DNA from: Chloroflexota bacterium
GTDB taxonomy: Bacteria; Chloroflexota; Dehalococcoidia; UBA2979
Length of the DNA stretch: 64,000 bases
Assembly (NCBI GenBank): GCA_002707835.1
Contig: PANZ01000010.1
Location: 31,526-95,525, forward strand
Direction of reading: 5' to 3'
The translations under genes were made by a program, and so were the position numbers. Numbering within the stretch: position 1 is the stretch's first letter; each line of letters opens with the position of its first letter. This document shows, one piece after another, positions 1 through 64,000 of the stretch. The notes below the pieces were generated by a model. It made no database searches, was not told where the DNA came from, and saw only the letters and a list, made by a program, of their open reading frames with translations.

Positions 1-2875
1 ATATCGAAATACACTAAAGATTGCAGAACAAGTTGACATCTCACTTGATTTTGCCCGAACACTTCTTCCCGATTCAGGTGTTCCAGAAAACATCACACCT
101 TATGAATATTTACGTCAATTATGTATGGAGGGTTTGCATCGCAGATATCCCAATCTAACCGAACAGCAAACTCAAAGGTTGGATTATGAATTGAATATTA
201 TTGAACAAACAGGGTTTTCAGAATATATGCTGATTGTTCGAGATTTAGCACTATTTGCCAGGAAGCAAAAGATTCCTATGGGTGTAAGAGGATCCGCAGC
301 AGCGTCAATAGTTTTATATACATTAGATGTAACCGATATAGAGCCGACAGGTTACGGACTTGTTTTTGAAAGATTCTTAAATCCGGAACGTATTTCGATG
401 CCTGATGTGGATTTTGATTTTGCAGATGATCGACGTGAAGAGATCATTCGCTATGCGTCGGAAAGATATGGTAGAGATAAAGTTGCACAGATATGTACTT
501 TTGGAACTCTAGGTGCGAAAGCAGCAATTAGAGATACAGGTCGCGCACTAGGTGTGCCACTAAGTGAAACAGATCGATTAGCTAGGATGATTCCTGAGCA
601 ATTAAATATAACTATTGATAGTGCACTTGAAAAATCCTCAGAATTGGCTGAGATTTATACGAGAGATCCTGCCAGCAAAGAGCTAATCGATACTGCAAGA
701 AGTTTGGAAGGAGTCGCTCGACATGCTTCAACTCATGCAGCCGGTGTAGTTATTTCAAGACAGCCATTGATGGATGTTGTTCCATTGCAACGACCGACTG
801 GCGTTAAAGATCAAGATGCGTTGCCTACAACTCAATATGCTATGGCAGATGTTGAGAAGATTGGATTGCTGAAAGTTGATTTTTTAGGGTTGACCAATCT
901 TACTATTTTAGGAAAAGCGGTAAAGATCATAGCTGAATCAAAGGGCGAAGAAATTGATCTTACTAAATTACCGGATGGTGACAAGCTTACGGCAGAATTG
1001 TTGGCTAGCGCTGAAACGTTTGGTGTTTTTCAAATGGAATCGGCAGGGATGAGACGTTATGTTGCGGAATTACGACCAGAGAATATAGGAGAGCTTGCAG
1101 CTATGGTTGCTTTATTTCGACCTGGCCCTATGGAACATATTCCGCGATACATTGATGTTAAATTCGGAAAAGCAGAAGCACATTATCCACATGAAGATCT
1201 TGCCAATATTTTGGATGAAACAAATGGCGTGATTACATATCAAGATCAAGTTTTACAGATTGCCAGGCAATTCGCTGGATATACATTGGGTCAAGCTGAC
1301 GTTATGCGTAAAGCCATGGGTAAAAAAATTCCTGAAGTAATGCTACAGGAAAGACAGGGGTTTATTGAAGGTTCGATCGCTCAAGGGTATGAAAAGGAAA
1401 CTGCTGAAATACTTTTTGACCTGTTTGAACCATTTGCTGGGTATGCATTTAACAAAGCACATGCTTTTTCATATGCAACAATTGCTTACCAGACTGCCTA
1501 TTTAAAGGCTCATTATCCGTTGGAGTATATGACAGCGGTTTTAATGGCAGCGGGCGGTTCTCAAGATCGATTAGCAATGGCTATAAGAGAATGTAAGAGA
1601 TTAGATATTGAGGTTCTTCCTCCAGATATCAATCGTTCAGAGGCTAATTTTTGCATTGATCAACAACATGGTGGTTTTGGTATTCGTTTTGGCCTGGCGC
1701 AAATTAAGAATGTAGGTGATGCCGGAATTAAGAAGTTAATCGATGAACGTAGGTGCGATGGTGACTTTCTTTCAATAGATGATTTTGTCAGTCGGATTAA
1801 TCCGCGGGATGTTAACAAGAGGGTAATTGAGGCATTAGCAAAATCAGGTGCATTAGATGCGTTTAGTGATCGAGGTAAACTTATTGACGGGATTGATAGG
1901 CTAATACAGGTCGCCCAAGAGCAGTTTAAAATTCGAGAAACGGGACAAACATCGATGTTCGATCTGTTAGAAGATGAACAAACTCTGCAGGCTATTTCTT
2001 TAGATTCTTCTGAGATTGTTGAGCGTCAACTTTTGGTATGGGAGAAGGAATATCTAGGTACATATCTTTCGAATCATCCATTTCAAGAAATCTCCAGTAA
2101 TGTTAATCAATATGTAACTACACAAATGGTAGATATTGATGCATCTAGATCGGGAACTGAAGTTGTGATTGCGGGTTGGGTTACTAATGTACGCTCTCTA
2201 GTAACGAGACAAAATAAACAGTTTGCAATTGTAACGATGGAAGATTTTACAAATAGTATCGACTTAACAGTGTGGCCAGAACTGTATGAAGAGAACCGGG
2301 ATTCGATTGCTACTGATATTGCCTTGGTAGTAAAAGCGAAGATTCGATCACGTGATGGTCGATTGAATGTTGTTGCAGATCGAATTTTCATTTGCCCTGC
2401 AGAATTATCTCTAGAAAACAGAGATCAATTAGAACAATTAAGTATGAAAAACAATAGGAAGAGGGATCACTTTAGTGTAAAAGCAGAGCATACACGGATA
2501 GATAAGGATCCAATTACGCTAAAAGCCATAAAGACTTCTGATGCAGTTGAAACAGGACAGTTTAATGGAGATGGACAACAGAGAAAATTACGTATTGTTG
2601 TTGAAGAAACAACTGATGAAAATGCTGATGTCCGTCGATTAAGAAAACTATGTACAATTTTAGATCCTTACAGTGGTGATCTTCCTGTAGAACTTGTTAT
2701 CCAGCGTCGAGACGGAACAAAAGTGAAATTTACTCGCGGGACAGTGAATGAACGTTCGCTCGATACGATTGTTTCGCAGACTCGCATGCTATTAGGTGTG
2801 TTGGGTATTGTGGAAGAATTTACAGGTCTAGAGTCTGGATTATTTAACAATGGTTTGGCTGCTGCGAGTGGGTAG
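1..2875 (+). CDS. dnaE: DNA polymerase III alpha subunit (DnaE), 5'-truncated by the window edge
   Basis: The frame is open from base 2 with no stop (…IAEQVDISLDFARTLLPDSGVPENITPYEYLRQLCMEGL…), so the gene begins upstream of the window. The translation shows Pol III alpha palm/fingers and C-terminal OB-fold regions (e.g. GLLKVDFLGL, FNKAHAFSYA). Confidence 0.9.
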   Translation, partial: YRNTLKIAEQVDISLDFARTLLPDSGVPENITPYEYLRQLCMEGLHRRYPNLTEQQTQRLDYELNIIEQTGFSEYMLIVRDLALFARKQKIPMGVRGSAAASIVLYTLDVTDIEPTGYGLVFERFLNPERISMPDVDFDFADDRREEIIRYASERYGRDKVAQICTFGTLGAKAAIRDTGRALGVPLSETDRLARMIPEQLNITIDSALEKSSELAEIYTRDPASKELIDTARSLEGVARHASTHAAGVVISRQPLMDVVPLQRPTGVKDQDALPTTQYAMADVEKIGLLKVDFLGLTNLTILGKAVKIIAESKGEEIDLTKLPDGDKLTAELLASAETFGVFQMESAGMRRYVAELRPENIGELAAMVALFRPGPMEHIPRYIDVKFGKAEAHYPHEDLANILDETNGVITYQDQVLQIARQFAGYTLGQADVMRKAMGKKIPEVMLQERQGFIEGSIAQGYEKETAEILFDLFEPFAGYAFNKAHAFSYATIAYQTAYLKAHYPLEYMTAVLMAAGGSQDRLAMAIRECKRLDIEVLPPDINRSEANFCIDQQHGGFGIRFGLAQIKNVGDAGIKKLIDERRCDGDFLSIDDFVSRINPRDVNKRVIEALAKSGALDAFSDRGKLIDGIDRLIQVAQEQFKIRETGQTSMFDLLEDEQTLQAISLDSSEIVERQLLVWEKEYLGTYLSNHPFQEISSNVNQYVTTQMVDIDASRSGTEVVIAGWVTNVRSLVTRQNKQFAIVTMEDFTNSIDLTVWPELYEENRDSIATDIALVVKAKIRSRDGRLNVVADRIFICPAELSLENRDQLEQLSMKNNRKRDHFSVKAEHTRIDKDPITLKAIKTSDAVETGQFNGDGQQRKLRIVVEETTDENADVRRLRKLCTILDPYSGDLPVELVIQRRDGTKVKFTRGTVNERSLDTIVSQTRMLLGVLGIVEEFTGLESGLFNNGLAAASG

Positions 2876-2888
2876 ATTTTTTCCTAGA

Positions 2889-2910
2889 TTGTATAATGAT
2901 TGTATAATGA
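2889..2910 (+). promoter_or_regulatory. Tandem duplicated extended -10-like box (TTGTATAATGA x2) upstream of the MoxR operon
   Basis: Direct tandem repeat ttgtataatga/ttgtataatga sits 35-55 bp upstream of the MoxR ATG. Each copy contains TGnTATAAT. Confidence 0.3.
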
Positions 2911-2944
2911 TAAAAAAAGGGTCATAGTTTGAAAGCTGGACTCT

Positions 2945-3931
2945 ATGAGAGAAGAAATATTCGATCAGACTGATTTTAATGACTCCATGAAAGATCTCGA
3001 GATCATTCGTGAAGGCTTTACTAGTGTAATCTTTGGCCAGAGCCAACTTATAGAACGTGTAATCATTACGTTGTTAACCAACAACCACTGTTTAATTGAA
3101 GGTGTTCCTGGCCTTGCAAAAACGCTGACTGTACAGACATTGGCTAGTGTTTTTGATTTAGAATTTACGCGCGTGCAATTTACTCCAGATTTATTACCTG
3201 CTGATATAACAGGGACTATGATGTATGATCCCGGTCAAGGTCTATTTAATCCACATTTCGGGCCGGTTTTTACAAATATACTTTTGGCTGATGAAATCAA
3301 TCGTGCACCTGCTAAAGTTCACTCTGCCTTATTAGAGGCGATGCAAGAACAGCAAGTTTCTATGGGAGGGCAAAGTTATACTCTTCCGAAGCCATTCATG
3401 GTACTTGCCACACAGAATCCAATTGAGTATGAGGCGACATATGCATTACCTGAGGCTCAATTAGATAGGTTTATGCTTAAAATTGTCATTGACTATCCAA
3501 CACAAGCAGAGGGTCGAGAAATTTTAGATGCTTCATTAAATTATGATTTTCGAATGGTTGAGAGAAAAATTAATATCGATTCTCTAAACAAACTGTGCGA
3601 TATCGTGCGGAAGATCGTTATTGATGAATCGATTAGGGAGTATATATTGCGTATTGTGCATGCATCACGAAATCCTTCAGACTATGGTTTATCGAGCATA
3701 GAACCGATGATTGATTATGGAGCCTCTCCACGCGCTGCTACTTTTTTGGCGAAGGGATCACAGGCCTTGGCTTTCTTAAATGGTAGAGAATATGTAACAC
3801 CAGATGATGTTAAGGCATTGGCTCCAGATGTTTTACGACATCGGTTGGTTACTAGCTATGAGGCAGATGCAGCACAGATCACGGTAGAAGAATTGATTAG
3901 AACACTCCTAGAGCATGTGAATATAGCTTGA
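2945..3931 (+). CDS. MoxR-family AAA+ ATPase
   Basis: Walker A GVPGLAKT is present, together with the MoxR hallmarks FTPDLLPADITG and LADEINRAPAKVHSALLEAMQE. Length is about 320 aa. Confidence 0.85.
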   Translation: MREEIFDQTDFNDSMKDLEIIREGFTSVIFGQSQLIERVIITLLTNNHCLIEGVPGLAKTLTVQTLASVFDLEFTRVQFTPDLLPADITGTMMYDPGQGLFNPHFGPVFTNILLADEINRAPAKVHSALLEAMQEQQVSMGGQSYTLPKPFMVLATQNPIEYEATYALPEAQLDRFMLKIVIDYPTQAEGREILDASLNYDFRMVERKINIDSLNKLCDIVRKIVIDESIREYILRIVHASRNPSDYGLSSIEPMIDYGASPRAATFLAKGSQALAFLNGREYVTPDDVKALAPDVLRHRLVTSYEADAAQITVEELIRTLLEHVNIA

Positions 3932-3944
3932 ATATGAGTGGCAA

Positions 3945-4871
3945 ATGTTAAATTGGCAAAAAGATCATGTACAGACTTCTTTGAATGACTTGGATGAAGA
4001 TTTTATATCTTCACTGAATATCAAGATGAAACAACTAGAGTTACGTTCTCGTAATCTTGCATCATCAACTTTAAGAGGAGATTATCGGGCAAGTTTCCAT
4101 GGGAGTGGTGTCGAGTTTGCAGAATCTAGAGAATATATTTCCGGAGATGATACAAGGTTTATTGACTGGAATGTCACTGCAAGAATGGGCAACACGTGGA
4201 TTAAGCGATACGTGGAGGAAAGAGACCTGACAATTATTTTGGCTGTAGATACCTCAGCTTCTCAATTGGTTGCAGGAAGGCAGAATGGTCGAATTGGTGC
4301 TTCTGCAGAATTGGTGGCATTGATTAGTTTTCTCGCAGTTGAGAATCATGATCGAGTAGGCTTGATGCTCTTTGATAAGGAAGTTAATGAATATATCAAA
4401 CCTCAACATGGTGAAAAACACGCACACAGATTAGTTCGAACAGTGTTAGATCAGAAATATTTTGCCCTAGAGACTTGTATTACAGAAGCATGCGACCGTC
4501 TGACCAATGTACTTAGAAAAAAGTCGATAATTTTTTTGCTGTCAGATTTTACTAATTTAGAAGATCTTGGAAGCTTGCATAGAATGTCAAAACGCCATGA
4601 TGTAATAGCACTAGTCCTTACTGACCCCGTTGATTTTGTATTACCAGAGGTAGGACTTATACAAGTTCAGTCCATAGAAGATGGTTATTCAACCATCATT
4701 GATACCACAGATCCTGTCGTCCGAGAAAGGTATAGATTGCGTGCTAAGAATTTTTCTGAGTTGAGGAGTCAAAAATTTTCGTTGGCAAATGTGGGTGAAG
4801 TCAAAATTGATGTGACGCAAGACTTATTAAATCCGTTGAGTAATTATTTTAAACTGCGATCGGTAAGGTAA
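3945..4871 (+). CDS. DUF58-family protein (MoxR partner, degenerate VWA-like)
   Basis: It lies immediately downstream of MoxR. The motif ILAVDTSASQ (DxSxS-like) is typical of DUF58 proteins. The stop overlaps the next start (TAATG). Confidence 0.7.
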   Translation: MLNWQKDHVQTSLNDLDEDFISSLNIKMKQLELRSRNLASSTLRGDYRASFHGSGVEFAESREYISGDDTRFIDWNVTARMGNTWIKRYVEERDLTIILAVDTSASQLVAGRQNGRIGASAELVALISFLAVENHDRVGLMLFDKEVNEYIKPQHGEKHAHRLVRTVLDQKYFALETCITEACDRLTNVLRKKSIIFLLSDFTNLEDLGSLHRMSKRHDVIALVLTDPVDFVLPEVGLIQVQSIEDGYSTIIDTTDPVVRERYRLRAKNFSELRSQKFSLANVGEVKIDVTQDLLNPLSNYFKLRSVR

Positions 4872-5842
4872 TGAAAAAGCCACATGGTTGGTTGGTAGTG
4901 GCAATGGTAGTTATTTATGGTATTACTTTTAGTAGTATACATGCGCAAGAATATCCAGATTATGACGTTAGTGTTAGAACAAATCCGAACGAAGTTACAG
5001 TTGGAGATTTAATAGACATTACAGTAGAAATTTCACATAAAGAAGATGTTATTTTTACGATAACTGAACCAATTTTACCGTCGGGTATGGATATAGTATC
5101 GAGTGAAGATCAAATTAGTATTTTCGATCGAACGAGTGGAGATTTAGTAATATCGAGTCGGACTTTTAAAGTCGCTTCGTATGTACTCGATCTTCAAGCG
5201 AGTGGATACATTGATTTGTTATGGGTCGATTCAAAATTAGGCACAGGTAAAGTCAGCATAGATCTTCCTCAAATTAATATATATCCAACAAGAAATAAAG
5301 ATGATGGGTCCCTACGTCCATTAGCGCCTTTGTTTAGAGAGGAAGGCTTTTATAGTTTTAATTATCAAGAATTGCTAGCGATTAGTGGATTTTTCCTTTT
5401 GATAGCTTATTTGTTACTTCGTATTAGAAAACGGACAAGTAAAGAAGGTACATTCCCTATACAACACGATGAAGATATTGCAACAAATCGATTAAGTTTA
5501 TTAAGAGGAGTGAGTTTAGACTCTGTAAAAAATTATCGAGAATTTTATCAGTCGATAGATAGAATCATTAGGCAATATATTTCATCAAGATATAACATGC
5601 AGGCATCTTCGTTAACTGTAAAAGAATTAATTGTACTGGGAGATCTTGCCCAGATTGACAAATGGCAACTTCGTTTGATTAGAGATTTACTTAATCGCTG
5701 TGATGAAGTTATTTATGGCAATATTTTGCCTGATCCAATTTTAGCTGACCGTGATCTTACTATTGCATACGAGATTATAGAGTTAAATCGTGGAAGTGTC
5801 TCGGGCGAGATAACGACTAGGGATATCGAACATGAGATTTGA
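4871..5842 (+). CDS. Hypothetical exported/membrane protein of the Bat-like operon (possibly BatD-like)
   Basis: It has an N-terminal signal-like hydrophobic segment, one internal TM segment (LLAISGFFLLIAYLLLRI), and is translationally coupled on both sides. Confidence 0.45.
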   Translation: MKKPHGWLVVAMVVIYGITFSSIHAQEYPDYDVSVRTNPNEVTVGDLIDITVEISHKEDVIFTITEPILPSGMDIVSSEDQISIFDRTSGDLVISSRTFKVASYVLDLQASGYIDLLWVDSKLGTGKVSIDLPQINIYPTRNKDDGSLRPLAPLFREEGFYSFNYQELLAISGFFLLIAYLLLRIRKRTSKEGTFPIQHDEDIATNRLSLLRGVSLDSVKNYREFYQSIDRIIRQYISSRYNMQASSLTVKELIVLGDLAQIDKWQLRLIRDLLNRCDEVIYGNILPDPILADRDLTIAYEIIELNRGSVSGEITTRDIEHEI

Positions 5843-6782
5843 AAACATCGAATTTTTATGGCTTATTCCGATAGCATTCCTTTGTGTATTGTGTATTAGT
5901 TATATTGCTGCACCTCGGCATAACTTATGGATATCAAATGTAGAATTAATTCGAGGAGAGTTTAAATCAAATTGGAGGATACGTTTATGGTGGTTACCCT
6001 CTTTTTTAAAGGGGATAGTCATTTTATTGTTAATTTTTGCGCTGGCACGACCACAATTTGGATTGAAACGGATAGAAATCCCATCGGAGGGAATAGACAT
6101 TGTAATAGCACTGGATGCTTCTAGCTCGATGGACTTAGTTGCAAACAATATAAAAGGTGAATCACGCTTGGAGCAAAGTAAAAATGTTGTGGTTGATTTT
6201 GTCCAAAATTTTGCAGGTAACCGTATTGGATTAATTATTTTTCAGTCACGTACTTTGACTTTATCCCCATTGACCTACGATCATAACGCCCTTCGAAGGC
6301 AAATCGAATCAATAGAAACGGGAATGATCGACGATGGAACGGCCATTGGTCTAGGCATTATGGAGGCTTTGTCATTGCTTAAGAATTCTCCTGCAAAAAG
6401 TCGTGCGATTATTTTGCTGACTGATGGTCAGAATAATGTAGATGTTGTTTTACCAATACAGGCTTCGCGTGTTGCTGAAACTTTGGGAATCAAAGTGTAT
6501 ACAATTGGATTCGTTGGACAAGATTCTGTAAGTGGAATGACGATCGATACACAAATGCTGCACTTGGTCGCAGAGAGAACGGGTGGATTTTTTTACAATG
6601 CGAAGACAGTTGATGAATTGACAGCTGCCTATCAAGATATTTCTAAATTAGAAAAATCGAATTTGGCAGACATTACTTATTCTGTAGAGATGGATATCGC
6701 GCAATATCTTATTTGGTGCGCATTTGCATTAGTGGTGTTTGGATTTGTTTTTAAAAAGTTTTTTCTGCGGGTGTATCCATGA
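5832..6782 (+). CDS. VWA-domain membrane protein (BatA-like)
   Basis: N-terminal TM helices are followed by a VWA MIDAS motif IDIVIALDASSSMD and LLTDGQNN. Confidence 0.75.
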   Translation: MRFENIEFLWLIPIAFLCVLCISYIAAPRHNLWISNVELIRGEFKSNWRIRLWWLPSFLKGIVILLLIFALARPQFGLKRIEIPSEGIDIVIALDASSSMDLVANNIKGESRLEQSKNVVVDFVQNFAGNRIGLIIFQSRTLTLSPLTYDHNALRRQIESIETGMIDDGTAIGLGIMEALSLLKNSPAKSRAIILLTDGQNNVDVVLPIQASRVAETLGIKVYTIGFVGQDSVSGMTIDTQMLHLVAERTGGFFYNAKTVDELTAAYQDISKLEKSNLADITYSVEMDIAQYLIWCAFALVVFGFVFKKFFLRVYP

Positions 6783-8536
6783 ATTTTGATACTCCCATAT
6801 TCTTATTGGCTCTGATCTTACTACTGCCTTTTTATCTGTGGAGTAATCACTTGATTAGGGTTCGCAGGAGATATTTTGATATTGACGGTCAGAACCAGTT
6901 AATACGTTCAAGGTTTATTAATAAAACATATCAAGTAAAAAATTTTCTCTTAGTTTTATGTCTAGCGTTTCTAATAATTTCAATGGCAGGGCCAAGTTGG
7001 GGTAGTGTTGAACGTCCATATAAAAAGCAAGGGATAGATGTTGTGTTTGCGCTTGATATATCACGATCGATGACTGCTACGGATGTGATTCCTTCGAGAT
7101 TAGAAATGAGTGTTTTTGAACTTCAAAAGCTATTGCAACATCTGGAAGGCAATAGAGTGGGTTTGGTCCTTTTTGCAGGTAATGCAATTGAACGTGCACC
7201 TCTAACTTTGGATATCGATGCACTTTCCCAATTAATTGATCAAGCACAATGGGAGTTTCCATTAGTAAAGTCAGGGACTGATTTAGATGATGCTGTTTCA
7301 AAAAGCCTAGCACTATTGAGTGTGGAAGATTCAGCAAGCACACAATCGATAGTAATTATTTCCGATGGAGAAGATATAAAAGGTGTCAATTCTGAATCAA
7401 TTCAACAAGCTAACCTTGCCGGTATCGCTATATATACGGTAGCAGTTGGCACTGAATCAGGTGGCTTCATTCCGAACGATCTTTCAGGGGGAGGTGTCAC
7501 AAAAGTTGATGTTGAAAAGCTTAAAGGGATTGCCGAAATTACAGGAGGTATTTTTTTTCAGGTACAAGATATTGAATCAATAATATATGAATTACACAGA
7601 GGTGAAATTACTGAATTTAAGAACATCAATTATACGATGCCTAATGATATTAGCAGCTGGTTTGTGTGTATTGTTGTTTGCTTATTAGTTATTGATTTGG
7701 GATTAAATCATCGACTGTTTTCTAGTAAAAATCTATTCACATGGGGGATGGCTATTGTAATTATCAGTGTCATTCTTGGTGTGGGATGTAGTGATTCAAA
7801 ATGGTCAAGTAGTGTAAAAGCAGGGAATCAAGAATACCTAGAAGGAAATTTTGATTTAGCTCTTTCTCATTATCTTAATGCTAGAGAACTAGATAACGAA
7901 GATCCATTGTTGGCATATCATTTATCTAATGTATTGCATTATTTAGGAAGAGATGATGAAGCGGCAGTTGTGGCCCAACAAGCTTTACTGAAAACTGATG
8001 ATGTTAGTTTGAAATATTTAATACACTATGCGATGGGTACCTATGCATTTGAAAGAGGGATGCTCGAGAGCGCTCGAGATCATTATATTCGATCTCTACA
8101 GTTACAGCCGACCCATAATTATTCAAAGCAAAATTTGGAATTGGTCTTAAGTTTACTTATGACAAGAGAAATTACACAACAAGAGTTAAGTCAGCCTTCT
8201 GGATCAGAGAACGCAGTGCCACAAAATGAAATTAATACCAATGGAGATCAATTAACTAATGCACAGTCGATTACAACTGCTAATGATATTACTGGGAAGG
8301 ATACGGGAGGATTAAATACAAATACGGAGAAACAAGATCCAGTTGAAGAAAATCAGATTGAAACAGAAGATCTTATATCTGAGGTTCAAAAATCGTTCCA
8401 AAGTGAATTAATTGATGATTCAAATGTTTTAACCAGATTAGAAGCTAATAATCTAGTGCTTTTAATACAAAGATGGAATGAACTTCAAAGAGAAGAGGAG
8501 CTGTCTCAAGAATTATTTAGCATTGATGAAAGGTAA
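6779..8536 (+). CDS. VWA-domain plus TPR-repeat membrane protein (BatB/BatC-like fusion) with an acidic low-complexity tail
   Basis: VWA motifs IDVVFALDISRSMTA and IISDGEDI are present, then a TM helix, then TPR-like repeats (YLEGNFDLALSHYLNA…). The start overlaps the previous gene by 4 bp (ATGA). Confidence 0.7.
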   Translation: MNFDTPIFLLALILLLPFYLWSNHLIRVRRRYFDIDGQNQLIRSRFINKTYQVKNFLLVLCLAFLIISMAGPSWGSVERPYKKQGIDVVFALDISRSMTATDVIPSRLEMSVFELQKLLQHLEGNRVGLVLFAGNAIERAPLTLDIDALSQLIDQAQWEFPLVKSGTDLDDAVSKSLALLSVEDSASTQSIVIISDGEDIKGVNSESIQQANLAGIAIYTVAVGTESGGFIPNDLSGGGVTKVDVEKLKGIAEITGGIFFQVQDIESIIYELHRGEITEFKNINYTMPNDISSWFVCIVVCLLVIDLGLNHRLFSSKNLFTWGMAIVIISVILGVGCSDSKWSSSVKAGNQEYLEGNFDLALSHYLNARELDNEDPLLAYHLSNVLHYLGRDDEAAVVAQQALLKTDDVSLKYLIHYAMGTYAFERGMLESARDHYIRSLQLQPTHNYSKQNLELVLSLLMTREITQQELSQPSGSENAVPQNEINTNGDQLTNAQSITTANDITGKDTGGLNTNTEKQDPVEENQIETEDLISEVQKSFQSELIDDSNVLTRLEANNLVLLIQRWNELQREEELSQELFSIDER

Positions 8537-10888
8537 TAAATTACGAAGTTTGACGATCGGTTTTGCAATAATTCGTTGGAGTAGAATTTTTTTAATTTCG
8601 TTGTAACTGGAGATTAAAGCTACTTCATTAGATGTATAAGTCGTCTCCGGATTTCCATATCGTACTGCATTGTAGGAAGTCGCTAACACTCTAAAATGAG
8701 ATGCATTGCCTACGCTTTTGGAAATTAAATCAGACCACTCTAAAGGTGTTTGATTTGCAATCAGGGGCAGTCCTGCCCATTTGGCTAAGTACTGTATTTT
8801 CGCCCAATAACGTTGATTAGGAGGTACTTTTCTAAATAAATATAACCATATTCCCCAAATTATGAAGGTTATTGCGATTAAGGTTAATCCAAGAACAGCG
8901 CAAAAAATTAAGACTTGGAGTATGTTTTTCACAGTAAGAATATTGCTTTCTGTAGAATCGCCGATCTCAGAGATACCTAATGGACTTGAAGTATTTAATT
9001 CATCAAGAAGTTCATCATCATCATCTTCTTCCTCGAAAGGAAGTATTTCTGTCCCAAGTGCTAAGCTATCGGGTGACCAGTTAGGTTGGTTAGTACGTTG
9101 AACGAGAGGGCGATTGGGCGTGGGGTTAAATTCTATCCATCCAAGTCCTGGGAAATAAACTTCAGGCCAAGACCAACTATGTATCTCGCTAATTTTATAA
9201 GACTTTGATGAAGTATCAAATGAATTTGTGTCGAGAGTAAATCCTGTAGCTATTCGTGAAGGGATTCCTATTGTTCGAAGCAATATTGTCATTGCAGAAG
9301 CATGATGATCAAAATAGCCACGTTTTTCTGTGAAAAGAAAATTCTCGATTACATCTGAACGTGGTGGTGGTCTATTAACATCAAGTGTGTAGGGATAATT
9401 ACGTCTTAAGTGATCTTCAATCTTTCGAGCTGATATGTAGGGATGCTCAGCAGTACTTGCAATATCTGTGGCCAACATCTTAATGCTTGTAGGCAGACTG
9501 TTAGGTAATTGTAAATAATGTTCTTTTATATGTGATGGATAATCTAGCGAAGTGCTAAGTATGGATTGAATTGGTGCAACTGAAATTGCACCTACGGTGG
9601 TGTAGGTCATGTTTGGTTTTAATCGATCTTTTGGAGTTACTCCGATGATGTCATTGGATTGAGTATTGATTACGTTTTTTGTATTTATATCAGAGGCGAT
9701 AGGTTCGCCGTGAAAAAGGAGACGTCGGTTAGGTATTGGGTTTAGTATTGTGACAGTCAAAGATCGTGGTTCGCGTAATTGTGATTGAGTTAAAGATGTT
9801 CCAAATAAAGCGGCATCTATAGTAGTTCCACTTGAGTTAACGAGGATTGTGTCTGAAGTACGCCAACCAAAACCTGTATATTCATCATAAATAGCGGCTT
9901 TAAAATTACCAGGCGATATGGTTTCAATTTCCATGAGATCTGTATTGCTGAGGCTGATAGATGCTTGTAGGGGCATTGTTTCACCAAAGCTATGGACTGG
10001 GAGGTCGCGTTTTGATGAAACGCCCGCAAAGACTCGATTGAACCACTCGAATCTTTCTTGAAGAGGTGAGGTTACGTTTTCAAAGTATGTGTCTACAGGT
10101 TTCCAATTGTTGAAAGTAGGTGTTAACCAGGCGAATGTTACTAGTATAAATGAAGTTGCTATTCCTAAAAAAATGATTTGTATGGATATGTGCTCTGGCC
10201 AAGGTCGACGTTCGACATGCCATTTTTCCAGTGAACGCATGAAATTGATTTGTACTATTAATAGGATTGCTATAAATAAAAAAATTATTAGTTCAACATT
10301 TTTTGAATAGGAAAGGTAGGAAATATTCGTCAGTAAAACAAATCCAGGTGGAAGTAATGCTAGCCAAGGATTTTTCCATCGAATTGTTGATAGAACTGCA
10401 TAGAAAGAGATCAAGCTAACTGTCAGGATTAGAATAATTACAAAAGGTAGTGGATCATTTGAAATCCCTCCAGTTACAACAGCGGAATACCAATCGTAGA
10501 TTCGGAATAAGAATTCATTGATATGTAAGTAAGGTTGATTTGCTGTTGCAGGATTAGTAGTTTTTAGATTCCAGACGATCGTGCTTAATGACAAGATAAT
10601 TGTCGTAATTGTTCCGACATACAGACTTTTGGAGAAGTATTTGATCTGAAAAATGATCGTAATTAATCCAGCGACGAAACCAATCAATGTGGATATATAA
10701 ATAGAGGGCATCTCATCAACCCAGTTGGCATTTTCTAGTGAATGGGTCATAGCCAACAGCGCTATTAACAAAAGAAATATACTGAACCAAGAGTAACCAT
10801 GCAGGAAATGCTCTAATATTGAATTTGGTTGTTCATGGCGATCAGTATCACTAGGACGAAATAAGTGTTCTAGTTCTGAATTAATCAT
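8513..10888 (-). CDS. Transglutaminase-like membrane protein (TgpA/DUF3488-type) with apparent substitutions of the catalytic Cys and Asp
   Basis: The N-terminal half is multi-TM. The core region FLFTEKRGYFDHHASAMTILLRTIGIPSRIATGF followed by IHSWSWPEVYFPGLGWIEFNPT aligns to the TgpA motifs GFCEHxA…GIPAR, HAWxEV and GWVRVDPT. This gene overlaps the convergent BatB-like gene by 24 bp. Confidence 0.8.
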   Translation of the reverse strand: MINSELEHLFRPSDTDRHEQPNSILEHFLHGYSWFSIFLLLIALLAMTHSLENANWVDEMPSIYISTLIGFVAGLITIIFQIKYFSKSLYVGTITTIILSLSTIVWNLKTTNPATANQPYLHINEFLFRIYDWYSAVVTGGISNDPLPFVIILILTVSLISFYAVLSTIRWKNPWLALLPPGFVLLTNISYLSYSKNVELIIFLFIAILLIVQINFMRSLEKWHVERRPWPEHISIQIIFLGIATSFILVTFAWLTPTFNNWKPVDTYFENVTSPLQERFEWFNRVFAGVSSKRDLPVHSFGETMPLQASISLSNTDLMEIETISPGNFKAAIYDEYTGFGWRTSDTILVNSSGTTIDAALFGTSLTQSQLREPRSLTVTILNPIPNRRLLFHGEPIASDINTKNVINTQSNDIIGVTPKDRLKPNMTYTTVGAISVAPIQSILSTSLDYPSHIKEHYLQLPNSLPTSIKMLATDIASTAEHPYISARKIEDHLRRNYPYTLDVNRPPPRSDVIENFLFTEKRGYFDHHASAMTILLRTIGIPSRIATGFTLDTNSFDTSSKSYKISEIHSWSWPEVYFPGLGWIEFNPTPNRPLVQRTNQPNWSPDSLALGTEILPFEEEDDDDELLDELNTSSPLGISEIGDSTESNILTVKNILQVLIFCAVLGLTLIAITFIIWGIWLYLFRKVPPNQRYWAKIQYLAKWAGLPLIANQTPLEWSDLISKSVGNASHFRVLATSYNAVRYGNPETTYTSNEVALISSYNEIKKILLQRIIAKPIVKLRNLLPFINAK

Positions 10889-10890
10889 AA

Positions 10891-12156
10891 TTAATCACCA
10901 GTCGTTGATTTAAATTTATGGGGTATTTTTCTTGAAAGTGCGTTAGTAAGATCAGTCCCAGCTGCTATGTCGTAGTGAAGTATTCCATTTTGTTCTAATG
11001 ATTTATACACATTATCGGAATTAATAAATCCACCGAAGCTTTCACCATTTAGTGTGATTGCTGTTACTTGAATGCCGCGATTATTAAGGCCTCTAAGTTC
11101 CGTAATCCATTGAGTATTAGTGGAGGGAGTAATAGCGATAACTGTTGAGTGTCGTCCAAATTTTGGGGATTGATCTAAAATTAATTGTTCCATCGTGACG
11201 GATCCTATGGCTTTTGCAAGTGCCAGTGATTCAAGGATACGAGTGAAGTGTGAATTTCCTTTTTCAGGTTTATCTACCTTAATAGACGAGTCAAAAAATG
11301 CAAGACCAACCGACCTGTTGGTTTGTATAAAATATCGGGCGAGGCCTGCACAGATTTGTGCAGATATTTCTTCAGTAGAATTTAAATTGAATCCAGTGTG
11401 ATGTGTTTTATCTAAATCTAAGAGTAGACATATTTCAGAAGAGGGGTCTATTTCAAATTCTTTGACTATTGTACGACCCTTTCTTGCGGTACTTGGCCAA
11501 TGAATTCTGTTGAAGGCATCGCCAGGTATATAATCTCTTAATCCAAAGATGTTCGGTGTAATATTATGGCTACGTTTACGAAAATGTCCTTCACCAGGGA
11601 GGTTTGAGGATGGTGTATTAAAGTAGTTTATTTCAGGGGTGTAAGGGTATATCAGTAGTGTTGATTCACTACCAAAAGTTTTCGAAAACTTAAAAAAGCC
11701 AAAAGGGTCTGTAGCTGTAACAGTGAGAGGGCCTAGTGTATACAGGCCACGGAGTAGTGCCTTTGTATTATAAGACCAGACAGTAGTACCTCGAGATGGA
11801 AGGGTGATTGCTCGTTTTGATGTGTGTGAAGGAATAGTCGATTGGTCAGATAGTTCCAGCCAGATTTTTGGCAGTATTGAGCTGGATCGAAGGGTGATTC
11901 TTCCTCTTATGGATTGTCCTTGTGTTGCTCGTTGAGTTTCTCTAACAATTTCCACATCGAGGCTGTTAATCATGGATTTTGTCCATAAATAAAGTAAAGG
12001 GAGTGCAATGATAATTATGTAAAAAAGTCTAAATAGTAACCAAAATCCCGTAGACAATCCCAAGAGTAAACATATTATAGCCAAAGCTACGGCTATGGAT
12101 GGGCTGGGGAACTTTAGACAAGTCTGTTTTAAGTTTGAAATAGATCTTGTTATCAT
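10891..12156 (-). CDS. DUF58-family protein with N-terminal TM helices
   Basis: It sits between MoxR and the TGase-like gene on the minus strand, has the DUF58-like core (…EICLLLDLDKTHH…), and two N-terminal TM segments. Confidence 0.7.
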   Translation of the reverse strand: MITRSISNLKQTCLKFPSPSIAVALAIICLLLGLSTGFWLLFRLFYIIIIALPLLYLWTKSMINSLDVEIVRETQRATQGQSIRGRITLRSSSILPKIWLELSDQSTIPSHTSKRAITLPSRGTTVWSYNTKALLRGLYTLGPLTVTATDPFGFFKFSKTFGSESTLLIYPYTPEINYFNTPSSNLPGEGHFRKRSHNITPNIFGLRDYIPGDAFNRIHWPSTARKGRTIVKEFEIDPSSEICLLLDLDKTHHTGFNLNSTEEISAQICAGLARYFIQTNRSVGLAFFDSSIKVDKPEKGNSHFTRILESLALAKAIGSVTMEQLILDQSPKFGRHSTVIAITPSTNTQWITELRGLNNRGIQVTAITLNGESFGGFINSDNVYKSLEQNGILHYDIAAGTDLTNALSRKIPHKFKSTTGD

Positions 12157-12164
12157 TGCATTTG

Positions 12165-13127
12165 CTAATTACTACCACGGGCGCGATCTCCGGGTACCCT
12201 TACTCGTCCGATTATTTCATCAATAATTTGATCATTGCTGACACCGCGTATGTGCGCACTAGGATCGATGATTATTCGATGTCCCAAAGTTGGATAAGCT
12301 AAAATCTTTACGTCATCTGGTTGGACAAAATCCCGCCCTTCAAGCATGGCGTATGCTTGAATTGATCGCATTAATGCCAAAGATCCCCTTGGTGAGGCAC
12401 CGAGATAGATATTTTCATGCGAACGAGTAGCATTTACCAAATCAACAATATACTGCTTCACTAAAGGATCGATGTAGATATTCTTAACGTTTTGTTGTAG
12501 TTGTTTGATTTCTTCAGGAGTTGTTATTGGAACAAGGTTTTCAAGCGGATGTTTTGATTGCTGGGAATCCATAATATTAATTTCTTGTGCAGGGGTAGGG
12601 TATCCAAGATTGATATGGATTAAAAAACGATCTAACTGTGCTTCAGGTAAAGGAAAAGTTCCTTCATATTCGATAGGATTTTGAGTTGCGATTACCATAA
12701 ATGGACTGGAAAGATAATGGGTATCCCCGTCCACTGTAATTTGGTTTTCTTCCATGGCTTCAAGTAATGCAGATTGTGTTTTAGGGGTGGCTCGATTAAC
12801 TTCGTCCGCTAGGACAATTTCAGAGACAATTGGCCCTGCGTGAAATTCGAACTCACCTGTTTGTTGCTTATAAATTGTGACACCAGTGACATCAGAAGGC
12901 AGTAGATCAGGTGTGAATTGTATACGTGAGAATTGACATCCTGTAGATTTTGCTATCGATCTGGCAAGTATTGTTTTACCAACTCCCGGAACATCTTCAA
13001 TAAGTAAGTGACCATTACACAGCAATGCAATTAGGGAGAGCTTAATTTCATGTTCTTTACCAAGAATTACAGTGGTAATATTATCGATAATTTTCTGGGT
13101 CGTTAATTGTGGATTATTCAATTGCAC
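12165..13127 (-). CDS. MoxR-family AAA+ ATPase (paralogue of 2945..3931)
   Basis: GVGKT, FTPDLLPSDVTG and LADEVNRATPKTQSALLEAMEE are present. It is clearly paralogous to the first MoxR. Confidence 0.85.
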   Translation of the reverse strand: MQLNNPQLTTQKIIDNITTVILGKEHEIKLSLIALLCNGHLLIEDVPGVGKTILARSIAKSTGCQFSRIQFTPDLLPSDVTGVTIYKQQTGEFEFHAGPIVSEIVLADEVNRATPKTQSALLEAMEENQITVDGDTHYLSSPFMVIATQNPIEYEGTFPLPEAQLDRFLIHINLGYPTPAQEINIMDSQQSKHPLENLVPITTPEEIKQLQQNVKNIYIDPLVKQYIVDLVNATRSHENIYLGASPRGSLALMRSIQAYAMLEGRDFVQPDDVKILAYPTLGHRIIIDPSAHIRGVSNDQIIDEIIGRVRVPGDRARGSN

Positions 13128-13196
13128 CTCGCAGATTTCCTATATATTTTATCAAGGATTTAGTACTTAAAGTGATTCTTAGAATAAGTCTAATAT

Positions 13197-14138
13197 TCAA
13201 ACCTTGACTGCAACAAGACACGTCCAATTTGAATCACTTAATATATCGATTGTTTCAAAATTAAGTTGTTCGAGTTTGGATTTGATTTCAGGTAGATGAT
13301 CATTAATGAATCCACTCAATATCGCTAATCCTTCATTTTTCAGGGCATCTTTTATTAGTGCGATTAATTCGAGGATAGTGCTAGTTGAGATATTAGCGAT
13401 AATAATGTCGGCTAATGATGATTGTTGAGGGAATTGGTCTGGCCAGCTCGATCCCAATGTTCCATGGGCTGCCAGTATTTTCGGGTGAGTATAATTTATT
13501 TTTGAATTTTTGATTGTTATGTCAATGGCATTATTATCGATATCAAGGGCGTACGCAGATTTTGCACCAAACATTATTGCCCCAATGCTTAATATGCCTG
13601 AGCCGCATCCAAGATCGATTATAGTATCTTGTTTTTGAGTGTATCTTTCTAGTGCAATTAGACAAAGTTGACTAGTGGGGTGCTGTCCTGTACCAAAGGC
13701 AGCTCCAGGATCAAGAGTAATTTTTGTTTCCGAATGCCTTGGATGATATTCAATCCAGGAAGGGCAGACGACAATATTTTCTCCGATACGCTCTGTTTTA
13801 TAATATTTTTTCCATTCATTAGCCCAATCATCATTTTCAATTATGCGGTAGTGAATACGAGGGATCTTAGCTGTTATAGGTAGTGCATTTAACATTTTTC
13901 TAAAACTTACACGTTCTCTAGTTGTAAAAGGTTTTTCTACATAAGCACGAATAATGGAAGGTTCATTTCGATAAGTAAATCCAAAATCGACATCAGTAAG
14001 GATCTCAATTGCTGGTTCAATAGTGACACCATTTGTGCTTATGCTTGAAAGGAATTCACTGATAATCGGAACATCTGATGGGGTAGACTTAATTGAAATT
14101 TCAAACCAGGAAAAGGTGCTAGAAACATTGCTAAGCAA
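13197..14138 (-). CDS. prmA: Ribosomal protein L11 methyltransferase
   Basis: [15 protein letters not shown] and the SAM motif [11 protein letters not shown] are present. It overlaps dnaJ by 8 bp, matching the Firmicutes order dnaJ-prmA. Confidence 0.85.
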
Positions 14139-15237
14139 AACTGTCTCTTATCTTTCCGAAAATTGAATTATCATCAGGTATATCAGGTGTTCCCAGAGAT
14201 TCGGCAAGCTGATTAAGTAATTTTTTCTGATCGTTAGACAGTTTTTTTGGTGTAATAATATGTGTACGAACAAGCAAGTTTCCTCGACCTGATCCTCTTA
14301 AGTGAGGGACTCCTCTTCCTTTAATCACATGAATTTCTCCATGTTGGGTACCCGATTTTAGTTTTAGTTCGTGAGATTCACCATCAATAGTGGGCACCTC
14401 AATATTTATACCTAGTGATGCCTGTGCAATATTAAGAGGTAGCTCGTATACCAAGTCTTGATCGATTCTGTTAAATAAATCATGTGGTTGAACTTGCAAT
14501 TGTATATAGAGATTTCCTGCGGGGCCACCATGCGAACCTGCACTACCTTCTCCTGCAAGGCGAATCTGCTGCCCATCTTCTATGCCGGCAGGTATTTTTA
14601 TGGTCCTATTTACGTCGATGCGCTCTGCACCTTTTCCTCTGCATTTTGTACAAGGATTAGTTACGATGCTTCCTGTAGCATCACAACTAGAGCAGGATGC
14701 TACATTAACATATTGGCCAAAAAGTGATTGCTGGACACGACGAATTTCTCCAGTGCCGTCACAGTTCTTACAAGTTGACCTATCTTCACCATTTAACTGA
14801 CCATTTCCACGGCAATCAGAACAACGTTCAATACGTTGGAAGTTTATTTCTTCTTCTGTTCCAAATATTGCCTTTTCAAAATCAATAGTAATTGATGTTT
14901 CTAAGTCAGAACCACGTTGTGGACCAGAACGCCGTGTAGTACTTCCTCGAAAAAATGCGTCAAAAATATCACCAAATCCACCCATAGATTCAAAACCAGC
15001 AAATCCTTGACCGTCACTGGCACTGTGTCCATAACGATCGTATCTTGCCCGTTTCTCTTGATCCGAAAGAATTTCATACGCGTTGTTGATTTCTTTGAAT
15101 CGTGCTTCTGCATTTATATCTTTATTGCGGTCAGGGTGATATTCCATAGCCAATCTACGGAACGATTTCTTAATCTCCTCGGAAGAAGCGTTTTGTGCAA
15201 CGCCTAAAACTTCGTAAGGATCAGGTTGACCTGTCAT
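14131..15237 (-). CDS. dnaJ: Chaperone DnaJ
   Basis: The J-domain has YEVLGV…HPD, followed by a G/F-rich region and four CxxCxGxG zinc-finger repeats. Confidence 0.95.
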
Positions 15238-15293
15238 ATGCTAAAGCCTCGATTTGTTGTCATATTTAACCTTAATATGTCGGAAATCTATTT

Positions 15294-17192
15294 TTAAACT
15301 TCTCGAAATTCTCCTTCGATAGTGTCTTTTTCTTCGTCTGACAAGTTATCACCACTCGTATTATCAATGTCATCGGGAGTAACATTTTCGGGATTACTAT
15401 AGAGTGCCTGTCCAATTTCTTGCATGGCCAAAGATAGTTTTTCTGTGGACTCTCGGATAGCGTTAGCTTCTTCTTGTCCTAGAGCTTCTCTAACTTCCTC
15501 TATTGCCGCTCTAACTTTTTCGGCAGCTTCAGTATCGATTTTATCTTCATTTTCAGTAAGCATTTTTTCTGAAGAATAGATCAAAGAATCTGCCGCATTT
15601 CTTTCTTCTACAGCCTCTCGTTTTGCTTGATCTTCAGACGCAAATTTTTCAGCTTCCTGTCTCAATTGTTCAACTTCTTTGTCATCTAGACCTGAACCAG
15701 CTTGAATTGTGACATTCTGCTCTTTTCCAGTAGCATTATCTTTTGCTGAAACTGTGACAATACCATTTGCATCGATATCAAAACTAACTTCAATCTGAGG
15801 CATACCTCGTTGTGCTGGTAATATGCCATCTAAAATAAATTTAGCTAAAGATTTATTGTCAGTTGCCATAGATCGTTCTCCCTGTAAGACATGAATTTCA
15901 ACAGAAGGTTGATTGTCTGCGGCAGTTGAAAATACTTGAGACTGGCTAGTGGGTATAGTTGTATTTCTTTCTATTAGTGGAGTCATTACACCGCCTAATG
16001 TTTCGATACCTAACGTCAGAGGTGTTACATCTAAAAGTAATACGTCGTTGACATCACCTTTAAGTACTCCAGCTTGAATGGCTGCTCCTAATGCAACCAC
16101 TTCATCTGGGTTTACACCTTTGTTAGGTTCTTTTCCAAAAAAACTTTCCACTTGTTGTTGGACTAGTGGCATTCTAGTCATTCCTCCAACTAAGACAATT
16201 TCATTGATTTCTGAAGCTTTTAGTCCAGCATCTTCTAGTGCTTGTTTACAAGGAGTAAGTGTTTGCTCAACAAGATCTCCTACTAGTTGTTCTAGTTGTG
16301 CACGTGTAATATTTGTGACTAGATGCTTTGGGCCGCTGGCATCAGCGGTTATAAATGGTAAATTAACTTCAGTCTGCTGCGCTGAAGAAAGTTCAATTTT
16401 TGCTTTTTCGGCGGCCTCCTTTAATCTTTGCAGTGCAGTTCGATCTTGTTTTAAATCTACACCTTGATCTTTAAGAAATTCAGCGACTAAATAGTTAATT
16501 ATTACTTCATCAAAATCATCACCACCAAGAAAAGTATCTCCATTGGTGGCTCGCACTTGAAACGTCCCTTCACCAAGCTCAAGAATGGATATATCGAAAG
16601 TACCTCCACCTAAGTCGTACACTGCTATTATTTCATCGCCTTCTTTGTCGAGTCCGTAAGCGAGTGCTGCAGCAGTTGGTTCATTGATAATTCGTAGTAC
16701 TTCCAAACCAGCAATACGTCCAGCATCCCTGGTGGCCTGCCTCTGTGAATCACCAAAGTAAGCAGGGACAGTAATGACAGCCTCAGATACTTCTTGACCT
16801 AAATATGCTTCAGCGTCGGCTTTGAGTTTTTGCAAGATCATGGCACTAACTTCAGGGGGGCTATATTCACGTTCTCCCATTTTGACACCAGCATCTCCAT
16901 TTGAGAGCTCTACAATTTCAAACCCTGCAACATCCTTAAATCGTTGTACTTCATCATCACTATATTTTCGACCCATTAATCGTTTCACAGAGTAGAGGGT
17001 TTGGTCTGGGTTTGTAACAGCTTGTCTTTTTGCAACAGTTCCAACTAATCGTTCACCATCTTTACCATGAGCCACTACAGAAGGTGTGGTGCGACCTCCT
17101 TCAACATTAGCGATTACTTGTGGTTGACCAGCTTCCATTCCTGCCATAGCAGAGTTGGTAGTTCCGAGGTCTATTCCTAATACTTGAGTCAT
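15294..17192 (-). CDS. dnaK: Chaperone DnaK (Hsp70)
   Basis: [16 protein letters not shown] and the [11 protein letters not shown] signatures are all present. Length is 632 aa. Confidence 0.97.
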
Positions 17193-17257
17193 GTTTCCCC
17201 CTCCTTTGGTGGGTACATAGCTAACTTGATTCAGGGTCTAATTTGATATTCGATTTT

Positions 17258-17755
17258 TTAATTAGTTCCATTTCCTACCATTACCATCGCTGGTCGTATT
17301 ACGTTGTCATCGATGATCCATCCAGATTGCATAACTTGGACTACTTCCCCTTCTGCTCCTTCTGCATAACCTATCGCTTCATGAAATTTAGGATTAAAAG
17401 GTTGGTTTAATGCTTCAATCTCAATAGCACCAGTAGATGTTATAACTCCACGAAATTTTTCATGTATTAAGGAAATACCTGATACCCAATCATGATTTTG
17501 TATCGATAAATCAATAACCTCAAATGCACGAGTTAAATCATCGTAGATAGGTAAAATATTAATGATTACAGATGCTGTAGTCAGCCTGCGTAATTCTAAA
17601 CGGCCTTCTTCAGTACGACGTTCTAAATTACGATAATCTGCAATTGCACGTGTATGAGCATCTTCTAGCTCTTTGCACCTTAATAATGCCTGCTCCAGTG
17701 CTAGATTCAGTTCATTTTCAACATTCTCATTAGTTGCTGAATTCATTTCTTCCAT
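17258..17755 (-). CDS. grpE: Nucleotide exchange factor GrpE
   Basis: It lies between hrcA and dnaK, and the C-terminal GrpE fold motifs are present (…FNPKFHEAIG…). Confidence 0.9.
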   Translation of the reverse strand: MEEMNSATNENVENELNLALEQALLRCKELEDAHTRAIADYRNLERRTEEGRLELRRLTTASVIINILPIYDDLTRAFEVIDLSIQNHDWVSGISLIHEKFRGVITSTGAIEIEALNQPFNPKFHEAIGYAEGAEGEVVQVMQSGWIIDDNVIRPAMVMVGNGTN

Positions 17756-18783
17756 TAGCGGACCTCGTACATTAGTGCACTCATTAATTCAGCTATATAT
17801 CTAACACGTGGGATAGATCTAGGATAATCCATGCGCTTAGGGCCCAGTACTGCGACCGTGCCATTTGAAATGCGATCGCCAAAAGAGCTTATAATTACAC
17901 TCCATTCACGCATTAATTCATCCCCATGTTCTTCACCAATAAGAACATGCGTTGTTCCTGGTTCTACTTTAGGCGAATGCTCAATCAACATACGAAGGTG
18001 ATAAGCATCGAGATTCTCAATCGCCTCACGCATTTGATTGACATCCGTAAATTCTGGTTGATTTAAAACAGTACTTAACCCATCTAGATAGGCCTCATGT
18101 TGTCCTTGTTGATTGATGGAAAGTTGAAAAATAGCATCGATAATAATATTGTCATCAATTTTGTTGTTTATATTGATAGATTGCCGACCTGATTGCGGGG
18201 AAGGGTCTTTCAAATTTTGATTTAGTGTTTCTGCATATATGTTGAGTTCATTTTGTAGATAGGGTCGAGATAGGTTAAGAATTTTTTGCCCTATAAATCC
18301 ATTATTCATTACAACCACAAGCATTACCGATGTACCGTTTAGTTCTACGAGCTGAACGTGTTTGAGAGATGTTGTTTCCGCAGAGGGTCTTATTACCATT
18401 GCGATTCCACCGACAGTTGTGGAAAGAATAGTTGCAGTTAGACTTAACCACTCATCTAAACCACCATTGACTTGGTGCAATTGATGCTCAATAGTTCGCA
18501 TTTCATCAAAACTAAGAGGTTTTTCATCCATCAAGGATTCAACATAATGTCTGTATCCTTGATCGGAGGGAATGCGACCTGCTGAAGTATAAGGGTGAGT
18601 AATATATCCATTTTCTTCTAATTGTGCTAACTCATTACGTATAGTTGCACTAGATAAAGGGAGCTCTTGCCGACTGGCAAGCAGTCTTGAGCTGACAGGA
18701 GTCGCAGACTCGATATATTCGTCTACGACTAATTCCAAAATCGATTCTTGTCTTTGTGTTAACACATTTCCCTCTATTGGCAC
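17755..18783 (-). CDS. hrcA: Heat-inducible transcription repressor HrcA (GTG start)
   Basis: The N-terminal winged-HTH region is RQESILELVVDEYIESATPVSSRLL. It is the first gene of the dnaK operon, and CIRCE elements lie upstream. Confidence 0.9.
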   Translation of the reverse strand: MPIEGNVLTQRQESILELVVDEYIESATPVSSRLLASRQELPLSSATIRNELAQLEENGYITHPYTSAGRIPSDQGYRHYVESLMDEKPLSFDEMRTIEHQLHQVNGGLDEWLSLTATILSTTVGGIAMVIRPSAETTSLKHVQLVELNGTSVMLVVVMNNGFIGQKILNLSRPYLQNELNIYAETLNQNLKDPSPQSGRQSININNKIDDNIIIDAIFQLSINQQGQHEAYLDGLSTVLNQPEFTDVNQMREAIENLDAYHLRMLIEHSPKVEPGTTHVLIGEEHGDELMREWSVIISSFGDRISNGTVAVLGPKRMDYPRSIPRVRYIAELMSALMYEVR

Positions 18784-18803
18784 TCTATGCGTTAGAGTGC
18801 TAA
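18777..18803. promoter_or_regulatory. CIRCE operator (TTGGCACTC-N9-GAGTGCTAA) overlapping the hrcA start
   Basis: It differs by one mismatch from the consensus TTAGCACTC-N9-GAGTGCTAA and lies downstream of a sigma-A-like promoter on the minus strand. Confidence 0.7.
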
Positions 18804-18814
18804 TTATAATATAT

Positions 18815-18842
18815 ATTGTAATCCCATGATTTTTAGGGTCAA
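18815..18842 (-). promoter_or_regulatory. Sigma-A-like promoter of the hrcA-grpE-dnaK-dnaJ operon (TTGACC-N16-TACAAT on the minus strand)
   Basis: On the plus strand, ggtcaa at 18837-18842 and attgta at 18815-18820 are separated by a 16-nt spacer. The promoter is flanked by two CIRCE elements. Confidence 0.5.
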
Positions 18843-18861
18843 TTGAGTGGATTTGTGGATT

Positions 18862-18888
18862 TTAGCACTCTCATACATTGACTGCTAA
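18862..18888. promoter_or_regulatory. CIRCE operator (TTAGCACTC-N9-GACTGCTAA)
   Basis: The left arm is perfect and the right arm has one mismatch. It lies upstream of the hrcA promoter -35 box. Confidence 0.7.
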
Positions 18889-19030
18889 TAGAAATGGCAG
18901 TTTGAGGTGTAATTTGTAAAATTGAAATTAATAGTTACTTTTACTTAAATTCTTAGTTGGTATGTTAATTAGCTTGATTTAACTATATTTGTTCGAGGAC
19001 AATGGGTCAGTCCTATCTTAGAGAGTTCGA

Positions 19031-20026
19031 ATGACATTTTTTGCAAAAATTTCTGCAACCGGCGCGTACCTTCCAGAGAAGGTATTGACTAATTTTGATT
19101 TAGAGCAATTGGTTGAGACTAATGATGAATGGATCCGTGAAAGAACTGGTATTCATACGCGTCACATAGCTGCACCAAATGAAAGTTCAAGTTCATTAGG
19201 TATTCATGCTGCTACACGTGCACTTGATGCAGCTGGAGTAAATGGGAAAGAAATTGATTTGATTTTAGTAGGAACCTGTACTCCTGACGGGATGTTCCCT
19301 TCTGTTGCTAGTCATATTCAAAATGCCGTGGGTGCGATCAACGCTGGAGCATTTGATGTTAATGCAGCGTGTACTGGATATTTGTCAGCACTTTCGACTG
19401 CGACTCAATTTATTGAAAATGGATCGGTAAAAAAAGCTTTGGTTGTCGGAGCAGAAACTTTGTCTAGAATCGTTGATTGGTCTGATCGAACTACCTGTGT
19501 ATTGTTTGGTGATGGTGCGGGTGCCACTCTCCTAGAAGCTTCTTCAGAAGAGAATTTAGGTTCAATTCGATCTTTTGTTTTACGATCGGATGGCGGGCAG
19601 GCCGATGCCTTGTTTGCCGGTGGCCCTGGTGCACCTATGGATCATCCGATTAAAAAAGAAGCACATATTATGATGGATGGGCGCGCAGTATTCCGAGCAG
19701 CAGTTGAAGAAATGAGTAAAGCTTCATTAAATGCTATACATGATGCAGGGCTTTCATTAGATGATATTTCATTATTGGTGCCCCATCAGGCCAATGAAAG
19801 AATAATTCGTGCCCTTGCCAGAAATCTTAATTTTCCGATGGAAAAAGTTTTTATGAATGTTGAGAAATACGGTAATACTTCAAGTGCAACTATTCCAATT
19901 GCTTTGCACGAGGCCAATACTGCAGGTCTTATCAAACCAGGTGATTATGTTCTTATGACTGTGATTGGTGGTGGTTTAGCGTGGGGTGCAATGGTTGTTC
20001 AATGGAGTGATTATTGTGCTAGTTGA
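19031..20026 (+). CDS. fabH: 3-oxoacyl-ACP synthase III
   Basis: The N-terminus is GAYLPEKVLTN…TGIHTRH, and the catalytic Cys (AACTGY), His (PHQAN) and Asn (GNTSSAT) motifs are all present. Confidence 0.9.
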   Translation: MTFFAKISATGAYLPEKVLTNFDLEQLVETNDEWIRERTGIHTRHIAAPNESSSSLGIHAATRALDAAGVNGKEIDLILVGTCTPDGMFPSVASHIQNAVGAINAGAFDVNAACTGYLSALSTATQFIENGSVKKALVVGAETLSRIVDWSDRTTCVLFGDGAGATLLEASSEENLGSIRSFVLRSDGGQADALFAGGPGAPMDHPIKKEAHIMMDGRAVFRAAVEEMSKASLNAIHDAGLSLDDISLLVPHQANERIIRALARNLNFPMEKVFMNVEKYGNTSSATIPIALHEANTAGLIKPGDYVLMTVIGGGLAWGAMVVQWSDYCAS

Positions 20027-20050
20027 TCAAATTAATGGATAAAACTTTTT

Positions 20051-21262
20051 ATGACAAACTTAGTTGATACAGAGAGTGCCTTAAATCGTCGAGTTGTTAT
20101 TACAGGTTGTGGAGTTGTTTGCTCATTAGGTCGTACCTCATCAGAAGTATGGGAGGCAGTTGAAAATAATCTTTCAGGTGTTAAGTTGATTTCGCAGTTT
20201 GATACTTCAAAATATAAGACAAAAATTGCTGCAGAGATTGATGATATTGAATCCTTGGGGCATAGGTTCAAGCAAGAATACTGGGATGGATTAGATAAAA
20301 CTGCACAATTTGTCGTAAGTGCTGGACTGAGTGCCTTTGAAGATGCTTCATTAAATTTCACACCACAAAACTCTAGTGAAGTTGCCGTTGTCATTGCTTC
20401 ACAATGGCAAGAAAGAAATTCAACATATCAACCTGCAGAAACTTTAGCTGGTTTACTTGGAGTAACTGGGAAAGTATTACAAGTTAATCCTCATGCTGCA
20501 GGTGGAATTGTTGCTATTAGTGAAGCAGCTGAAATGATCAGGCGAGGGGATGCTTTAGTAGCATTAGCTGGCGGGGTAGAAAATCCAATTACCCCTGAGA
20601 CTCTTTCTTTTTATGAGGAAAGAGATGATTTATCAGTAAATAATGCTTCACCTACCAAAGCATCCCGGCCATTAGATTTAAATAGAGATGGTTTTGTTAT
20701 TGCTGAAGGTGCTGCAATTGTTGTGTTGGAAGATTTAGAAGTTGCACAAGTACGAGGTGCAAACATTCTTGCAGAATTAGAAGGTAGCAGTTATGTCTTT
20801 TCACCAGGAATGAGTGGTATCCCCAAAATATCAACTTCACAGATTGCGAAGTCAATCTTGTCAGCTGTTGATAAAAGTGGTCGGATTCGTTCAGAGATTG
20901 ATGTGGTGTATATGAATGCCTCCGGAAGCTTAGAAGAAGATGCTTTGGAAGCGAAAGGCATACAGAGTGTTTTTGGTGCAGCTACAAGGCATCATATGTA
21001 CACTCCTGCACTTAAAGGACATACGGGTAACATGTTTAGCGCTTCAGGGCCATTAGGAGTTATTGTATTAACTGAAGCAATGCAAAGAGGGAAAATACCA
21101 TCAACTTTAAATCTTGTTGATGATGATCCGGAGATTGATTTGGATGCTAATAAAATTTCTGTGAAAGACGATATAATTTCTGTGTGTATAGTAAATGCAA
21201 TAGGTGGACCTAATAATGCAACATTAGTTATTTCTCATCCGAGAGTAATGCGAGATTTTTGA
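20051..21262 (+). CDS. KAS I/II (FabF)-family ketosynthase-like protein lacking the Cys-His-His catalytic triad
   Basis: The thiolase fold is present with VVITGCGVV at the N-terminus, but the three catalytic positions are substituted when aligned to FabF. The TAC(T/S)SG site reads HAAGGIVAISEAA, NAHGTST reads NASGSLEE, and KSMTGHLLGAAG reads KGHTGNMFSASG. Compare the intact fabF at 47220..48479. Confidence 0.8.
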   Translation: MTNLVDTESALNRRVVITGCGVVCSLGRTSSEVWEAVENNLSGVKLISQFDTSKYKTKIAAEIDDIESLGHRFKQEYWDGLDKTAQFVVSAGLSAFEDASLNFTPQNSSEVAVVIASQWQERNSTYQPAETLAGLLGVTGKVLQVNPHAAGGIVAISEAAEMIRRGDALVALAGGVENPITPETLSFYEERDDLSVNNASPTKASRPLDLNRDGFVIAEGAAIVVLEDLEVAQVRGANILAELEGSSYVFSPGMSGIPKISTSQIAKSILSAVDKSGRIRSEIDVVYMNASGSLEEDALEAKGIQSVFGAATRHHMYTPALKGHTGNMFSASGPLGVIVLTEAMQRGKIPSTLNLVDDDPEIDLDANKISVKDDIISVCIVNAIGGPNNATLVISHPRVMRDF

Positions 21263-21280
21263 TTGTGTTTTAAATAAAGT

Positions 21281-21928
21281 TTGGAGTTGGCTTTGGATAT
21301 TACTTGGCTAGGTTATTCAGCTATGCGGTTACGAACTCGTAATGCGACTGTAGTTATAGATCCTACAGATAAATCTTCTGGAGTTGATATGGCACGTCCG
21401 ACAGGGGATATAGTTCTTATTAGTCGTGATCATATACACCATAATTTTGTAAGTGGAGTCAAAGGTACACCATTTGTTATTGATGGCCCTGGTGAATATG
21501 AAGTTGGAGGAGTACAAATTCAAGGTGTTCGTTCTCGATGGTCTGTATCGCAAGAAGATGTTTTTGAACCAACTACATTTTATATATTGCAAGCGGAAGA
21601 TATGAAAGTTGTCTATTTGGGGGGGTTGAATGAAATCCCAGATCCTAAGCAAATTCAAGTTTGTTCGAATGCAGATATTGTGATTGTCCCCATTGAAGTC
21701 CCTGAGGGTCTAAGTCCTCAAGATATGGCACGACTTGTAAGATCTCTTGAACCTAGAATGGTAATTCCTACTGCTTATCAGGTTGAGGAAAAGAAGAAAG
21801 AAGATGCATTGAATTCTTTTATTAATGAAATGGGAGTAGAAGTTGAAGATGCAGTACAGCGTTTGAGTTTGCAACGTCGCAGTATTGGTGATAAAACGCG
21901 GATTGTTTTATTGAACTCGAGGGGATAA
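21281..21928 (+). CDS. MBL-fold metal-dependent hydrolase (UPF0173-like)
   Basis: The N-terminus is LDITWLGYSAMRL…VVIDP…DHIHHNF. It probably uses a TTG start. Confidence 0.6.
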   Translation: MELALDITWLGYSAMRLRTRNATVVIDPTDKSSGVDMARPTGDIVLISRDHIHHNFVSGVKGTPFVIDGPGEYEVGGVQIQGVRSRWSVSQEDVFEPTTFYILQAEDMKVVYLGGLNEIPDPKQIQVCSNADIVIVPIEVPEGLSPQDMARLVRSLEPRMVIPTAYQVEEKKKEDALNSFINEMGVEVEDAVQRLSLQRRSIGDKTRIVLLNSRG

Positions 21929-21933
21929 TTCCC

Positions 21934-23010
21934 TTATTGATTTAAGAAGGCAAGAGGATCTATAACTTGGTTATTATGACGTATTTCAAAATGAAGATGT
22001 GGTCCTGTGGATCGACCAGTATTGCCTGAATAACCGATCACTTCACCTTGCTCTACCCAAGCCCCGCTTTGTATTCGTTCAGGCCAACTACTTAGGTGTG
22101 CATAATATGACTCGTAACCATCGCCATGATCTATGATTACATAATACCCGTAAGAAACCCAAGGATCTCCACCGACAAATTGTACGACACCTGGTTTAGT
22201 CGCAACGATAGGAGTGTTTTGAAGCAATCCAATGTCCATACCTAATGGATGCCATGCGCTAAAATAAGAAGTGATTGGGCCCATAGCAGGCCAAAACCAA
22301 AGGCCACTTTGCTCTGGTATTACTCCAGGGACAGGTCTAATAGTTGAGGCTGGTGTTATTTTTCTACCTCCAGGCACAAAAATCATTGTGTCTCGTAATA
22401 ATGAGTCAGGATCTGATAGTTTGTTGGCAGGGAAAGTCAGGATACCTTCAACTGTTGCATCGTACCTTTGAGCTATCTCGGAAACAGTATCATCAGAGCG
22501 AACGGCGTGAATGATACCTTCCACCCAAGGGACAAGAAGTTTGTCACCTGGTGTTAATTCATCTGGATCGTGTACGTGTATGTTATTCCATACAATATAT
22601 TCACTTCCTATATTTTGTTTTTGTGCTATTGAACTGATAGTATCTCCGTCTTTAACTGAATAATTCAGATACATTGCTATACGTGAATCAGGAGGTTTGG
22701 CGATTTCATTAGGAGATATCTCGTTTTGAGAGGATAGTGCTTGTTCATTATGACTATGACTATGATTAATTGAAGCATTGTCATTACTTAGGGGGTTGAT
22801 TTCTAAATTCATTGTGATATCAGAAGTTTTGTTGATGGTGCTTATGGATGCAGGGGCACTACTTATTACACTTGTGAATCCAAGTGGATTCACAAGTATT
22901 GAAGGTGAATTAATGTTGCTGGGGCTCATAATTGGGAATATTCCACTAATTGCTAAAAAAATTAGAAAAAAGGTCATTATCGAAGCATGGATAACTAAAA
23001 AATTAGACAA
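21934..23010 (-). CDS. LysM-domain M23-family peptidase (cell-wall hydrolase)
   Basis: Two LysM repeats are present (DGDTISSIAQKQNIG; SDDTVSEIAQRYDATV), and the C-terminal M23 motifs are IIDHGDGYESYYAHL and GYSGNTGRSTGPHLHFEIR. There is an N-terminal signal/TM segment. The start is uncertain: the track uses TTG at 23010, with an in-frame ATG 11 codons downstream. Confidence 0.8.
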   Translation of the reverse strand: MSNFLVIHASIMTFFLIFLAISGIFPIMSPSNINSPSILVNPLGFTSVISSAPASISTINKTSDITMNLEINPLSNDNASINHSHSHNEQALSSQNEISPNEIAKPPDSRIAMYLNYSVKDGDTISSIAQKQNIGSEYIVWNNIHVHDPDELTPGDKLLVPWVEGIIHAVRSDDTVSEIAQRYDATVEGILTFPANKLSDPDSLLRDTMIFVPGGRKITPASTIRPVPGVIPEQSGLWFWPAMGPITSYFSAWHPLGMDIGLLQNTPIVATKPGVVQFVGGDPWVSYGYYVIIDHGDGYESYYAHLSSWPERIQSGAWVEQGEVIGYSGNTGRSTGPHLHFEIRHNNQVIDPLAFLNQ

Positions 23011-23039
23011 GCTATTATTTGCGACAGAATAATTAGACT

Positions 23040-23125
23040 GCCGTTGTTTTTCCCAAGGCGAAAAAGGATTTCTCGGTTGAATTGTTCCTCGGATTGTGCA
23101 CCCCGCTGTCAGAATCCTAAGTAAT
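23040..23125 (-). promoter_or_regulatory. GC-rich structured-looking 5' leader of the LysM/M23 peptidase gene (candidate riboswitch or cis-regulatory RNA; may also serve as the rho terminator)
   Basis: This is a locally GC-rich segment in an AT-rich intergenic region, with complementary GGAUU/AAUCC and CCGAG blocks when read on the minus strand. c-di-AMP (ydaO-type) riboswitches are frequently found upstream of LysM/M23/NlpC-P60 hydrolase genes. Confidence 0.2.
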
Positions 23126-23246
23126 AAAATGCTTTATGATCATACGATGCAAAGAATGAAAAAAACAGCAAAATTCTTTTGTGCGTAGACATGGATTATA
23201 TATGTGTGGATAGTTTAATTTTATTAGGTTAATTGGTTTGGGAAAA

Positions 23247-24704
23247 TTAATCTTGAATTTGTGCTTGTGCCATTGATTTCATTGAAGCTAAAAATTCTTC
23301 ATTGGATGCTGTTTTTGGAAGTTGGTTAATCATTATTTCTGCCATACTTCCTCCATCACCTTCTATCCAAGCAGCCATTCGCCGCATCAGCCAGACCTGT
23401 TGTAATTCCTCTTCTTCATAAAGTAAGTCGTCTCTTCGTGTGCTTGATCCTACGACATCGATAGCTGGGTACATTCTTTTTTCTGCTAGCTTTCGAACAA
23501 GGCGTAATTCCATATTTCCAGTTCCTTTGAACTCTTCAAAGATCACGTCATCCATACGGGAGCCAGTTTCTATTAAGCAGGTTGCGATAATGGTTAGAGA
23601 GCCACCCTCTTCAATATTTCGTGCTGCTCCAAAAAATCTTTTTGATGGATAAAGAGCTATTGGATCGACACCCCCTGAGAGAGTTCGTCCACTGGTAGGC
23701 ATTGCAGTGTTATATGCGCGTGTTAATCTAGTGATAGAGTCCATTAATATTACAACATCGGTACCGCCTTCAACTAAACGTTTTGCACGTTCAAGGGCAG
23801 CTTCAGTTACTCGAGTATGATCTTCAGCAGGATCATCAAAAGTAGATGCAATTACCTCTCCAGTAACGGATCTTTTCATATCTGTTACTTCCTCGGGTCT
23901 TTCACCTATAAGAAGTATCATGAGATGAATATCTGGATAGTTATTCGTAATTCCATGTGCTATCGATTTAAGAAGTAGTGTTTTACCAGCCTTAGGCGGT
24001 GAAACAATTAGCCCTCGTTGTCCACGACCAATAGGAGAAACAAGGTCAACCATTCTTTGGCTTAATTCTTCTTCTATTACAAATGTTCCCTCTTTTTGCG
24101 TGTTTGGCGTACCTGAGCCAAATAAGCGTAACATTTCATTGGGGAAAACCGCTGTTAAAGAATCGAATTCTGCTCTACGTTTAGCAGCTTCTGGGTCAAG
24201 GCCGTTAACTGTTTCTACTCTCCGAAGTCCATAATATTTTTCAGAATCTTTGGGTTGACGTACCTGTCCACTTACATAGTCGCCAGAACGTAGTCCGAAC
24301 CTACGAACCTGTGATTGAGAAACATAAACATCATTCGGCCCAGGTCGTAGTCGTTCACCTCTTAGGAACCCAAAACCGTCATCAACAACATTGAGTATTC
24401 CTCCTGAAAAAATGCTTCCATTTTTAAGAGCTTGTTTTTGTAATATTCGATAAATCAACTCTTGCCGAGGAAGCCCATCAGCATTTTCTACCTCGAAATC
24501 ATTTGCGACATCTATGAGCTCATCTCGCGGCGTCGCATCAAGTTCAGAGATATTTACCGAAGGAACATCAGGATCTGTTGGAGGCAGTTGCTCTTCTTCA
24601 CGATCCCAATCTCTAGGTGGGCGTGTTGGTCTGCCTCGACGTCTTCGTCGTCCATCGGGTCGTTGTTCCGTAGGGGTTTCACGCCCACGCTGAGTACTTG
24701 TCAT
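23247..24704 (-). CDS. rho: Transcription termination factor Rho with an Arg-rich N-terminal extension
   Basis: Walker A reads [11 protein letters not shown], and the RNA-binding and ATPase domains are present. The N-terminus is low-complexity (…[24 protein letters not shown]…). The ATG at 24704 (MTSTQRG) is preferred over the GTG at 24740 used by the ORF track. Confidence 0.9.
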
Positions 24705-24818
24705 ACGTACCTTTATGAATATTTTTATGAGAACTGTCACCGGTTAGCAACGGCGTAATTCTAACTAGGGTTTTGTAATTCTTCAAGTATTATTACAAAT
24801 ATTCTTAATTTTTTTCTA

Positions 24819-25466
24819 TTACACTGGTGAATATTTTTTAGCATCGGCCAAAAATAAATCAATTCCTTTATCTGTTAGAGGGTGATTTATCATGTTAAAC
24901 AGAACATTTGGAGGTATTGTTGCGATATGAGATCCTGATAATGCAGCATCAATTACATCTCTGGGATTACGGATGCTGGCAGTTAATACTTCAGTCTCTA
25001 ATTCAGATTGGTTGAAGATATCTGCAATTTCTCGGATTACCTCCATTCCATCATGGCCTGCATCGTTTAATCGACCTATAAAAGGTGATACATAAGTTGA
25101 ACCTGCTTTTGCAGCTAATAGTGCTTGGTTTGGTGAAAAAATTAAGGTTGTATTTACTTTGATTCCTTCTGATGTTATTTGGTTAGTTGCAGCTAGTCCT
25201 GCTTCGGTAAATGGAATTTTCACAACAATATTTTCATGCCATTCTGCAATTCTGAATGCTTCGGCGATTAATTCCTCTGTAGTTTCTGAGATACATTCTG
25301 CTGAAATAGGCCCATCAACTATTTTTGCAATTTCAAGGACACGTTCCTTATATTCAACGCCTTCTTTAGCTAAAAGTGATGGATTAGTGGTGATGCCATC
25401 TAGTACTCCCATTGCAGCACCACGCTTGATGTCTTCGATGTTGGCAGTGTCCAAAAAAATTTTCAT
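24819..25466 (-). CDS. tal: Transaldolase (short type, Fsa/TalC-like)
   Basis: The N-terminus is MKIFLDTANIEDIK…GITTNPSL. Length is 215 aa. Confidence 0.85.
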   Translation of the reverse strand: MKIFLDTANIEDIKRGAAMGVLDGITTNPSLLAKEGVEYKERVLEIAKIVDGPISAECISETTEELIAEAFRIAEWHENIVVKIPFTEAGLAATNQITSEGIKVNTTLIFSPNQALLAAKAGSTYVSPFIGRLNDAGHDGMEVIREIADIFNQSELETEVLTASIRNPRDVIDAALSGSHIATIPPNVLFNMINHPLTDKGIDLFLADAKKYSPV

Positions 25467-25477
25467 GCGTCTCCTAA

Positions 25478-25945
25478 CTAAAAGGGTTTAAAAATTGGAA
25501 TTACGGTAACTAATAATGTGCTAATAATAATCAATGTACCAAATACAAGTGGTGCATTGTCAGCTAGGGCGTCGTCTAATTCAGGTGTTGGAGTTCCTTT
25601 TTTATCTGCTTGAAGTGCTAGGTAGTGGACTTTTCGTAATCCAATCCCAAACAGAGGCAAAAGTATGAAAATTTGTATAATCCAAATCAATCCAGTCGCT
25701 AATAGCCAGCCAGAAGTTATAACATTTACGCCATCTATTCCTGCATATAAATATCCGGTAAGGCCAGATGCTATTACTCCAGGCAATAACCAGTATGAGT
25801 AATTTTTGCTAGATGTCGATAGAGTGATAGATCGAAGTTTTAGATTATCTTGAGCCCATGCCCCATAGATTGGAATTATCGTGTTTCCGATTCCTGCTAT
25901 CATCCAGAAGATGGCTAAAAAATGTATTAATCGTATGAAGCTCAA
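25478..25945 (-). CDS. Hypothetical integral membrane protein
   Basis: It is predicted to have four TM helices, and I recognise no motifs. Confidence 0.4.
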   Translation of the reverse strand: MSFIRLIHFLAIFWMIAGIGNTIIPIYGAWAQDNLKLRSITLSTSSKNYSYWLLPGVIASGLTGYLYAGIDGVNVITSGWLLATGLIWIIQIFILLPLFGIGLRKVHYLALQADKKGTPTPELDDALADNAPLVFGTLIIISTLLVTVIPIFKPF

Positions 25946-25952
25946 AGTATTC

Positions 25953-27617
25953 TCAATAATTTTTCGATTTGGGGCTTGTTTGTTTTGTATCTAACTTTTT
26001 AGAATCAGAGTTACTATTCTTTTGGTATTTTATCGCAGCATCTACAAATCCAAGAAATAGTGGATTAGGATGATTTGGCCTACTTGTAAATTCAGGATGA
26101 AATTGTGCTGCGACCATCCAAGGGTGGTCCTTTAATTCTACTATTTCTACTAATTTACCATCTTCTAACCACCCAGAAACAATCAATCCATGTTGTTCAA
26201 GTTGTGGAAGGAAAGTGTTATTTACTTCATAGCGATGTCGATGTCTTTCGCGAATTAACTTCTTGGAGTAGGCTTTTGCAGCTTTGGTATTAGATACTAT
26301 CCTGCAATTATATCCACCTAAACGCATGGTCCCACCCATATCATGAATGCCTTGCTGTTCAGATAATAAAGAAATAACAGGGAACGGTGTTTTTGCATCT
26401 GCTTCTGTAGTGTTAGCTTCCGGCATACCTGCAACATTACGTGCGAATTCAATTACTAGCATTTGCAACCCAAGACAATCCCCAAGGTAAGGTATTAAAT
26501 TTTCTCGGGCATAACGTACGGCTTCAATTTTTCCCTCTAAGCCACGGTCACCAAAACCTGGGCACAGAAGGATGCCATCTACTTGTCCAATGAGATTATC
26601 GGCACTGTCATTTTCCAACTCTTCCGAATGGATCCACTTAAGATTAAGTGCGATACCTTGATGGACCGCTGCATGGACGAGTGCTTCCTTAATAGATAAG
26701 TAAGCGTCATGTAATTCAACATATTTACCAACAATGGCTACTTCTATTTCACTTGACGGATTATTAAGACGCTCGACAAAAGCACGCCAAACATTCAGGT
26801 CAGGTGTTTTTTCGTTAACATTCAGATGTTTTGAAACTATTTTTCCTAGTCCTAAATTTTCTAGAATTAAAGGAACTTCATATATTGAATCAGCTGTTTG
26901 TAGTGGTATTACAGCATTGCGTTGGACGTTACAAAACAATGACATTTTTTCTCGCAACGCTTCGGGTACAGCCTGATCTGCTCTAGCTACAATTACATTA
27001 GGTTGAATTCCAAATGATCTTAATTCACGTACAGAGTGCTGTGTGGGTTTAGTTTTGATTTCATCTGTTGAACCAATTCGCGGAAGAAGTGTAACGTGAA
27101 TAGAAAGTGTATCATTTGGGTTACCTTCATAGCGCATTTGACTAATTGCCTCTAGGAATGGCTGGCTTTCCATATCACCTACAGTTCCACCTACTTCTAC
27201 CAGAATAATTTCTGCCTGAGAAGATAAACCTGCATTTCGAATGCGTCGTTTAATTTCATTTGTTACATGAGGAATTGCTTGAATTGTTCCACCAAGGTAA
27301 TCACCACGTCGCTCTTTGCGAATAACCTCTTCATACACTTGACCGCTTGAAGAAGAATTTGCTTGAGTTAGGTCTTGATCTAAGAATCTCTCGTAATGCC
27401 CTAAGTCGAGGTCTGTTTCTGCGCCATCATCGGTTACAAAAACCTCACCATGTTGATAGGGTGACATAGTCCCAGGATCGACATTTATGTAGGGATCTAA
27501 TTTAAGTATCGAAACTTCGAGGCCCCGAGATTTAAGAATACGAGCTAAAGAGGCGCTAACTATGCCCTTACCAACAGAGCTTACAACGCCTCCTGTGATG
27601 AAGACATACTTTGCCAT
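25953..27617 (-). CDS. pyrG: CTP synthase
   Basis: The N-terminus is KYVFITGGVVSSVGKG, and the C-terminal glutamine amidotransferase domain has GxCLG…H…E. An AAGGAG Shine-Dalgarno sequence is present. Confidence 0.95.
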   Translation of the reverse strand: MAKYVFITGGVVSSVGKGIVSASLARILKSRGLEVSILKLDPYINVDPGTMSPYQHGEVFVTDDGAETDLDLGHYERFLDQDLTQANSSSSGQVYEEVIRKERRGDYLGGTIQAIPHVTNEIKRRIRNAGLSSQAEIILVEVGGTVGDMESQPFLEAISQMRYEGNPNDTLSIHVTLLPRIGSTDEIKTKPTQHSVRELRSFGIQPNVIVARADQAVPEALREKMSLFCNVQRNAVIPLQTADSIYEVPLILENLGLGKIVSKHLNVNEKTPDLNVWRAFVERLNNPSSEIEVAIVGKYVELHDAYLSIKEALVHAAVHQGIALNLKWIHSEELENDSADNLIGQVDGILLCPGFGDRGLEGKIEAVRYARENLIPYLGDCLGLQMLVIEFARNVAGMPEANTTEADAKTPFPVISLLSEQQGIHDMGGTMRLGGYNCRIVSNTKAAKAYSKKLIRERHRHRYEVNNTFLPQLEQHGLIVSGWLEDGKLVEIVELKDHPWMVAAQFHPEFTSRPNHPNPLFLGFVDAAIKYQKNSNSDSKKLDTKQTSPKSKNY

Positions 27618-27693
27618 TGATCTCCTTGAAATCTGAGGAGCAAGTTATTTATTGACAGTCTACGCATCTGCGAACCACATGTCGAACAATTAC

Positions 27694-29565
27694 TTAAATC
27701 CCTAGTGCGTCAGCCACATCACTGAGTCCAAGTGAAATTAGTAGGTCACGATTAGGTGCACTAGTTTCTTGATCCCACCCTGCTTCATCCCACCATTCTC
27801 TTTTCATTGTTTCTAAATCGATTGTGAATCCTTCATGTGGCCCTGATTGTTGTGGTGGGTTGCCCAGTAATCTACCTGGTACAACACGTGCTCCAGGATT
27901 ATTACCGTGTTTTACCGCAAAGGCCATGCGTAAATTAGCTATTCGTTCTCCAACATCATCTAACTCTTCGAAAGTAGTATCCCAGCCAGTAACTAAATTT
28001 ATCCAATCAGGGATTCGATTGGTAGGAGCCATTGTATAAACGAAGTAACACATACCAGCGGAGTTCATAATATGAGCTTGTTCATGAGCCTTTTTATGAA
28101 GGGGTCCTCTACCAGAAAATTGATTTTTATCAGCTGGTGGTTCGGGCATAGTAGGGAATTTTGAACTTTTACCTGGTGACCAATTAGTGTGCCTTGCAGG
28201 AGTAGGATCTAGAGCATATGAAGCCGCGAATCCAATTTCTTTTTTAGGATCATGCATAGGAGGTTCTTCACCATCTATTGCTGTTATGAATTCTTCAGCT
28301 GCGGGTCCAATACGTTGGGCCGCAATAGTAGAACCATCTGCTAACAGGTCACCTATCCCTTGTTCACGTCTACCAATTTTGTGAAGTATGTCTAAAACAC
28401 TAGTAGCGTTTCCCCAAGTAAGTTCTATTCCGTCAGTATCTTCTTTTGTCAGAAGGCCATTTTCGTAGCATTCTGTTGCAAAAGAGATGGTAGCTCCAGC
28501 AGAAATAGTGTCTAATCCATATTCATTACACCAATGATTAATGGCAATCATTGCATCAGTATTATTAACCCCATTCATTACACCAAAAGCACCTAAAGTC
28601 TCATACTCTGGTCTGTGTGTATGTTGAGGAAATGCAAATTCCCCTCGATCGCTCCCATCTACTGACTCTGCACCACAAGCTACGGGGCAATGCCAACATG
28701 CATATTTTTTCTCCATACTTTCATTGAAATTTGGCCCATTCATTCCTGACATATCCATTGTGTCGACAAGGTTGATTATTCCTACGCCTCCCCAATTAAG
28801 TACAGGAGCGTCTCCATTGATTGCTGAATTAGCAGTTATTCCTGTAGTGCCAAAAGTTGTAAAAAACTCTTTTGATTTTTTGTTGAACTCACCAAGGCTT
28901 TCTTTAACTGCGAGTATAACTTCTTTATTTTGTGCCATAATTTTTTTAGTGGGTTTCACCACAACAGCTTTAAGTTTCTTTGAACCCATTACTGCACCAA
29001 CTCCAGACCGTGCAGCAAGCCTACCGCGTTCATTAGCTACCCCGGCCATGGTACTAAGATTTTCACCAGCAGGACCTATCAATGCGACACTAATTTTTTT
29101 CCCTAGTTCTTCCTTGAATTGGTCTTCAACTTCAATGGCTAGTCCGCCCCAATAACTTGTTGCGTCTCTTAATTCAATAGTGTCATCGTCAATATATAGG
29201 TATACTGGGCTCTCGGATTGCCCGCTAAAAAGAATGCCGTCGTAACCTACAAATTTAAGCATGGGGCCAAAATCCCCTCCACAATTCGCATCACCCCAAC
29301 CACCATTTTTTGGTGATTTTGTGACTACCTGGAATCTTTGGCCAAATAAAGGTGTTCCAGTCATTAAGCCAGGAAAGAATCCGAGAATATTATCTGGGCC
29401 AAGTGGATCTGCGTCAGCAGGAATACGTTCAAAAAGCAGACGTGCCCCAAGGCCACTCCCTCCAAGTAGTTCTCTGTAAGTATGTTCTTCTATTATTTCT
29501 GTCTCTATTTCCTTGGTTGTAAGGTTTACATTGAGGATTCGACCATTGAAAGCTATATTTTCCAT
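27694..29565 (-). CDS. Aldehyde:ferredoxin oxidoreductase family (tungstopterin enzyme, AOR/FOR-like)
   Basis: The N-terminal AOR_N domain reads GRILNVNLTT…ELLGGSGLGARLL, and the C-terminal domain carries the conserved Cys-containing 4Fe-4S/pterin-binding region (…CWHCPVACG…). Confidence 0.8.
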   Translation of the reverse strand: MENIAFNGRILNVNLTTKEIETEIIEEHTYRELLGGSGLGARLLFERIPADADPLGPDNILGFFPGLMTGTPLFGQRFQVVTKSPKNGGWGDANCGGDFGPMLKFVGYDGILFSGQSESPVYLYIDDDTIELRDATSYWGGLAIEVEDQFKEELGKKISVALIGPAGENLSTMAGVANERGRLAARSGVGAVMGSKKLKAVVVKPTKKIMAQNKEVILAVKESLGEFNKKSKEFFTTFGTTGITANSAINGDAPVLNWGGVGIINLVDTMDMSGMNGPNFNESMEKKYACWHCPVACGAESVDGSDRGEFAFPQHTHRPEYETLGAFGVMNGVNNTDAMIAINHWCNEYGLDTISAGATISFATECYENGLLTKEDTDGIELTWGNATSVLDILHKIGRREQGIGDLLADGSTIAAQRIGPAAEEFITAIDGEEPPMHDPKKEIGFAASYALDPTPARHTNWSPGKSSKFPTMPEPPADKNQFSGRGPLHKKAHEQAHIMNSAGMCYFVYTMAPTNRIPDWINLVTGWDTTFEELDDVGERIANLRMAFAVKHGNNPGARVVPGRLLGNPPQQSGPHEGFTIDLETMKREWWDEAGWDQETSAPNRDLLISLGLSDVADALGI

Positions 29566-29698
29566 AAAAAAATTCCTTTGAGATATTGTTTTCCAATACT
29601 AACATTTTCAGCACAATTGTGATGAATTATAAAGCTTTTTTATAAATATTTGTGATTTTTCAATTCACGATATAATTTGTCTAAGGCGGTTAAAATTT

Positions 29699-30418
29699 AT
29701 GTTTTCGATTCGTAGTGTTTTGTCAATTTTGGGTTCTAATGATGAAAGTATGAATAAAGCAATTCATTCTAATGCTGATGTCATATTAGTTGACTTAAAT
29801 GATGACGTACTGGATGGACATCTCAGCAATGATTTAAGTGCTGCTCTAAAATCTATTTTTGATTCAAATCGACCTCTATTGTTAAGAATAAATGTTAATA
29901 GGCTGGCTTATTTAACTGATAATTTAACGACTGTTTGTTTCGATTATTTTGCGGGGTTAGTTGTAGAAGGTGTTGAAGTTCCTCAAGATGTTCGTGACGT
30001 AGATGTTGCCTTGAGAAAATATGAAGGGGCGTTGAATTTACAGCCAGGAGTAATAATTTTATTCCCCGAGATTAGTTCAATTGAAGGGCTTACTGCCTTA
30101 GGTAGTATCTTAGATTCTGTTGATCGTATCGGAGCAATGTTTATTAATTGTAAACAGATAACGTCTGATTTGGGTCGTAAGCAAAATTTTTCAGTTCTGA
30201 ATGAATATATTTTATCTCGTGCAGCAGTTGAAACACGTGCTAAACGAATTCCTTGGGTGTTGGCAGAATATGATAAGAACATTCAATCGGAACTAATTTC
30301 AATTTCCTATAATGCAGATGCTTTGGGTGTAGTTGTAACTTCTGAAGCACAAGTTTTAGGTATTAACTCGCTTTTTTCACCTAGTAGCTCTGAAGTGGAG
30401 CAAGCAAAAAGATTGTAA
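29699..30418 (+). CDS. HpcH/HpaI aldolase / citrate lyase beta (CitE)-like protein, divergent
   Basis: The N-terminus is RSVLSILGSNDESMNKAIHSNADVILVDLNDDV, where canonical DLEDAV reads DLNDDV. The later LFPEISSIEGL…DRIG block matches the family. Confidence 0.45.
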   Translation: MFSIRSVLSILGSNDESMNKAIHSNADVILVDLNDDVLDGHLSNDLSAALKSIFDSNRPLLLRINVNRLAYLTDNLTTVCFDYFAGLVVEGVEVPQDVRDVDVALRKYEGALNLQPGVIILFPEISSIEGLTALGSILDSVDRIGAMFINCKQITSDLGRKQNFSVLNEYILSRAAVETRAKRIPWVLAEYDKNIQSELISISYNADALGVVVTSEAQVLGINSLFSPSSSEVEQAKRL

Positions 30419-30579
30419 ATAAGTCTGAAAACTTGCAAAATCAGCAAGGTTCCATGCTGTATGTAAACTTTAACTTAGGCAAGATAGCATTAAGAAGAGC
30501 TTGTTGGTTTTCTGAACAGGCACGATCGGTACTGAAAAAAAGAAAATGTAGTTTGTATTAGACTAATACACTTTAAGGA

Positions 30580-31905
30580 ATGAATATGCCAGCAGTAGTT
30601 ATAATAGGTGGACAATGGGGCGATGAAGGTAAGGGAAGAGTCGTTGATTTCCATGCACGTTATTGCTCTTTAATTGCTCGGTATTCTGCAGGCACAAATG
30701 CTGGCCATACAGTTATCAATGATTTAGGTAAGTTTGCCCTGCATCTTGTTCCAGCTGGGATATTTTACGGTGATAAAACTTGTTTGATAGGTAATGGTGT
30801 AGTAATTGATCCTGATAAACTTTTGAACGAAATTGCAATGTTAAGTGAACGCGGCGTAGATACTTCGAACTTATTGATTAGCGATCGTGCTCATGTAATT
30901 ATGCCATGGCATCAAGTGATCGATAGTGCTGATGAAGAATTAAGGGGCTCGCAAGCTATTGGAACTACTGGGACAGGGACTGGCCCTGCATTCCATGACA
31001 AAGTTTCAAGGATTGGTATTCGAGTAGCTGATCTTATTAATAAAGATAAATTTCCGGAACGACTTCAAGAAGTGCTTAACTATAAAAATAAAGTTATTGA
31101 AAAACTTTACGATCGTGAAAGTCTAGATTTTACATCTATCTTAGAACAGTACTCTGAGCTTGCTGATAGGCTGGAGCCGTATGTAGCAGATACTACCGCT
31201 GTTGTTCAAGAATCTCATGAACGCGATGAAATGATTTTACTTGAGGGTGCACAGGGGTCATTATTAGATCTGGATTCAGGCACATATCCATACGTAACTT
31301 CTTCGGTTCCAGCTTCTGTTGCTGCAGGTGCAGCTATTGGTATTGGATTAGGTCCTACAGCAATAGAACGTGTTGTTGGGGTTTACAAAGCGTATCAAAC
31401 TAGAGTTGGCCATGGAGCTATGCCGACAGAATTATTTGATGAAAATGCTGAGAAATTACGTGAGGGTGGAGGTGGAGTACCTGGAACGAGCGAATATGGG
31501 ACTACAACTGGTCGTGCTCGGAGATGTGGTTGGTTTGATGGTGTGCTTGCTGGTTACACTTCAAGATTAAATGGTGTTACATCCGTTGCATTAACTCGTT
31601 TGGATTCCTTGACTGGATTTTCTAGCGTAAAGATATGTGTCGCATATGAACTAAATGGTAAACGTGTTACTACTTTGCCTGCAGCGATAAACGAGGCATC
31701 AAATTTAATTCCCATTTATGAAGAAATGCCAGGTTGGTCGGAAGATGTTTCAGGAGTGAGAAATATAAATGATCTGCCAATAGAAGCTCTACAGTATGTA
31801 CGAAGAATAGAGCAATTGATTGGTGCACCGATAGACATGATTTCTGTCGGACCAGAGCGTGATCAAGCAATAGTTACTAGAGATATATTTGGTGGCAATC
31901 TTTAA
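30580..31905 (+). CDS. purA: Adenylosuccinate synthetase
   Basis: The P-loop GGQWGDEGKGR is present, along with GTTGTGTGPA and GTTTGRARRCGW. Confidence 0.95.
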   Translation: MNMPAVVIIGGQWGDEGKGRVVDFHARYCSLIARYSAGTNAGHTVINDLGKFALHLVPAGIFYGDKTCLIGNGVVIDPDKLLNEIAMLSERGVDTSNLLISDRAHVIMPWHQVIDSADEELRGSQAIGTTGTGTGPAFHDKVSRIGIRVADLINKDKFPERLQEVLNYKNKVIEKLYDRESLDFTSILEQYSELADRLEPYVADTTAVVQESHERDEMILLEGAQGSLLDLDSGTYPYVTSSVPASVAAGAAIGIGLGPTAIERVVGVYKAYQTRVGHGAMPTELFDENAEKLREGGGGVPGTSEYGTTTGRARRCGWFDGVLAGYTSRLNGVTSVALTRLDSLTGFSSVKICVAYELNGKRVTTLPAAINEASNLIPIYEEMPGWSEDVSGVRNINDLPIEALQYVRRIEQLIGAPIDMISVGPERDQAIVTRDIFGGNL

Positions 31906-31922
31906 ATAACTAGGAGAATTAA

Positions 31923-32435
31923 ATGGAAAATGTGGTGCTTTTTTTGCATGTTGCGGCTGCAGCTGTTTTTGTAGGACCGCAGCTACTTTTATTTTTTGCA
32001 GTGATGCCAGCAACATGGTTGATCGATGATGAGCGATTGCGCCGTGACGTTACTCTAATAATTTCAAAACGTTTTGGGAAAATAGCTGCATTTTCTTTAT
32101 TAATTTTGTTGATAACGGGGTTATACCAATTTTATTTTATAGTGCCTGAAACAGTATCGAGTGATATAGGAAATTATAATTTTGGTCGTATATTCATGTT
32201 GAAGATGACACTATTTGTAGTGGTTCTTGGTTTAGTACTTTTTCATATAATTTTAGGTAAAAAGATTGGTAAGTTAGTCGATGCCTTAGTTGAAGGCGAG
32301 GATAATAGTTTTGAATTGGCTGATGCAAGGCGAAAATCTTTTATTTGGTCAGCAGTACTATTGTTCATTTCTTTTTGTATTCTTGCTCTTGGAGTTTTGT
32401 TGGGCAATCCTCAATTTTCATATGTTATAAGCTAA
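31923..32435 (+). CDS. Hypothetical integral membrane protein (4 TM)
   Basis: Hydrophobicity pattern only. Confidence 0.4.
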   Translation: MENVVLFLHVAAAAVFVGPQLLLFFAVMPATWLIDDERLRRDVTLIISKRFGKIAAFSLLILLITGLYQFYFIVPETVSSDIGNYNFGRIFMLKMTLFVVVLGLVLFHIILGKKIGKLVDALVEGEDNSFELADARRKSFIWSAVLLFISFCILALGVLLGNPQFSYVIS

Positions 32436-32461
32436 GTAAATTGTTTTTGGAATATAGTTTT

Positions 32462-33031
32462 ATGGATAAAAAGCAAAATCGAATCACCCTTGAAACAAAT
32501 TCTGGTGAGAAAAAATATATCCATAATTTCTCAATTGATGGATGTCCTTTATTTAGTGAAAGACTCGAAGAACATTTGGTTGCTGTTAGCCGTGGCGAGT
32601 CACCTTCAACAGGTAGATTTTGTGGATTTTGTTTCACTCCTACTGGTCCTGAAAGCGAAGTTTGTGCACATTGCCAGAGTGATTTTCGTTTAAGTAAAAA
32701 AACAGTAGAAATTGTTCCATTGGTAATAACTGAAATTCTTAGAGAACAAAGAAAAATTGAAGCTAGATTTGTGAATGGCTTTGCTTATTTGGGAGTGTTA
32801 CTTGCTGTTTTGGGAGGTTTGGCAGTTGTATTAGGGATTCCTTATTTACGTGATCACTTGATACCAGCCACTATTGTATATGCATTGATTTTACTGGTGG
32901 GTGTTAGGATTTTTGCGGGTGTTCTAGGTGGATATTTTGGTGACAACATAGGGTACAGTCGTGCTCGCAAAAAAACGGTTCAGTCTTGGGAAGAGCTCAA
33001 AATAGCGATGAGAGAAAATTTACACGGGTAA
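32462..33031 (+). CDS. Hypothetical protein with an N-terminal CxxC…CxxC zinc-ribbon and two C-terminal TM helices
   Basis: The zinc ribbon reads CGFCFTPTGPESEVCAHC. The ATG at 32462 is preferred because the track's upstream extension overlaps the preceding gene. Confidence 0.4.
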   Translation: MDKKQNRITLETNSGEKKYIHNFSIDGCPLFSERLEEHLVAVSRGESPSTGRFCGFCFTPTGPESEVCAHCQSDFRLSKKTVEIVPLVITEILREQRKIEARFVNGFAYLGVLLAVLGGLAVVLGIPYLRDHLIPATIVYALILLVGVRIFAGVLGGYFGDNIGYSRARKKTVQSWEELKIAMRENLHG

Positions 33032-33910
33032 ATCAATTTTTTGTTTATGTAATTCATTTTCAACTAGAATGGCATTCTCATTTGAAATTTGTATTAGGGG
33101 CATACGAGTAGGACCTATAGAAAAACCGATTCTGTCTAGTGCGTATTTCAGAGGTGTAGGGCTGGTTTCTGAAAAAAGAACATTACATAGAGGCATAATT
33201 CTGTCATTAACTTTTTCTGCTTCACTTGTTGCACCAGTTATTTGTAAATCTATCATTTGACTAATTTGAGATCCGATCAAATGTGATGCTACTGAAACAA
33301 TACCGACACCTCCAATTCTCATGATAGGTAGAGTGTCTGAATCATTACCCGACCAGACATAAAAATTAGTTGGTGCTTGATCGATGATTTTTTTGATTTG
33401 ATTTAAGTCTCCACTTGCCTCTTTAATTCCGATAATATTTGGTATTTTTGCTAACTCTAATGTAGTTGTAGATTCCATATTAAGCGCAGTTCTTGAAGGA
33501 ACGTTATATAGAAGGCAAGGTAAAGATGTTGATTTTGCAATAGTAGTAAAATGTTCAATTAAGCCTTGCTGTGTGGGTTTATTGTAAGCAGGCACAGTCA
33601 GTAACAATCCATCTAAGCCTGCATTCTCTGCTTCTTGGCATAGTTTGATCGACTCTGCAGTATTGTTATTGGTCGCACCGGCGATAACTGGTATTGATTT
33701 ACCAACGGCATTTTTTGTGGTTTTCCAAATTGCTATTTGCTCAGCCGAGCTAAGAGTTGGGCTTTCTCCTGTTGTACCTGTAGAAACAATTGATTCTGTT
33801 CCAGACTGAACTAACTTTTGCGCCAATTTTTTGGTCATGTCAAGGTCTATGTCGCCGTTAGGTTTCATGGGTGAGGCCATTGCTGTTATCAAGCGTCCAA
33901 AATTATGCAT
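33020..33910 (-). CDS. dapA: 4-hydroxy-tetrahydrodipicolinate synthase
   Basis: The DapA/NAL family motifs GTTGE and the YNVP region are present. It is adjacent to asd/dapB. Confidence 0.9.
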   Translation of the reverse strand: MHNFGRLITAMASPMKPNGDIDLDMTKKLAQKLVQSGTESIVSTGTTGESPTLSSAEQIAIWKTTKNAVGKSIPVIAGATNNNTAESIKLCQEAENAGLDGLLLTVPAYNKPTQQGLIEHFTTIAKSTSLPCLLYNVPSRTALNMESTTTLELAKIPNIIGIKEASGDLNQIKKIIDQAPTNFYVWSGNDSDTLPIMRIGGVGIVSVASHLIGSQISQMIDLQITGATSEAEKVNDRIMPLCNVLFSETSPTPLKYALDRIGFSIGPTRMPLIQISNENAILVENELHKQKIDLPV

Positions 33911-34928
33911 TGTTACCCCGTAACAAGTTGCGCTTTAACAACTCTTCAGCAATTTGAAGAGCGTTAGTTGCCGCACCTTTACGCAGATTATCACTCACAC
34001 ACCAAAATACGATACCCTTATTATCTTCTACTGTTTCATCTCTGCGAAGTCTACCGATGTGTGTGAGATCATTACCTTCTGCAGTTAGAGGTGTGGGATA
34101 TTCGTGAGGTGATTCACTTATAGAGATTCCTTCTTGTCTTGAAAGTGTAGAAAAAATTTCTTGAAGATCGACGGATTCCTGAAATTCGACATGTATAGTT
34201 TCTGCATGCCCTATCATTGTAGGCACGCGAACACATGTTGCCGTGATTGGCAGATCGGGTAAGTGTAGAATTTTACGAGTTTCATTCCTCATCTTGAGTT
34301 CTTCTTTAGTGTAATTACCTTCATCAAATTCATCTACTTGCGGTAGTACATTCATAGCTATTTGTTGAGGATAAACGGTGGGCTGAGGAATAACCTTTTC
34401 TTGTGTTAATGCTTCAAGTTGACCTGTTAATTCCAACACAGCTGCAGTACCACTCCCTGTAACAGCTTGATACGTCGAGGCGGTTACTTTGATGGGCTCT
34501 GATATCGATCGCATAGAGTGTAACGCGAGTGCGAGTGGAGTAGTTGTACAGTTAGGGATTGATATTATGCCTTCGTGCCAACTTAAGTCAGCAGCATTTA
34601 CTTCTGGTACTACAAGGGGTACAGTCCTGTCCATACGGAACGCAGAACCATCATCGATCATTACGGATCCCATTTCCCTGATAAGGGGTCCCCATTCTTT
34701 TGAAGCCTCTGATGTTGCAGAGCAAAAAACAATATCTGAATTCTCAAGAGATGCCTTGCTTACCTCTTCGACGATAATGTTTTTATTCTTAAATTTTAAT
34801 GTTTTACCAGCAGATCTTGCAGTTGCAAGTAGTTTTAAATCTCCTACAGGGAAGTTTCTTTCTTCTGCGACACGAAGAAAAACATCTCCTACTGCTCCAG
34901 TGGCTCCTATAATAGCTATATTTGGCAA
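33903..34928 (-). CDS. asd: Aspartate-semialdehyde dehydrogenase
   Basis: NAD-binding IAIIGATGAVG is present, along with an active-site Cys region (IPNCTTTP). It overlaps dapA by 8 bp. Confidence 0.9.
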   Translation of the reverse strand: MPNIAIIGATGAVGDVFLRVAEERNFPVGDLKLLATARSAGKTLKFKNKNIIVEEVSKASLENSDIVFCSATSEASKEWGPLIREMGSVMIDDGSAFRMDRTVPLVVPEVNAADLSWHEGIISIPNCTTTPLALALHSMRSISEPIKVTASTYQAVTGSGTAAVLELTGQLEALTQEKVIPQPTVYPQQIAMNVLPQVDEFDEGNYTKEELKMRNETRKILHLPDLPITATCVRVPTMIGHAETIHVEFQESVDLQEIFSTLSRQEGISISESPHEYPTPLTAEGNDLTHIGRLRRDETVEDNKGIVFWCVSDNLRKGAATNALQIAEELLKRNLLRGNNA

Positions 34929-34964
34929 GGTGTTCCCCTTTTACTGGTCAATTAGAAATAACGC

Positions 34965-35741
34965 TTATTCTAGTCCGAATAAAGATTCAAGACCATTAAA
35001 AAACATGTCATGTTTCATGACTTCTCGAACTGACATGATAACTCCAGGCATGAAGGAATCGAGGCCTGTTGAGTCATGTCGCAAACTAAAAGTTTGTCCT
35101 TCACTTCCAAAAATTACTTCTTGATGTGCAACTAGTCCAGGTAGTCTTATCGAATGGATCGAGATACCATCTAAAAGGCCCCCTCGAGTATTTTCGATAT
35201 GAGTGATCTCAGGAGTGTTGTTGATGAAATCACTGCCTCGAGAATCTCGCATTTTTTCAGCAGTGGTTAACGCTGTACCACTAGGTGCATCTACTTTTTT
35301 ATCATGATGCAATTCAATAATTTCTGCAGAATCAAAATATTTTGAGGCTAATTGTGAAAAATGCATAAGCATCACAGCTCCAATTGCAAAATTCGATGCA
35401 ACGACACCACCTAGGTTTTTTTTCAATAATCCATCTTGAAGGTATTCAAGTGTTTTGGGTGTGATACCACTAGTACCTATTACTGGGCGTACATTATGAT
35501 TCAAGACAGCTTCAATTAATTTCGGCACTGCTTCAGTGTTTGTGAAGTCTACTACTACGTCAGGTTTAACTAATTCAAAAAGTTGTTCAGCATCATTGTG
35601 GGAAGCTATCTCTTCAGGAACATTAAAATTAATATCTATTGGATCAAGTACACCAACTACTTCCATATCATCAGTAGAAGTAATGGCATTATAAACGGTG
35701 GAGCCCATTCTACCTGTTCCGCTAATTACGACACGTATCAT
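34965..35741 (-). CDS. dapB: 4-hydroxy-tetrahydrodipicolinate reductase
   Basis: The N-terminus is IRVVISGTGRMG, and EHHDKKVDAPSGTA is the DapB signature. Confidence 0.9.
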   Translation of the reverse strand: MIRVVISGTGRMGSTVYNAITSTDDMEVVGVLDPIDINFNVPEEIASHNDAEQLFELVKPDVVVDFTNTEAVPKLIEAVLNHNVRPVIGTSGITPKTLEYLQDGLLKKNLGGVVASNFAIGAVMLMHFSQLASKYFDSAEIIELHHDKKVDAPSGTALTTAEKMRDSRGSDFINNTPEITHIENTRGGLLDGISIHSIRLPGLVAHQEVIFGSEGQTFSLRHDSTGLDSFMPGVIMSVREVMKHDMFFNGLESLFGLE

Positions 35742-35776
35742 TTTTCCTCCAAACAGTAGGATAGTGATAGTAATGA

Positions 35777-36103
35777 CTAATCATTTTCCTCACTTTCCTC
35801 AATTGAATCTTCAGCAAATATTCCGAATTCTTCCCCTTTCCAAACAGTAACTATAAGATCTTCTCTTTCAGGATCTGCAGATAATACTAATCGTTCATCG
35901 ATTTCACCGATTAATTCTTCGATTGCATTATCATCCATTGAAGAATGTACGGATAATGTTGCGTGTGTTTTGCCTGAAGTAAAATGAATGTCTACTCGAC
36001 CTAACGAATAATCATTATTTTCTATTGTCCATTGTTCTGAATGAGAAGTGCGAGATTCACGTTCGAAGAAGTACTGACTCATAGGAACCTCCTTAGTGAT
36101 CAA
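35777..36103 (-). CDS. Hypothetical small protein with an acidic C-terminus
   Basis: This 108-codon ORF lies between proB and dapB on the same strand, and I recognise no motif. Confidence 0.35.
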   Translation of the reverse strand: MITKEVPMSQYFFERESRTSHSEQWTIENNDYSLGRVDIHFTSGKTHATLSVHSSMDDNAIEELIGEIDERLVLSADPEREDLIVTVWKGEEFGIFAEDSIEESEEND

Positions 36104-36120
36104 GTAACAATCTTACTAAA

Positions 36121-37269
36121 CTAAATTAAAATAAGATTATTACGATGAATAATTTCAATGGAATGGGCATACCCTAATGTTTTTGAAATGTCATCAGAAT
36201 GTTTACCTGCTATTTTTTCAATTTCGTCCAAGTCATAGTTTACGATACCTGTAGCAATGTGTGCGTTAGAATCTGAATAAATTTCTACAACTGATCCCCG
36301 TAAAAAATTTCCTTCAGCCTTTAATACTCCAGCTGGCAGTAATGATGTACCAGAATGTTGGAGTGCTTTTACTGCACCATCATCTATAATTATGCGACCT
36401 TGAACTTGTAGTCCCGACATAAGATAACGTCTTTTACTTTCAGTTCGATCACCTGTCGGTAAAAAAAGTGTTCCAACATTTTTGTGATGACAAGCATCTA
36501 TAATTACAGAATCTTTATGTCCATGGGCGATAATGACATGCGCACCATGCTGAGTTGCTAGGCGTGCTGCTATAATTTTACTCGACATCCCCCCAGTACC
36601 TCTTTCACTAGGTTTGCCGGCCATTTTCATTATTGAATCGTCAATTTTTTCTACTTTTTTAATTAAGTATGCTGAATTATTTGTGTGAGGGTTTTCTGAA
36701 AATAATCCTTCGGTATCAGTTAGGATAAGCAAAAGATCTGCATCTACAAGATTTGCGACTTGTGCCGAAAGGTAGTCATTATCTCCGATAGTTGATTGGT
36801 CAATTTCTTCGATAGAGACAACGTCATTTTCATTAATTATTGGCAATATTTTTAATGACAGCATTTGAGTGAGAGTGTTTCGTGCATTTAAATATCCTGC
36901 GCGATCGTTAAGATCATTTCGGGTGAGTAACGCTTGACCTGCAATGATAGAGTGTTTTTGGAATATTTCATCCCAACTTCTCATCAGTTGTGCTTGTCCA
37001 ACGGCGGCTAATACTTGTCGTGAATGGACATCTTTAGTTGTTAAATTTTCTGTTCGATGATTCGAATTAGCTTTGTGACGTCCAGCTGCAATTGCTCCCG
37101 ATGTTATAAGAATGACCTCAATATCTTTTTGTATAAGAGTTGCGATTTGTGCCGCGAGAGAACTCATAGTTTTTTGGTTTAATGAGTCAGTACCGTTCGT
37201 TAAAACGTTGGTTCCTATTTTTACTATAATTCGTTGTGATTCTGTAGTTTTCATTTTTCGATCTAACAA
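36121..37269 (-). CDS. proB: Glutamate 5-kinase with a C-terminal PUA domain
   Basis: IVKIGTNVLT, ITSGAIAAG, NENDVVS and GTGGMSSK are present, and the C-terminal PUA region (IIDDGAVKAL…) aligns to E. coli ProB. Confidence 0.85.
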   Translation of the reverse strand: MLDRKMKTTESQRIIVKIGTNVLTNGTDSLNQKTMSSLAAQIATLIQKDIEVILITSGAIAAGRHKANSNHRTENLTTKDVHSRQVLAAVGQAQLMRSWDEIFQKHSIIAGQALLTRNDLNDRAGYLNARNTLTQMLSLKILPIINENDVVSIEEIDQSTIGDNDYLSAQVANLVDADLLLILTDTEGLFSENPHTNNSAYLIKKVEKIDDSIMKMAGKPSERGTGGMSSKIIAARLATQHGAHVIIAHGHKDSVIIDACHHKNVGTLFLPTGDRTESKRRYLMSGLQVQGRIIIDDGAVKALQHSGTSLLPAGVLKAEGNFLRGSVVEIYSDSNAHIATGIVNYDLDEIEKIAGKHSDDISKTLGYAHSIEIIHRNNLILI

Positions 37270-37413
37270 CCTAATATTAAGATACAGCAGATGTACTCTG
37301 TTGATACAATTCTCTCCTTAGGATGACTAAATAATAGTACTCAGTCGAGGATAATTAAGTGAAAAATTATGTCTGATTGAAGTATATATTTTTAGAAAAA
37401 GCAATTGTGAGGA

Positions 37414-38409
37414 TTGGGTACTATTTTAAAAATTAAATCTTTAGGTTTTATAGCTGTTGTTCTGGGTAGATCAATCAAAAATTATACCGAAGATCGCGGT
37501 ACTCAAATGGCCGCATCTATATCTTATTACGCTCTCTTTTCTTTAGTGCCATTGATTGTTTTGGCAGTTGCTATTTTTGGTATTGTTTTAAGAAATACAG
37601 CTATTCAGGAAAAACTGATAGCTGCCATCGTGGAAGCCCTTCCTCTTTCGGAAGGTGATGTTGCAGACGTAGTGATTGGTGCTACATCGTTGTCACCACA
37701 ATTAGCCATAATTTCACTTTTTGGAGTGATTTGGACCTCGGGAGCATTGGCAGGAGCACTCAGGCTGTCACTGAATGTAGCTTTTGATACTGAAAGGAGG
37801 CATCCTGCATTGCGAGGAAAATTAGTTGATTATGCTTTGGTTCCCATTTTAGGGATTCCTGTAATGGGGAGTCTTATACTTTCAGCATTTTGGCAGGTTC
37901 TTGAGCAAAGCATAGCAAGTTTCCCTTTTGCTGATGATTTAAATTGGATATGGTCTCTAACAACGATTTTGGTTTCTTTACTACTTACTTTTATAACATT
38001 TAGTCTTTTTTATCGGTTTGCTCCTAATCGTAGGATTTATTTGAGGCATATTTGGCCCGCAGCATTGATAGCTGCAATTGCATTTGAAATTATGAAATAT
38101 GCTTTTGCGGTGTATTTGAGTAATTTCGGTAATTATGATTTGGTTTATGGAGCTTTGGGTGGCGTAGTTGTTTTATTGTATTGGGTATTTTTGAGTGCGA
38201 ACATTTTTATTTTAGGAGCCGAAATAGCTAATCAAATACCACGAGTATTGCATGATCAACCTAGACGTGATCATATCGTTACAACGGGGCAAGATAATAC
38301 ATCTCCATGGAGATTGACCAGGAATTTCTTGATAGGATTATTGTTAGATCCACGTGATATTCCAAGAAGGTCTTCTACTCCTTCGCAGACAGAAAAACAG
38401 AATGATTAG
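37414..38409 (+). CDS. YihY/BrkB-family membrane protein
   Basis: The N-terminus is AASISYYALFSLVPLIVLAVAIFG, and the protein has six TM helices. Confidence 0.7.
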   Translation: MGTILKIKSLGFIAVVLGRSIKNYTEDRGTQMAASISYYALFSLVPLIVLAVAIFGIVLRNTAIQEKLIAAIVEALPLSEGDVADVVIGATSLSPQLAIISLFGVIWTSGALAGALRLSLNVAFDTERRHPALRGKLVDYALVPILGIPVMGSLILSAFWQVLEQSIASFPFADDLNWIWSLTTILVSLLLTFITFSLFYRFAPNRRIYLRHIWPAALIAAIAFEIMKYAFAVYLSNFGNYDLVYGALGGVVVLLYWVFLSANIFILGAEIANQIPRVLHDQPRRDHIVTTGQDNTSPWRLTRNFLIGLLLDPRDIPRRSSTPSQTEKQND

Positions 38410-38434
38410 GGTGTCTAGTACTTTTTCTAGGTGA

Positions 38435-41400
38435 TTACTGTGTTGAAGCTCTTAATGCGAAGCTGATTTTCATTTCTTCAATTGTGGTGTCAATTTGTAT
38501 AGAAGATTCTAACGGCTCATTTGATTGGATGGACAGAGCTAAAGTTTCTGACGCTATATATTGCAGGTGTGTCTTAATAACCTCATCTAACTCAAGAGAA
38601 TCTTCAGTAATGTTATAAAAAATATCTATTCTATCGGTTACATCTAAATTGGCAGTGCGTCTTAAGTCTTGTAATCGACGAACTATTTCACGGGAGAGTC
38701 CTTCAGAGCGTAGTTCTGGTGTAATTGATGTATCTATCAGTGTTAAGTACCCACTGTCTTCAGCAGCAGCCCAGCCTTCGATTGGTTCAATATCTACAAT
38801 TAGGTCACCGCCACTTAATTCATACCCATTAAGTGTTATAGACTTTCCTTTGCGGATTACATCAACAATTTCCACAGGATTAGTTGATGCGATCGCATTA
38901 CTTATTTCCTTAGTTTGCTTTCCAAATTTCGGCCCTAATACAGGTAAATTTGGACGTACTGAATAAGATATTTTTTCAGAAATATTAGATTGTACTTCGA
39001 CATTCTTTACGTTAAGTTCTTCCGCAATTATAAGACTAAGTCTTCTTAAGGCATGTAATTCTTCTTCAGTTCGTGGAACTACTATTACTGCTGCAAGAGG
39101 TTGACGGACTCGGACATTTGCTTTTGAACGTGCAGCACGACCAAGTGAGACCATTCGTTGCACTATGTGCATTTCACGATTAAGCAATGGATCTATTTCT
39201 TCCTTTTTCAATTCAGGCCAATCGGAAAGGTGAACAGAATCTGGAGAATCTTTTGTATGTTTTGAAACTAAATTTTGGTAGATAGATTCCGAAATAAACG
39301 GAGTAAATGGTGCTAATAGTTTAGAAAGTGTTACTAAACACTCATATAATGTTCGAAAAGCTGAACGGCTATCAGCATCGTCTCCAGATTTCCAAAATCT
39401 TCTTCTACTTCTTCGGACATACCAATTGGACATTTCATTGACAAAGTTTTCTATTGGTCTTGCTGCCTCTGACAATTCATAGGCATTTAGGGACTCTGTA
39501 ACTTGTAAAACTGTATTTTGTAGTTCTGATCGAATCCATAGATCTAGTTCACTGGGGTCATCTTTATCAGATTGGTGAGCAGGATCAAAGTTAGTGAGAT
39601 TTGCGTAGGTTACAAAAAAAGAATAGGTATTCCAAAGCGTTGATAAAAAACGGCGTGCTGTCTCGCCTACCAGATCGTCTGAGAATCTTCGTTCATTTCC
39701 AGGTGGTGATGCAGTATACATATACCAACGAATAGCATCTGCACCATGTTTTTCAATTACATCCCATGGATTAACTACATTTCCTTTTGATTTAGACATT
39801 TTTTGGCCATTGCCATCAAGGATGAGTCCTAAGCAAATTACATTTTTAAAAGATATATTTTCGTCAATTGAATTTGAATGATGTAACAAAGTTGCTAGCG
39901 CATGTAGTGTATAAAACCATCCTCTAGTTTGGTCAACCGCCTCACATATAAAGTCTGCAGGGAAAGAATCAGAGAAAATGTCATTATTTTCAAATGGATA
40001 ATGCCATTGTGCATATGGCATAGCTCCTGAATCAAACCATGCATCGGCGACTTCGGGTGTCCTTGCCATCAATGTATTGCAGTCTGCGCAAGGTATTTTT
40101 ATTAGATCTATAAATGGTCTATGTGGGTCGAATTTTTCAGTTTGTTTTTCTAACTCATTTAGAGATTCAGGGGTCCCATATTTTTTTAGTTCTTCGAACG
40201 ATCCTATACAGTCAATACGTCCACATTTTTCACAAATCCAAATTGGTAAAGGTGTACCCCAATAGCGTTCTCGTGAGATTGCCCAGTCGACATTCCCTTC
40301 AAGCCAGCCTCCAAAGCGACCATGTTTTATATGTGAAGGAACCCAGTTGATAAGATCGTTATTACTGATCAGTTCGTCTGCGACTGAGGTCGTCCGAATG
40401 TACCAAGAAGGTTTTGCATAATATAAAATTGGCTGATCGCATCTCCAACAAAAAGGATAAGTATGTTTAATTTGTTGAGACTTAAATAGTAACCCTCGAT
40501 TTTTGAGATCACCGATGATATGTGTATCAGCTTCTTTCGCAAACATTCCATCACCAGGGCCTCCGATTAGCGTGCCATCTGATCGGACTGGTTGTAGGAA
40601 CATTAGGCTTTCTTGTCGGCCCATTGAGTAATCGACTTCACCAAACGCAGGCGCCATGTGAACTATCCCAGTTCCTTCATCGATGGAGACTTCGTCAGAA
40701 TTTATTATTTTCCTTGAGGGGAGAGGATCATCAGGTTTGAGTGGTTGGGTACGTCCTTCTACAAAATGTAATGGTTCAACCCAATTTACTACATCAGGGT
40801 AGAGGGCTTCATATTCCAAATTTAATAGTTCCTCACCCTCAAATTCCGCTAATATTTTTGTTGAATTGCTAATTAAATTTTCTATTGTCGCTGATGCCAG
40901 GATTACACATTCTGTATTTTCGTGGTTTTCAATTTCAACTAATGAATATTTAGACTGTCTTGATATGGCCAATGCGGTATTCCCAGATAATGTCCAAGGC
41001 GTTGTTGTCCAAGCCAAGAAAAAAATAGGTATAGAATCTTGTGCGATATATTTTGTAAAATGCGATTTTGACTTTTCAGTAATTTTAAATTTTACTGTCA
41101 CACCTGGATCAGTCGTATCTTCTTTGTATCCAAGAGCGACTTCATGGCTGGATAGACTGGTGTCACATCGTGGACAGTGAGGTGTTACGCGAAAGTCCTT
41201 AAAGACTAAATCGTTGTCCCACAGAGTTTTTATTATCGACCAGGCTGATTCAATGTAATCGTTTGAATAAGTTACGTAAGCATTTTTTGTATCAATCCAG
41301 AATCCAATTCGATCTGTCATTTTTTCCCATTCGCTGACGTAGCGGAAAACAGATTCACGACATTGTGCATTAAATTCTGCGACTCCAAATTCTTCGATTT

Positions 41401-41725
41401 CTTTTTTTGAGCTGAGTCCTAATTGGCGTTCTACTTCTAGTTCTACTGGGAGGCCATGAGTGTCCCATCCTCCCTTACGTGCTACTCGATAGCCTTGCAT
41501 TGTTTTAAAGCGAGGTATGACATCCTTAAATGCTCTAGATAAGACATGGTGTATTCCTGGATTTCCATTAGCAGTGGGTGGACCTTCATAGAAGGAAAAA
41601 GTTTTGTTTAAGGATTTTTCATTTATGCTGCGTTGAAAAATCTCCTCTTTTTTCCATATCTCTAATATTTTCTCTTCTAATTCAGAGAAAGAAACACGTG
41701 AAGAAACGGATTGGAAATTATTCAT
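38435..41725 (-). CDS. ileS: Isoleucyl-tRNA synthetase
   Basis: This 1096-aa protein has class I motifs HHVLSRAFKD and KMSKS, plus an editing domain. The recalled C-terminal Zn-binding Cys cluster was not checked in the C-terminus. Confidence 0.97.
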   Translation of the reverse strand: MNNFQSVSSRVSFSELEEKILEIWKKEEIFQRSINEKSLNKTFSFYEGPPTANGNPGIHHVLSRAFKDVIPRFKTMQGYRVARKGGWDTHGLPVELEVERQLGLSSKKEIEEFGVAEFNAQCRESVFRYVSEWEKMTDRIGFWIDTKNAYVTYSNDYIESAWSIIKTLWDNDLVFKDFRVTPHCPRCDTSLSSHEVALGYKEDTTDPGVTVKFKITEKSKSHFTKYIAQDSIPIFFLAWTTTPWTLSGNTALAISRQSKYSLVEIENHENTECVILASATIENLISNSTKILAEFEGEELLNLEYEALYPDVVNWVEPLHFVEGRTQPLKPDDPLPSRKIINSDEVSIDEGTGIVHMAPAFGEVDYSMGRQESLMFLQPVRSDGTLIGGPGDGMFAKEADTHIIGDLKNRGLLFKSQQIKHTYPFCWRCDQPILYYAKPSWYIRTTSVADELISNNDLINWVPSHIKHGRFGGWLEGNVDWAISRERYWGTPLPIWICEKCGRIDCIGSFEELKKYGTPESLNELEKQTEKFDPHRPFIDLIKIPCADCNTLMARTPEVADAWFDSGAMPYAQWHYPFENNDIFSDSFPADFICEAVDQTRGWFYTLHALATLLHHSNSIDENISFKNVICLGLILDGNGQKMSKSKGNVVNPWDVIEKHGADAIRWYMYTASPPGNERRFSDDLVGETARRFLSTLWNTYSFFVTYANLTNFDPAHQSDKDDPSELDLWIRSELQNTVLQVTESLNAYELSEAARPIENFVNEMSNWYVRRSRRRFWKSGDDADSRSAFRTLYECLVTLSKLLAPFTPFISESIYQNLVSKHTKDSPDSVHLSDWPELKKEEIDPLLNREMHIVQRMVSLGRAARSKANVRVRQPLAAVIVVPRTEEELHALRRLSLIIAEELNVKNVEVQSNISEKISYSVRPNLPVLGPKFGKQTKEISNAIASTNPVEIVDVIRKGKSITLNGYELSGGDLIVDIEPIEGWAAAEDSGYLTLIDTSITPELRSEGLSREIVRRLQDLRRTANLDVTDRIDIFYNITEDSLELDEVIKTHLQYIASETLALSIQSNEPLESSIQIDTTIEEMKISFALRASTQ

Positions 41726-41738
41726 ATCAACTGGGGTA

Positions 41739-42239
41739 TTACTTTTCGGATTCTTCAGAATTCTCTTGATTATCGATAGTAGCTATAACTGCGACAGCTT
41801 CATTCTCTTCTTTTTCTTGAGGTGATAGTCCTTCAAGTTCAAATGCGCTAGCTGCTGAAGCTATTCGCGTTGCTGAAGCCGCCGCTTCAGCAGCAGCTTG
41901 TGCCTCCTGTTTTTTTCGAAGAGATCCATAGCAATCAGAACAATAAACTGGTCTGTCATCGCGTGGCCTAAATGGAACTTCTGTTTGATTAGCACACTCT
42001 GCACATGTAGCCACGTGTAGTTGTCGAGGGGTACGACCTCCCCATGAGACATAAACACCGTAGCTTGATATAGTTTCACGTTCGTCTGGTCGTAATGCTT
42101 TACGCTGTGATCTACATGATTGACATCGAACAGGATCGTGTTCTAGTCCTTTTGTTGAATAAAATTCTTGTTCACCAGCAGTGAAGATGAAAGTGTTCTC
42201 ACAATCACGGCAGGGTAGTTCGCGATCTTGAAATGCCAT
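41739..42239 (-). CDS. Tandem zinc-ribbon (zf-trcl-like CxxC…CxxC x2) protein with an Ala/Glu-rich tail
   Basis: The two ribbons read CRDCENTFIFTAGEQEFYSTKGLEHDPVRCQSCR and CAECANQTEVPFRPRDDRPVYCSDCY. The gene ends 13 bp upstream of ileS. Confidence 0.55.
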   Translation of the reverse strand: MAFQDRELPCRDCENTFIFTAGEQEFYSTKGLEHDPVRCQSCRSQRKALRPDERETISSYGVYVSWGGRTPRQLHVATCAECANQTEVPFRPRDDRPVYCSDCYGSLRKKQEAQAAAEAAASATRIASAASAFELEGLSPQEKEENEAVAVIATIDNQENSEESEK

Positions 42240-42357
42240 TTAGAGCCTCTATATCATAGTCGTTGGACTTTTACTGAATTCAATTATCGTCTTGATCTTT
42301 TTTGATATCAATCAAATTTTCCTAATGACGACGTAGTATTACGTTTATATCTATGTT

Positions 42358-43947
42358 TTATAATTTTGTCGAGGTCAAATTTTTTGCTTGAAACCAAGGA
42401 ATTGAGATCGTCAAAAAAACTAAAACTCCTATTAATCCCGTTAGTAATACTGATAATATACTTCCTGTATCACTGTCTGTATTGATTTTGGAATGGTTTA
42501 AGAGATATTGGACTAACATCATAGCAAGTGCAGCAAGTAATGTGGAAGATATGAGTTTACTTATAAACTTTGCGAAATTTTGCTTAAACAATCCCCCAAT
42601 TTTCCTATTTAGTAACCACAATAAAATAACAAATTCAAAAATTATTGATACTGTTACTGCGCTTGCGATCCCTATTAATTCGAAAGGACTGATTAGAACA
42701 CTGCATAAAATAATATTCAGTATCATAGCTAGTACTGCCATTGTCACTGGTGTTTTGGTATTTTCCATCGCATAAAATCCTCTACTTAAGACTTCTATTC
42801 CAGCATGTGCAAAAATTCCTATGCATAAGAAAATTAATGGTTGTGATACTAAATCCGTAGATTGTGCATTAAATGCACCATGTTCAAAGAGTAATCTGAT
42901 TATTGGCTTTGCAAGAATGGCTAATGCAAATGAACTGGGAATAGCGATAAATAATACTGCTCGTAAACTGTTCCAAATAGTTTGTTGAAGCTCCGTAAAT
43001 TGTTTTGCCGCAGCTTGTTTTGCGAGTGTAGGGAAAACAGCAGTTGATATGGTCATACCTGTTAGTCCGATTGGTAGCATCATCATTAAGTATGCATATG
43101 TTATTACGCTGATTGCTGTATCTGAAATCATTGAAGAAAAGAATATAAGGGCAACTAGATTAATTTGTGATGCACCTAGTCCTATTACTCGAGGCCCCAT
43201 TAACTTTAGAACCTCTAAAACATTTTTAGATTTGATGTTGATTGAAGCTGTCCAATGCATTCCTGATCTATATATTGCTGGTATTTGTATAAATGCATGT
43301 CCTAGCGATCCGATTGCAACTCCCCAGGCAGGTCCATAAAGCCCAAAAGGCTCTGATAAAAATAGAATCCCGAGAATAATCGAAAGATTGTATACCATAG
43401 GGGCAATCGCGGTTGCCAAAAATTTCTCTTTAGCTTGTAGGATGCCGCTCAGCATTCCTGAGATACCAAAAAATATTGGTGAGATCATCATCAATCTTGT
43501 TAGATTTATTGCTTTTTGTTGCATCTCATTTGCATTCCCAGTTGATTCACCAAGCCCTGGAGCTATTAGTGGTATCAGTAATGGAGCGAAGATGAACGCT
43601 ATTGTTGCGCAAACAAATGAAAATAATGCGATTAGATTAAGTACTCTTGAAGCTAGTTGCCAGGCATCAGCTGGGCCTGATTTTAAATGTACTCTACTAA
43701 ATACTGGTATAAATGCAGCAGAAAGTGTTGCACCTGCAATGAGCTGAAAAACAAGGTCGGGGATGCGAAAAGCTACCCAGTAAGCAGCCAATTCAGGGTC
43801 CGTTCCAAAGGCTTCGGCTAATGTAATAGATCTTAGTAACCCGAGAATTCGTGACCCAAGAAATCCCAATCCAACTATTCCAGCAGCACTTAGAATAGTT
43901 GAATTTTTAACTTTAATTATTGATCTTATTTTCTGAATAATTTGCAT
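42358..43947 (-). CDS. murJ: Lipid II flippase MurJ (MviN)
   Basis: The protein is 529 aa with about 14 TM helices and a MurJ-like N-terminus. Confidence 0.85.
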   Translation of the reverse strand: MQIIQKIRSIIKVKNSTILSAAGIVGLGFLGSRILGLLRSITLAEAFGTDPELAAYWVAFRIPDLVFQLIAGATLSAAFIPVFSRVHLKSGPADAWQLASRVLNLIALFSFVCATIAFIFAPLLIPLIAPGLGESTGNANEMQQKAINLTRLMMISPIFFGISGMLSGILQAKEKFLATAIAPMVYNLSIILGILFLSEPFGLYGPAWGVAIGSLGHAFIQIPAIYRSGMHWTASINIKSKNVLEVLKLMGPRVIGLGASQINLVALIFFSSMISDTAISVITYAYLMMMLPIGLTGMTISTAVFPTLAKQAAAKQFTELQQTIWNSLRAVLFIAIPSSFALAILAKPIIRLLFEHGAFNAQSTDLVSQPLIFLCIGIFAHAGIEVLSRGFYAMENTKTPVTMAVLAMILNIILCSVLISPFELIGIASAVTVSIIFEFVILLWLLNRKIGGLFKQNFAKFISKLISSTLLAALAMMLVQYLLNHSKINTDSDTGSILSVLLTGLIGVLVFLTISIPWFQAKNLTSTKL

Positions 43948-44061
43948 AAGCTTATCAAGCTTAACTCAGCAATGAAATTTTGCGAAGCCTTACTGAAAGA
44001 TAGACTCTTGTACATTCAACCGCTAGGATATTAATCCACGTATATTGAGTATGGAGAATTT

Positions 44062-44319
44062 ATGGCACATTCACTGTCTGCTCGAAAGCGAGTTCGACAA
44101 ATTGTAAGAAAAGCAGAAAGAAATCAGCCTTTTCGACGACGGGCAGCTAATGCTGTGCGGGAGGCACGTTTGGCTATAGAAGAAGGTTCTGATGATGCAG
44201 GTGAGATGGTGCGTCAAGCGCAAGTAGCCCTTGATAGAGCGGCTCGGCGTCGTATCATTCATCCTAATGCAGCTGCTCGTAGAAAGTCACGCCTTACAAA
44301 GCAGCTAAAATCAAATTAG
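44062..44319 (+). CDS. rpsT: 30S ribosomal protein S20
   Basis: MAHSLSARKRVRQ…. Confidence 0.9.
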   Translation: MAHSLSARKRVRQIVRKAERNQPFRRRAANAVREARLAIEEGSDDAGEMVRQAQVALDRAARRRIIHPNAAARRKSRLTKQLKSN

Positions 44320-44387
44320 TCATATATCCTATATTAATCGGCTGATAGATTTTGCCTTATTCTGGGCGAGTATTTGTGTGGTAGTTA

Positions 44388-44915
44388 ATGAGTCAAGAGC
44401 TTCTAAAATTTCCTGAAGATGATTCCGTAGATAATAGTTCATTTTCTATTGGTCAATACCTCCAAGAAGCTCGTTCAGTAAGAAAACTATCTCTTGATGA
44501 TGCGTCAGCTGTTACCCGAATAAGTAAGCATTATTTACAAGCTCTTGAAGATGAAAAATTTGATATTTTACCTGCTCCAGTTTATGCAAGAGGGTTTATG
44601 AGAAGTTATGCGAAATTTTTAGGGCTTGATCCTGTTGCAGCTGTAATGGCAATGCCATCTGAAATGCCTCAACCTTCGGGATTAGAACCTTTAGCGGGGT
44701 TACGGCAACAAGTAAAGGTTAGCAAAAATGATTTTAACTTACGTGTAGTCGCAATATTCCTTACTGTAGCTGTGGTGGCTATCTTATTATTATGGCTTGC
44801 GCCGAAAATTGGATCTGGTACAGGTATCGATGATTTGGATGCAACACAAAAATTAGGCGTAGCTATTGTACGTAGTTACCTTTTCGAAAATGCTATGAGT
44901 AACTTTAATTTGTAA
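44388..44915 (+). CDS. RodZ-like HTH (XRE-type) membrane protein, short form
   Basis: An HTH_25-like region (LSLDDASAVTRISKHYLQALEDEKFDILPAPVYARGFMRSYAKFLGL) is followed by a single TM helix. Confidence 0.55.
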   Translation: MSQELLKFPEDDSVDNSSFSIGQYLQEARSVRKLSLDDASAVTRISKHYLQALEDEKFDILPAPVYARGFMRSYAKFLGLDPVAAVMAMPSEMPQPSGLEPLAGLRQQVKVSKNDFNLRVVAIFLTVAVVAILLLWLAPKIGSGTGIDDLDATQKLGVAIVRSYLFENAMSNFNL

Positions 44916-44942
44916 TCTAATTATTATAATTGTCAGGTTGAC

Positions 44943-46238
44943 GTGAAATACTTTTTAACAACTTTAGGATGTGCGAAGAACACTGTGGATTCAATGAAAA
45001 TTGAACAATCACTAAGATCAGGAAGACATTTGGCTACACATGCACCTGATGAAGCGGATGTCTTAATTGTTAATACTTGTGGATTTATTGATGATGCAAA
45101 AGATGAATCCATCGAAGTGATAAAAGATTTAGATAATCAGAGAAATGAGGACCAGGCACTATATGTAGTGGGCTGTTTGACTGAGATCGCCGAAGAACAA
45201 GTTAAACAAGCTGTTCCGAATGTTGATCAAATCTTTGGTGCTGAGGCATGGTCTGATATAGCAGCAAGTTTTGGAAGTAATGCTAGTAATTATGACATTC
45301 CTCAACCTTCGATTAGTAATCTTGGAGGGATTAGTGCTTATCTAAAGTTGTCAGATGGATGTGATCGCCCATGTACTTTTTGTATTATTCCTACAATAAA
45401 AGGCAAAATGCATTCTACTGCAGATGATTTGCTTATAGCTGAGGCGAAATTTCATGCTGCTATGGGTATAAAAGAATTAGTCTTAGTTGCTCAGGATTCT
45501 ACGGCATATGGTGAAGATATAAGCGTGCGTGACGGTTTAGCTCAATTTCTCGAAAAATTATCTATTGCAGTGCCTGAAATACCTTGGATACGTCTTATGT
45601 ACGCTTATCCTGGAAGAGTTACAAGTAACCTAGCTCGTGTAATGAATGATATGCCTAATATTTTGCATTATGTCGATATGCCACTACAGCATGGCTCTGA
45701 TTCTATGTTAAGAAGAATGAAAAGGCCTTCATCACGTAAAGCTCGTGAAAGTATCTCTTATATTCGTAATGCCATGAATGATGCGGTTATTCGGACTACT
45801 TTTATTGTTGGTTTCCCGGGGGAAACAGAGCAGGAATTTGATGAATTACTGCAGTTCATTAGAACAGAGCAATTTGAACATATTGGAGTATTTACATACT
45901 CAGCACAATCTGGAACACCCGCTGCTTTAATGCAAGATCAGGTCGATGATGAATTGAAAACTGAACGATATGCTCGTGTGATGGAGCTTGCACAGGAAAT
46001 TTCTCTTTCTGCTAATCAGTCAGTTATTGGCGAGACTGTCGATATTTTGATTGAGTCAGAAGAGCCCACTAGATCTTCTGGTGGTGATTTAGTCGTGGTT
46101 GGCCGAACTTATAGGGATGCTCCTGAGGTTGATGGTCTTGCTTTTGTTAAAGGCGAATTTCAAAAAGGTTCTTTAGTGAAGGCTAATGTGGATGGTGCTT
46201 TACCATATGACCTGTTATGTACACCGATAGATAGCTAG
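44943..46238 (+). CDS. rimO: Ribosomal protein S12 methylthiotransferase (RimO; MiaB-family radical SAM)
   Basis: The MTTase N-domain reads LGCAKNTVDS, the radical-SAM cluster is CDRPCTFC, and there is a C-terminal TRAM domain. Confidence 0.8.
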   Translation: MKYFLTTLGCAKNTVDSMKIEQSLRSGRHLATHAPDEADVLIVNTCGFIDDAKDESIEVIKDLDNQRNEDQALYVVGCLTEIAEEQVKQAVPNVDQIFGAEAWSDIAASFGSNASNYDIPQPSISNLGGISAYLKLSDGCDRPCTFCIIPTIKGKMHSTADDLLIAEAKFHAAMGIKELVLVAQDSTAYGEDISVRDGLAQFLEKLSIAVPEIPWIRLMYAYPGRVTSNLARVMNDMPNILHYVDMPLQHGSDSMLRRMKRPSSRKARESISYIRNAMNDAVIRTTFIVGFPGETEQEFDELLQFIRTEQFEHIGVFTYSAQSGTPAALMQDQVDDELKTERYARVMELAQEISLSANQSVIGETVDILIESEEPTRSSGGDLVVVGRTYRDAPEVDGLAFVKGEFQKGSLVKANVDGALPYDLLCTPIDS

Positions 46239-46286
46239 ATTTTCTCAATTAATACTTTGGTAATTTAGATTTAACTAAATATTTAT

Positions 46287-46306
46287 GTGATTGTGTTCAC
46301 AATCAC
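46287..46306. promoter_or_regulatory. Perfect 20-bp palindrome GTGATTGTG-TT-CACAATCAC (candidate operator)
   Basis: It is self-complementary by inspection. It lies about 60 bp upstream of a small ORF, in a 310-bp intergenic gap. Confidence 0.3.
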
Positions 46307-46368
46307 TTGCTTGAAGCATGTTCATTTGTGAAAATATTATCAAATGATTGTATAGAAAGGAAAAAAAC

Positions 46369-46497
46369 ATGAGAATTCGTGATTATTACAACTCTTTAAT
46401 CATTAACTCACGACGATCTTCTTCGCCTACTATTCGTGAGGCAAGATTGGATTTACGCAGAGTTCGTGATTTGAGAGATCGTGCATGGAGAATATAA
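46369..46497 (+). CDS. Candidate 42-codon small ORF encoding a basic peptide (MRIRDYYNSLIINSRRSSSPTIREARLDLRRVRDLRDRAWRI)
   Basis: AAGGA lies 8 nt upstream of the ATG. The ORF is below the track's length cutoff and has no recognised homology. Confidence 0.2.
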   Translation: MRIRDYYNSLIINSRRSSSPTIREARLDLRRVRDLRDRAWRI

Positions 46498-46500
46498 ATA

Positions 46501-46543
46501 ATGCTAATTAACTGAAGGCACAATGCCTTCAGTTAATTAGCAT
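46501..46543. terminator. Perfect 20-bp-stem hairpin with a 3-nt loop; likely intrinsic terminator of scpB (minus strand)
   Basis: atgctaattaactgaaggca-caa-tgccttcagttaattagcat lies 6 nt past the scpB stop. A U-rich run follows on the minus strand (UAUUUAUAUU). Confidence 0.55.
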
Positions 46544-46548
46544 AGTGG

Positions 46549-47223
46549 TTAATCTAAATTCACTTTAGGCTGTGTTGTAACAAAACTTTCTACCACTTCA
46601 CTTAAGTCACTTACATTACTACTAATTTCGATGGAGTCATCTTTAATGAGTTCTAGTGTTCCTTGTGATTCACTTTCTTTAAGTACATTTTCTACTGTTT
46701 GAGGTAATGCTGGCAGTTCATTTGGGTTTGTTAAACCAAAATGCTCTAAAAATCTTTGCGTAGTTGCAAATAATGCTGGTCTACCTGGCCCTGGGGCACG
46801 TCCCTTAATTTCAATTAAATTTCGATTTCGTAAGGTAGCTATTGCCCCCCCGCTATCCACGCCTCTGATCGTATCAATTATGTGGCGAGTTACAGGTTGT
46901 CTATAAGCTATGATCGCTAATGTTTCTAATGCTGCAGTTGAAAGACGACGATTCGCTTCTAGTCCTAAAAAATATTCGATAATACTTGCTGTATTTGGTG
47001 AGGTCACAAATTGTACACCGTCTGGACCAATTTGTAGATTTATCCCTTTTTTCTCTGAATTGTAATCTTCAATCATAATGTCTAGTATTTTATTGATTTG
47101 TGAAGGTTTTATTTCCAACACTTTGGCGAGATTTAAGATTGTTATGGGTTCTTCAGCTACGAATAATATAGCTTCTATTAGTGCAGGATAATTATTTTCG
47201 TCATGTTTTTCAGTTGAAATCAT
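46549..47223 (-). CDS. scpB: Segregation and condensation protein B
   Basis: The N-terminus is LIEAILFVAEEPITILNLAKVL, and two winged-helix repeats are present. Confidence 0.85.
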   Translation of the reverse strand: MISTEKHDENNYPALIEAILFVAEEPITILNLAKVLEIKPSQINKILDIMIEDYNSEKKGINLQIGPDGVQFVTSPNTASIIEYFLGLEANRRLSTAALETLAIIAYRQPVTRHIIDTIRGVDSGGAIATLRNRNLIEIKGRAPGPGRPALFATTQRFLEHFGLTNPNELPALPQTVENVLKESESQGTLELIKDDSIEISSNVSDLSEVVESFVTTQPKVNLD

Positions 47224-48479
47224 TTAGGTTCCTTATATTGTTGGATTATTAAAACTGCATTTTGCCCACCAAAACCAAAAGAGTTCTTAAGAACAGTTTC
47301 AACATTAGCTGAACGTGAAGTTAATGGTACATAGTCAAGATCGCACTTTGGGTCCGGAGTTTCAAGATTTAATGTAGGTGCAATTTGATTTGTTAGGATT
47401 GTTTGTATAGCTGCTATTGTTTCCGTTGCACCGGATCCTCCTAGCATATGACCAGTTTGAGATTTGAGTGCACTAATTGGAATCTTCTTAGCTAAATCTT
47501 TAAAAATAGTCTTAATTGCTTCAGTTTCTGCGATATCACCTGCATTGGTTGCAGTAGCGTGAGCTGATATATAATCTATTTCGTCAACTGTTGTATCAGC
47601 ACTTAAAAGTGCTGATCGCATTGCACGTGCAGCACCTTCTCCACCGTCAGAAGGTGCTACTAAGTAACTAGCGTCAGCGCTAACTCCATATCCAATGAGT
47701 TCAACAAGGGGTGTTGCGCCGCGTGATAGGGCATGGTCAAGTGATTCAAGTACCAGCATTCCTGCACCTTCTGCTGGTACGAAACCATCTCGTTCTTTGT
47801 CAAAAGGTCGTGATGCTGAGTGAGGTTCATCGTTATGCGATGTAGATAACGCGCGCATAGTGGCGAATCCGGCTAACCCCAATTCACATATACCTGCTTC
47901 TGTACCACCAGCGAGCATGACATCAGCTTTATTGTGTCGAATTATTTCAGCTGCCTCTCCGATCGCTTGGGTTCCTGAAGCGCAAGCAGTAACTACAGTA
48001 TTCGTGTATCCAAGGATTCCAAGCTGGATTGATACATTTGCTGCTGCCATATTTGGTAACCATTTTGCAACGTATAGGGGATCTATGCGCATGCCATTCT
48101 TCTCAAAAAGTGTTCGGTTTGCTTGTTCTACCAATGGATAGCCACCACCTCCATTACCACAAACTATTCCCATTCTAGTTCTATCGATCTCTTCTATATT
48201 TAAACTTGCATTTTGAATACTTTGTCGTGCAGTAGCGACAGCGAATTGGGAAAATCGTGCCATTCTCCTAGCAGATTTTTTATCCATATACTCGGTAGGA
48301 TCAAAATCTTTGATTTCACCGGCCACCTTGCATGGGTAGTTACTAGTATCTAAATGTGCGAAGTTGTCAATTCCTGAAATTCCGTTAATAGCTGATAACC
48401 AGAATTCTTCAATTGTATTTCCTATTGGAGTTATAACGCCCATACCTGTAACTACGACGCGTCGATATTGGTCTGACAT
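47220..48479 (-). CDS. fabF: 3-oxoacyl-ACP synthase II (canonical, triad intact)
   Basis: The Cys site is VVTACASGTQAIGEAA, and the two His sites are ISAHATATNAGD and KSQTGHMLGGSGA. Confidence 0.92.
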   Translation of the reverse strand: MSDQYRRVVVTGMGVITPIGNTIEEFWLSAINGISGIDNFAHLDTSNYPCKVAGEIKDFDPTEYMDKKSARRMARFSQFAVATARQSIQNASLNIEEIDRTRMGIVCGNGGGGYPLVEQANRTLFEKNGMRIDPLYVAKWLPNMAAANVSIQLGILGYTNTVVTACASGTQAIGEAAEIIRHNKADVMLAGGTEAGICELGLAGFATMRALSTSHNDEPHSASRPFDKERDGFVPAEGAGMLVLESLDHALSRGATPLVELIGYGVSADASYLVAPSDGGEGAARAMRSALLSADTTVDEIDYISAHATATNAGDIAETEAIKTIFKDLAKKIPISALKSQTGHMLGGSGATETIAAIQTILTNQIAPTLNLETPDPKCDLDYVPLTSRSANVETVLKNSFGFGGQNAVLIIQQYKEPK

Positions 48480-48505
48480 AATTTCAGAAATCCTTCTTGT
48501 ATATG

Positions 48506-49876
48506 TTACCGCAGACCTAGTTCATGATCGCCATCAATATCTAAGATTAATTCTCTTGCCTCAGCAGCAGCATACATGCTTCCTGTCACAATTATAGTTC
48601 CTGATGATTTTGTCATTTTATATGCATAATCAATTGCAGTTTTCATATCATCGGCTGTCTGCGTAATATGGCCCATTTTAGCTATTGAATTAGAAAGTTT
48701 GATGTTATTTATTGCCCGTTCTATACGTAAGTTGGGCAATACTACATGACTATGATCAGGCAATAACTTTAATAGTATATCTAGCCAATTTTTGTCTTGG
48801 AGCATAGCTAAAATATAGATATGTGGTTGAGAAAAAATTTGCTCATCGATAGATTCCTTTAGTCTTTGAGCAGCAAGTTGTGTATGTGCACCGTCTAGGA
48901 TGATGGTAGGATTTTCACTTATTATTTCACCTCTTCCTGGAAGTTCTATTTTTGAAAATGCTCTTAAAACTGTCGAAGGTTGTAGAGTTTTCTTATTGCT
49001 AGAAAGTGCTAGCTCTGTGGCACGTATTGCAGTTATCGCATTTTCGACTTGGTGTCGACCAAGGGTTGGTAACGAAATATTTTTATAAATATTATTTGGG
49101 GTTTGTATATCAAATTGGACTGATTTCTTACTTAAATTGTCGATTATGTAATCACATTCTTTAGTTGTTTCATGTACCTTTGCATTTACTTTTTTTGAGG
49201 CAGAGTAAATTTGTTCGAGTGCATCAGCATGTTGAGGTGATGTAACTACTTCACAATCAGAAACAATTATGCCAGATTTTTCTTTAGCAATTTCGGGTAT
49301 TGTTTTTCCCAAGATTGCGGTGTGTTCTAAGTCTATTGGTGTTATTACTGCAACTGCTTTATGTAAGTTTGCATTCGTAGGATCGAGTCTTCCTCCTAAG
49401 CCTACTTCTAATATTTGCCATAAACTTTTTTCTTGCGATGCTGCAATCCAGGCCATAATTGTTATTAATTCAAAGTAAGAAGCATCAGAGGAAATTTCTG
49501 AATTTAATACGATTTGTGCAATGTCGGTAAATTTTTTTTCTGATAATGGGATTCCATTAATTTGAATCCTCTCTCTTGTTGAGTGAAGGTCTGGTGATGT
49601 TGTAAGCATGGTTTTAGCATTTGGCTCATCGATGATTAAGGATTCTCTAATTAAGGCCTCCACCATTATGGCGGTGGATCCTTTACCTTTTGAGCCTGCG
49701 ATATGAACAGTATTTCGTTCTTGTGGATTACCTATTTCTGAAAGGTATTGACGAATAATAGGGAGTCTATTCGATTTGGCAGAATAGTTCCGGGAACGTT
49801 TTTTTTCGTTTTTAAGTAAATTTTGTATTGATGAAATGTATAGTTTGCTGACATTAAGTTCTTTTTGGTATTGCAT
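48506..49876 (-). CDS. folC: Mur-ligase-family folylpolyglutamate synthase / dihydrofolate synthase
   Basis: The P-loop reads HIAGSKGKGST, and the Mur ligase middle and C-terminal domains are present. Confidence 0.6.
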   Translation of the reverse strand: MQYQKELNVSKLYISSIQNLLKNEKKRSRNYSAKSNRLPIIRQYLSEIGNPQERNTVHIAGSKGKGSTAIMVEALIRESLIIDEPNAKTMLTTSPDLHSTRERIQINGIPLSEKKFTDIAQIVLNSEISSDASYFELITIMAWIAASQEKSLWQILEVGLGGRLDPTNANLHKAVAVITPIDLEHTAILGKTIPEIAKEKSGIIVSDCEVVTSPQHADALEQIYSASKKVNAKVHETTKECDYIIDNLSKKSVQFDIQTPNNIYKNISLPTLGRHQVENAITAIRATELALSSNKKTLQPSTVLRAFSKIELPGRGEIISENPTIILDGAHTQLAAQRLKESIDEQIFSQPHIYILAMLQDKNWLDILLKLLPDHSHVVLPNLRIERAINNIKLSNSIAKMGHITQTADDMKTAIDYAYKMTKSSGTIIVTGSMYAAAEARELILDIDGDHELGLR

Positions 49877-49928
49877 TTGATGTTTTCACTCATTAATAAA
49901 GACGCAGTATACGTTGGTCTGGTAAGTT

Positions 49929-50645
49929 TTGCTTATGATCAGAACTTATCGTACATCTGCTGGGGGTATCCCACAAAATATAATTAAGTTTCTCAATGAA
50001 TCTTTGACTCAAAAATCGATTGGTGAAGATATAAGGCTTAGTATTGAATTTGGCACGGTGAGTCGTGGTGGATCCTCTCTTTTTTTTCTATTTTTAGATA
50101 CAAATGAATTCGGAATATCTGAAATTCCCGTGATTACTGCTACATACAGGCCTGCGATTTCTTCTGGGAGTAATTCAGTGGAAGTATTGAATTACAATAG
50201 AAGAATTATATTTCCTTTGGAGCGTATTGTTGAAATTCCAGAAGCCATTGAAATTGAAATTTTTCGTAAAGTTGCTTCACTAGTTTCTCCAGGTGGAAAA
50301 TTGATAGTTGAATATGATTCAGTTGACCATCGATTAACTGCTGAGGCATTAAGTTCAGGTGTTCCTTCAGCAGCAACTCCTTTAGGTGGAATGATGTTAG
50401 CGATTGGTTGTGGGGTGCAGTTTATTAATCACGATCTTTCGGGAGGAGGTCGTGCAGGCAGGAGAAAACTTATTGGATTACGTGGGAAAAATAATCAAAA
50501 TGATCGGGCATTATCACTTAGTATGATTAATGAATTAGAGAACTTTTTAACTTGGTCAAAAGAATTAGATTGGCTTATTCAATCCAAAACCAGACCTATT
50601 GCAATAGCAACTATTACTATGCTTAAAGAAAAGTTCAATTTATGA
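49929..50645 (+). CDS. Hypothetical protein
   Basis: The ORF is 238 codons with coherent coding character but no recognised motif. Confidence 0.35.
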   Translation: MLMIRTYRTSAGGIPQNIIKFLNESLTQKSIGEDIRLSIEFGTVSRGGSSLFFLFLDTNEFGISEIPVITATYRPAISSGSNSVEVLNYNRRIIFPLERIVEIPEAIEIEIFRKVASLVSPGGKLIVEYDSVDHRLTAEALSSGVPSAATPLGGMMLAIGCGVQFINHDLSGGGRAGRRKLIGLRGKNNQNDRALSLSMINELENFLTWSKELDWLIQSKTRPIAIATITMLKEKFNL

Positions 50646-50690
50646 ATACATTTTTTATAAGATAGATCTATAAAAATAGGAAAAGAATAG

Positions 50691-51656
50691 ATGCCACTAA
50701 CAATTAATGGAATAAGTTCGCCAGTACAAGGAGTAGATGACGCTTCTTTAAGGCCAGTTTTAGAAGCTATAGTTGATGCTGCTAAATTGATTTCCAATAA
50801 TGTCCAAAATGGCATGCTTATTGAACGCCCAGATCCAGAAGGTGTGCGAAATATTCATGGTGAATTAGTCCATACTTTGGATACTTTAGGAACGAATGCA
50901 TTTGTTGAAGTATTTAAGAATAGCGGAGTTGTAGCAGGTTTGGTGTGTGAAGAATTAGAAGTGGAAACATTTTTCGATGTGAAAAATATATCGGGATCTT
51001 ATTTTTGTGTTTTAGATCCTATTGATGGTACATCGAATGCAGATATTGCGATCACTATTGGTTCAATTTTTGGTATTTTTAAGGGAACTAATGGTAGTGG
51101 TGTATTAGATTCCACCCAATTTTTGCGTCCAGCAAAAGACTTTGTTGCTGCAGGATATGTTTTGTACGGTTCAAGTACTTTGTTAATATTAGCAACACCA
51201 CTTCGAGTTCAAGAATTTACACTTGATATCGACACGATGAAATTTGTTTGTACTCGAAGCTCTATTACTATCCCTGAGGAATGTCCTTATTACAGTGTTA
51301 ATCAGGGATATGAAGATTTATGGGAAGATAATATAAAGACAGCAGTTAACTCAATTAAGAGAGAGCGTTCATTGAGATATGTGGGATCATTGGTTTCAGA
51401 TTTTCATCGCGATCTTATCAGAGGTGGTGTTTATCTGTATCCAGGTGATACGAATAACCCTGAAGGTAAAATCCGTTTGCTTTATGAGGCTGCTGTAATG
51501 AGTTATATCGCTCATTATGCTGGTGGAGGATCGACAAATGGGTACACATCTATATTTGATTTGCAGCCGACATCGATCCATCAACGAACACCGATTTTTG
51601 TGGGTAATTCGAATGTAATTGAACAAATTGAGTCAATATTAAGAGATACTACTTAA
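50691..51656 (+). CDS. fbp: Fructose-1,6-bisphosphatase class I
   Basis: VLDPIDGTSNADI matches the DPLDGSSN region, and GKIRLLYEAAVMSYIAHYAGG matches GKLRLLYE…AGG. Confidence 0.8.
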   Translation: MPLTINGISSPVQGVDDASLRPVLEAIVDAAKLISNNVQNGMLIERPDPEGVRNIHGELVHTLDTLGTNAFVEVFKNSGVVAGLVCEELEVETFFDVKNISGSYFCVLDPIDGTSNADIAITIGSIFGIFKGTNGSGVLDSTQFLRPAKDFVAAGYVLYGSSTLLILATPLRVQEFTLDIDTMKFVCTRSSITIPEECPYYSVNQGYEDLWEDNIKTAVNSIKRERSLRYVGSLVSDFHRDLIRGGVYLYPGDTNNPEGKIRLLYEAAVMSYIAHYAGGGSTNGYTSIFDLQPTSIHQRTPIFVGNSNVIEQIESILRDTT

Positions 51657-51672
51657 ATTAGAAGAGGAGATT

Positions 51673-52590
51673 TTGATGGGCGATGCTAATCGACTAAGAG
51701 AACCATGTGTACTAGATAAGATGCACCTCGCTTCAGGACAATATTCTAGGTTACATAGAATGATGTATGAATATGGAACAGCGAATGGCACCTTGTTACT
51801 TCTTCCCTACGATCATGGTATTGAACATGGTCCGATAGACTTTTTGGATTATCTACAAGGCGCAGATCCTGAATATCTTTTCCGTCTCGCGGTACAAGGT
51901 AAATTCTCTGGTATTGCAACTCATTTAGGTTTAGCAAGAAGATACTTTTCTGAAGTAGCAGGACAGGTTCCTCTTGTCGTGAAACTGAATGGTAAAACAA
52001 ATATTCCTCCTGACGATCATGCTATTTCTGCCATGACTGGGGATGTTGAATCTGCTGTTCGTTTGGGAGCTGATGCTGTTGGGTACACTTTATATGTTGG
52101 TTCGCCAGAGCAACATCAAGATTTCGAACAATTGCGTGCCGTGAGACGTGAATCGGAACTATTAGGGATTCCCTTAATTGTTTGGGCTTATCCTCGGGGC
52201 AAATATATAGAATCTAAAGGCGGTAGAGATGGTTTGTATGCCGTTGATTATGCAGCGAGATTGGCTCTAGAGTTAGGTGCAGATGTAATTAAGTTGAATA
52301 CACCTAAAAGCCATAATCCAGATGCGAGTACTCCTGCACGATATAAAGAATTGGAGGATGAACGATTTGAGATGACTAAGCGTGTAATTGCTTCTGCACA
52401 AAGGGCTTTAGTAGTTTTTACAGGTGGTAGTTTTCACTCAGATGAAGATTTTCTTGCTGACTTGGATATGGTAATGCGAGCTGGAGCTTCAGGTATAATT
52501 GCTGGGCGCAATATGTTTCAACGTACAGAAGAAAATGCAATAGCAATCACGAAACGTGTTCATGAACTTTTAGGAGAATATTCGCAATGA
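51673..52590 (+). CDS. Class I fructose-bisphosphate aldolase family (DhnA/FbaB archaeal type; could instead be an ADH-synthase-like member)
   Basis: LLLPYDHGIEHGP and the VVKLNGKT…DVIKLN Lys regions are typical of the family. Confidence 0.6.
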   Translation: MMGDANRLREPCVLDKMHLASGQYSRLHRMMYEYGTANGTLLLLPYDHGIEHGPIDFLDYLQGADPEYLFRLAVQGKFSGIATHLGLARRYFSEVAGQVPLVVKLNGKTNIPPDDHAISAMTGDVESAVRLGADAVGYTLYVGSPEQHQDFEQLRAVRRESELLGIPLIVWAYPRGKYIESKGGRDGLYAVDYAARLALELGADVIKLNTPKSHNPDASTPARYKELEDERFEMTKRVIASAQRALVVFTGGSFHSDEDFLADLDMVMRAGASGIIAGRNMFQRTEENAIAITKRVHELLGEYSQ

Positions 52591-52630
52591 TTTCTAGCTA
52601 TTTTATGGTCTTTTTCTTTGGCTCACTCCA

Positions 52631-53731
52631 ATTCGATTAACTCTCACTTCTATCGCATCCCCTGTTGGTGGGCTCGTAAGTCCTGGAGTATCACACTCTG
52701 AGATTGCTAATGTTGCAGAGTCAGCAGTATCTGAGATTGTCTTAGCTGCTCCAGTAATTGATCTCAAAGCTTATTTGGTAGGTGGTTCTATATATATCTT
52801 GATTACCCATACGGCAGGTGAGAAGGATAAACAGATATTTTCAATTGCTAGAGATATTGTTGAAGATTGTCAAAATGTTGCAAAGAAATTAAAACTATAT
52901 GTTCACCATGAAAATATAGGAATAAATTTGCCAGAGGATAATTTGAATGTTGCTGGTTTTTCTATAGCAGAAATAACATTTGAAGAACGAATAAAAGAAT
53001 CACTTATTTGTCTAATCGGATCTGGTATGGGACTTGGGGGATTTAATCTTCCATTATTTAAGACTTTTGCTGATCCATTTAATACCGCAGGTTTAATTTT
53101 CTCCGATATGTTGCATGAAGGGACTGCATTTGAGGTGCAAGATACAATTGAGCACCGTAAAGCTGTTTTTGCCAATCCGAGTGAATCATATGATTTACTT
53201 GCTTACATTGGCATGACAGATAGATTTGTTGTACATCGTGTGATTACTCGTGTCGATGGTAAAATTGTTGCAGTCGCTTCGACAGATAGATTGAGTGATG
53301 TTAATGGATTAAATTCAGGGAATGATACTCCGGTAGCAATTGTTCGTTGTGAGGGATCATTACCCACAATCGGTGAAGTTACCGAACCATATGCTGTGCC
53401 TGCTTTGGTAGTAGGTTCAAATAGAGGTTCACATTTGGGGCCATGGATGCCTGTTAGTGTTACAGATTTATCTATTGGCAGATTTGATGGCCCACCTAAA
53501 ATTGCTGCCCTTGGTTTTAATCTTGCAGACGGGTATTTGGGGTTGGAAAAGGATATTTTTGCTGATAATTCATTCGATCGCGCTAGAGAACAAGCTAACT
53601 TGCTGACAGATATTTTACGTAAACAAGGCCCGTTTGAACCATACAGAGTGAATCTCGATTCTTCGGAAATTCAACAATTACCTGGATTTGCAGCTCAAAC
53701 TGAATCTCGTTGGGTTTCGATTGGAGAATAA
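52631..53731 (+). CDS. Fructose-1,6-bisphosphate aldolase/phosphatase (FBPase class V, PF01950)-like protein; no canonical start codon, and substitutions at recalled catalytic positions
   Basis: The track ORF (TTG at 52775) begins in the middle of a conserved block (…YILITHTAGE; NLPLFKTFADPFNT; NRGSHLGPWMPV; RFDGPPK). The same frame is open back to 52598 and encodes IRLTLTSIASPVGGLVSPGVSHSEI…, which aligns to the family N-terminus (MKxTxSVIKADxGS…HH…). There is no in-frame ATG/GTG/TTG before 52775. Confidence 0.5.
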   Translation: MRLTLTSIASPVGGLVSPGVSHSEIANVAESAVSEIVLAAPVIDLKAYLVGGSIYILITHTAGEKDKQIFSIARDIVEDCQNVAKKLKLYVHHENIGINLPEDNLNVAGFSIAEITFEERIKESLICLIGSGMGLGGFNLPLFKTFADPFNTAGLIFSDMLHEGTAFEVQDTIEHRKAVFANPSESYDLLAYIGMTDRFVVHRVITRVDGKIVAVASTDRLSDVNGLNSGNDTPVAIVRCEGSLPTIGEVTEPYAVPALVVGSNRGSHLGPWMPVSVTDLSIGRFDGPPKIAALGFNLADGYLGLEKDIFADNSFDRAREQANLLTDILRKQGPFEPYRVNLDSSEIQQLPGFAAQTESRWVSIGE

Positions 53732-54334
53732 ATGTCTCAATCTAAATTAGTAGTTGCAACATCAAATCAGGGAAAGCTGAAGGAGATTCGTACATTACTT
53801 GAAGATACTAATTGGCTGGTATTGGGATTGTCTGATTTTAATTTACAAGACACTGCTATTATTGAGACTGGTAATTCATATCTAGAGAATGCACTAGCTA
53901 AAGCCAATAATATTGCCAAGCTGACAGGGATAATTACATTGGCTGATGACTCTGGTTTGGAAGTAAATGCTTTGGGAGGCAAGCCAGGAGTTGTAACTGC
54001 AAGATTTGGTGGTCCACTTCTAAATGATAATCAACGATGCGATTATTTGTTAAAATTATTGACAGATGTTCCTAAAGAAAAGCGACAAGCATGTTTTCGC
54101 GCTGTCCTTGCGATTAGCATCCCCGGAGGGCTAAATTTTGCTCGTGAAGGTATACTAAATGGATACATCGCACAAAGCTTTCGTGGAGAGAACGGATTTG
54201 GGTACGATCCTATTTTTGAACTTCAAGATGGAAGGACATTAGCTGAGTTGGGATCTGAAAAACAGCAGATTAGTCACCGTTTTCAAGCTATGAGAGCGAT
54301 AAAAAAAGTATTAAGGGAATTTGATCATGGCTAA
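53732..54334 (+). CDS. rdgB: Non-canonical purine NTP pyrophosphatase (RdgB/HAM1)
   Basis: LVVATSNQGKLKEI and the FGYDPIF motif are present. Confidence 0.85.
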   Translation: MSQSKLVVATSNQGKLKEIRTLLEDTNWLVLGLSDFNLQDTAIIETGNSYLENALAKANNIAKLTGIITLADDSGLEVNALGGKPGVVTARFGGPLLNDNQRCDYLLKLLTDVPKEKRQACFRAVLAISIPGGLNFAREGILNGYIAQSFRGENGFGYDPIFELQDGRTLAELGSEKQQISHRFQAMRAIKKVLREFDHG

Positions 54335-55370
54335 GCCTCACGATCACGATTATGACGATAACTTTATTGATTCCTTAGGTAGGCCATTAAGAGATTTAAG
54401 AATTTCGGTGACTGATCGATGTAATTTTCGATGTCAGTACTGTATGCCTAAAGAAATTTTCGGACCAGAATTCGAATTTTTACCTCGCGAAGACATCATG
54501 AGTTTTGAAGAAATTACTCGGATAGCAACATTGTCCGCTAGCTTAGGTGTTACAAAATTTAGACTTACAGGAGGTGAACCACTGTTGCGTGCAGATTTAC
54601 ATAAACTTGTGAGCAAGCTCCATGAGATTCCTAATGTTGAGATTGCTCTGACTACCAATGGCACTTTACTAAAAAATTACGCTCAATTATTGTCTGAGTC
54701 TGGATTAAACAGAGTAACAGTCAGTCTTGACTCATTGGATGATCAAACGTTTCGTCAAATGAATGATGTTAGCTTTCCTGTTAAGGCCGTTTTAGAAGGG
54801 ATTGAAACGGCAGGTCACTTTGGTTTGGGGCCAATTAAGATTAATGCCGTCGTGCGTAAAGGCGTTAATGACCATACTCTTCTAGATTTAGCTGCATATT
54901 TTCGTGGAACTTCTCATATTGTTAGATTTATCGAGTATATGGATGTTGGTAACTCTAATGGATGGGTTATGGATGAGGTAATTCCTTCCAGTCGAATACT
55001 TTCACTAATAGGAAAGATTTATCCTCTGGAGGAACTTCCTTCTAATTATAGTGGTGAAGTAGCAAGTAGATATCGATATAAAGATGGTGCGGGGGAAATA
55101 GGATTAATTAGTTCAATTACAGCTCCCTTTTGTGGAAATTGTACGCGTGCACGTTTATCAGCAGATGGGAAGTTTTTTACCTGTCTTTTTGCTAGCAGTG
55201 GCACAGATATATTGAAGGAAATTCGCTCTGGTGCTACCGATAAACATTTGATTGAAATGTTAAAATCTATTTGGTTACGTAGAGATGATCAATATTCTGA
55301 ACTTAGGACCAAATACATGCGATTATCCCCTGAAGAGAAAAAGATTGAGATGTCTTATATTGGTGGATAG
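54321..55370 (+). CDS. moaA: GTP 3',8-cyclase (molybdenum cofactor biosynthesis A)
   Basis: The radical SAM cluster is CNFRCQYC, and the C-terminal auxiliary cluster is CGNCTRARL. It overlaps rdgB by 14 bp. Confidence 0.92.
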   Translation: MIMAKPHDHDYDDNFIDSLGRPLRDLRISVTDRCNFRCQYCMPKEIFGPEFEFLPREDIMSFEEITRIATLSASLGVTKFRLTGGEPLLRADLHKLVSKLHEIPNVEIALTTNGTLLKNYAQLLSESGLNRVTVSLDSLDDQTFRQMNDVSFPVKAVLEGIETAGHFGLGPIKINAVVRKGVNDHTLLDLAAYFRGTSHIVRFIEYMDVGNSNGWVMDEVIPSSRILSLIGKIYPLEELPSNYSGEVASRYRYKDGAGEIGLISSITAPFCGNCTRARLSADGKFFTCLFASSGTDILKEIRSGATDKHLIEMLKSIWLRRDDQYSELRTKYMRLSPEEKKIEMSYIGG

Positions 55371-55390
55371 TAACCCAAGGAACAGACTTT

Positions 55391-55855
55391 ATGTTTTCAC
55401 ATATTGATGATCAAGGTAATGCTCAAATGGTAGATATATCAGATAAAGACATTACGGTGCGTATCGCAACTGCCGAAGCGAAAATAGAAATGGCGAGTAC
55501 AACTTTAGAAGAAATTATCAACGGCGCTATACCTAAAGGAAATGTTCTTAATACTGCTAAAATTGCTGGAATTATATCAGCAAAAAAAACGCATGAATTG
55601 ATTCCATTATGTCATCAAATATTACTTTCAGGGATTGACATAGGCTTTTATCCTGATCAAAAAAATGCTGTTTTAGTAATTAATTCTACAGTTAAGACGA
55701 CTTATTCTACGGGAGTAGAGATGGAAGCATTAACAGCAGTGAGTGTTGCAGCTTTAACGATTTATGATATGTGTAAGGCAGTGGATAAAAACATGAAAAT
55801 TACAAACATTCATTTGGTTTCTAAAACTGGTGGGCAATCAAGTAATACGGAATAG
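55391..55855 (+). CDS. moaC: Cyclic pyranopterin monophosphate synthase
   Basis: FSHIDDQGNAQMVDIS and IPLCHQI are present. Confidence 0.9.
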   Translation: MFSHIDDQGNAQMVDISDKDITVRIATAEAKIEMASTTLEEIINGAIPKGNVLNTAKIAGIISAKKTHELIPLCHQILLSGIDIGFYPDQKNAVLVINSTVKTTYSTGVEMEALTAVSVAALTIYDMCKAVDKNMKITNIHLVSKTGGQSSNTE

Positions 55856-55868
55856 AATTTATGAATTT

Positions 55869-56249
55869 TTACTTATTATCATTATCTAAGTAATTAATTA
55901 CTGCTTCGATGGCTGCATGTAAATAAGGTATAATTTCCATCGCATCACCTTCAAGTGGTCTTAATTCTTCATTGCGAGTTTCAGTGGGTGCACCATCTCT
56001 AGCTAAAGCCTCATCATCAAAATTTAAGATTAGCTCATATAAGCTGCCTTTTTCTCCTACAAGGATACAGCCTAAATCGCTACTTTTAGGTGGCTCTACC
56101 TCTATACCATAAGTAAACATTGCTCCAGGGAATGGGGGTAATTGTTCAATTTCTGAAGCTAACTTTATTAGAAGTTCCTTTAATTCACTTGCAGTCTTAT
56201 CTACGATAGCATTGGCGAAAGCTAGTTGTTCGAAATGAGAGTTAAACAT
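55869..56249 (-). CDS. Hypothetical protein
   Basis: The ORF is 126 codons, divergent from the next gene, with no recognised motif. Confidence 0.35.
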   Translation of the reverse strand: MFNSHFEQLAFANAIVDKTASELKELLIKLASEIEQLPPFPGAMFTYGIEVEPPKSSDLGCILVGEKGSLYELILNFDDEALARDGAPTETRNEELRPLEGDAMEIIPYLHAAIEAVINYLDNDNK

Positions 56250-56370
56250 TAGCGCTCCTTGTGCAGTAATATGTATAAAAGTAGTACGAGCTGGATCATG
56301 CTAATTGTAATCTTATAATTCTAAATAATCAGTGTTAGCAGGTAAATTACTTCTACATTTACGAGGTTTT

Positions 56371-58296
56371 ATGACTATTTGGATAAATCATTATTCTGTT
56401 GTTGATTCGCAGGCTGTAGAAAATGGACCTTGGATAATTGACCAAAAAAATCAACGTAATGGAGCAGAAGAGCGATTATTAATTTTGGTTGAGCCAGTGT
56501 CTGATGATTCTGCTAACGTTTGTAATGAAGTAGCGCAAGCTGTCGCAACACTTTTTTTCCATGAAAAACTTTCTGTTACTGGTGCTTTATTACGCTCTCT
56601 TAGACAAGCTGACTATAACCTTAAGGAATGGAACAAAAGATCATTAAGAGAACACCATATTGCTGTAGGTTTAACTTGTATCGTTATTACTGGGCAAGAA
56701 GCAACTATTGCTCAAGTAGGTCCGAGTCTTGGTTATATAATTTCAGATCAACAAGCTAGTCCATTACGTACAAAGAATTATCCTGCAGCAATTCCATTAG
56801 GTGGGGAAGGAATAATTCAACCGTTATTTTCGAAGTTATCTTTGGATAAAGAACATATTCTATTCTTCAGTTCATTTTTAGAAAATACATTAAGTAAAGA
56901 CGAATTGGCATTTTGTTTAAATTCAAGTCCATCGCAATGTCTTGGGGAATTGTATTCACGCACTCGTGATGTGGAAAATATGGCTGCAATCATTCTAACT
57001 ATGAATATAGAAGATAATCAGGAGCAACCTTCAACTCACTACACTATCCCTTTGGATAGCGGTTCAGAAAAAATTGTTGCTATCGGTGCAGAACAAAAAA
57101 ATAATTCTTTACAATCTCGAAACCCTAAGGGCTATTTAAAAATGCATCAGTCTCGAAGTATTAGAGGTTTCTTTAGTTTTCGTAGAGTAGCAATGGCGAT
57201 TGTAGTAACTATGTCTTTGATTTTTGTATCGGTGGGTTGGACTTTTTTTTCGGGATTATTAGAAGAAGATATTGCTGCACAAGTTAATGAGTCAATTAGC
57301 AGTGCTAGAGAGAATGTCGCAATTTTCAATGATAGTAACGAGATAGAAATTCGTAGATTGGCATTAAATGACGCACTTACAGAACTCGAACGTGCGCGAG
57401 CACTATCTCCAGAGAATGATGCTGCAAAGTTATTACAAGGACAAATTTTAAATTTGATTCAAACTTTAGATGCAGCAATAGCGATAAAAGATTTTGACGC
57501 AACTGTTAGATTAGCGGGATTAATTACGACCCCATTCCAACCTGTTGATATTGTAGCTAGTAGTTCTTCGATATGGTTACATGACGCTGCACAAGGCCGT
57601 ATATTTGTGATCAGTCAGGATCTCGTCTCTGAATTTGTAGAAATTTACCGTGCTGGTAGTGTTTACGATTCTATTTCTGCTGGCCATCCGATGGTTTTAA
57701 CTTTTGATTCAACTAATGAACGTTTTTTATTAATAGATCAATATAGACAGCTGTGGAGTATAAATAGCAAAGGTGTTGTTAGTTCGTTAACATTAAGAGG
57801 TATTAATGAAATTCAAGATATTACTGCAATAGATACATTTCAAGGTAATTTTTATCTTTTGGATGCATCTTCCAATGAAGTATGGCGATATGTGCCAGTA
57901 GGCAAAAATTTTGATTCTGAAAGATCTAGTGTTTTAGGTTCAGTTAGACTTTATAAACCATCAGACCTATTTGTTGATAGTTCCGTATACGTCTTGGATG
58001 ACGTAACTGTTCGTCGTTTTGCACAAGGTGTTGAAACTAATAATCTTTTTGAAGGAATTGACAATATTCCATCTGCCGTGGATGCAATGGTTGGAGCGAG
58101 CAATCGAGAATTAATTTTTTTAGTTGATAGGGGAAATGGACGAATTATAGTTAGTGAACAGGATGGTACATTTGCAAAGCAATATCAAAACCCTAACTTT
58201 TCTGACTTAAGGTCAATTGCCATTTCTGATGATGAAGACATACTATTTGTATTGACTGGTACAGAATTGAACTTATTCAGATTATCTAATAACTAG
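56371..58296 (+). CDS. Hypothetical membrane-anchored protein with an N-terminal PP2C/SpoIIE-like (possibly degenerate) domain, one TM helix and a roughly 350-aa C-terminal domain
   Basis: The N-terminal fold resembles PPM phosphatases (…LLILVEPVSDDSANV…GLTCIVITGQEATIAQVGPSLGYII…), but the DGxGG metal motif is not evident. The TM helix is AMAIVVTMSLIFVSVGW. The ATG at 56371 with GAGG upstream is preferred over the TTG at 56332. Confidence 0.4.
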   Translation: MTIWINHYSVVDSQAVENGPWIIDQKNQRNGAEERLLILVEPVSDDSANVCNEVAQAVATLFFHEKLSVTGALLRSLRQADYNLKEWNKRSLREHHIAVGLTCIVITGQEATIAQVGPSLGYIISDQQASPLRTKNYPAAIPLGGEGIIQPLFSKLSLDKEHILFFSSFLENTLSKDELAFCLNSSPSQCLGELYSRTRDVENMAAIILTMNIEDNQEQPSTHYTIPLDSGSEKIVAIGAEQKNNSLQSRNPKGYLKMHQSRSIRGFFSFRRVAMAIVVTMSLIFVSVGWTFFSGLLEEDIAAQVNESISSARENVAIFNDSNEIEIRRLALNDALTELERARALSPENDAAKLLQGQILNLIQTLDAAIAIKDFDATVRLAGLITTPFQPVDIVASSSSIWLHDAAQGRIFVISQDLVSEFVEIYRAGSVYDSISAGHPMVLTFDSTNERFLLIDQYRQLWSINSKGVVSSLTLRGINEIQDITAIDTFQGNFYLLDASSNEVWRYVPVGKNFDSERSSVLGSVRLYKPSDLFVDSSVYVLDDVTVRRFAQGVETNNLFEGIDNIPSAVDAMVGASNRELIFLVDRGNGRIIVSEQDGTFAKQYQNPNFSDLRSIAISDDEDILFVLTGTELNLFRLSNN

Positions 58297-58312
58297 TGAG
58301 TATGGAATTTTT

Positions 58313-59317
58313 ATGCGTGTTTTGGCTATCGAAAGTTCATGTGATGAAACAGCAGCAGCGATTGTCACGGATGGACAAATTATAGAATCAAATATAGTTG
58401 CTTCACAGTCAGAACTACATGCGAAGTATGGTGGGATTGTTCCTGAAGTAGCGGCACGAGCGCATTTGCAATCTATAATTCCTGTGGTTCGTCAATCTCT
58501 CACTGATGCACATGTGGAATGGGAAGATTTGGATGCAATTGCTGCTACCAGAGGCCCTGGTTTGCCAAGTGCTTTAGTTGTTGGATTTGGTGTGGCTCGT
58601 GGCTTAGCTTTTGGACTAGGACTTCCATTTATTCCAGTGGATCATATTGAAGGCCATGTAATGGCCAATTGGTTAATTCAAAACCAGACATTAGACTTAC
58701 CAGATCTACCAGCTGTCGCATTAGTAGTATCTGGAGGCCATACAGAATTATTACTAGTTGAAGATGGTCCTGTATTTAAGCGTTTAGGTGGTACACGTGA
58801 CGATGCTGCTGGAGAGGCATTTGATAAAGTAGCTCGCCTATTAGGACTTAGTTATCCTGGAGGCCCTGAAGTAAGTCGAGCAGCGTCTAATGCTGCGGTA
58901 AGAAAGATGCATTTTCCTCGTGCTTGGCTTCGTGGTACAGATGATTTTTCCTTTTCAGGATTGAAAACTGCAGTATACCGATCTGTTGAAGAGTTACAGA
59001 ACCCTGATATCAACGAAATTGCATGGGCATTTCAAGAATCTGTTGTCGATGTCTTAAGCAAAAAGGCTATTCATGTAGCAGAACGAGAAGGCGCGCGTTC
59101 TTTACTACTTGCAGGAGGAGTTGCTGCAAATATGCGTCTTCGTGAAATTGTTCAAGAGCGTTCTACTGTCCCTGTATATATACCCCCACCATTTTTATGT
59201 ACTGACAACGCTGCAATGATTGCGGCTGCAGTGCGTATGGAAATGGCAATTGTTCCCAATCGTTTAATTGATATCGATCCTACTCCATACAGATCTCGTG
59301 TCCAAAAGATTGGTTAA
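58313..59317 (+). CDS. tsaD: tRNA N6-adenosine threonylcarbamoyltransferase
   Basis: MRVLAIESSCDETAAAIV is present, along with a metal-binding HxxGH region (HIEGHVMAN). Confidence 0.92.
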   Translation: MRVLAIESSCDETAAAIVTDGQIIESNIVASQSELHAKYGGIVPEVAARAHLQSIIPVVRQSLTDAHVEWEDLDAIAATRGPGLPSALVVGFGVARGLAFGLGLPFIPVDHIEGHVMANWLIQNQTLDLPDLPAVALVVSGGHTELLLVEDGPVFKRLGGTRDDAAGEAFDKVARLLGLSYPGGPEVSRAASNAAVRKMHFPRAWLRGTDDFSFSGLKTAVYRSVEELQNPDINEIAWAFQESVVDVLSKKAIHVAEREGARSLLLAGGVAANMRLREIVQERSTVPVYIPPPFLCTDNAAMIAAAVRMEMAIVPNRLIDIDPTPYRSRVQKIG

Positions 59318-59343
59318 TTTTTTCATTATTCTTTGATCTACTA

Positions 59344-59370
59344 CTAGCACTCACCATAGCAGAGTGCTAA
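59344..59370. promoter_or_regulatory. CIRCE operator (CTAGCACTC-N9-GAGTGCTAA) upstream of groES
   Basis: It has one mismatch to the consensus. TTGTCG-N17-TAAAAT promoter-like hexamers lie immediately downstream at 59376-59404. Confidence 0.65.
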
Positions 59371-59450
59371 TATCTTTGTCGGCTCTTAATTGGGTCGGTA
59401 AAATTAGGTTTTATGAGATATTTCAATTCACATATATCTCGAGGAGGCAT

Positions 59451-61465
<2,015 letters not shown>

Positions 61466-61485
61466 TTTGTTTACCGATATACGAT

Positions 61486-61522
61486 AAAAAAAGAGGGCTA
61501 TTTCGATGGCCCTCCTTTTTTT
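61486..61522. terminator. Bidirectional intrinsic terminator between groEL and the convergent M16 peptidase gene
   Basis: An A-tract is followed by the GAGGGC/GCCCTC stem and then TTTTTTT. Confidence 0.6.
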
Positions 61523-61541
61523 GCTTTATACTTACCTCTAA

Positions 61542-62825
61542 TTAATCGAATAACACTTCCTCAAAAGGTTCAATTGATTGGAAAGGACCAACAATCGACA
61601 GGAAAGTTTTATCAGGTAGATAGATTTCTTGGAATAGTTTTTGAATGTCTTTTGGCTTAACTTTTTCATAATTTTCAAGAGCTTTTTCCGGTTGTATAAT
61701 TTGTTGTTCGAGTGTAGCCAAGGTTCCATACCATGCAGAAACTGCTCGAGTATTCTCCATGCTTAGTTCAATTCGTGATCGCATTATAGATTTAGCTCTT
61801 TCGAGTTCAAAATTTTCGATAGGGTTTGATAAATTTTCTAGTTCGCTGCGTATATTAGCTAAAGTTTTTTCTATATTTGAAGAATCAACACCAGCATATA
61901 TTCCGAACATTCCTGTATCTAATAATTGTGTTGAATAGCTATGAATATCATAACAAAGACCAAGTTCTTCTCTTAAACGAAGAAATAATCGAGATGACAT
62001 ACCTTCGCCTAAGCAAATTGAAAGTAAATCTAATGCATATCGTTGTTCATTAACAGAACTGATGCTTTCCATCCCTACGATAATATGAGTTTGTCCGGTA
62101 TCTTTTGAAATCAACCCACTTCGCTTGTTGTTTAATGAACGATTTGGTAGCCATTGGTTAGGTTGGCCAGGTTGCCAGTTGTTAATTTTCTCATTTATTA
62201 ATTCTATGGCTTCATTAGACTCAATTGCACCTGCAATAGAAATAATTGCGTTATTTGCAACATATTGTTTGTGATATGCACTGATTATTGTCGATCGCGA
62301 TATATTACTTACTGATTCATTATCGCCTGCGATATCTCTACCATGAGGTTGGTTCGGCCATATTAATGAGTCCATCAAAAGTGATGCTAGCTCTGATGGC
62401 GTATCCTGAACAGCTGCTAATTCTTCTAAGATAACACCACGTTCTCTTTCTATTTCTTCATCAAGACATACAGAGTTTTGTACCATGTCGAGCAATAAAT
62501 CGAGAGTCTGGTTAGTAAATTCGCTCGCAACTTTTGCGTAGTAACAAGTCATTTCTTTATATGTTGCAGCATTAATTGTTCCACCAAGGGAATCTATCGC
62601 GAATGAAATATCACGTGGTGTTGGTCTATTGGTAGTTCCTTTGAAACAAATATGTTCTAAAAAATGAGAGATTCCTGCTATCTCAGAATGTTCTTCATAA
62701 CGTGAACCTGACTTTAAGTAAATAGAGATCCCTACAGATCTAGCTGATGGTATAGGTGTAACTATTATTTGTGTTCCATTGTCTGAAGTGTGCTGGTGTG
62801 GTTGGTAAAAGTCTTTTCTGATCAC
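61542..62825 (-). CDS. M16-family (insulinase/pitrilysin-like) zinc peptidase
   Basis: The inverted zinc motif HFLEH is present. Length is 427 aa. Confidence 0.8.
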   Translation of the reverse strand: MIRKDFYQPHQHTSDNGTQIIVTPIPSARSVGISIYLKSGSRYEEHSEIAGISHFLEHICFKGTTNRPTPRDISFAIDSLGGTINAATYKEMTCYYAKVASEFTNQTLDLLLDMVQNSVCLDEEIERERGVILEELAAVQDTPSELASLLMDSLIWPNQPHGRDIAGDNESVSNISRSTIISAYHKQYVANNAIISIAGAIESNEAIELINEKINNWQPGQPNQWLPNRSLNNKRSGLISKDTGQTHIIVGMESISSVNEQRYALDLLSICLGEGMSSRLFLRLREELGLCYDIHSYSTQLLDTGMFGIYAGVDSSNIEKTLANIRSELENLSNPIENFELERAKSIMRSRIELSMENTRAVSAWYGTLATLEQQIIQPEKALENYEKVKPKDIQKLFQEIYLPDKTFLSIVGPFQSIEPFEEVLFD

Positions 62826-62829
62826 AGAT

Positions 62830-63474
62830 TTAACTTTCTAACCAAGCGACATCACCATGCAAATCAGGATCATGAGTTTTTGATGCGAAAATAGCATACT
62901 CTTCTTTCGATAGAGCTATTGTAGTGTCATTCCCATGGCCTGGGAGGACTAAAGTTTCATCTGGTAATTTATAAAGCTTATTTGTAATTGAGTTAATTTC
63001 TTCATTCAGCAAATCTGCGGAGCGAGTTCGCCCAGGTCCTCCTGGGAATAGAGTATCTCCTGTTAAGAGTGCACTTCCAATGTGTATGCAGATTGATCCA
63101 GGTGTATGTCCAGGGGTATGGATTATTTTTGCAGTGGCATCGCCGATTTTAAAAATTTCACCATCAATAAGTGCTTGGATATCGTATTGCTCATTTAAGT
63201 TTGTCTCTTTTTCAGATGCAAAAACAGGTGAGTCAGTATACTTTCGAAGTTCATCAAAACCATTCCAATGGTCTGCATGTGAATGCGTTACAACTATACG
63301 ATCTACATCCCTGCCCTCAAGAGCTTGAACCACAGCTTCGCTACCTTCCGGGGCATCAATAATTGTTACAGGTAAATTGGAGTCTGATGAGCTAATAATG
63401 TAAGCATTATTAGCTAGGGGACCTAGATTGTTTAACAGTTTGATTTCAATTAATTTATCGGAGTAAATAATCAT
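62830..63474 (-). CDS. MBL-fold metallo-hydrolase (glyoxalase II-like)
   Basis: The THSHADH motif is present. Length is 214 aa. Confidence 0.75.
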   Translation of the reverse strand: MIIYSDKLIEIKLLNNLGPLANNAYIISSSDSNLPVTIIDAPEGSEAVVQALEGRDVDRIVVTHSHADHWNGFDELRKYTDSPVFASEKETNLNEQYDIQALIDGEIFKIGDATAKIIHTPGHTPGSICIHIGSALLTGDTLFPGGPGRTRSADLLNEEINSITNKLYKLPDETLVLPGHGNDTTIALSKEEYAIFASKTHDPDLHGDVAWLES

Positions 63475-63489
63475 AAATTCTTATCCTTC

Positions 63490-64000
63490 TTAAGAAATTT
63501 CATATCGTGGTGCTTCAATCCATTGTGCACCTTCAGGATTTTCTTGTGCACGAAGTTCTTTACGTCTTCGCGTTGTTTCTAAACGCCTGGCTTTTTTGAT
63601 AATTAAGTCTTCTTCTCGTAAGTGTTCTATGTCACGTTGTATTTTATTTTTATTTTTAGCACGACGTGGCTTACCTTCGTGGACAATAATTCTTTGTTCA
63701 TCTTTTAGTTGTACGAGATGACTACGTACATTTCCATCTGCTGCTCTACGTAGTCTTGTGTCGATATCAGGATAAAGCTCGAGCATTATTTCCCAACTTG
63801 TAAGTTGCTTTTTACTACTGAGCACATTCATGATTTGTTGTTCACGAAGATTTCTATGATCGATATACTGTTGTATACGTTCTCGTGGGTTATAAATTAT
63901 TTTCCCATGACCGGGGCAAATTACATCTAACTTTGGTAGTTCTAGTAGGCGTTGTAGGCTTCTACGATAATGTCCTAGATTCCATACAGTTGTGGTTGAA
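63490..64000 (-). CDS. MBL-fold metallo-hydrolase, C-terminal part with a basic tail; 5' end lies beyond the window
   Basis: The minus-strand frame stays open from 63831 up to 64000 and encodes …TVWNLGHYRRSLQRLLELPKLDVICPGHGKII…, an MBL C-terminal half. The ORF track's M at 63831 is internal. Confidence 0.55.
   Translation of the reverse strand, partial: STTTVWNLGHYRRSLQRLLELPKLDVICPGHGKIIYNPRERIQQYIDHRNLREQQIMNVLSSKKQLTSWEIMLELYPDIDTRLRRAADGNVRSHLVQLKDEQRIIVHEGKPRRAKNKNKIQRDIEHLREEDLIIKKARRLETTRRRKELRAQENPEGAQWIEAPRYEIS

Follow-up and report, generated by a model that had tools for sequence, protein, structure and literature searches.

The window analysed here is a stretch of 64,000 nucleotides from an uncultured marine member of the Dehalococcoidia, in which eight open reading frames between positions 2945 and 13127 make up two tight, converging operons, with spacings of -11 to +13 bp between the genes of each module. 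The plus-strand operon (module A) encodes a MoxR, a DUF58 protein, a DUF4381-type membrane protein, BatA and a BatB-TPR protein, and the minus-strand operon (module B) a MoxR, a DUF58 protein and a TgpA-like protein. The features are as follows:

2890..2908, plus strand: candidate promoter of module A, two tandem TGTATAAT boxes, read from sequence
2945..3931, plus strand: MoxR_A, MoxR-family AAA+ ATPase of Bat-operon type, 328 aa
3945..4871, plus strand: DUF58_A, soluble VWA-like protein with intact MIDAS, 308 aa
4871..5842, plus strand: HypC, single-pass membrane protein, 323 aa
5832..6782, plus strand: BatA-like, membrane VWA protein, 316 aa
6779..8536, plus strand: BatB-like, membrane VWA protein with a fused BatC-like TPR region, 585 aa
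8513..8536, both strands: tail-to-tail overlap of the BatB-like and TgpA-like 3' ends, 24 bp
8513..10888, minus strand: TgpA-like, polytopic membrane protein, 791 aa
10891..12156, minus strand: DUF58_B, membrane-anchored DUF58 protein without MIDAS, 421 aa
12165..13127, minus strand: MoxR_B, MoxR-family AAA+ ATPase of TGase-triad type, 320 aa

The TGTATAAT boxes, at 2890-2897 and 2901-2908, lie inside the 69-bp spacer between dnaE and moxR_A and are no more than a candidate promoter, since matches from a generic promoter scan were at chance level.

Pfam searches confirmed the MoxR and DUF58 assignments that an earlier reading, made from the sequence only, had given to both copies. MoxR_A (AAA_3, 3.6e-61; AAA_lid_2, 1.2e-22) and MoxR_B (AAA_3, 1.6e-64; AAA_lid_2, 1.8e-24) both retain intact Walker A (GVPGLAKT, residues 53-60, and DVPGVGKT, residues 45-52, respectively) and Walker B motifs (D116/E117 and D108/E109), and MoxR_A is 53-59% identical to its orthologues in the class. 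DUF58_A (DUF58, 1.2e-54; VWA_2, 1.7e-8) has a MIDAS motif, D102-x-S104-x-S106, that is present across all orthologues, and no transmembrane segment was found in it. DUF58_B (DUF58, 1.1e-18) consists of an N-terminal transmembrane hairpin, a beta-rich domain and the DUF58 domain; the MIDAS motif is missing, its position being occupied by D247-L-D249-K-T251, with LDL[EDQ]xx there in all orthologues. The hairpin motif TGFWLLFR is kept in 79/79 orthologues, and the 421-aa start is therefore regarded as correct and the 360-aa start of the gene caller as too short.

The remaining proteins of module A are all membrane proteins. HypC, described in the sequence-only reading as an exported protein, does carry a signal peptide, but it is a single-pass membrane protein in which a BatD-like Ig ectodomain is followed by a transmembrane helix (165-191) and, in the cytoplasm, a helical DUF4381 domain; a Pfam search of the protein gave no direct match. 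The Bat-like composition of the operon was borne out by the next two genes. The BatA-like protein matches VWA (2.7e-18) and the BatA N-terminal domain, and the Leptospira BatA model at 1.1e-47, under that model's cut-off; its transmembrane segments (8-26, 54-72 and about 290-312) surround a VWA domain with the MIDAS D95-x-S97-x-S99, which is predicted to face outwards from the positive-inside rule and its homologue BB0173 (PMC5700661). The BatB-like protein (VWA_2, 1.4e-14; TPR_2, 5.8e-9), matched by the BatB and BatC models with scores under their cut-offs, has four transmembrane segments, the MIDAS D93-x-S95-x-S97, and a C-terminal helix with a terminal [LV]P[DPA]R or IDER motif kept class-wide, this conserved tail being predicted to be extracytoplasmic.

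In module B, the TgpA-like protein comprises an N-terminal transmembrane domain, a beta-sandwich and transglutaminase-fold domain predicted to face outwards, a transmembrane helix (659-677) and a helical tail in the cytoplasm that weakly matches DUF4129. The earlier label of a TGase-like membrane protein stands as regards the fold, as indicated by the Transglut_core match (5.3e-21) and an AF2 model resembling 6G4H/6G49 (E 4e-12, TM 0.70), but not as regards the catalytic triad. Alignment with the TgpA structure 6G49 (2.8e-10) exposes the substitutions C to F526, H to W572 and D to N588, and Cys-His-Asp is missing in all 78 Dehalococcoidia relatives (78/78), replaced by Phe/Ser, Trp/Phe/Tyr and Asn. 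Outgroup TGases, in contrast, retain the Cys, together with DAHxW and DPT wherever the His/Asp region was recovered. Because the triad is lost, the protein can probably bind or scaffold, and catalysis appears unlikely; a non-canonical activity of the mutated domain is nonetheless conceivable.

The MoxR and DUF58 proteins of the two modules had also been read as clear paralogues, a description that suits the MoxR pair (40% identity, E 2e-81) but is overstated for the DUF58 pair, which is homologous with just 28% identity across 148 residues (E 6e-12). Nor are the modules simple copies of one another, as DUF58_A and DUF58_B differ in MIDAS and anchoring and each MoxR sides with its own module type. 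MoxR_B groups with stand-alone TGase-triad MoxRs (44-61% identity, vs 37-43% for these to MoxR_A), and the upstream MoxR best matches MoxR_B in 30/30 metagenome TgpA loci; MoxR_A groups with the MoxR of a canonical Bat operon from an outgroup (48.7% vs 41.9%). At the outgroup locus with the full canonical operon (L096), the MoxR and DUF58 proteins are closest to the A copies. No DNA-level inverted repeat linking the modules was found. Sequence comparison, in which each MoxR groups by the type of module it belongs to, indicates that modules A and B are ancient paralogues and not the outcome of a local duplication.

Both module types have counterparts elsewhere. The name Bat stands for Bacteroides aerotolerance. 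Module A shares the order MoxR, MIDAS-bearing DUF58, DUF4381 membrane protein, BatA and BatB with the moxR-DUF58-DUF4381-batA-batB-batC-batD-batE operons of Bacteroidota and Spirochaetes (Leptospira, PMC3557215; Borrelia BB0173, PMC5700661; Riemerella, PMC11834572), and its BatA and BatB have the same N-terminal transmembrane pair, VWA/MIDAS domain and C-terminal transmembrane segment. Unlike those operons, it is compact, with the BatC-like TPR region fused onto BatB, no separate batD or batE genes and the BatD-like Ig domain fused to the DUF4381 protein; Leptospira-specific NCBIfam models score it under their cut-offs.

Module B has the one-strand gene order of MoxR-DUF58-transglutaminase triads, of which Bacillus subtilis yeaC-yeaD-yebA is one example. 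It shares a TgpA-like architecture and fold and the orthologous type of its MoxR, and its DUF58 lacks the MIDAS, which is degenerate in outgroup triads as well. Such triads include the Pseudomonas aeruginosa TgpA family (PMC3507681; PDB 6G49), whose namesake is an active transglutaminase with a periplasmic domain and a presumed connection to the cell wall (PMC3507681), and make up the core of the PFNA cluster in bifidobacteria (PMC8430577, PMC6803598). The fixed position of module B beside a Bat-type module sets it apart from these triads: among the 5 TGase triads from outgroups, the 31 TgpA loci from metagenomes and the one canonical Bat operon examined, none showed A and B paired.

The 3' ends of the two operons overlap by 24 bp, as the earlier reading had it, between the stop codons TAA at 8534-8536 (plus strand) and TTA at 8513-8515, the reverse complement of TAA. 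The overlap is identical across four independent assemblies and sets the final seven codons plus stop of one gene against those of the other, codon for codon in antiparallel register, BatB ending in ...LFSIDER and the TGase in ...LPFINAK. Among the 66 related loci, 29 overlap by at least 24 bp (28 of these by multiples of 3), 3 by 4 bp, 23 have a gap of 0-50 bp and 11 a gap of more than 50 bp; stop codons overlap or lie within 50 bp in 55/66, including genomes of ~70% G+C.

Regulatory coupling through this overlap had been suggested, in which terminator-less 3' ends would be selected and reciprocal antisense transcription would impose mutually exclusive or balanced expression by transcriptional interference or RNA duplex formation. 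The near-universal abutment and fixed codon phase could indeed reflect selection and not just neutrality. There is no intergenic space, and the assertion that no room is left for terminators is accurate to the extent that no intrinsic-terminator-like site was found at the junction; however, such sites occur at chance level over the whole region (10 found vs 10.4 expected), and the tightness is unspecial. Other convergent pairs of Pfam-confirmed genes in the window lie 5, 25 and 76 bp apart, and in unrelated lineages the overlap between a TGase gene and an unrelated convergent gene is 8, 12 or 15 bp. A multiple-of-3 phase is, judging from codon composition, the antisense frame with fewest stops in GC-rich DNA and would be expected without selection. 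The wider gaps in 11 relatives also argue against coupling, as do the 3-4 relatives in which an IS element, an ERG4-family gene, a CAP-domain gene or a DUF2007 gene is inserted at the junction with both modules intact; the junction RNA, which shows no conserved structure, has no folding advantage over shuffled sequence. With the chromosomal flanks almost as conserved, such coupling appears very doubtful. We infer instead that the overlap is most likely a passive outcome of gene packing, because tight or overlapping convergent junctions also occur in the window and beside outgroup TGase genes, insertions are tolerated, the junction RNA does not fold better than shuffled sequence and, in overlapping loci, the TGase tail past the conserved ...[LI]PF end varies and is rich in Arg.

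Conservation of the convergent arrangement itself was confirmed. Scored by a 3-kb criterion, A and B are adjacent in 64 of the 66 related loci, or 65 counting one split by an IS (L042), with TGase identity down to 31%, and in 3/3 loci picked via the other module than the 66-locus set; the modules are thus not generally unlinked in relatives. They sit in a chromosomal block, aspartokinase-dnaE ... prmA-dnaJ-dnaK, whose flanks persist at 48/54 loci on the dnaE side and 54/62 on the prmA side. These figures, close to that for A-B, would suit two functionally unrelated modules that are neighbours only through a little-rearranged block, as would their never being linked outside the class among sampled loci and the tolerance of the junction to insertions. 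Yet the linkage is slightly above either flank and persists where dnaE or prmA is lost, which hints at more than inertia; both modules belong to the same families with predicted action at the membrane, and the triad loss coincides with the linked lineage, which purely independent modules do not explain. Incidental synteny is accordingly considered unlikely.

The same observations could point to one machine, in which the eight proteins would form a single trans-membrane envelope complex, their adjacency kept as the parts cooperate: the dead TgpA-like ectodomain would have been recruited to bind or scaffold the outward-facing BatA/BatB VWA-TPR domains, with two dedicated MoxR/DUF58 motors working from the cytoplasm. 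The linkage surviving rearrangement of either housekeeping flank, the restriction of triad loss to the linked lineage, the shared outward orientation predicted for all large non-ATPase domains (PMC5700661; PMC3507681) and the conserved BatB tail are in its favour. However, one locus (L074) has module B with a dead triad and no adjoining Bat module, both module types stand alone in other lineages, each retains its own ATPase and adaptor, and the nearly equal conservation of the flanks makes linkage weak evidence; a single complex is likewise improbable.

With moderate confidence, we favour two separate operons encoding anciently diverged MoxR/DUF58 remodelling modules for membrane proteins with outward-facing main domains, the overlap being passive. 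In module A, of compact Bat type, a MoxR hexamer in the cytoplasm would work with a soluble DUF58 adaptor that is MIDAS-competent, and the probable clients are HypC, a type-I membrane protein with an Ig-like ectodomain and DUF4381 in the cytoplasm, and two polytopic VWA/MIDAS proteins, one TPR-bearing; module B is the widespread MoxR-DUF58-TgpA triad, here with a transglutaminase fold lacking Cys-His-Asp. Each DUF58 may dock in its own MoxR ring and couple hydrolysis of ATP to the small domains that its membrane partner exposes to the cytoplasm, by analogy with NorQ/NorD (PMC11432383), RavA/ViaA and the Mg-chelatase pair. As in the characterised MoxR/VWA pairs NorQ/NorD and RavA/ViaA (PMC11432383, PMC3893208), an AAA+ MoxR ring gene stands next to that of a VWA-fold partner, which serves as a template for adaptor docking; unlike there, the putative clients are membrane proteins with outward-facing domains and no respiratory enzyme, and DUF58_B has no MIDAS motif. 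The operons were probably joined tail to tail in an ancestor of the Dehalococcoidia and then inherited as a block, with the TGase reading frame extending antisense across the BatB tail in codon-aligned phase.

As a result, ATP would drive the outward-facing domains at the cell envelope to assemble or to become conformationally activated, in connection with stress or the cell wall. An envelope role is suggested because an M23 peptidase gene neighbours MoxR_B in most relatives, the VWA domain of BatA-like BB0173 (PMC5700661) and the TgpA domain are periplasmic, and mycobacterial moxR1 lies next to ripAB. The M23 gene adjoins MoxR_B divergently in 48/65 relatives, whereas in the clade of the window itself the two genes are not neighbours. 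It recalls the mycobacterial moxR1-DUF58-VWA operon beside the peptidoglycan endopeptidase genes ripAB (PMC12067865), a likeness of gene position, the hydrolase there being NlpC/P60 and not M23.

The locus is thus a class-specific variant of known MoxR systems and no new kind, its function being proposed from these comparisons. What is new is a transglutaminase fold kept with its triad replaced across 78 Dehalococcoidia relatives, in a module whose DUF58 also has no MIDAS. Cassettes of this type represent a poorly understood ATP-driven membrane-protein "chaperone" system, of which two versions are present here in one genome.

The window sequence is identical across the whole locus in four independent assemblies, and exact-match contigs came from Tara Oceans and other marine metagenomes. 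The nearest named relatives of this uncultured organism are Dehalococcoidia (Chloroflexota) MAGs, one of them from Station ALOHA, and the G+C content of the window is about 38%, versus 58-77% in most relatives. The ORF table matched exactly the gene coordinates proposed by the sequence-only reading, and the family assignments made there were upheld by Pfam and NCBIfam (Pfam cut-offs: AAA_3, 27 bits; DUF58, PF01882, gathering score 23.4 bits; Transglut_core, 23 bits).

Genes of module A (plus strand) and module B (minus strand), with their flanks
End at 2875, +, dnaE, 5' flank of module A (Pfam/NCBIfam)
2945-3931, +, MoxR_A: AAA_3, 3.6e-61, 205.3 bits; AAA_lid_2, 79.9 bits
3945-4871, +, DUF58_A: DUF58, 1.2e-54, 185.2 bits
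4871-5842, +, HypC, exported protein of 323 aa: no direct Pfam match for the window protein
5832-6782, +, BatA-like VWA protein (Pfam/NCBIfam)
6779-8536, +, BatB-like VWA protein with BatC-like TPR region (Pfam/NCBIfam)
8513-10888, -, TGase, TgpA-like protein: Transglut_core, 5.3e-21, 75.4 bits
10891-12156, -, DUF58_B: DUF58, 1.1e-18, 67.6 bits
12165-13127, -, MoxR_B: AAA_3, 1.6e-64, 216.1 bits; AAA_lid_2, 85.7 bits
Beyond MoxR_B, -, prmA, dnaJ, dnaK, grpE and hrcA, flank of module B (Pfam/NCBIfam)

In both modules, neighbouring genes are separated by no more than 13 bp or overlap by 1-11 bp, and the two modules are two operons with the spacing expected of operons. The 69 bp that separate the stop of dnaE from the start of moxR_A contain tandem duplicated TGTATAAT boxes (2890-2897 and 2901-2908), lying within a repeated GATTGTATAATGA, as a candidate promoter of module A.

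Judged from their translations, MoxR_A and MoxR_B both look like active AAA+ ATPases, with Walker A and Walker B motifs intact in each (GVPGLAKT and ADE, D116/E117, in MoxR_A; DVPGVGKT and ADE, D108/E109, in MoxR_B). DUF58_A, a soluble protein, carries an intact MIDAS motif (D102-x-S104-x-S106), which is kept in every orthologue. This DxSxS motif, characteristic of metal-dependent VWA adaptors, is missing from the membrane-anchored DUF58_B, where the corresponding residues are DLDKT in the window protein and LDL[EDQ]xx in its orthologues, and DUF58 proteins from TGase triads that stand alone in other lineages are without it as well. Public gene calls start DUF58_B at Met62 (360 aa) and so cut off an N-terminal TM hairpin (...TGFWLLFR...); since this hairpin is common to 79/79 orthologues, the 421-aa ORF is taken as the real gene and the 360-aa version as truncated.

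The MoxR and DUF58 proteins of the two modules had been described as clear paralogues. Homology was borne out, MoxR_A and MoxR_B sharing 40% identity in the window and the two DUF58 proteins 28% over 148 residues; the idea of two copies of one module was not, as each MoxR sides with the MoxRs from its own type of module. Among the best 120 protein matches of MoxR_A, the ones listed, identities are 55-100% and the named sources are Dehalococcoidia or Chloroflexota. Within the class, MoxR identities are 53-59% among A proteins and 63-68% among B proteins, versus 38-44% between the two. MoxRs from TGase triads that stand alone in other lineages are closer to MoxR_B (44-61% identity) than to MoxR_A (37-43%), and the upstream MoxR was closest to MoxR_B in 30/30 metagenome TgpA loci. 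Conversely, the MoxR of the canonical long Bat operon in the outgroup locus L096 shares 48.7% identity with MoxR_A versus 41.9% with MoxR_B. From these groupings it follows that each MoxR/DUF58 pair belongs to its own module type; module B itself has the triad order MoxR, DUF58, TGase on one strand, with a triad-type MoxR. A recent inverted duplication was considered as the origin of the modules and rejected, because no DNA-level inverted repeat was found between modules A and B (the best arm being 31 nt at 71%) and the MoxRs group by module type elsewhere. The modules are best regarded, from their protein sequences, as homologous but ancient.

Module A resembles a Bat operon in its order of MoxR, DUF58, DUF4381 protein, BatA and BatB on one strand, which is also the order in L096, but differs in having no separate BatC, BatD or BatE genes: the TPR region is fused to BatB, the BatD-like domain is fused to the DUF4381 protein, and BatE is absent. 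In HypC, a signal peptide is followed by an outward-facing domain, a single TM helix and some 130 aa of cytoplasmic domain; among 24 orthologues, 12 gave a Pfam DUF4381 match and 4 a match to the BatD DUF11-like domain. The BatA-like and BatB-like proteins have a TM pair, a VWA domain in which the DxSxS motif is intact, and then one or two more TM helices. Their VWA domains are predicted to lie outside the cytoplasmic membrane, on the basis of the positive-inside rule and of the homologue BB0173, whose experimentally mapped topology places the VWA domain there (PMC5700661). The NCBIfam scores for BatA (162.6 bits, cut-off 380), BatB (115.7, cut-off 350) and BatC (51, cut-off 175) are all below cut-offs that belong to Leptospira-specific "exception" models. 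Work on Riemerella connects Bat operons with oxidative and thermal stress (PMC11834572), and a specific function has not been demonstrated for that of Leptospira (PMC3557215). The C-terminus of BatB-TPR (window 8440-8536, +) is kept class-wide as an amphipathic helix, E.A..IL.L.R.AN.L, followed by a terminal [LV]P[DPA]R; the window protein ends in IDER, and in its clade the last BatB codons overlap, at the nucleotide level, those that encode the conserved LPF terminus of the TGase.

The TGase of module B has the architecture and fold of Pseudomonas aeruginosa TgpA, as seen in its sequence match to structure 6G49 (E 2.8e-10) and in the Foldseek comparison of its model with the TgpA periplasmic-domain structures 6G4H/6G49 (E 4e-12, TM 0.70). 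In TgpA, an active transglutaminase, the triad is conserved, and the domain is periplasmic and has been linked to the cell wall (PMC3507681), whereas the window protein is without the Cys-His-Asp triad: F526, W572 and N588 occupy the positions of the catalytic Cys, His and Asp, respectively, in the alignment to 6G49. This loss, which had escaped the sequence-only reading, recurs throughout the relatives, with F/W/N at the three positions in 66/78, F/F/N in 8/78, S/W/N in 3/78, F/Y/N in 1/78 and C/H/D in 0/78; five further loci show the same triad loss. Among distant TGase homologues from stand-alone triads, most retain GxC, P0102 being the exception with Ser at the Cys position, and DAHxW and DPT are kept wherever the downstream region was recovered. 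By sequence comparison, the window protein belongs to the fold family but is not to be classed as an active transglutaminase. As to the C-terminal DUF4129 and N-terminal TgpA_N domains, DUF4129 scored 16.7 bits in the window TGase, below the 24.8 cut-off, PF13559 and/or PF11992 are present in many homologues according to precomputed Pfam results, and TM helices are predicted at the expected places. The cytoplasmic DUF4381 domain of HypC and the C-terminal DUF4129 region of the TGase were also compared as possible homologous "handles", and this relationship was rejected (profile-profile probability 1.3%, E 0.039; focused alignments, E 0.09-0.56).

A scan of 185,579 species genomes with an alignment of TGase homologues as the query returned 80 loci, all from Dehalococcoidia or Chloroflexota MAGs and with TGase identities of 31-81%; their layouts were determined over 22-kb stretches by tblastn with the window proteins. 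The usual layout on the module B side is dnaJ, prmA, often an opposite-strand M23 peptidase gene, MoxR_B, DUF58_B and TGase, with the converging module A side made up of BatB, BatA, the DUF4381 protein, DUF58_A, MoxR_A and dnaE. The convergent arrangement first noticed in the window is conserved in these relatives, a convergent Bat module being present in 66/67 loci with enough downstream sequence, and 58 loci yielded the full set of eight genes. Loci chosen instead through MoxR_A had the same convergent layout in 3/3 cases, by the coordinates of an independent gene caller. Even where the dnaE flank is swapped for unrelated genes (L095), modules A and B converge as elsewhere, on either side of a 72-aa gene. 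L074 (9863-13397) is the sole relative with enough flank in which no Bat module adjoins the triad; its TGase is also triad-less, and a convergent M23-like gene lies 1 bp beyond.

Outside the class, each module type stands alone. No Bat genes were found near five stand-alone TGase loci, one of them from Acidimicrobiales; BatA, BatB and the DUF4381 protein occurred in 0/31 metagenome loci with catalytically intact TgpA-like genes, identified by a degenerate DNA motif scan and each having at least 3 kb of downstream sequence; and no TGase triad adjoins the canonical Bat operon in the one locus inspected, L096. The A-B linkage is thus a feature of the Dehalococcoidia lineage and goes together with triad loss. 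Adjacency alone is weak evidence of functional coupling, since the housekeeping flanks are nearly as stable (within 3 kb, MoxR_A-dnaE in 48/54 and MoxR_B-prmA in 54/62, versus A-B in 64/66).

The tail-to-tail overlap of the BatB and TGase genes at 8513-8536 is present as originally described and is fixed by both stop codons, TAA at 8534-8536 (+) and TTA at 8513-8515 for the minus-strand gene. The distance between the two stops varies among loci.

Stop-to-stop distance of the BatB and TGase genes in 66 loci
Overlap of at least 24 bp: 29/66 loci, 28 of the 29 being multiples of 3
Overlap of 4 bp: 3/66 loci
Gap of 0-50 bp: 23/66 loci
Gap of 51-500 bp: 8/66 loci
Gap of more than 500 bp: 3/66 loci

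Five reasons indicate that the overlap is probably not special. Other convergent pairs in the window lie at +5, -12, +25, +13, +76 and +310 bp, both genes being Pfam-confirmed for the +5, +25 and +76 bp pairs, and TGase shares 8-15 bp with an unrelated convergent gene (Pyr_redox_2, DUF465, UvdE) in each of three unrelated lineages. The conserved TGase core ends in R..[LI]PF, and at overlap loci the frame runs on for 8-17 variable, Arg-rich codons antisense to the conserved BatB tail. An overlap in a multiple of 3 would place the codons in exact antiparallel register, where a stop arises only opposite TTA, CTA or TCA; as these are rare in GC-rich genes, we infer that this phase would be expected to dominate without selection. 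Moreover, unrelated genes split the junction in some relatives that keep both modules, as follows.

Genes inserted at the junction
L042:12395-13777, DDE (IS) transposase
L038:8190-9365, ERG4/ERG24-family protein
L079:12402-13337, CAP-domain protein
L095:13773-13991, DUF2007 protein of 72 aa

A bidirectional terminator or conserved RNA structure at the junction was not supported: 101-nt segments from the window and six relatives folded no better than shuffled controls (z -1.96 to +1.09), and no terminator-like site was found at the junction, such sites being at chance level. Some GC-rich relatives with short spacers carry a perfect palindrome, GCGACCGCTAGCGGTCGC, across the BatB stop codon (L016:12300-12345); it may form a hairpin without a U-tract and is not conserved across loci. 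A replication terminus at the convergence point was rejected, GC skew over the whole window having no lasting switch there. Plus-strand skew is positive (0.09-0.24) over module B (8500-13500) despite its minus-strand genes and negative over dnaJ-dnaK, so that the coding strand of module B is C-rich, unlike its neighbours. Antisense regulation through the overlapping 3' ends, for which the overlap is seen at the DNA level alone, is not favoured.

Module B lies directly downstream of the CIRCE-controlled hrcA-grpE-dnaK-dnaJ-prmA string in the window, and the genes from hrcA to prmA, moxR_B, DUF58_B and TGase are all on one strand with gaps of at most 70 bp. Two CIRCE-like inverted repeats are found upstream of hrcA on the minus strand, TTAGCAGTC-N9-GAGTGCTAA at 18888-18862 and TTAGCACTC-N9-GAGTGCCAA at 18803-18777; the first GTG of the listed hrcA ORF falls within the second repeat, so that the real start is probably further downstream. 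In most GC-rich relatives, and in 48/65 relatives overall, a divergent M23 peptidase gene separates prmA from module B and lies immediately upstream of MoxR_B (for example L006:6316-7686, -, and L016:6165-7469, -), recalling the mycobacterial moxR1, which adjoins ripAB (PMC12067865). No M23 gene stands beside MoxR_B in the window's low-GC clade; a LysM-M23 gene with 35% identity over the M23 domain is found 9 kb away in the window (21934-23010, -). Neither a tRNA gene nor an Rfam family above threshold was detected anywhere in the 64-kb window.

The membrane partners of both modules have large domains (VWA, TPR, Ig-like, TGase fold) predicted to face outward, their cytoplasmic parts being small helical domains. 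By analogy with the MoxR/VWA pairs NorQ/NorD (as summarised in PMC11432383) and RavA/ViaA (PMC3893208), each DUF58 protein may dock on its own MoxR ring and couple ATP hydrolysis to the membrane partner, probably via the DUF4381 domain in module A and via the C-terminal helical domain of the TGase in module B. Such coupling would drive the assembly or conformational activation of the outward-facing domains. The context, namely the M23 neighbour, the moxR1-ripAB likeness, TgpA, the stress links of Bat operons and the CIRCE string, points to a putative role in the envelope or cell wall and in stress. It seems improbable that the Bat-type and TgpA-type modules merged into a single eight-protein envelope machine, in which the TGase-fold ectodomain would have given up catalysis to serve as a receptor or scaffold for the outward VWA/TPR proteins, with the overlap tying the expression of both halves.

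MoxR-DUF58 cassettes, both as Bat operons and as MoxR-DUF58-TGase triads, are very widespread. Our verdict is that the locus is a class-specific variant of these two known MoxR systems, to which it adds tail-to-tail linkage throughout the class and a TgpA-like protein that is catalytically dead; what the sequence-only reading observed was confirmed, and its interpretation held in part. The locus also cautions against inferring regulation from 3' overlaps in compact genomes. One bacterial class has kept both cassette types tail to tail, down to 31% TGase identity, and in the same class the TgpA-like partner has lost its whole catalytic triad and kept its fold. Two leads emerge: as handles for the ATPase/adaptor pair, the most plausible candidates are the cytoplasmic DUF4381 and DUF4129-like domains, and the part played by a TgpA-like protein in MoxR systems can be both conserved and non-catalytic.

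Follow-up and report, generated by a model that had tools for sequence, protein, structure and literature searches.

The closest described relative of the protein studied here is TgpA of Pseudomonas aeruginosa (PA2873), an essential protein with an intact Cys-His-Asp triad, which shows transglutaminase activity in vitro and carries its transglutaminase-like (TG) domain in the periplasm (PMC3507681). In the corresponding operon, the genes follow the order MoxR (PA2875), DUF58 (PA2874) and TgpA (PMC3507681). Such MoxR(MRP)-DUF58-transglutaminase-like (TGL) modules are widespread, and in the main published model the TGL protein supplies the peptidase activity for ATP-dependent degradation. In detail, ATP-dependent degradation of proteins close to the membrane was predicted for the MoxR-vWA-TGL or 'YebA-like' three-gene operon; in this model, the TGL domain, placed in the cytoplasm, cleaves substrates unfolded by MoxR (Zhang & Aravind 2012, PMC3495828). 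In the case of the Bifidobacterium PFNA cluster (pkb2-fn3-aaa_atp-duf58-tgm), the TGM protein is a presumed cysteine protease, for which a role in signalling or ligand recognition was proposed (PMC8430577).

Within a stretch of 64,000 nucleotides from a marine Dehalococcoidia bacterium, in the following simply called the window, we analysed an intact open reading frame for a TgpA-type membrane protein of 791 amino acids (Table 1). The first-pass annotation had aligned its core to TgpA-type transglutaminases, and this assignment was borne out by sequence and by fold. The match to Transglut_core covered profile positions 2-108 of 108 (E-value of 5.3e-21, 75.4 bits, compared to a cutoff of 23 bits). 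Both this homology and the papain-like fold of the TG core place the protein, by homology, in the transglutaminase-like superfamily. The best solved relative was P. aeruginosa TgpA (PDB 6g49), with an E-value of 2.8e-10 using phmmer and of 3.9e-33 using the family profile. The latter paired residues 326-595 with residues 69-309 of 6g49, so that the similarity to the TgpA ectodomain includes the region N-terminal to the core. In addition, the periplasmic domain of TgpA was the top Foldseek match of the 791-residue protein (E-value of 5e-14, TM-score of 0.71 normalised to TgpA), with an identity of approximately 16-17% over the structural alignment. The AF2 model had a mean pLDDT of 81 over the whole protein. 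An identical protein was found on at least eight contigs, some of them from marine metagenome assemblies of Tara Oceans, and the three of these given as examples come from three different samples.

Table 1. Coordinates of the TG-fold gene, its domains and former catalytic positions, and its two partner genes in the window.
Feature	Position	Strand	Basis
TgpA-type TG-fold membrane protein, predicted catalytically dead (F526/W572/N588)	8513..10888	-	ORF, Pfam, PDB match, AF2
N-terminal polytopic membrane region, residues 28-252, ~7 TM helices, DUF3488-like	10133..10807	-	Hydropathy, positive-inside analysis; AF2 helices 32-258
Large soluble domain, residues 253-658, probably extracytoplasmic	8915..10132	-	AF2, profile alignment, charge distribution
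Transglut_core (PF01841), residues 471-589	9122..9478	-	Pfam match, pLDDT >90
C-terminal TM helix, residues 659-684, holds C663	8837..8914	-	Hydropathy and AF2
C-terminal helical domain, residues 689-791, probably cytoplasmic	8516..8824	-	K+R 13 vs D+E 5; weak DUF4129 similarity
F526 (TTT), nucleophile Cys position, first residue of helix 526-539	9311..9313	-	Alignments, AF2
W572 (TGG), catalytic His position, on strand 571-579	9173..9175	-	Alignments, AF2
N588 (AAC), catalytic Asp/Glu position, just past strand 583-586	9125..9127	-	Alignments
H570 (CAT), out of register (-2 from catalytic His position), unconserved	9179..9181	-	Homologue alignment
DUF58 (vWA-like) partner	10891..12156	-	PF01882 E 1e-18; motif alignment
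MoxR-family AAA+ ATPase (AAA_3 + AAA_lid_2)	12165..13127	-	PF07726 E 1.6e-64

In the AF2 model, the soluble domain consists of a β-sandwich (residues ~300-436), the TG core (~440-595) and a disordered acidic linker (~600-650), as judged from secondary structure and pLDDT. The positive-inside charge pattern, together with the periplasmic location of the TG domain in TgpA (PMC3507681), suggests that the TG ectodomain is extracytoplasmic and the C-terminal domain cytoplasmic. PF11992 (DUF3488) gave no match to the query at an E-value of 0.01 or below; it is recorded for close homologues, e.g. for one at 78% identity. DUF4129 (PF13559) was found at an E-value of 0.0078 and 16.7 bits, which is under its cutoff of 24.8 bits, and is recorded for many homologues. 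Overall, the protein shares with TgpA (6g49/6g4h) the polytopic N-terminal membrane region, the ectodomain of β-sandwich and Transglut_core, the further TM helix and the operon context. It differs in its Chloroflexota host, in the low sequence identity and, above all, in the catalytic residues.

These residues were located by alignment to TgpA. Both the pairwise and the profile alignments paired 'sGFCaHYAgAM' of TgpA with 'rGYFdHHAsAM', and 'GWLsvDPT' with 'GWIEFNPT'; thus, the nucleophile Cys is replaced by F526 and the Asp by N588, exactly the two substitutions that had been read from the letters alone. Since 'f-d-a-H-a-W-v-E' of TgpA pairs with 'i-h-s-W-s-W-p-E', the position of the catalytic His is occupied by W572. 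The first-pass annotation had considered this His to be retained within IHSWSWPEVY, which is incorrect: the residue that it pointed to, H570, lies in a variable column (H, N, D, R, Q, E or L in relatives), in which only the query and a relative of 99% identity have H. Consequently, the whole triad is replaced. As a Cys of the protein was placed at the nucleophile position in none of the profile alignments, the motif register stands. Also in the model the placement is the canonical papain-like one, with F526 capping its helix and with W572 and N588 lying on, or following, the two strands that come next; in an enzyme of this fold, a Cys at the helix N-terminus would be accompanied by His and an acidic residue on successive strands. 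The 406-residue soluble domain does not contain a single Cys, the only one of the protein being C663 inside the C-terminal TM helix, and an alternative thiol-based triad, which had been raised as a possibility, is therefore excluded. Judging from the sequence, the protein is incapable of transamidation, deamidation or proteolysis by a thiol.

The replacement is not a peculiarity of a single gene. Orthologues share it: in 126 relatives, all from Dehalococcoidia/Chloroflexota and down to an identity of ~29%, the triad columns hold F or Y, then W, F or Y, and then mostly N or S. For the sake of simplicity, we will refer to this group as the dead clade. Without exception, the 99 close homologues have F or S at the first position, W, F or Y at the second and N or S at the third. 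Dead types account for ~55 of the 150 nearest clusters at 50% identity and for 12 of the 80 best genome loci, all of them from Dehalococcoidia/Chloroflexota. In the 126 sequences (mean identity of ~42%), F526 is conserved to 98%, D527 to 98% and N588 to 95%. At position 526, the sets with Cys-His-Glu (C-H-E) and Ser-His-Glu (S-H-E) triads have C and S, respectively, in 100% of sequences; at position 572 both have H, and at position 588 both have E in 95-100%. The phylogenetic analysis was limited to neighbour-joining trees; with the triad columns masked, these gave moderate support to the monophyly of the whole dead clade (bootstrap of ~70%) and full support to the F-W-N subclade (100%). Sister lineages either have Ser-His-Glu or have independently exchanged Cys for Ala or Gly. 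Such independent losses of Cys (to Ala, Gly and Ser) indicate that the thiol has been given up repeatedly in this family.

In dead, C-H-E and S-H-E clades alike, conservation is highest in the TG core, and its mean pairwise identity in the dead clade (0.52) equals that of the Cys-bearing C-H-E set (0.52) and is close to that of the S-H-E set (0.53). Relative to the overall identity, the core is 1.25 times as conserved in the dead clade (1.38 times in deep pairs), compared to 1.50 times in C-H-E and 1.46 times in S-H-E sequences. Also the cleft-lining residues D512, R538, R545, W574, E576 and W584, which are common with active relatives, are conserved to at least 98%. The replacement residues are thus under purifying selection, and the constraint on the TG core is undiminished. 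Altogether, homology to an enzyme family, loss of the triad, replacement residues conserved to 95-98% and a core as conserved as in Cys-bearing clades characterise a pseudoenzyme.

Directly upstream and in the same orientation lie the genes for DUF58 and MoxR. The stop codon of the DUF58 gene is 2 nt from the start of the TG gene, and the gap between MoxR and DUF58 is 8 nt. MoxR has intact Walker A (GVGKT) and Walker B (VLADE) motifs and is 61-68% identical to MoxR of full-length dead-type loci, or 57-60% over partial matches at contig ends. In the DUF58 protein, the motif alignment showed no DxSxS MIDAS motif; with the long ORF start, the protein includes an N-terminal TM hairpin, and annotation pipelines call a shorter product of 360 amino acids. 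Each dead-type locus whose contig continues upstream (L001-L011) has MoxR and DUF58 directly upstream and co-oriented. The description of a Cys-less, non-catalytic TgpA-type fold partnered with MoxR and DUF58, given in the first-pass annotation, hence holds in a stronger form: the whole triad is gone, its loss is fixed in a clade and the linkage is kept. The other neighbours have housekeeping roles (PrmA, DnaJ, DnaK and an ORF reading like HrcA). A MoxR-vWA ternary conflict or defence system (Kaur et al. 2020, PMC7159879) was also considered and rejected, as effector genes and genes for β-propeller or other sensors, with which such systems are associated, are lacking and PADLOC gave no significant match.

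When compared with the 'YebA-like' operon, the three components, their order and the membrane-embedded TGL protein are the same, but the TGL domain lacks the catalytic triad and is probably extracytoplasmic. Therefore, the degradation model cannot apply to the dead clade as stated. The Bifidobacterium cluster likewise contains a module of MoxR(MRP), DUF58 and a membrane TGM protein; in the window, the kinase, FN3 and FHA genes are missing from the neighbourhood of the module.

Because the triad is lost and the pairing with MoxR and DUF58 is kept throughout the lineage, the three-protein system probably acts by binding and not by thiol chemistry. We thus favour, as the probable but by no means certain explanation, that the protein is a conserved TgpA-family pseudoenzyme which, outside the cytoplasm, serves for binding or as a scaffold within a membrane complex with MoxR and DUF58, in line with the scaffold or binding role proposed in the first-pass annotation; its binding role and its coupling to MoxR-DUF58 are suggested by conservation and gene linkage. 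The former active-site cleft would now bind an envelope ligand, possibly a peptide or a cell-wall component, or act as a scaffold for it, without catalysis. Here, the aromatic pair would substitute for the thiolate-imidazolium pair, and the Asn could form a hydrogen bond with the Trp indole or a Tyr hydroxyl. The TG-fold protein would be the membrane-spanning component of a three-part machine, which the cytoplasmic MoxR ATPase may remodel or gate from inside via the membrane-anchored DUF58 adaptor.

Instead of ligand binding, a hydrophobic plug that stabilises the fold could also explain why F, W and N are so highly conserved. This leads to the alternative that survives best, which we regard as possible although rather unlikely: the TG domain would be vestigial and only a structural ectodomain, with F526 and W572 plugging the fold once catalysis was no longer needed, while function would reside in the membrane and C-terminal parts, either in MoxR-DUF58 anchoring or regulation or in a transport-like TM bundle of DUF3488 type. 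Aromatic and Asn replacements are indeed expected for the filling of a cavity. Furthermore, the TM window 181-200 has a conservation of 0.75, compared to 0.75 and 0.73 for the former active-site windows, and the charged or polar residues R129, D145, R170 and N188 of the TM region are conserved in dead, C-H-E and S-H-E sequences alike. With the TM region and the TG core of the dead clade conserved to a similar degree, the key function might reside in the former. However, a purely structural domain would be expected to relax, and neither the identity of the core nor its cleft-lining residues have done so.

A second alternative, which we consider improbable, is that of a neofunctionalised enzyme, with non-thiol catalysis by residues recruited elsewhere, e.g. 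H299 together with conserved acidic residues. H299 is conserved to 98% in the dead clade, while the C-H-E and S-H-E sets have S or R at this position, D527 has risen from 66-69% to its present conservation, and 'migrated' catalytic residues are documented in the pseudoenzyme literature (PMC10211241). Against this, H299 and N588 are the only polar residues of the soluble domain that combine invariance with clade specificity. Moreover, the core offers no conserved Ser or Cys as a candidate nucleophile, and H528, H529 and H570 are all variable.

It appears more doubtful still that the genome encodes a catalytically active TgpA paralogue at another site and that the dead protein serves as its regulator. 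The modulation of a live paralogue by a dead one is a frequent role of pseudoenzymes, and canonical C-H-E TgpA-like genes are present in some Dehalococcoidia (four loci). Yet the dead gene fills the orthologous MoxR-DUF58 slot and is no extra copy, and the window contains no second Transglut_core gene, its one weak match lying in the ORF that reads like HrcA (by eye, from its translation). In addition, among the 80 best loci, no dead-type assembly, the complete 3.07-Mb chromosome OZ252250.1 included, occurs twice or also gives a C-H-E or S-H-E locus, which argues weakly in the same direction. Finally, an error of register, sequencing or assembly, or a decaying pseudogene, can be dismissed, being refuted by the intact ORF, the identical proteins on other contigs, the agreement of pairwise, profile and structural comparisons and the conservation of the substitutions among distant homologues.

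The lineage that has kept the whole module with all three catalytic residues replaced is large, old and well conserved. Together with the exchanges of Cys for Ser, Ala or Gly in sister lineages, the dead clade represents a natural experiment indicating that the module in these bacteria needs no thiol chemistry, and it argues against a universal model of a thiol peptidase fed by MoxR. A bolder version, which we put forward only tentatively and would not expect to hold in full, is that the Phe-Trp-Asn site is a newly evolved ligand pocket and that MoxR-DUF58-TgpA modules are generally ATP-driven trans-membrane binding or remodelling machines. Their core function would not require covalent chemistry, and catalysis would be an accessory that has been given up repeatedly in Chloroflexota (Cys to Phe, Ala, Gly or Ser). 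With such a non-catalytic core function, TgpA might be essential in Pseudomonas, too, for a reason other than catalysis. At the level of annotation there is a systematic error, as public sources call dead-clade proteins 'transglutaminase-like putative cysteine protease'.

Pseudo-transglutaminase folds are also known from eukaryotes, in erythrocyte protein 4.2 (EPB42), Rad4/XPC, CC2D2A/MKS6, Cyk3 and FBXO21 (PMC3495828; PMC10318531). In these proteins, too, a TG/papain-like fold has lost its catalytic residues and serves as a scaffold that binds peptides, proteins or DNA (PMC3495828; PMC10318531). They differ in belonging to unrelated lineages and architectures, in being soluble, in lacking MoxR and DUF58 partners and in their replacement residues. 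Protein 4.2 was also detected as a weak structural match to the 791-residue protein using Foldseek.

The open reading frame of the TG protein, a TgpA-type transglutaminase-fold membrane protein, is intact and encodes 791 residues. Pfam assigned residues 471-589 to Transglut_core (E 5.3e-21, 75 bits against a cutoff of 23 bits), while a DUF4129 match close to the C-terminus stayed below the cutoff; none of the NCBIfam models searched gave a match. The closest solved structure was the periplasmic domain of Pseudomonas aeruginosa TgpA (PA2873, PDB 6g49), whether the search was carried out with the single sequence (E 2.8e-10), with a profile of 48 family sequences (E 3.9e-33, residues 326-595) or by structure. 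In the latter case, an AlphaFold2 model (mean pLDDT 81; over 90 throughout the core) was submitted to Foldseek (E 5e-14; TM-score 0.71, normalised to TgpA).

Both HMMER alignments to 6g49, single-sequence and profile, gave an identical register for the catalytic triad. The segment rGYFdHHAsAM of the TG protein lies opposite sGFCaHYAgAM of TgpA, which puts F526 in place of the Cys; ihsWsWpEvy lies opposite fdaHaWvEyw (W572 for His) and GWIEFNPT opposite GWLsvDPT (N588 for Asp). The triad of TgpA is presumably Cys404/His448/Asp464. Thus, the replacements of Cys by Phe and of Asp by Asn proposed in the first-pass annotation are borne out, and the search for a Cys at the nucleophile position by profile alignment returned Phe, upholding the register. 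The same annotation had taken the catalytic His to be retained, and this claim fails: H570 precedes the catalytic column by two residues and stands in a column that reads H, N, D, R, Q, E or L, while W572 occupies the catalytic position. In the model, helix 526-539 starts with F526, and W572 and N588 are predicted on or just after the next two strands, a placement canonical for a papain-like fold. An alternative thiol triad is ruled out, as the soluble domain of 406 residues is devoid of cysteine and the single Cys of the protein, C663, lies inside the C-terminal TM helix.

Among 5.8 billion proteins searched there were 108 homologues, whose named sources were Dehalococcoidia or Chloroflexi MAGs or Tepidiforma, with one distant match from Acidimicrobiales. 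In the MAFFT alignment, the Cys column held F (one S), the His column W, F or Y and the Asp column N (one S) in every one of the 99 homologues down to ~29% identity. Whether relatives share the substitutions was a check suggested in the first-pass annotation. The Tepidiforma homologues P0088 and P0090 are of the F-Y-N type. In the following we refer to homologues with F/Y, W/F/Y and mostly N or S at these columns as dead types, and write triads in column order. Among the 108, C-H-D/E was confined to the most distant matches (P0101 and P0104-P0108). When 1.84 billion cluster representatives were scanned exhaustively with HMMER, 30,124 relatives reached E <= 1e-3. Roughly 1,600 homologues have E <= 1e-30. 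Of the nearest 150 clusters (50% identity), 57 had C-H-E, 28 had S-H-E and about 55 were dead types (F-Y-N 17, F-W-N 15, F-F-N 6, F-F-S 2 and rarer variants); a handful showed A-H-N, A-H-E, G-H-D, G-H-E, F-H-D, C-H-D or other rare states. Additionally, scanning a single genome for each GTDB species turned up at least 599 relatives. Nearly all of the 80 best came from Chloroflexota, and 12 of the 80 were dead types, labelled Dehalococcoidia, Chloroflexota or Tepidiforma, except for one MAG deposited as Thermoflexus hugenholtzii. Chromosome OZ252250.1 belongs to a dead-clade genome. A protein identical to the query was present on at least eight contigs, some of them from Tara Oceans marine metagenome assemblies.

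In neighbour-joining (NJ) trees, dead types and S-H-E types each grouped in a clade of their own, with a few canonical C-H-E Dehalococcoidia sequences beside both. Bootstrapping (200 NJ replicates, three triad columns masked) gave 100% for the F-W-N subclade, which holds the query, and ~70% for the whole dead clade. The tree fits a stepwise decay from F-H-D through F-Y-D and F-Y-N to F-W-N, i.e. of Cys, then His, then Asp; this order is a hypothesis only, because the basal position of the F-H-D / F-Y-D lineage has ~50% bootstrap. Apparent S-W-E intermediates in tblastn alignments were alignment artefacts, the multiple alignment reading S-H-E. The separate S-H-E clade of Dehalococcoidia TgpA-like proteins was found at 12 loci (L013, L022, L030, L050, L052, L057-L060, L063, L079, L080), and these proteins could be Ser-nucleophile enzymes. 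The nucleophile Cys is also replaced by Ala or Gly in P0159 and P0185 (A-H-N), P0160 (G-H-D), and P0226 and P0234 (G-H-E), with further replacements in P0255 (A-H-E) and P0183 (A-L-N). The Ala/Gly types mostly keep the His and fall outside the F-type clade. Their replacements are independent events, and TgpA-like proteins of Chloroflexota have thus lost the thiol on several occasions.

The TG gene is the last of a co-oriented run PrmA-MoxR-DUF58-TG with gaps of 69, 8 and 2 nt. MoxR and DUF58 lie directly upstream in all dead-type loci with upstream DNA. S-H-E loci, too, have both immediately upstream (10 of 12; the MoxR match of L022 lies on the other strand, and L030 has DUF58 only), and many C-H-E loci of other Chloroflexota classes lack MoxR and DUF58 within 6 kb. 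Co-variation of the DUF58 partner with triad loss was rejected: the TgpA-linked DUF58 proteins examined had no DxSxS MIDAS motif, whether the system was dead, S-H-E or C-H-E, and the absence of the motif does not follow the triad. The start of the DUF58 gene is ambiguous, as the 421-aa open reading frame, 8 nt past the MoxR stop, has two N-terminal hydrophobic helices that are missing from the 360-aa product of public gene calls. In a scan for promoters and terminators, the shuffles had more promoter-like sites than the actual sequence, and the operon ends lacked a terminator.

Features of the window discussed in the text
Feature	Position	Strand	Remarks
Bat-like MoxR system	2945-8536	+	second MoxR system; converges on TG gene
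Bat-like MoxR	2945-3931	+	
Bat-type DUF58	3945-4871	+	MIDAS motif DTSAS
323-aa protein	4871-5842	+	no Pfam match
BatA-like VWA protein	5832-6782	+	
VWA-TPR protein	6779-8536	+	last ORF of Bat-like system
Overlap of VWA-TPR ORF with TG ORF 3' end	8513-8536		24 nt
TG gene	8513-10888	-	
TG protein linker	8915-9100	-	residues ~600-650
H299 of TG protein	9992-9994	-	
DUF58	10891-12156	-	adjoins TG gene
MoxR	12165-13127	-	Walker A GVGKT and Walker B VLADE intact
PrmA	13197-14138	-	co-oriented with TG gene
tblastn match	18292-18663		E 0.07
Aldehyde:ferredoxin oxidoreductase	27694-29565	-	AFOR_N + AFOR_C
654-aa ORF	56332-58296	+	no Pfam match at E <= 1e-5

The convergent arrangement with the Bat-like system recurs in L001, L002, L004, L006 and partly L066, all of them dead-clade loci. 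A functional link was considered on account of this restricted synteny, but the unrelated PrmA is equally syntenic, so the arrangement may be mere inherited gene order.

Hydropathy and the positive-inside rule suggest about seven N-terminal TM helices with the positive loops 81-86, 168-173 and 217-233 inside, a large outside domain (253-658), TM8 at 659-684 and a basic C-terminal domain (K+R 13 vs D+E 5) inside. The predicted outside location agrees with that of the TG domain of TgpA, which is periplasmic (PMC3507681). A strongly acidic, disordered linker at residues ~600-650 (EEEDDDDELLDEL...) joins the TG core to the last TM helix; conservation is lower here than anywhere else in the protein, and the pLDDT stays under 50.

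MoxR-vWA-TGL operons have been proposed to encode a membrane-proximal system for degradation, with MoxR unfolding the substrates and the TGL domain cleaving them (Zhang and Aravind, PMC3495828), and TgpA shows transglutaminase activity in vitro and is encoded by an essential gene (Milani et al., PMC3507681). TgpA was assayed with CBZ-Gln-Gly and cadaverine. Judging from the sequences, peptidase and transglutaminase chemistry would both be impossible with canonical residues in the dead clade, and the MoxR-DUF58-TG module is kept there under strong constraint; a non-catalytic role is therefore favoured. We propose that the ectodomain probably serves as a surface for binding or scaffolding, and that cytoplasmic MoxR would act on the complex through DUF58 and the TG C-terminal domain.

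The main rival to this binding or scaffold role is that the TG domain is vestigial and plugged, with the membrane part doing the work. In 126 dead-clade sequences (mean pairwise identity ~0.42), F526 and D527 were conserved at 98% and N588 at 95%, and windows 521-540 and 581-600 ranked among the top three of the protein. Cleft and scaffold residues common with active relatives (D512, R538, R545, W574, E576, G583, W584, F587, P589) were at least 98% conserved. The TG core was the most conserved region in the dead, C-H-E and S-H-E clades, with mean pairwise identities of 0.52, 0.52 and 0.53, respectively. Its ratio to whole-protein identity was somewhat lower in the dead clade (1.25x; 1.38x in deep pairs) than in C-H-E (1.50x) and S-H-E (1.46x). 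Altogether these comparisons suggest no relaxation of the domain in the dead clade, and we regard the vestigial reading as rather unlikely. Invariant positions specific to the dead clade include W171, N173, W695 and H299, the last being 98% conserved there, S or R in C-H-E and S-H-E relatives, and situated in the stretch that links the last N-terminal TM helix to the beta-sandwich. A neofunctionalised enzyme relying on other residues, e.g. H299, has a slim chance. Regulation of an active paralogue is very improbable; in the window, the only candidate for a second transglutaminase was a single weak tblastn match in an ORF resembling HrcA by eye, which we consider spurious. That the triad loss is an artefact is hardly credible, and the codons and coordinates of the triad positions were verified.

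Pseudoenzymes are common. Among transglutaminase-fold proteins, inactive members are known in eukaryotes, namely protein 4.2, Rad4/XPC, CC2D2A and FBXO21 (PMC3495828, PMC10318531). In the searchable literature we found no description of a bacterial, catalytically dead TgpA clade linked to MoxR and DUF58, and dead-type proteins carry the public name 'transglutaminase-like putative cysteine protease'. The dead type is directly relevant to the question of what the MoxR-DUF58-TG module, widespread and in Pseudomonas essential, does, and suggests clear experiments.

The window is core chromosome and encodes DnaE, DnaK, DnaJ, Rho, CTP synthase, a class I (Ile-type) tRNA synthetase and GroEL. In this housekeeping context, and with nothing significant from a PADLOC defence-system search of the window, a defence or conflict system was rejected. 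The window also encodes MurJ, a LysM-M23 peptidase and DAP-pathway genes, which point to a peptidoglycan wall and argue against a loss of catalysis for want of peptidoglycan; a Mur-ligase-family protein is a putative further cell-wall gene. A 654-aa open reading frame and an aldehyde:ferredoxin oxidoreductase, a member of a tungstopterin enzyme family, were additionally observed, the latter in what is a marine Dehalococcoidia genome of ~38% GC.

Follow-up and report, generated by a model that had tools for sequence, protein, structure and literature searches.

A probable FabF-derived pseudo-ketosynthase in the fabH operon of Dehalococcoidia

What does a ketosynthase fold do beside an intact fabH when its own catalytic residues are gone? 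The question is raised by a gene, here called KSL (ketosynthase-like), in a 64,000-nucleotide stretch of DNA from a Chloroflexota bacterium (the window). A preliminary description, made from the sequence alone, had taken its product for a catalytically dead paralogue of FabF and had placed the gene immediately downstream of fabH, which is indeed its position (Table 1). Ketosynthase (KS) partners without catalytic activity are familiar from specialised pathways, namely type II polyketide synthesis (PKS), the pathways to aryl polyenes and cispentacin and, as the latest case, that to ladderane lipids. KSL, by contrast, belongs to the core genome: it is a constant member of the fabH operon throughout a class of marine and subsurface bacteria that are abundant and mostly uncultured. 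The KSL family was not described in any paper that full-text searches of the literature turned up, and KSL appears to be a so far undescribed, independently evolved pseudo-ketosynthase of the Dehalococcoidia. A class-wide dead KS in housekeeping type II fatty acid synthesis (FAS II) is surprising, though the concept has precedents and the mechanism of KSL is still a proposal.

Table 1 Features of the KSL locus and the fabF gene of the same window (positions are those of the window)
Feature	Position	Strand	Evidence and remarks
fabH (KAS III), Cys114/His252/Asn282 intact	19031..20026	+	24 nt upstream of KSL, same frame; NF006829 423 bits, cut-off 249
KSL, KS-like pseudoenzyme of FabF/KAS II fold	20051..21262	+	403-aa open reading frame; Pfam, AF2/Foldseek, family alignment, dN/dS
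Remnant of helix-loop-helix lid, residues 117-128 (SQWQERNSTYQP)	20399..20434	+	Alignment, models
Ala149, at the position of the E. coli FabF nucleophile Cys163	20495..20497	+	Codon GCT; alignments
Asn289, at the position of His303	20915..20917	+	Codon AAT; alignments
RHHMYTP, family-invariant motif (R313, H314, H315, Y317, P319)	20987..21007	+	No counterpart in FabF; alignment
Lys322, equivalent to Lys335	21014..21016	+	Codon AAA; retained in 47/47 members
Asn327, at the position of His340	21029..21031	+	Codon AAC; alignments
MBL-fold gene (Lactamase_B_3)	21281..21928	+	18 nt downstream of KSL; Pfam
Canonical fabF, intact triad	47220..48479	-	TIGR03150 538.9 bits, cut-off 493.75; candidate dimer partner

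The KAS I/II thiolase fold of KSL is evident from Pfam, which finds both ketoacyl-synt domains (N, 8.4e-29; C, 2e-14), and from an AF2 model built on 47 family sequences (pLDDT 89.5, pTM 0.92). The top Foldseek matches of this model in the PDB are FabF structures (TM 0.88-0.91), in the order B. subtilis (4LS5/4LS8), Synechocystis, Vibrio cholerae and P. aeruginosa; E. coli FabF comes lower and actinorhodin KS-alpha only at rank 40. In HMMER comparisons KSL scores 163 bits with FabF, 102 bits with the actinorhodin chain length factor (CLF) and 99.8 bits with 9s5h_B, a chain of the anammox protein amxFabFmut. On the FabF model TIGR03150 it reaches 228.7 bits, below the cut-off of 493.75 bits, which its relatives P0021 and P0064 likewise miss (273.5 and 225.5 bits). 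The preliminary description had left room for a known family; no NCBIfam model reached its cut-off for KSL or for the family members tested, and no curated family claims the protein at these cut-offs. The gene which it had named as a canonical fabF with an intact triad, elsewhere in the window, does exceed the TIGR03150 cut-off (Table 1). KSL shares fold and domain order with such a FabF, but has neither the triad nor the gate, the acyl pocket, the lid or the ACP-docking surface.

FabF residues are numbered here after E. coli FabF, and the sequence used for this agreed with PMC7138838 at all 24 numbered residues quoted there. The nucleophile and both catalytic histidines are replaced in KSL. 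The replacements proposed beforehand hold for the cysteine (Ala) and for His340 (Asn), whereas His303 corresponds not to a serine but to Asn289, the register having been off by one in 'YMNASGS'. It had also been considered that the catalytic residues might lie at shifted positions. This is ruled out: HMMER against solved FabFs and two MAFFT alignments, with the window's own FabF, the relatives and E. coli FabF, all agree on Ala/Asn/Asn at 163/303/340. That the substitutions are sequencing noise is ruled out, since public data contain an identical protein (P0001, a cluster with 23 members), and relatives that are 84-86% identical to KSL show either its catalytic-site states or Ser149.

KSL also differs at sites that are invariant in 51 of 51 canonical FabFs (G105A, G107Q, I108W, D265S, T305S, F400G and G401 deleted), and the states found at these sites in the whole family are G105A, G107E/Q, I108R or I108W, C163S/A/G/Y, D265S, T305A/S, F400W/G and G401 deleted. 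The tryptophan at Ile108 puts a bulky residue into the acyl pocket, and Arg or Trp is found there throughout the family. Both the GFGG gating loop and Asp265 of loop 2 have motif roles in FabF (PMC7138838); the loop reads GG-P in KSL, that is, the gate is gone. At the positions of the basic residues by which FabF docks ACP (K65, R68, K69 and R127/K128; PMC7138838), KSL has Glu, Asp, Gly or a deletion, and family-wide these positions are non-basic or deleted. KSL has thus lost its nucleophile and acyl pocket as well as the gate and the docking surface, which excludes condensation and makes canonical ACP-dependent chemistry unlikely. Judged by its residues, KSL should be unable to accept an acyl chain, to decarboxylate malonyl-ACP or to dock ACP in the canonical way.

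In FabF a helix-loop-helix lies over the substrate site and takes part in dimerisation. Its equivalent, at FabF residues ~110-140, is removed from KSL by a 25-residue deletion: only 10 residues lie between the invariant Ser117 and Pro128, compared with 35 in most relatives. A model of the long-form relative P0021 has two lid helices (residues 121-132 and 136-144) that are absent from the KSL model, and across the family the region is acidic and variable. Of the full-length KAS I/II fold originally proposed, the fold is confirmed by Pfam, AF2 and Foldseek, whereas the protein is not quite full-length. Several FabF elements are retained, namely the ASRPxD..RDG motif, D311/E314/K335, N396/G399/N404 and the helix after the former cysteine, which is still FabF-like in the family (AIxEAAxMIRRGDA). 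In FabF this helix is the core dimer-interface helix. KSL is best read as a FabF-derived pseudoenzyme in which the KAS II thiolase fold and FabF's core dimer-interface helix persist.

A search of 5.8 billion proteins returned matches to KSL in three tiers. The first comprises ten full-length proteins of 403 residues with 84-100% identity and one fragment of 343 residues, from marine metagenomes and Dehalococcoidia MAGs; the second about 55 proteins of 428-470 residues with 45-57% identity, labelled Dehalococcoidia or Chloroflexi; and the third, after a clear gap, ordinary FabFs with at most 37% identity. When 1.84 billion representative proteins were searched with a profile, the family was represented by two proteins only (712 and 591 bits). 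The next single-domain match, at 334 bits (P0227), is Cys-less and outside the family, and the remainder are multi-KS megasynthases. Given this drop to 334 bits, the profile search revealed no intermediates, and it revealed nothing outside Chloroflexota. The KSL family is distinct and is found only in Dehalococcoidia/Chloroflexota MAGs.

Among 47 aligned members the cysteine site is occupied by Ser (34), Ala (10), Gly (2) or Tyr (1), never by Cys or Gln. His303 is retained in 38 (Asn in 6, Asp in 3) and His340 in 37 (Asn in 8, Glu and Asp in 1 each). The histidine pair was lost in at least three lineages, in a different way each time: Asn/Asn in the marine clade of KSL, Asp/Asp in P0064 and P0121, and Asp/Glu in P0023. 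The family apparently forms a series of degeneration, in which the cysteine was lost family-wide and then, in the marine clade, the histidines and after them the lid; the KSL of this window is its most degenerate form. Such a natural series of pseudoenzyme degeneration is useful for asking what the KS fold needs as a partner. Since orthologues in the same synteny carry such varied triad states, their common function cannot depend on the classical active site.

Is KSL nevertheless an enzyme? One possibility is that it decarboxylates malonyl-ACP, in the manner of KS-Q or of Cys-to-Ser/Ala variants, and so supplies acetyl-ACP for initiation; another is a new site composed of Ser117, Arg313-His314-His315 and Tyr317. 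KS mutants with Ser, Ala or Gln in place of the cysteine retain or gain malonyl decarboxylase activity, and most members of the KSL family do keep His303, His340 and Lys335 together with Ser or Ala at the cysteine site. Moreover, the RHHxYxP motif and Ser117 are invariant in 47 of 47 members, and the anammox heterodimer discussed below does decarboxylate malonyl-ACP (bioRxiv 10.64898/2026.05.19.726425). A decarboxylating KS of the KS-Q type, however, retains His303, His340, Lys335 and the docking residues, and in KSL both histidines are Asn. With Asn/Asn here and Asp/Asp or Asp/Glu in other lineages, the classical decarboxylation site is dispensable. Family-wide, the basic docking residues, Thr305, the GFGG gate and Asp265 are lost, with Arg or Trp at Ile108. 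We regard an enzymatic function, for example malonyl-ACP decarboxylation in those members that keep the histidines, as quite improbable.

At the opposite extreme, KSL would have no function at all: an ancestral operon would have contained fabH and fabF, and KSL would be a relic of that fabF, decaying towards loss. The progressive degeneration described above would fit, and in one Chloroflexota-type genome outside the family an active fabF does adjoin fabH, although in the opposite order; a positional descent of KSL from fabF is suggestive only. Against this stands the purifying selection on the gene. Relative to its two closest orthologues (L005, L006), KSL has a dN/dS of 0.115, from which we conclude that it is functional; the corresponding values are 0.06 for fabH, 0.04 for dnaK, 0.08-0.16 for grpE and 0.17-0.18 for the MBL-fold gene, with hrcA and rho versus L006 left out because of frame-extraction artefacts. 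Class-wide, the rate at which KSL diverges is similar to that of FabH and HrcA (52% identity between the window and L001, versus 56% and 57%). In no complete locus is the KSL reading frame interrupted, even among lineages with only 43-57% protein identity, and the gene is retained in a compact marine genome of 38% GC. A pseudogene or an assembly artefact is ruled out by the dN/dS, the identical public protein and the intact orthologues. Together with the strongly conserved family-specific motifs, these data make a relic extremely unlikely; selection and conservation have effectively refuted it already.

What is conserved in the family differs from what is conserved in FabF. Differential conservation shows the replacement of GtGIGG by ASERPEE, of DAxH by TFSPG, of AHGTST by LHAAGS, of SSTKSMTGH by PALKxHTGH and of FGFGGHNA by TGW-AHNA. 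New family-invariant elements are RF..YW, SGRIQSEID, (T)RHHxYxP and a C-terminal extension with HPxAMR. The RHHMYTP motif of KSL is a candidate for a new interface, and the RHHxYxP, SGRI, FSPG and HPxxMR motifs point to a new constrained surface. Strong constraint and new conserved surface motifs point to a binding role for KSL, which is probably a non-enzymatic helper subunit. We infer both that KSL acts by protein-protein association and which associate it would choose among FabF, FabH and the MBL-like protein.

The genomic context bears on this choice. We compared 38 related loci, four obtained by exact protein look-up and 34 from GTDB species representatives, all from Dehalococcoidia or Chloroflexota MAGs. 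The order fabH, KSL, MBL-fold gene is found in nearly all of them, and nearly all share a 12-kb block with hrcA-grpE-dnaK on one strand and fabH-KSL-MBL on the other, followed by M23 peptidase, rho, transaldolase, DUF2269 and pyrG. FAS II loci do not as a rule include such a gene, as the initial impression had it, but in the Dehalococcoidia KSL belongs to the fabH operon as a fixed member. Where upstream sequence is available (33 loci), fabH ends no more than about 40 nt before KSL on the same strand in 31 cases. This tight same-strand spacing argues for co-transcription of the two genes; a scan of the operon for promoters and terminators gave nothing above shuffled expectation. Synteny, however, extends over all of the 12-kb block throughout the class, so that functional coupling is only weakly supported by adjacency as such.

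The most constant companion of KSL is the MBL-fold gene. It follows KSL in 35 of 35 loci that retain downstream sequence, including the two in which KSL has no adjacent fabH (L028, with only a sigma-factor gene there, and L036, with hrcA directly upstream). Among 37 sequences, that of the window and 36 orthologues, there is no conserved His column and the HxHxDH motif is degenerate (SRDHIHHN, SHDDPLRN, SHRNNPLCT). The MBL-fold neighbour, too, looks non-catalytic.

This arrangement may be taken to mean that KSL works with its operon neighbours and not with FabF, either as an accessory or regulatory subunit of FabH that tunes initiation or senses acyl-ACP, or in a non-enzymatic complex with the MBL-fold protein. 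The short distance to fabH, the presence of the MBL-fold gene even at the two fabH-less loci, the missing His column, which would make two pseudoenzymes that travel together, and the invariant motifs of the family outside the old active site are all in line with this. However, FabH itself scores as a typical FabH, the linkage may be historical in view of the synteny of the whole region, and a mirror-tree analysis, uninformative with its 16 taxa, gave no specific co-evolution signal of KSL with FabH (partial r 0.07) or with the MBL-fold protein (0.15). Nor did our literature searches turn up a KAS III in a heteromer with a protein of KAS II fold, and we know of no report of such a pairing. We therefore consider a function with the operon neighbours possible, but on the doubtful side. 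It is tempting to go further and to have FabH served by two co-transcribed pseudoenzymes, one of FabF and one of MBL fold. In Dehalococcoidia, primer choice or flux at initiation would then be gated either by a cross-family complex of the two with FabH or by the two as a separate regulatory module. This is an unlikely arrangement, and to our knowledge it is undescribed for any FAS II system.

For comparison, the dead thiolase-fold subunit PqsB of the PqsBC heterodimer is encoded in the pqsABCDE operon together with the MBL-fold thioesterase PqsE. As with KSL, the operon of PqsB also codes for an active enzyme of KAS III type and for a protein of MBL fold. The comparison is an analogy only and no homology is claimed: PqsB is FabH-like and KSL FabF-like, and PqsE is an active metallo-hydrolase, whereas the MBL neighbour of KSL has no conserved metal motif.

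The preliminary description had thought of a CLF or KS-beta partner as known from type II PKS systems. Like KSL, these proteins (actinorhodin CLF, 1TQY_B; Iga12; ApeC; AntE) are KS-fold subunits without the nucleophilic cysteine, and they exist to partner an active KS in an obligate heterodimer, a role of the kind proposed below for KSL. A CLF, however, adjoins its KS-alpha in a biosynthetic cluster with an ACP, whereas KSL is found in a core-genome operon; aromatic CLFs have Gln at the cysteine site, whereas KSL has Ala and its family Ser, Ala, Gly or Tyr. In the window and in the relatives alike, no active KAS I/II adjoins KSL, the neighbours being FabH upstream and the MBL-fold protein downstream. 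Within +/-6 kb in the Pfam-annotated loci of relatives (L001, L002/L003, L004) no ACP (PP-binding), KR, cyclase or other PKS tailoring genes are present, and apart from the genes of Table 1 no FAS II or PKS gene was found among the large open reading frames of the window (ACP-size small ones were scanned in part). KSL is also closer to FabF than to CLF in bit score. A bona fide CLF is therefore rejected. The more general idea of a non-catalytic KS paralogue is supported by our data, and a scaffolding or regulatory paralogue, as also suggested at the outset, is the best reading that remains.

The closest precedent for KSL is amxFabFmut of anammox bacteria (PDB 9s5h), a FabF homologue in which the cysteine is replaced by Val/Thr and the histidines by Asn/Glu/Cys, and which forms with amxFabF2 a KS/CLF-like heterodimer that decarboxylates malonyl-ACP (bioRxiv 10.64898/2026.05.19.726425). 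Both proteins have the FabF fold, a fatty-acid rather than an aromatic-PKS context and a fully replaced Cys-His-His triad; the nearest structural neighbour of both is B. subtilis FabF; and the helix-loop-helix lid, disordered or altered in amxFabFmut, is deleted in KSL. On the other hand, amxFabFmut is encoded beside an active FabF paralogue in a ladderane cluster with its own ACP, whereas KSL stands beside FabH in a housekeeping block without ACP, and the heterodimer has been demonstrated for amxFabFmut, while for KSL it is a proposal. Membership in the amxFabFmut type is rejected: KSL is a triad-less FabF as well, but adjacent FabF paralogue, cluster ACP and sequence relatedness are all missing. 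In view of the low similarity (99.8 bits versus 163 to FabF), KSL arose independently.

Where a role for a KS fold without the triad is best documented, it is that of partner to an active KS, and for this reason we favour, if tentatively, a CLF-like structural subunit. KSL may well be retained because the condensing machinery of housekeeping FAS II includes it, in stoichiometric amounts, as a non-catalytic component. It would share a transcript with FabH and would most likely pair, through its FabF-type interface, with an active condensing enzyme, as CLF does with KS-alpha and amxFabFmut with amxFabF2. In such a pair KSL would modify the substrate tunnel or the stability of its partner. The only protein of the window with an interface type that matches that of KSL is FabF, which is also the window's only active KAS I/II-type enzyme. 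Several observations do not sit easily with this proposal. CLF and amxFabFmut are encoded beside their partners, whereas the candidate fabF lies 26 kb from KSL; the lid that contributes to dimerisation in FabF is deleted; L028 and L036 keep KSL without an adjacent fabH; the mirror-tree analysis showed no co-evolution specific to FabH or the MBL-fold protein; and the syntenic 12-kb block weakens the argument from adjacency.

If KSL does partner FabF or FabH, control of the substrate tunnel or of initiation in the manner of KS/CLF would also exist in ordinary membrane-lipid synthesis and, if true, would offer a way into the unusual lipids of Dehalococcoidia. In public records the genes of the family are labelled '3-oxoacyl-ACP synthase II', 'beta-ketoacyl-ACP synthase family protein' or 'hypothetical protein'. 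The FabF-type labels overstate the condensing capacity when the metabolism of these MAGs is reconstructed.

The gene that follows the FabF-fold pseudoenzyme lacking the catalytic triad (KSL) is always a gene of the MBL fold (Lactamase_B_3), in the window as well as in every related locus (among L001-L038, from Dehalococcoidia or Chloroflexota) in which the sequence 3' of KSL is retained. The metal motif of its product is degenerate; it reads SRDHIHHN in the window and SHDDPLRN or SHRNNPLCT in the relatives. Moreover, in an alignment of 37 sequences, the window protein and 36 orthologues, not one column reaches 90% conservation of His. Judged from these sequences, the MBL-fold protein is therefore probably a second pseudoenzyme of the KSL operon.

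In several relatives (L002/L003, L004) a sigma-70 family gene is located directly 5' of fabH on the same strand, and in L028 it directly precedes KSL, again on the same strand. This suggests that the fabH-KSL operon can have its own sigma factor at its head. No sigma-70 family gene heads the operon in the window. The divergent intergenic region between hrcA and fabH contains two CIRCE-like inverted repeats, each one mismatch off the consensus TTAGCACTC-N9-GAGTGCTAA. Repeat 1 overlaps the start codon of hrcA. Both repeats are expected to be HrcA operators.

Features of the window and of related loci (sigma factor positions refer to the respective locus)
Feature	Position	Strand	Description
CIRCE-like inverted repeat 1	18777..18803		TTGGCACTC-N9-GAGTGCTAA
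CIRCE-like inverted repeat 2	18862..18888		TTAGCACTC-N9-GACTGCTAA
MBL-fold gene	21281..21928	+	Lactamase_B_3; orthologues in L001-L038
Sigma-70 family gene, L002/L003	4279..4881		regions 2 and 4 present
Sigma-70 family gene, L004	4427..4927		regions 2 and 4 present
Sigma-70 family gene, L028	1528..2520		regions 2 and 4 present
Canonical fabF neighbourhood	46549..49876	-	folC-like Mur-ligase gene, fabF, scpB
rho	23247..24740	-	497 aa
Gluconeogenesis-type genes, three consecutive	50691..53731	+	class I FBPase (PF00316), DeoC-type aldolase (PF01791), archaeal-type FBPase_3 (PF01950)
MoxR-type AAA+ ATPase gene 1 with cluster	2945..8536	+	followed by DUF58 and VWA-domain genes
MoxR-type AAA+ ATPase gene 2	12165..13127	-

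The canonical fabF lies apart from other FAS genes, flanked by a folC-like Mur-ligase gene and by scpB, whose start overlaps the fabF stop by 4 nt. This gene order recurs in L040 and L041, two independent contigs of marine origin. The FAS II genes are dispersed across this genome. The top-scoring single-domain protein outside the KSL family, P0227, is also devoid of the Cys; it has Gly at this site and Tyr at the position of His303, and retains His340. P0227 is an unrelated case of a triad-defective ketosynthase.

Rho has 497 aa in the window versus 429-472 aa in relatives, due to an Arg-rich, low-complexity N-terminal extension. Since the profile match of the FBPase_3 ORF begins only at position 49, its true start may be upstream of the called TTG. 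Two MoxR-type AAA+ ATPase genes are present, and the first forms with the DUF58 and VWA-domain genes a BatA-like aerotolerance-type cluster.

Follow-up and report, generated by a model that had tools for sequence, protein, structure and literature searches.

Genes at the locus

The window, i.e., the whole 64,000-nucleotide stretch of DNA that was analysed, carries three consecutive forward-strand genes: a class I fructose-1,6-bisphosphatase (FBPase, 50691–51656), an archaeal-type (DhnA/class IA) FBP aldolase (51673 or 51676–52590), and a full-length gene resembling FBP aldolase/phosphatase (FBPA/P, 52631–53731). Profile searches uphold all three identities, which the initial annotation had assigned to this tandem trio. 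The cluster is preceded by a FolC-like Mur ligase gene on the reverse strand (48506–49876) and a DUF1122 gene on the forward strand (49929–50645), and is followed at 53732–55855 by forward-strand genes for Ham1/RdgB (53732–54334), MoaA (54321–55370), and MoaC (55391–55855). The ATG of Ham1/RdgB abuts the TAA of the FBPA/P-like gene.

The FBPase is apparently intact. It matches PF00316 and PF18913 (E 1e-37), and solved FBPases align with it at the metal-site motifs DPIDGTSN and RLLYE. Its top NCBIfam model is the class 1 FBPase, at 288 bits against an equivalog cut-off of 368, which marks a divergent member. The DeoC/DhnA-type aldolase (PF01791, E 7e-40) has the Thermoproteus tenax class I FBP aldolase 1OJX as its closest solved relative (E 2e-49), and in this comparison the lysine of ADVIKL aligns with that of ADAMKI, the Schiff-base lysine being retained. 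Class I FBP aldolase is also its top NCBIfam model (203 bits, cut-off 277), ADH-synthase models scoring lower. A strong GAGGAG precedes the aldolase ATG, and the protein is 94–95% identical across lineages. Judged by these motifs and profiles, both enzymes look intact. No Rfam match was found anywhere in the window, and a promoter and terminator scan of the cluster gave no signal above background, with fewer sites than in shuffled sequence.

The FBPA/P-like protein

The third gene belongs to family PF01950, as initially proposed, with a score of 321.9 bits (E 7.5e-96) over profile positions 1–360 of 361. In phmmer it matches the FBPA/P structure 3T2B with E 1.9e-75, and it is 39% identical to canonical FBPA/P with homology from end to end. 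Its score with NF041126 (313.1 bits) is below the equivalog cut-off of 520. The AlphaFold (AF2) model has a pTM of 0.86 and superimposes on 3T2C in Foldseek with a TM-score of 0.88 and an rmsd of 2.0 Å; residues 2–11 (β1) and 42–50 (β2) form core strands of the model with pLDDT of about 90. The frame is open from 52598, directly after a TAG at 52595–52597 that is kept in all relatives, to the TAA at 53729–53731. Counted from an ATT at 52631 it comprises 366 codons, in agreement with the intact frame of about 370 codons described before.

The active site of this protein was compared with canonical FBPA/P at 14 catalytic or ligand positions, defined as those that do not vary among about 70 canonical loci of bacteria and archaea. 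In phmmer alignment to 3T2B and in MAFFT alignments, 13 of the 14 are replaced, D233 being the sole position retained. The replacements include K9A, D11P, H18P, D52G, D53S, Q95E, D132S, K133G, Y229N, K232N, D234T, and Y358I. The Mg2+-ligand set D11, H18, D52, D53, Q95, D132, D233, and D234, together with K133, thus reads P, P, G, S, E, S, D, T, and G. According to residue roles that are reportedly due to Du et al. and Fushinobu et al. in 2011, Lys232 is the Schiff-base residue and Tyr229 the proton shuttle; both positions are occupied by asparagine, where GLNSGNDTP stands in place of the canonical GRYVGKDDP. The mapping of D11, H18, D52/D53, Y229, and K232 to P, P, G/S, N, and N, given in the initial annotation, is therefore correct. 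The C-terminal catalytic tyrosine (Y347 in ST0318, Y358 in the Tn enzyme), whose importance is described in PMC8740755, has become isoleucine in the window protein; other members of the clade described below have Q, L, or H there.

The 77 columns that are conserved in canonical FBPA/P but not in this clade cluster at 6–23, 50–59, 85–114, 130–135, 216–234, and 356–365. Conservation restricted to the clade is seen in only 22 columns; these are mostly conservative substitutions, with a few polar or charged residues (R177, N182, D280, R328, and S370), and no new catalytic site is evident among them. Conserved in both groups alike are 105 columns, many of them charged, including D44, H60, E115, E120, R121, E124, D149, E169, H171, D172, R266, H269, and E357. 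The former pocket positions vary between subgroups of the clade: subgroups B and C keep a histidine at position 232, and a 341-residue subgroup has two active-site loops deleted. The window protein is accordingly best described as a predicted pseudoenzyme, a homologue in which the essential catalytic residues are gone and which is otherwise intact.

Selection and phylogeny

The FBPA/P-like gene evolves with a dN/dS of 0.07–0.11 at dS 0.55–1.1, its cross-lineage identity is comparable to that of neighbouring genes, and the 366-codon frame is unbroken in all 12 assemblies, which come from NCBI MAGs, ENA, JGI, Logan, and TARA. The gene is not a pseudogene; it is under strong purifying selection despite the loss of its active site, and the early judgement that a recent pseudogene was unlikely is borne out by these values.

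The Dehalococcoidia proteins that share this loss (the dead clade) are monophyletic in 30 of 30 bootstraps, with members only about 50% identical to one another. Their nearest neighbours in the tree are intermediates carrying K232N, so that absence of the catalytic lysine in relatives, which had been raised as a check, is found both throughout the dead clade and in these intermediates. The K232N intermediates adjoin genes for a DeoC aldolase and FBPase I, recruited separately. Scanning of metagenome DNA added five further contigs, all within the four lineages already found. A search of protein representatives gave 385 matches, but the best of them, fragments at no more than 46% identity, do not suffice for counting the clade's members. 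Literature searches turned up no account of a dead FBPA/P clade; as phrases with a slash are not searchable, its absence is unproven.

Start codon and upstream region

No in-frame ATG, GTG, or TTG occurs between the TAG at 52595–52597 and the TTG at 52775–52777 (codon 49), which confirms the initial observation that no canonical start precedes the one chosen by the ORF finder. The proposed initiation codon is the ATT at 52631–52633, which aligns to M1 or V1 of homologues (I-RLTLT against MRITLT or VRITLT); Pfam profile position 1 aligns to the residue right after it. The codon is ATT in the window and in the related loci L003, L004, L006, and L094–L098, and ATC in L001, L002, and L005. Twelve independent assemblies from four lineages thus have ATT or ATC at the codon homologous to Met1; of the two non-canonical starts that had been suggested for orthologues (ATT or CTG), the first is among them. 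Because of this recurrence, the missing start, for which an indel had been considered, is not a sequencing error. ATT/ATC is the sole near-cognate start conserved across lineages, and no canonical start is conserved.

The pattern of substitution changes at this codon, pN falling from 0.22 upstream of ATT to 0.08 in codons 2–27, where there are many synonymous changes and neither indels nor stops at dS up to 1.1. Codons 28–48 are fast-evolving (pN/pS 0.60). We infer that the gene is initiated at AUU/AUC and yields a full-length product of 366 residues in this lineage. No SD-like motif is seen at −18 to −4 of ATT; such a motif precedes about half of the genes in the window. AUU and AUC are very weak starts in model bacteria. 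With such a start and no Shine-Dalgarno sequence, the product is probably made at a low level.

ORF finders and gene callers pick the TTG at 52775, giving calls of 318 and 317 residues, and also call a spurious antisense ORF. This TTG is not a conserved start. It is TTA in the near-identical L094 and also in L003, L006, L095, L096, and L098, and CTT followed by GTG in L001, L002, and L005; in L003, L096, and L098 no canonical in-frame start comes before codon 87, which in L003 is the first such start. No SD precedes it, and a product begun there would miss the core strands β1 and β2 as well as the predicted peptide stretch encoded 5′ of it, LTLTSIASPVGGLVSPGVSHSEIANVAESAVSEIVLAAPVIDLK.

A 17-codon upstream ORF (uORF, 52587–52640, forward strand) links the aldolase to the FBPA/P-like gene. 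It begins with an ATG that overlaps the stop of the aldolase gene (cAATGA) and terminates in a TAA lying 5 nt beyond the ATT start. A GGAG at 52573–52576, 10 nt before the uORF ATG, is invariant in all lineages but lies within conserved aldolase coding sequence. The uORF is intact and of the same length in the four lineages and 12 assemblies, with its SD and ATG both situated in constrained aldolase coding sequence; its peptide is weakly conserved (pN/pS 0.64), and T-rich DNA may well contain 16 codons in a row without a stop. The uORF may be regarded as a candidate termination-reinitiation relay to ATT. RNAalifold gave no support for a conserved RNA structure around the start (38 pairs, no compensatory changes), and unusual synonymous conservation was not seen at the 3′ end of the aldolase with the aldolase frame used. 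Fusion to, or readthrough from, the aldolase is impossible, as the frames differ and the TAG at 52595–52597 is in frame.

Synteny and probable displacement

The ancestral order of this chromosomal slot is FolC, DUF1122, FBPA/P, Ham1, MoaA, and MoaC, and in about 20 loci from Dehalococcoidia/Chloroflexota a canonical FBPA/P is found beside the same upstream neighbours. This shared synteny makes the FBPA/P-like gene the orthologue, by position, of the canonical FBPA/P gene of Dehalococcoidia rather than an additional paralogue. The early suggestion of a retained pseudo-enzyme or regulatory paralogue thus stands as to the pseudo-enzyme but not as to a paralogue. All fully dead loci (at least 10) have the order FolC–DUF1122–FBPase I–dead gene–Ham1–MoaA–MoaC, and an FBPase orthologue (57–61% identity) is directly 5′ of every fully dead locus checked. 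No FBPase is found between DUF1122 and canonical FBPA/P among the Dehalococcoidia/Chloroflexota loci sharing this synteny. One locus with a degenerate FBPA/P, L029, has no FBPase within 8 kb, and adjacency is therefore not universal in partial decay. Only the window's own low-GC lineage has the aldolase between FBPase and dead gene; the loci L007, L008, L010, L085, L086, and L088 lack it.

The FBPase is presumed to be the functional substitute for the phosphatase half of FBPA/P. The trio had been taken for an unusual redundancy; with a third gene that is predicted to be catalytically void, it would rather reflect displacement by the adjoining FBPase and aldolase. Reading the locus alone, we consider it likely that displacement took place in situ and that the old protein was kept as a folded, weakly expressed pseudoenzyme with a non-catalytic role.

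Alternative explanations

The dead protein might instead be a neofunctionalised enzyme, in which the FBPA/P fold was rebuilt around a new active site for a different reaction, e.g., on another sugar phosphate, within the same operon. Strong purifying selection, the 105 columns shared with canonical FBPA/P, and the histidine at position 232 in subgroups B and C would be accommodated by this explanation, and there is a precedent in Coxiella CinF, an FBPA/P homologue turned protein phosphatase (PMC8740755). However, CinF keeps and needs its catalytic tyrosine (PMC8740755), which the window protein has lost. The variable pocket positions, the loop deletions of the 341-residue subgroup, and the lack of an evident new constellation among the 22 mostly conservative clade-specific columns further argue against a rebuilt site, and we regard it as unlikely. 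Less plausible still is an artefact or recent pseudogene, in which the start would have been lost to a sequencing or assembly error, or the gene would be drifting without function. The missing start, SD, and catalytic residues are what such a gene would display, but the same architecture recurs in assemblies from different projects, the low dN/dS and whole frame speak against drift, and the dead state is common to lineages only about 50% identical; this explanation has next to no probability.

Two other explanations concern the start. The product might be N-terminally truncated, beginning at TTG 52775 or the nearest canonical codon, with the 48 upstream codons as a decaying remnant. The choice of the gene callers, the fast evolution of codons 28–48, and an upstream region devoid of SD and canonical start would fit; the TTG is itself unconserved and without an SD, however, and codons 2–27 are constrained relative to the spacer and encode, together with the region of β2, confident core strands. 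Truncation is accordingly improbable. Recoding, by a programmed −1 frameshift from the uORF (ATG 52587) or from ATG 52605 into the FBPA/P frame, is very improbable. In its favour are the conservation of the uORF and its overlap with the start region, the presence of T-rich runs, and the four codons 5′ of ATT, LF(L/V)W, whose changes are mostly synonymous when read in the FBPA/P frame. Nevertheless, the four lineages have no slippery heptamer in common, ATG 52605 is GTA in relatives, spacer pN is 0.22–0.23 in all three frames, and no stimulatory RNA structure with covariation support was found. Of the non-canonical initiation or recoding first envisaged, initiation at the Met1 position is thus favoured and frameshifting is not.

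Proposed history and role

It has been proposed that FBPA/P was the original enzyme of gluconeogenesis. In the preferred scenario of in situ displacement, a class I FBPase would have inserted directly 5′ of FBPA/P, which then lost its whole catalytic apparatus; the class I aldolase would have been inserted later, in the low-GC marine lineage. These two enzymes presumably now carry the flux from triose-phosphate to fructose-6-phosphate. The old gene would persist as a selectively maintained pseudoenzyme, as fold, selection, and residue loss indicate, its AUU/AUC codon giving the 366-residue protein, probably in small amounts, from ribosomes that may be delivered to AUU by termination of the uORF. 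Adjacency to the presumably co-transcribed FBPase suggests that the protein most likely works together with that enzyme, be it as oligomeric partner, as scaffold, or as regulator; alternatively, a second, non-enzymatic function may already have been present in ancestral FBPA/P. A more specific proposal, which we advance as a speculation with only a small chance of being right, is that dead FBPA/P is an obligate non-catalytic subunit, an octamer of the prozyme or scaffold kind, through which the co-encoded FBPase and aldolase would be organised or regulated. Two separate enzymes would then reproduce the channelled, unidirectional conversion of triose-phosphate to F6P by the bifunctional ancestor, with the stoichiometry of the subunit set by uORF termination-reinitiation at AUU/AUC.

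At a single chromosomal site, the locus records how FBPA/P was replaced step by step by modern FBPase and aldolase, the stages on record being intact, Schiff-base lysine lost, and fully dead. Members of the dead clade (P0002, P0005, P0011, P0015, P0019, P0026, and P0056) are publicly named ‘fructose 1,6-bisphosphatase’, ‘FBP aldolase/phosphatase’, or K01622 (NCBI, JGI, and TARA). Because of such annotations, metabolic reconstructions of marine Dehalococcoidia that count the dead gene as a gluconeogenic enzyme would be wrong about the working protein. That an emptied protein has persisted for so long, here in a marine genome with 38% GC, suggests a second, non-catalytic function of FBPA/P, whether original or acquired, and apparently unsought so far. 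The comparative data would also add a well-supported natural AUU/AUC start without SD, in Chloroflexota.

Comparison with known systems

The closest known system is canonical FBPA/P itself (T. neutrophilus, 3T2B–3T2G; S. tokodaii ST0318, 3R1M/1UMG), with which the window protein shares the fold, 39% identity, the Dehalococcoidia slot, and the 105 columns. It differs in the absence of Lys232, Tyr229, D11, H18, D52, D53, Q95, D132, D234, K133, and the C-terminal tyrosine, in the non-AUG start of its gene, and in its NF041126 score of 313 against a cut-off of 520. CinF of Coxiella burnetii (Cbu0513) is likewise a family member that is no longer gluconeogenic and is retained for another role; it has lost FBPase activity, acts as an IκB-alpha protein phosphatase, and keeps its catalytic machinery, Tyr362 being required for activity (PMC8740755). 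In the window protein, by contrast, the metal and Schiff-base residues are gone; it is no secreted effector, and its gene lies in a gluconeogenic operon.

Trypanosomatid AdoMetDC and DHS ‘prozymes’ are dead homologues that pair with active paralogues sharing their fold. They resemble the present case in catalytic death, purifying selection, and genetic linkage to active pathway enzymes, whereas the neighbours here, class I FBPase and class I aldolase, are of unrelated folds. With regard to initiation, E. coli infC (IF3) and pcnB are AUU-initiated bacterial genes. The conserved near-cognate AUU/AUC at the predicted N-terminus is a feature in common with both, implying low or IF3-sensitive initiation; in contrast to infC, which has a recognisable ribosome-binding site, the window gene has none visible and is overlapped at its start by a conserved uORF that ends 5 nt beyond it.

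Identity of the three genes

Three genes lie in one orientation (+) at 50691-53731: a class I FBPase (50691-51656; PF00316 and PF18913), a DhnA/DeoC-type aldolase (51676-52590; PF01791) and a frame, open from 52598 to 53731, resembling the bifunctional FBP aldolase/phosphatase (FBPA/P). The FBPase retains the DPIDGTSN and LLYE motifs. The nearest solved relative of the aldolase is the class I FBP aldolase of Thermoproteus tenax, 1OJX (E 2e-49), and in their alignment the ADAMKI lysine corresponds to ADVIKL. Membership of the third gene in PF01950, proposed in the initial annotation, is borne out by a profile search that matches positions 1-360 of 361 with an E value of 7.5e-96. All three proteins score under the NCBIfam equivalog cut-offs, as expected because the lineage is divergent; the largest shortfall (313 bits against a cut-off of 520) is that of the FBPA/P-like protein. 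The closest genome records are the marine MAGs Dehalococcoidia bacterium ALOHA_A2.0_7 and Chloroflexota bacterium SP4356, and the window GC of 38.4% would fit marine lineages of the SAR202 type with streamlined genomes (PMC11994032).

Loss of the catalytic residues

Alignment to the FBPA/P of T. neutrophilus (3T2B), whose numbering is followed here, reveals the substitutions K9A, D11P, H18P, D52G, D53S, Q95E, D132S, K133G, Y229N, K232N, D234T and Y358I in the window protein, and confirms the replaced positions mapped in the initial annotation. These catalytic positions are invariant in ~70 canonical bacterial and archaeal loci. Judged from the alignment, the protein is an FBPA/P homologue that would fall outside the catalytic family on every catalytic criterion; we refer to it as pseudo-FBPA/P.

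The loss is shared by a larger group, in which 27 of the best 120 database homologues lack essentially all 14 signature positions. The 27 sequences form three subgroups, one of which (341 aa) has also deleted two active-site loops. In a neighbor-joining tree this dead clade is monophyletic (30/30 bootstraps) and falls within the Dehalococcoidia FBPA/Ps, closest to partly degenerate sequences in which the Schiff-base lysine is missing (K232N). Conservation is common to dead and canonical proteins in 105 columns and confined to canonical proteins in 77, which cluster at 6-23, 50-59, 85-114, 130-135, 216-234 and 356-365. The 22 columns conserved in the dead clade only are mostly conservative substitutions with a few polar or charged residues (R177, N182, D280, R328, S370), among which no new catalytic site is evident. 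Because of this column pattern, and because the former pocket positions vary among the dead subgroups, the comparison indicates that an active site has been lost rather than a new one built.

Other forms of FBPA/P decay were also observed. One locus (L029, 8001-9080) carries D11A, H18Q, D52E, D132S, K133E and K232S as a further independent case; at another (L044, 6933-7802 and 8001-9074), also independent, a K232E copy is preceded by a second FBPA/P-like stretch of ~24% identity. FBPA/P-like domains occur as well inside very long proteins (874-2730 aa) of the representative library (P0151, P0177, P0179, P0180, P0194, P0196).

Selection, fold and the missing start codon

A recent pseudogene had been considered unlikely from the clean frame, and the evidence agrees. 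Across four lineages, dN/dS is 0.07-0.11 for codons 49-366, and the protein is as conserved as the products of neighboring genes: 84% identity versus 74-94% for the neighbors in comparison with L006, a locus from another assembly, and 52% versus 44-66% with L007, another fully dead locus. The AlphaFold model has a pTM of 0.86 and superimposes on 3T2C with a TM score of 0.88 and an rmsd of 2.0 Å, low confidence being mostly limited to the formerly mobile active-site loops. Sequence and model together show that the gene is not a pseudogene.

The absence of a canonical start, noted in the initial annotation, is real. TAG at 52595-97 closes the frame upstream, and the earliest in-frame ATG, GTG or TTG is TTG 52775, codon 49. 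The residue following ATT 52631-33 is the first that the Pfam profile matches, and the N-termini align as MRITLT or VRITLT in homologues versus I-RLTLT in the window gene. The locus was recovered from 12 independent assemblies (NCBI MAGs, ENA, JGI, Logan, TARA) representing four lineages with protein identities of 84-99%. Nine of them have ATT as the homologous codon and three have ATC; all 12 keep the upstream TAG, and they share no conserved canonical start. TTG 52775 has become TTA even in the near-identical L094, and one lineage (L003, L096, L098) is without a canonical in-frame start ahead of codon 87. Per site, non-synonymous divergence amounts to 0.22 in the 41-nt spacer, whichever frame is read, and to 0.08 in codons 2-27, where synonymous changes are numerous and neither indels nor stops occur at dS up to 1.1. 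Residues 2-11 and 42-50 form core strands of the AlphaFold model. The recurrence of the start codon, the drop in divergence and the core strands thus argue that the stretch from ATT/ATC is translated, and they exclude sequencing error, an alternative raised earlier. The tryptic peptide LTLTSIASPVGGLVSPGVSHSEIANVAESAVSEIVLAAPVIDLK of the predicted product would be diagnostic of full-length translation.

Gene callers give the FBPA/P-like gene a shortened product of 318, 317 or 280 aa and place a spurious 54-aa antisense ORF in the apparently non-coding N-terminal stretch (window 52603-52767 (-); L001 987-1151; L002 1149-1313).

No SD-like motif was found ahead of ATT; about half of the window genes carry one, and the aldolase is preceded by GAGGAG. 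A 17-codon ORF (52587-52640, +), preceded by GGAG at 10 nt, begins with an ATG that overlaps the aldolase stop (cAATGA) and stops at a TAA that lies 5 nt beyond the ATT. All four lineages carry this ORF intact and at the same length (L003, L005, L006 and L094-L098 as well as the window), and its peptide is poorly conserved. Its geometry is that needed for termination-reinitiation, which could conceivably, though with weak statistical support, feed ribosomes to the SD-less non-AUG start.

Probable displacement at the canonical FBPA/P locus

The canonical FBPA/P slot in Dehalococcoidia and other Chloroflexota reads FabF(-), FolC(-), DUF1122, FBPA/P, Ham1, MoaA, MoaC. The same frame is present at every fully dead locus examined (window lineage, L007, L008, L010, L085, L086/87, L088/89), and immediately ahead of the dead gene, often at a distance of 3-4 nt, it has gained a class I FBPase that is 57-61% identical to the window FBPase. 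The aldolase lies there as well only in the low-GC lineage of the window. A DeoC aldolase and FBPase I also adjoin P0041 and P0055, two partly degenerate K232N proteins; these enzymes are just 30-37% identical to those of the window and were therefore recruited separately. An exception is L029, with a degenerate FBPA/P and no FBPase within 8 kb. Given the shared frame, the dead gene is the positional orthologue of FBPA/P, and the locus is best read as an in-situ non-orthologous displacement with its intermediates. The trio had been described as an unusual redundancy; the three tandem genes stand, and synteny points to displacement instead.

At L009, an intact FBPA/P has both enzymes downstream. 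The trio of DeoC aldolase, FBPase I and FBPA/P occurs in varied gene orders in other Dehalococcoidia (L090 3973-7095; L092 6001-9203; L009 1227-4464), its enzymes sharing only 30-37% identity with those of the window, which indicates that this locus recruited such enzymes more than once. The DUF1122 gene (49929-50645, +), which matches no NCBIfam model, is syntenic with canonical or dead FBPA/P in nearly all Dehalococcoidia/Chloroflexota loci examined.

Proposed working and comparison with known systems

The ATG of Ham1 directly follows the TAA of the dead gene (53729-53734), MoaA overlaps the Ham1 3' end (54321-54334), and a scan detected no terminator or promoter signal above background inside the cluster. 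The dead gene thus apparently shares an operon with the intact-looking FBPase and aldolase, and the tight downstream coupling is consistent with a single operon from FBPase to MoaC. Selection and modeling support a full-length product of FBPA/P fold, under purifying selection and devoid of catalytic residues. FBPase and aldolase would carry the flux, and the relic, presumably produced at low level from AUU/AUC, may serve a non-catalytic purpose tied to FBPase or continue a moonlighting role of its ancestor. The start, selection and synteny evidence supports and sharpens the earlier proposal of non-canonical initiation and a retained pseudo-enzyme.

The evolutionary story is clear and has practical consequences for annotation, as public annotations call members of the dead clade active enzymes. 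No description of this clade was found in literature searches, which covered names written without a slash. Pseudoenzymes and non-AUG starts are known kinds, and the present locus is a fresh variant of both. The sole functionally diverged FBPA/P family member found described is Coxiella CinF, a protein phosphatase that has lost FBPase activity (PMC8740755); unlike the dead clade, it retains, and needs, the catalytic Tyr.
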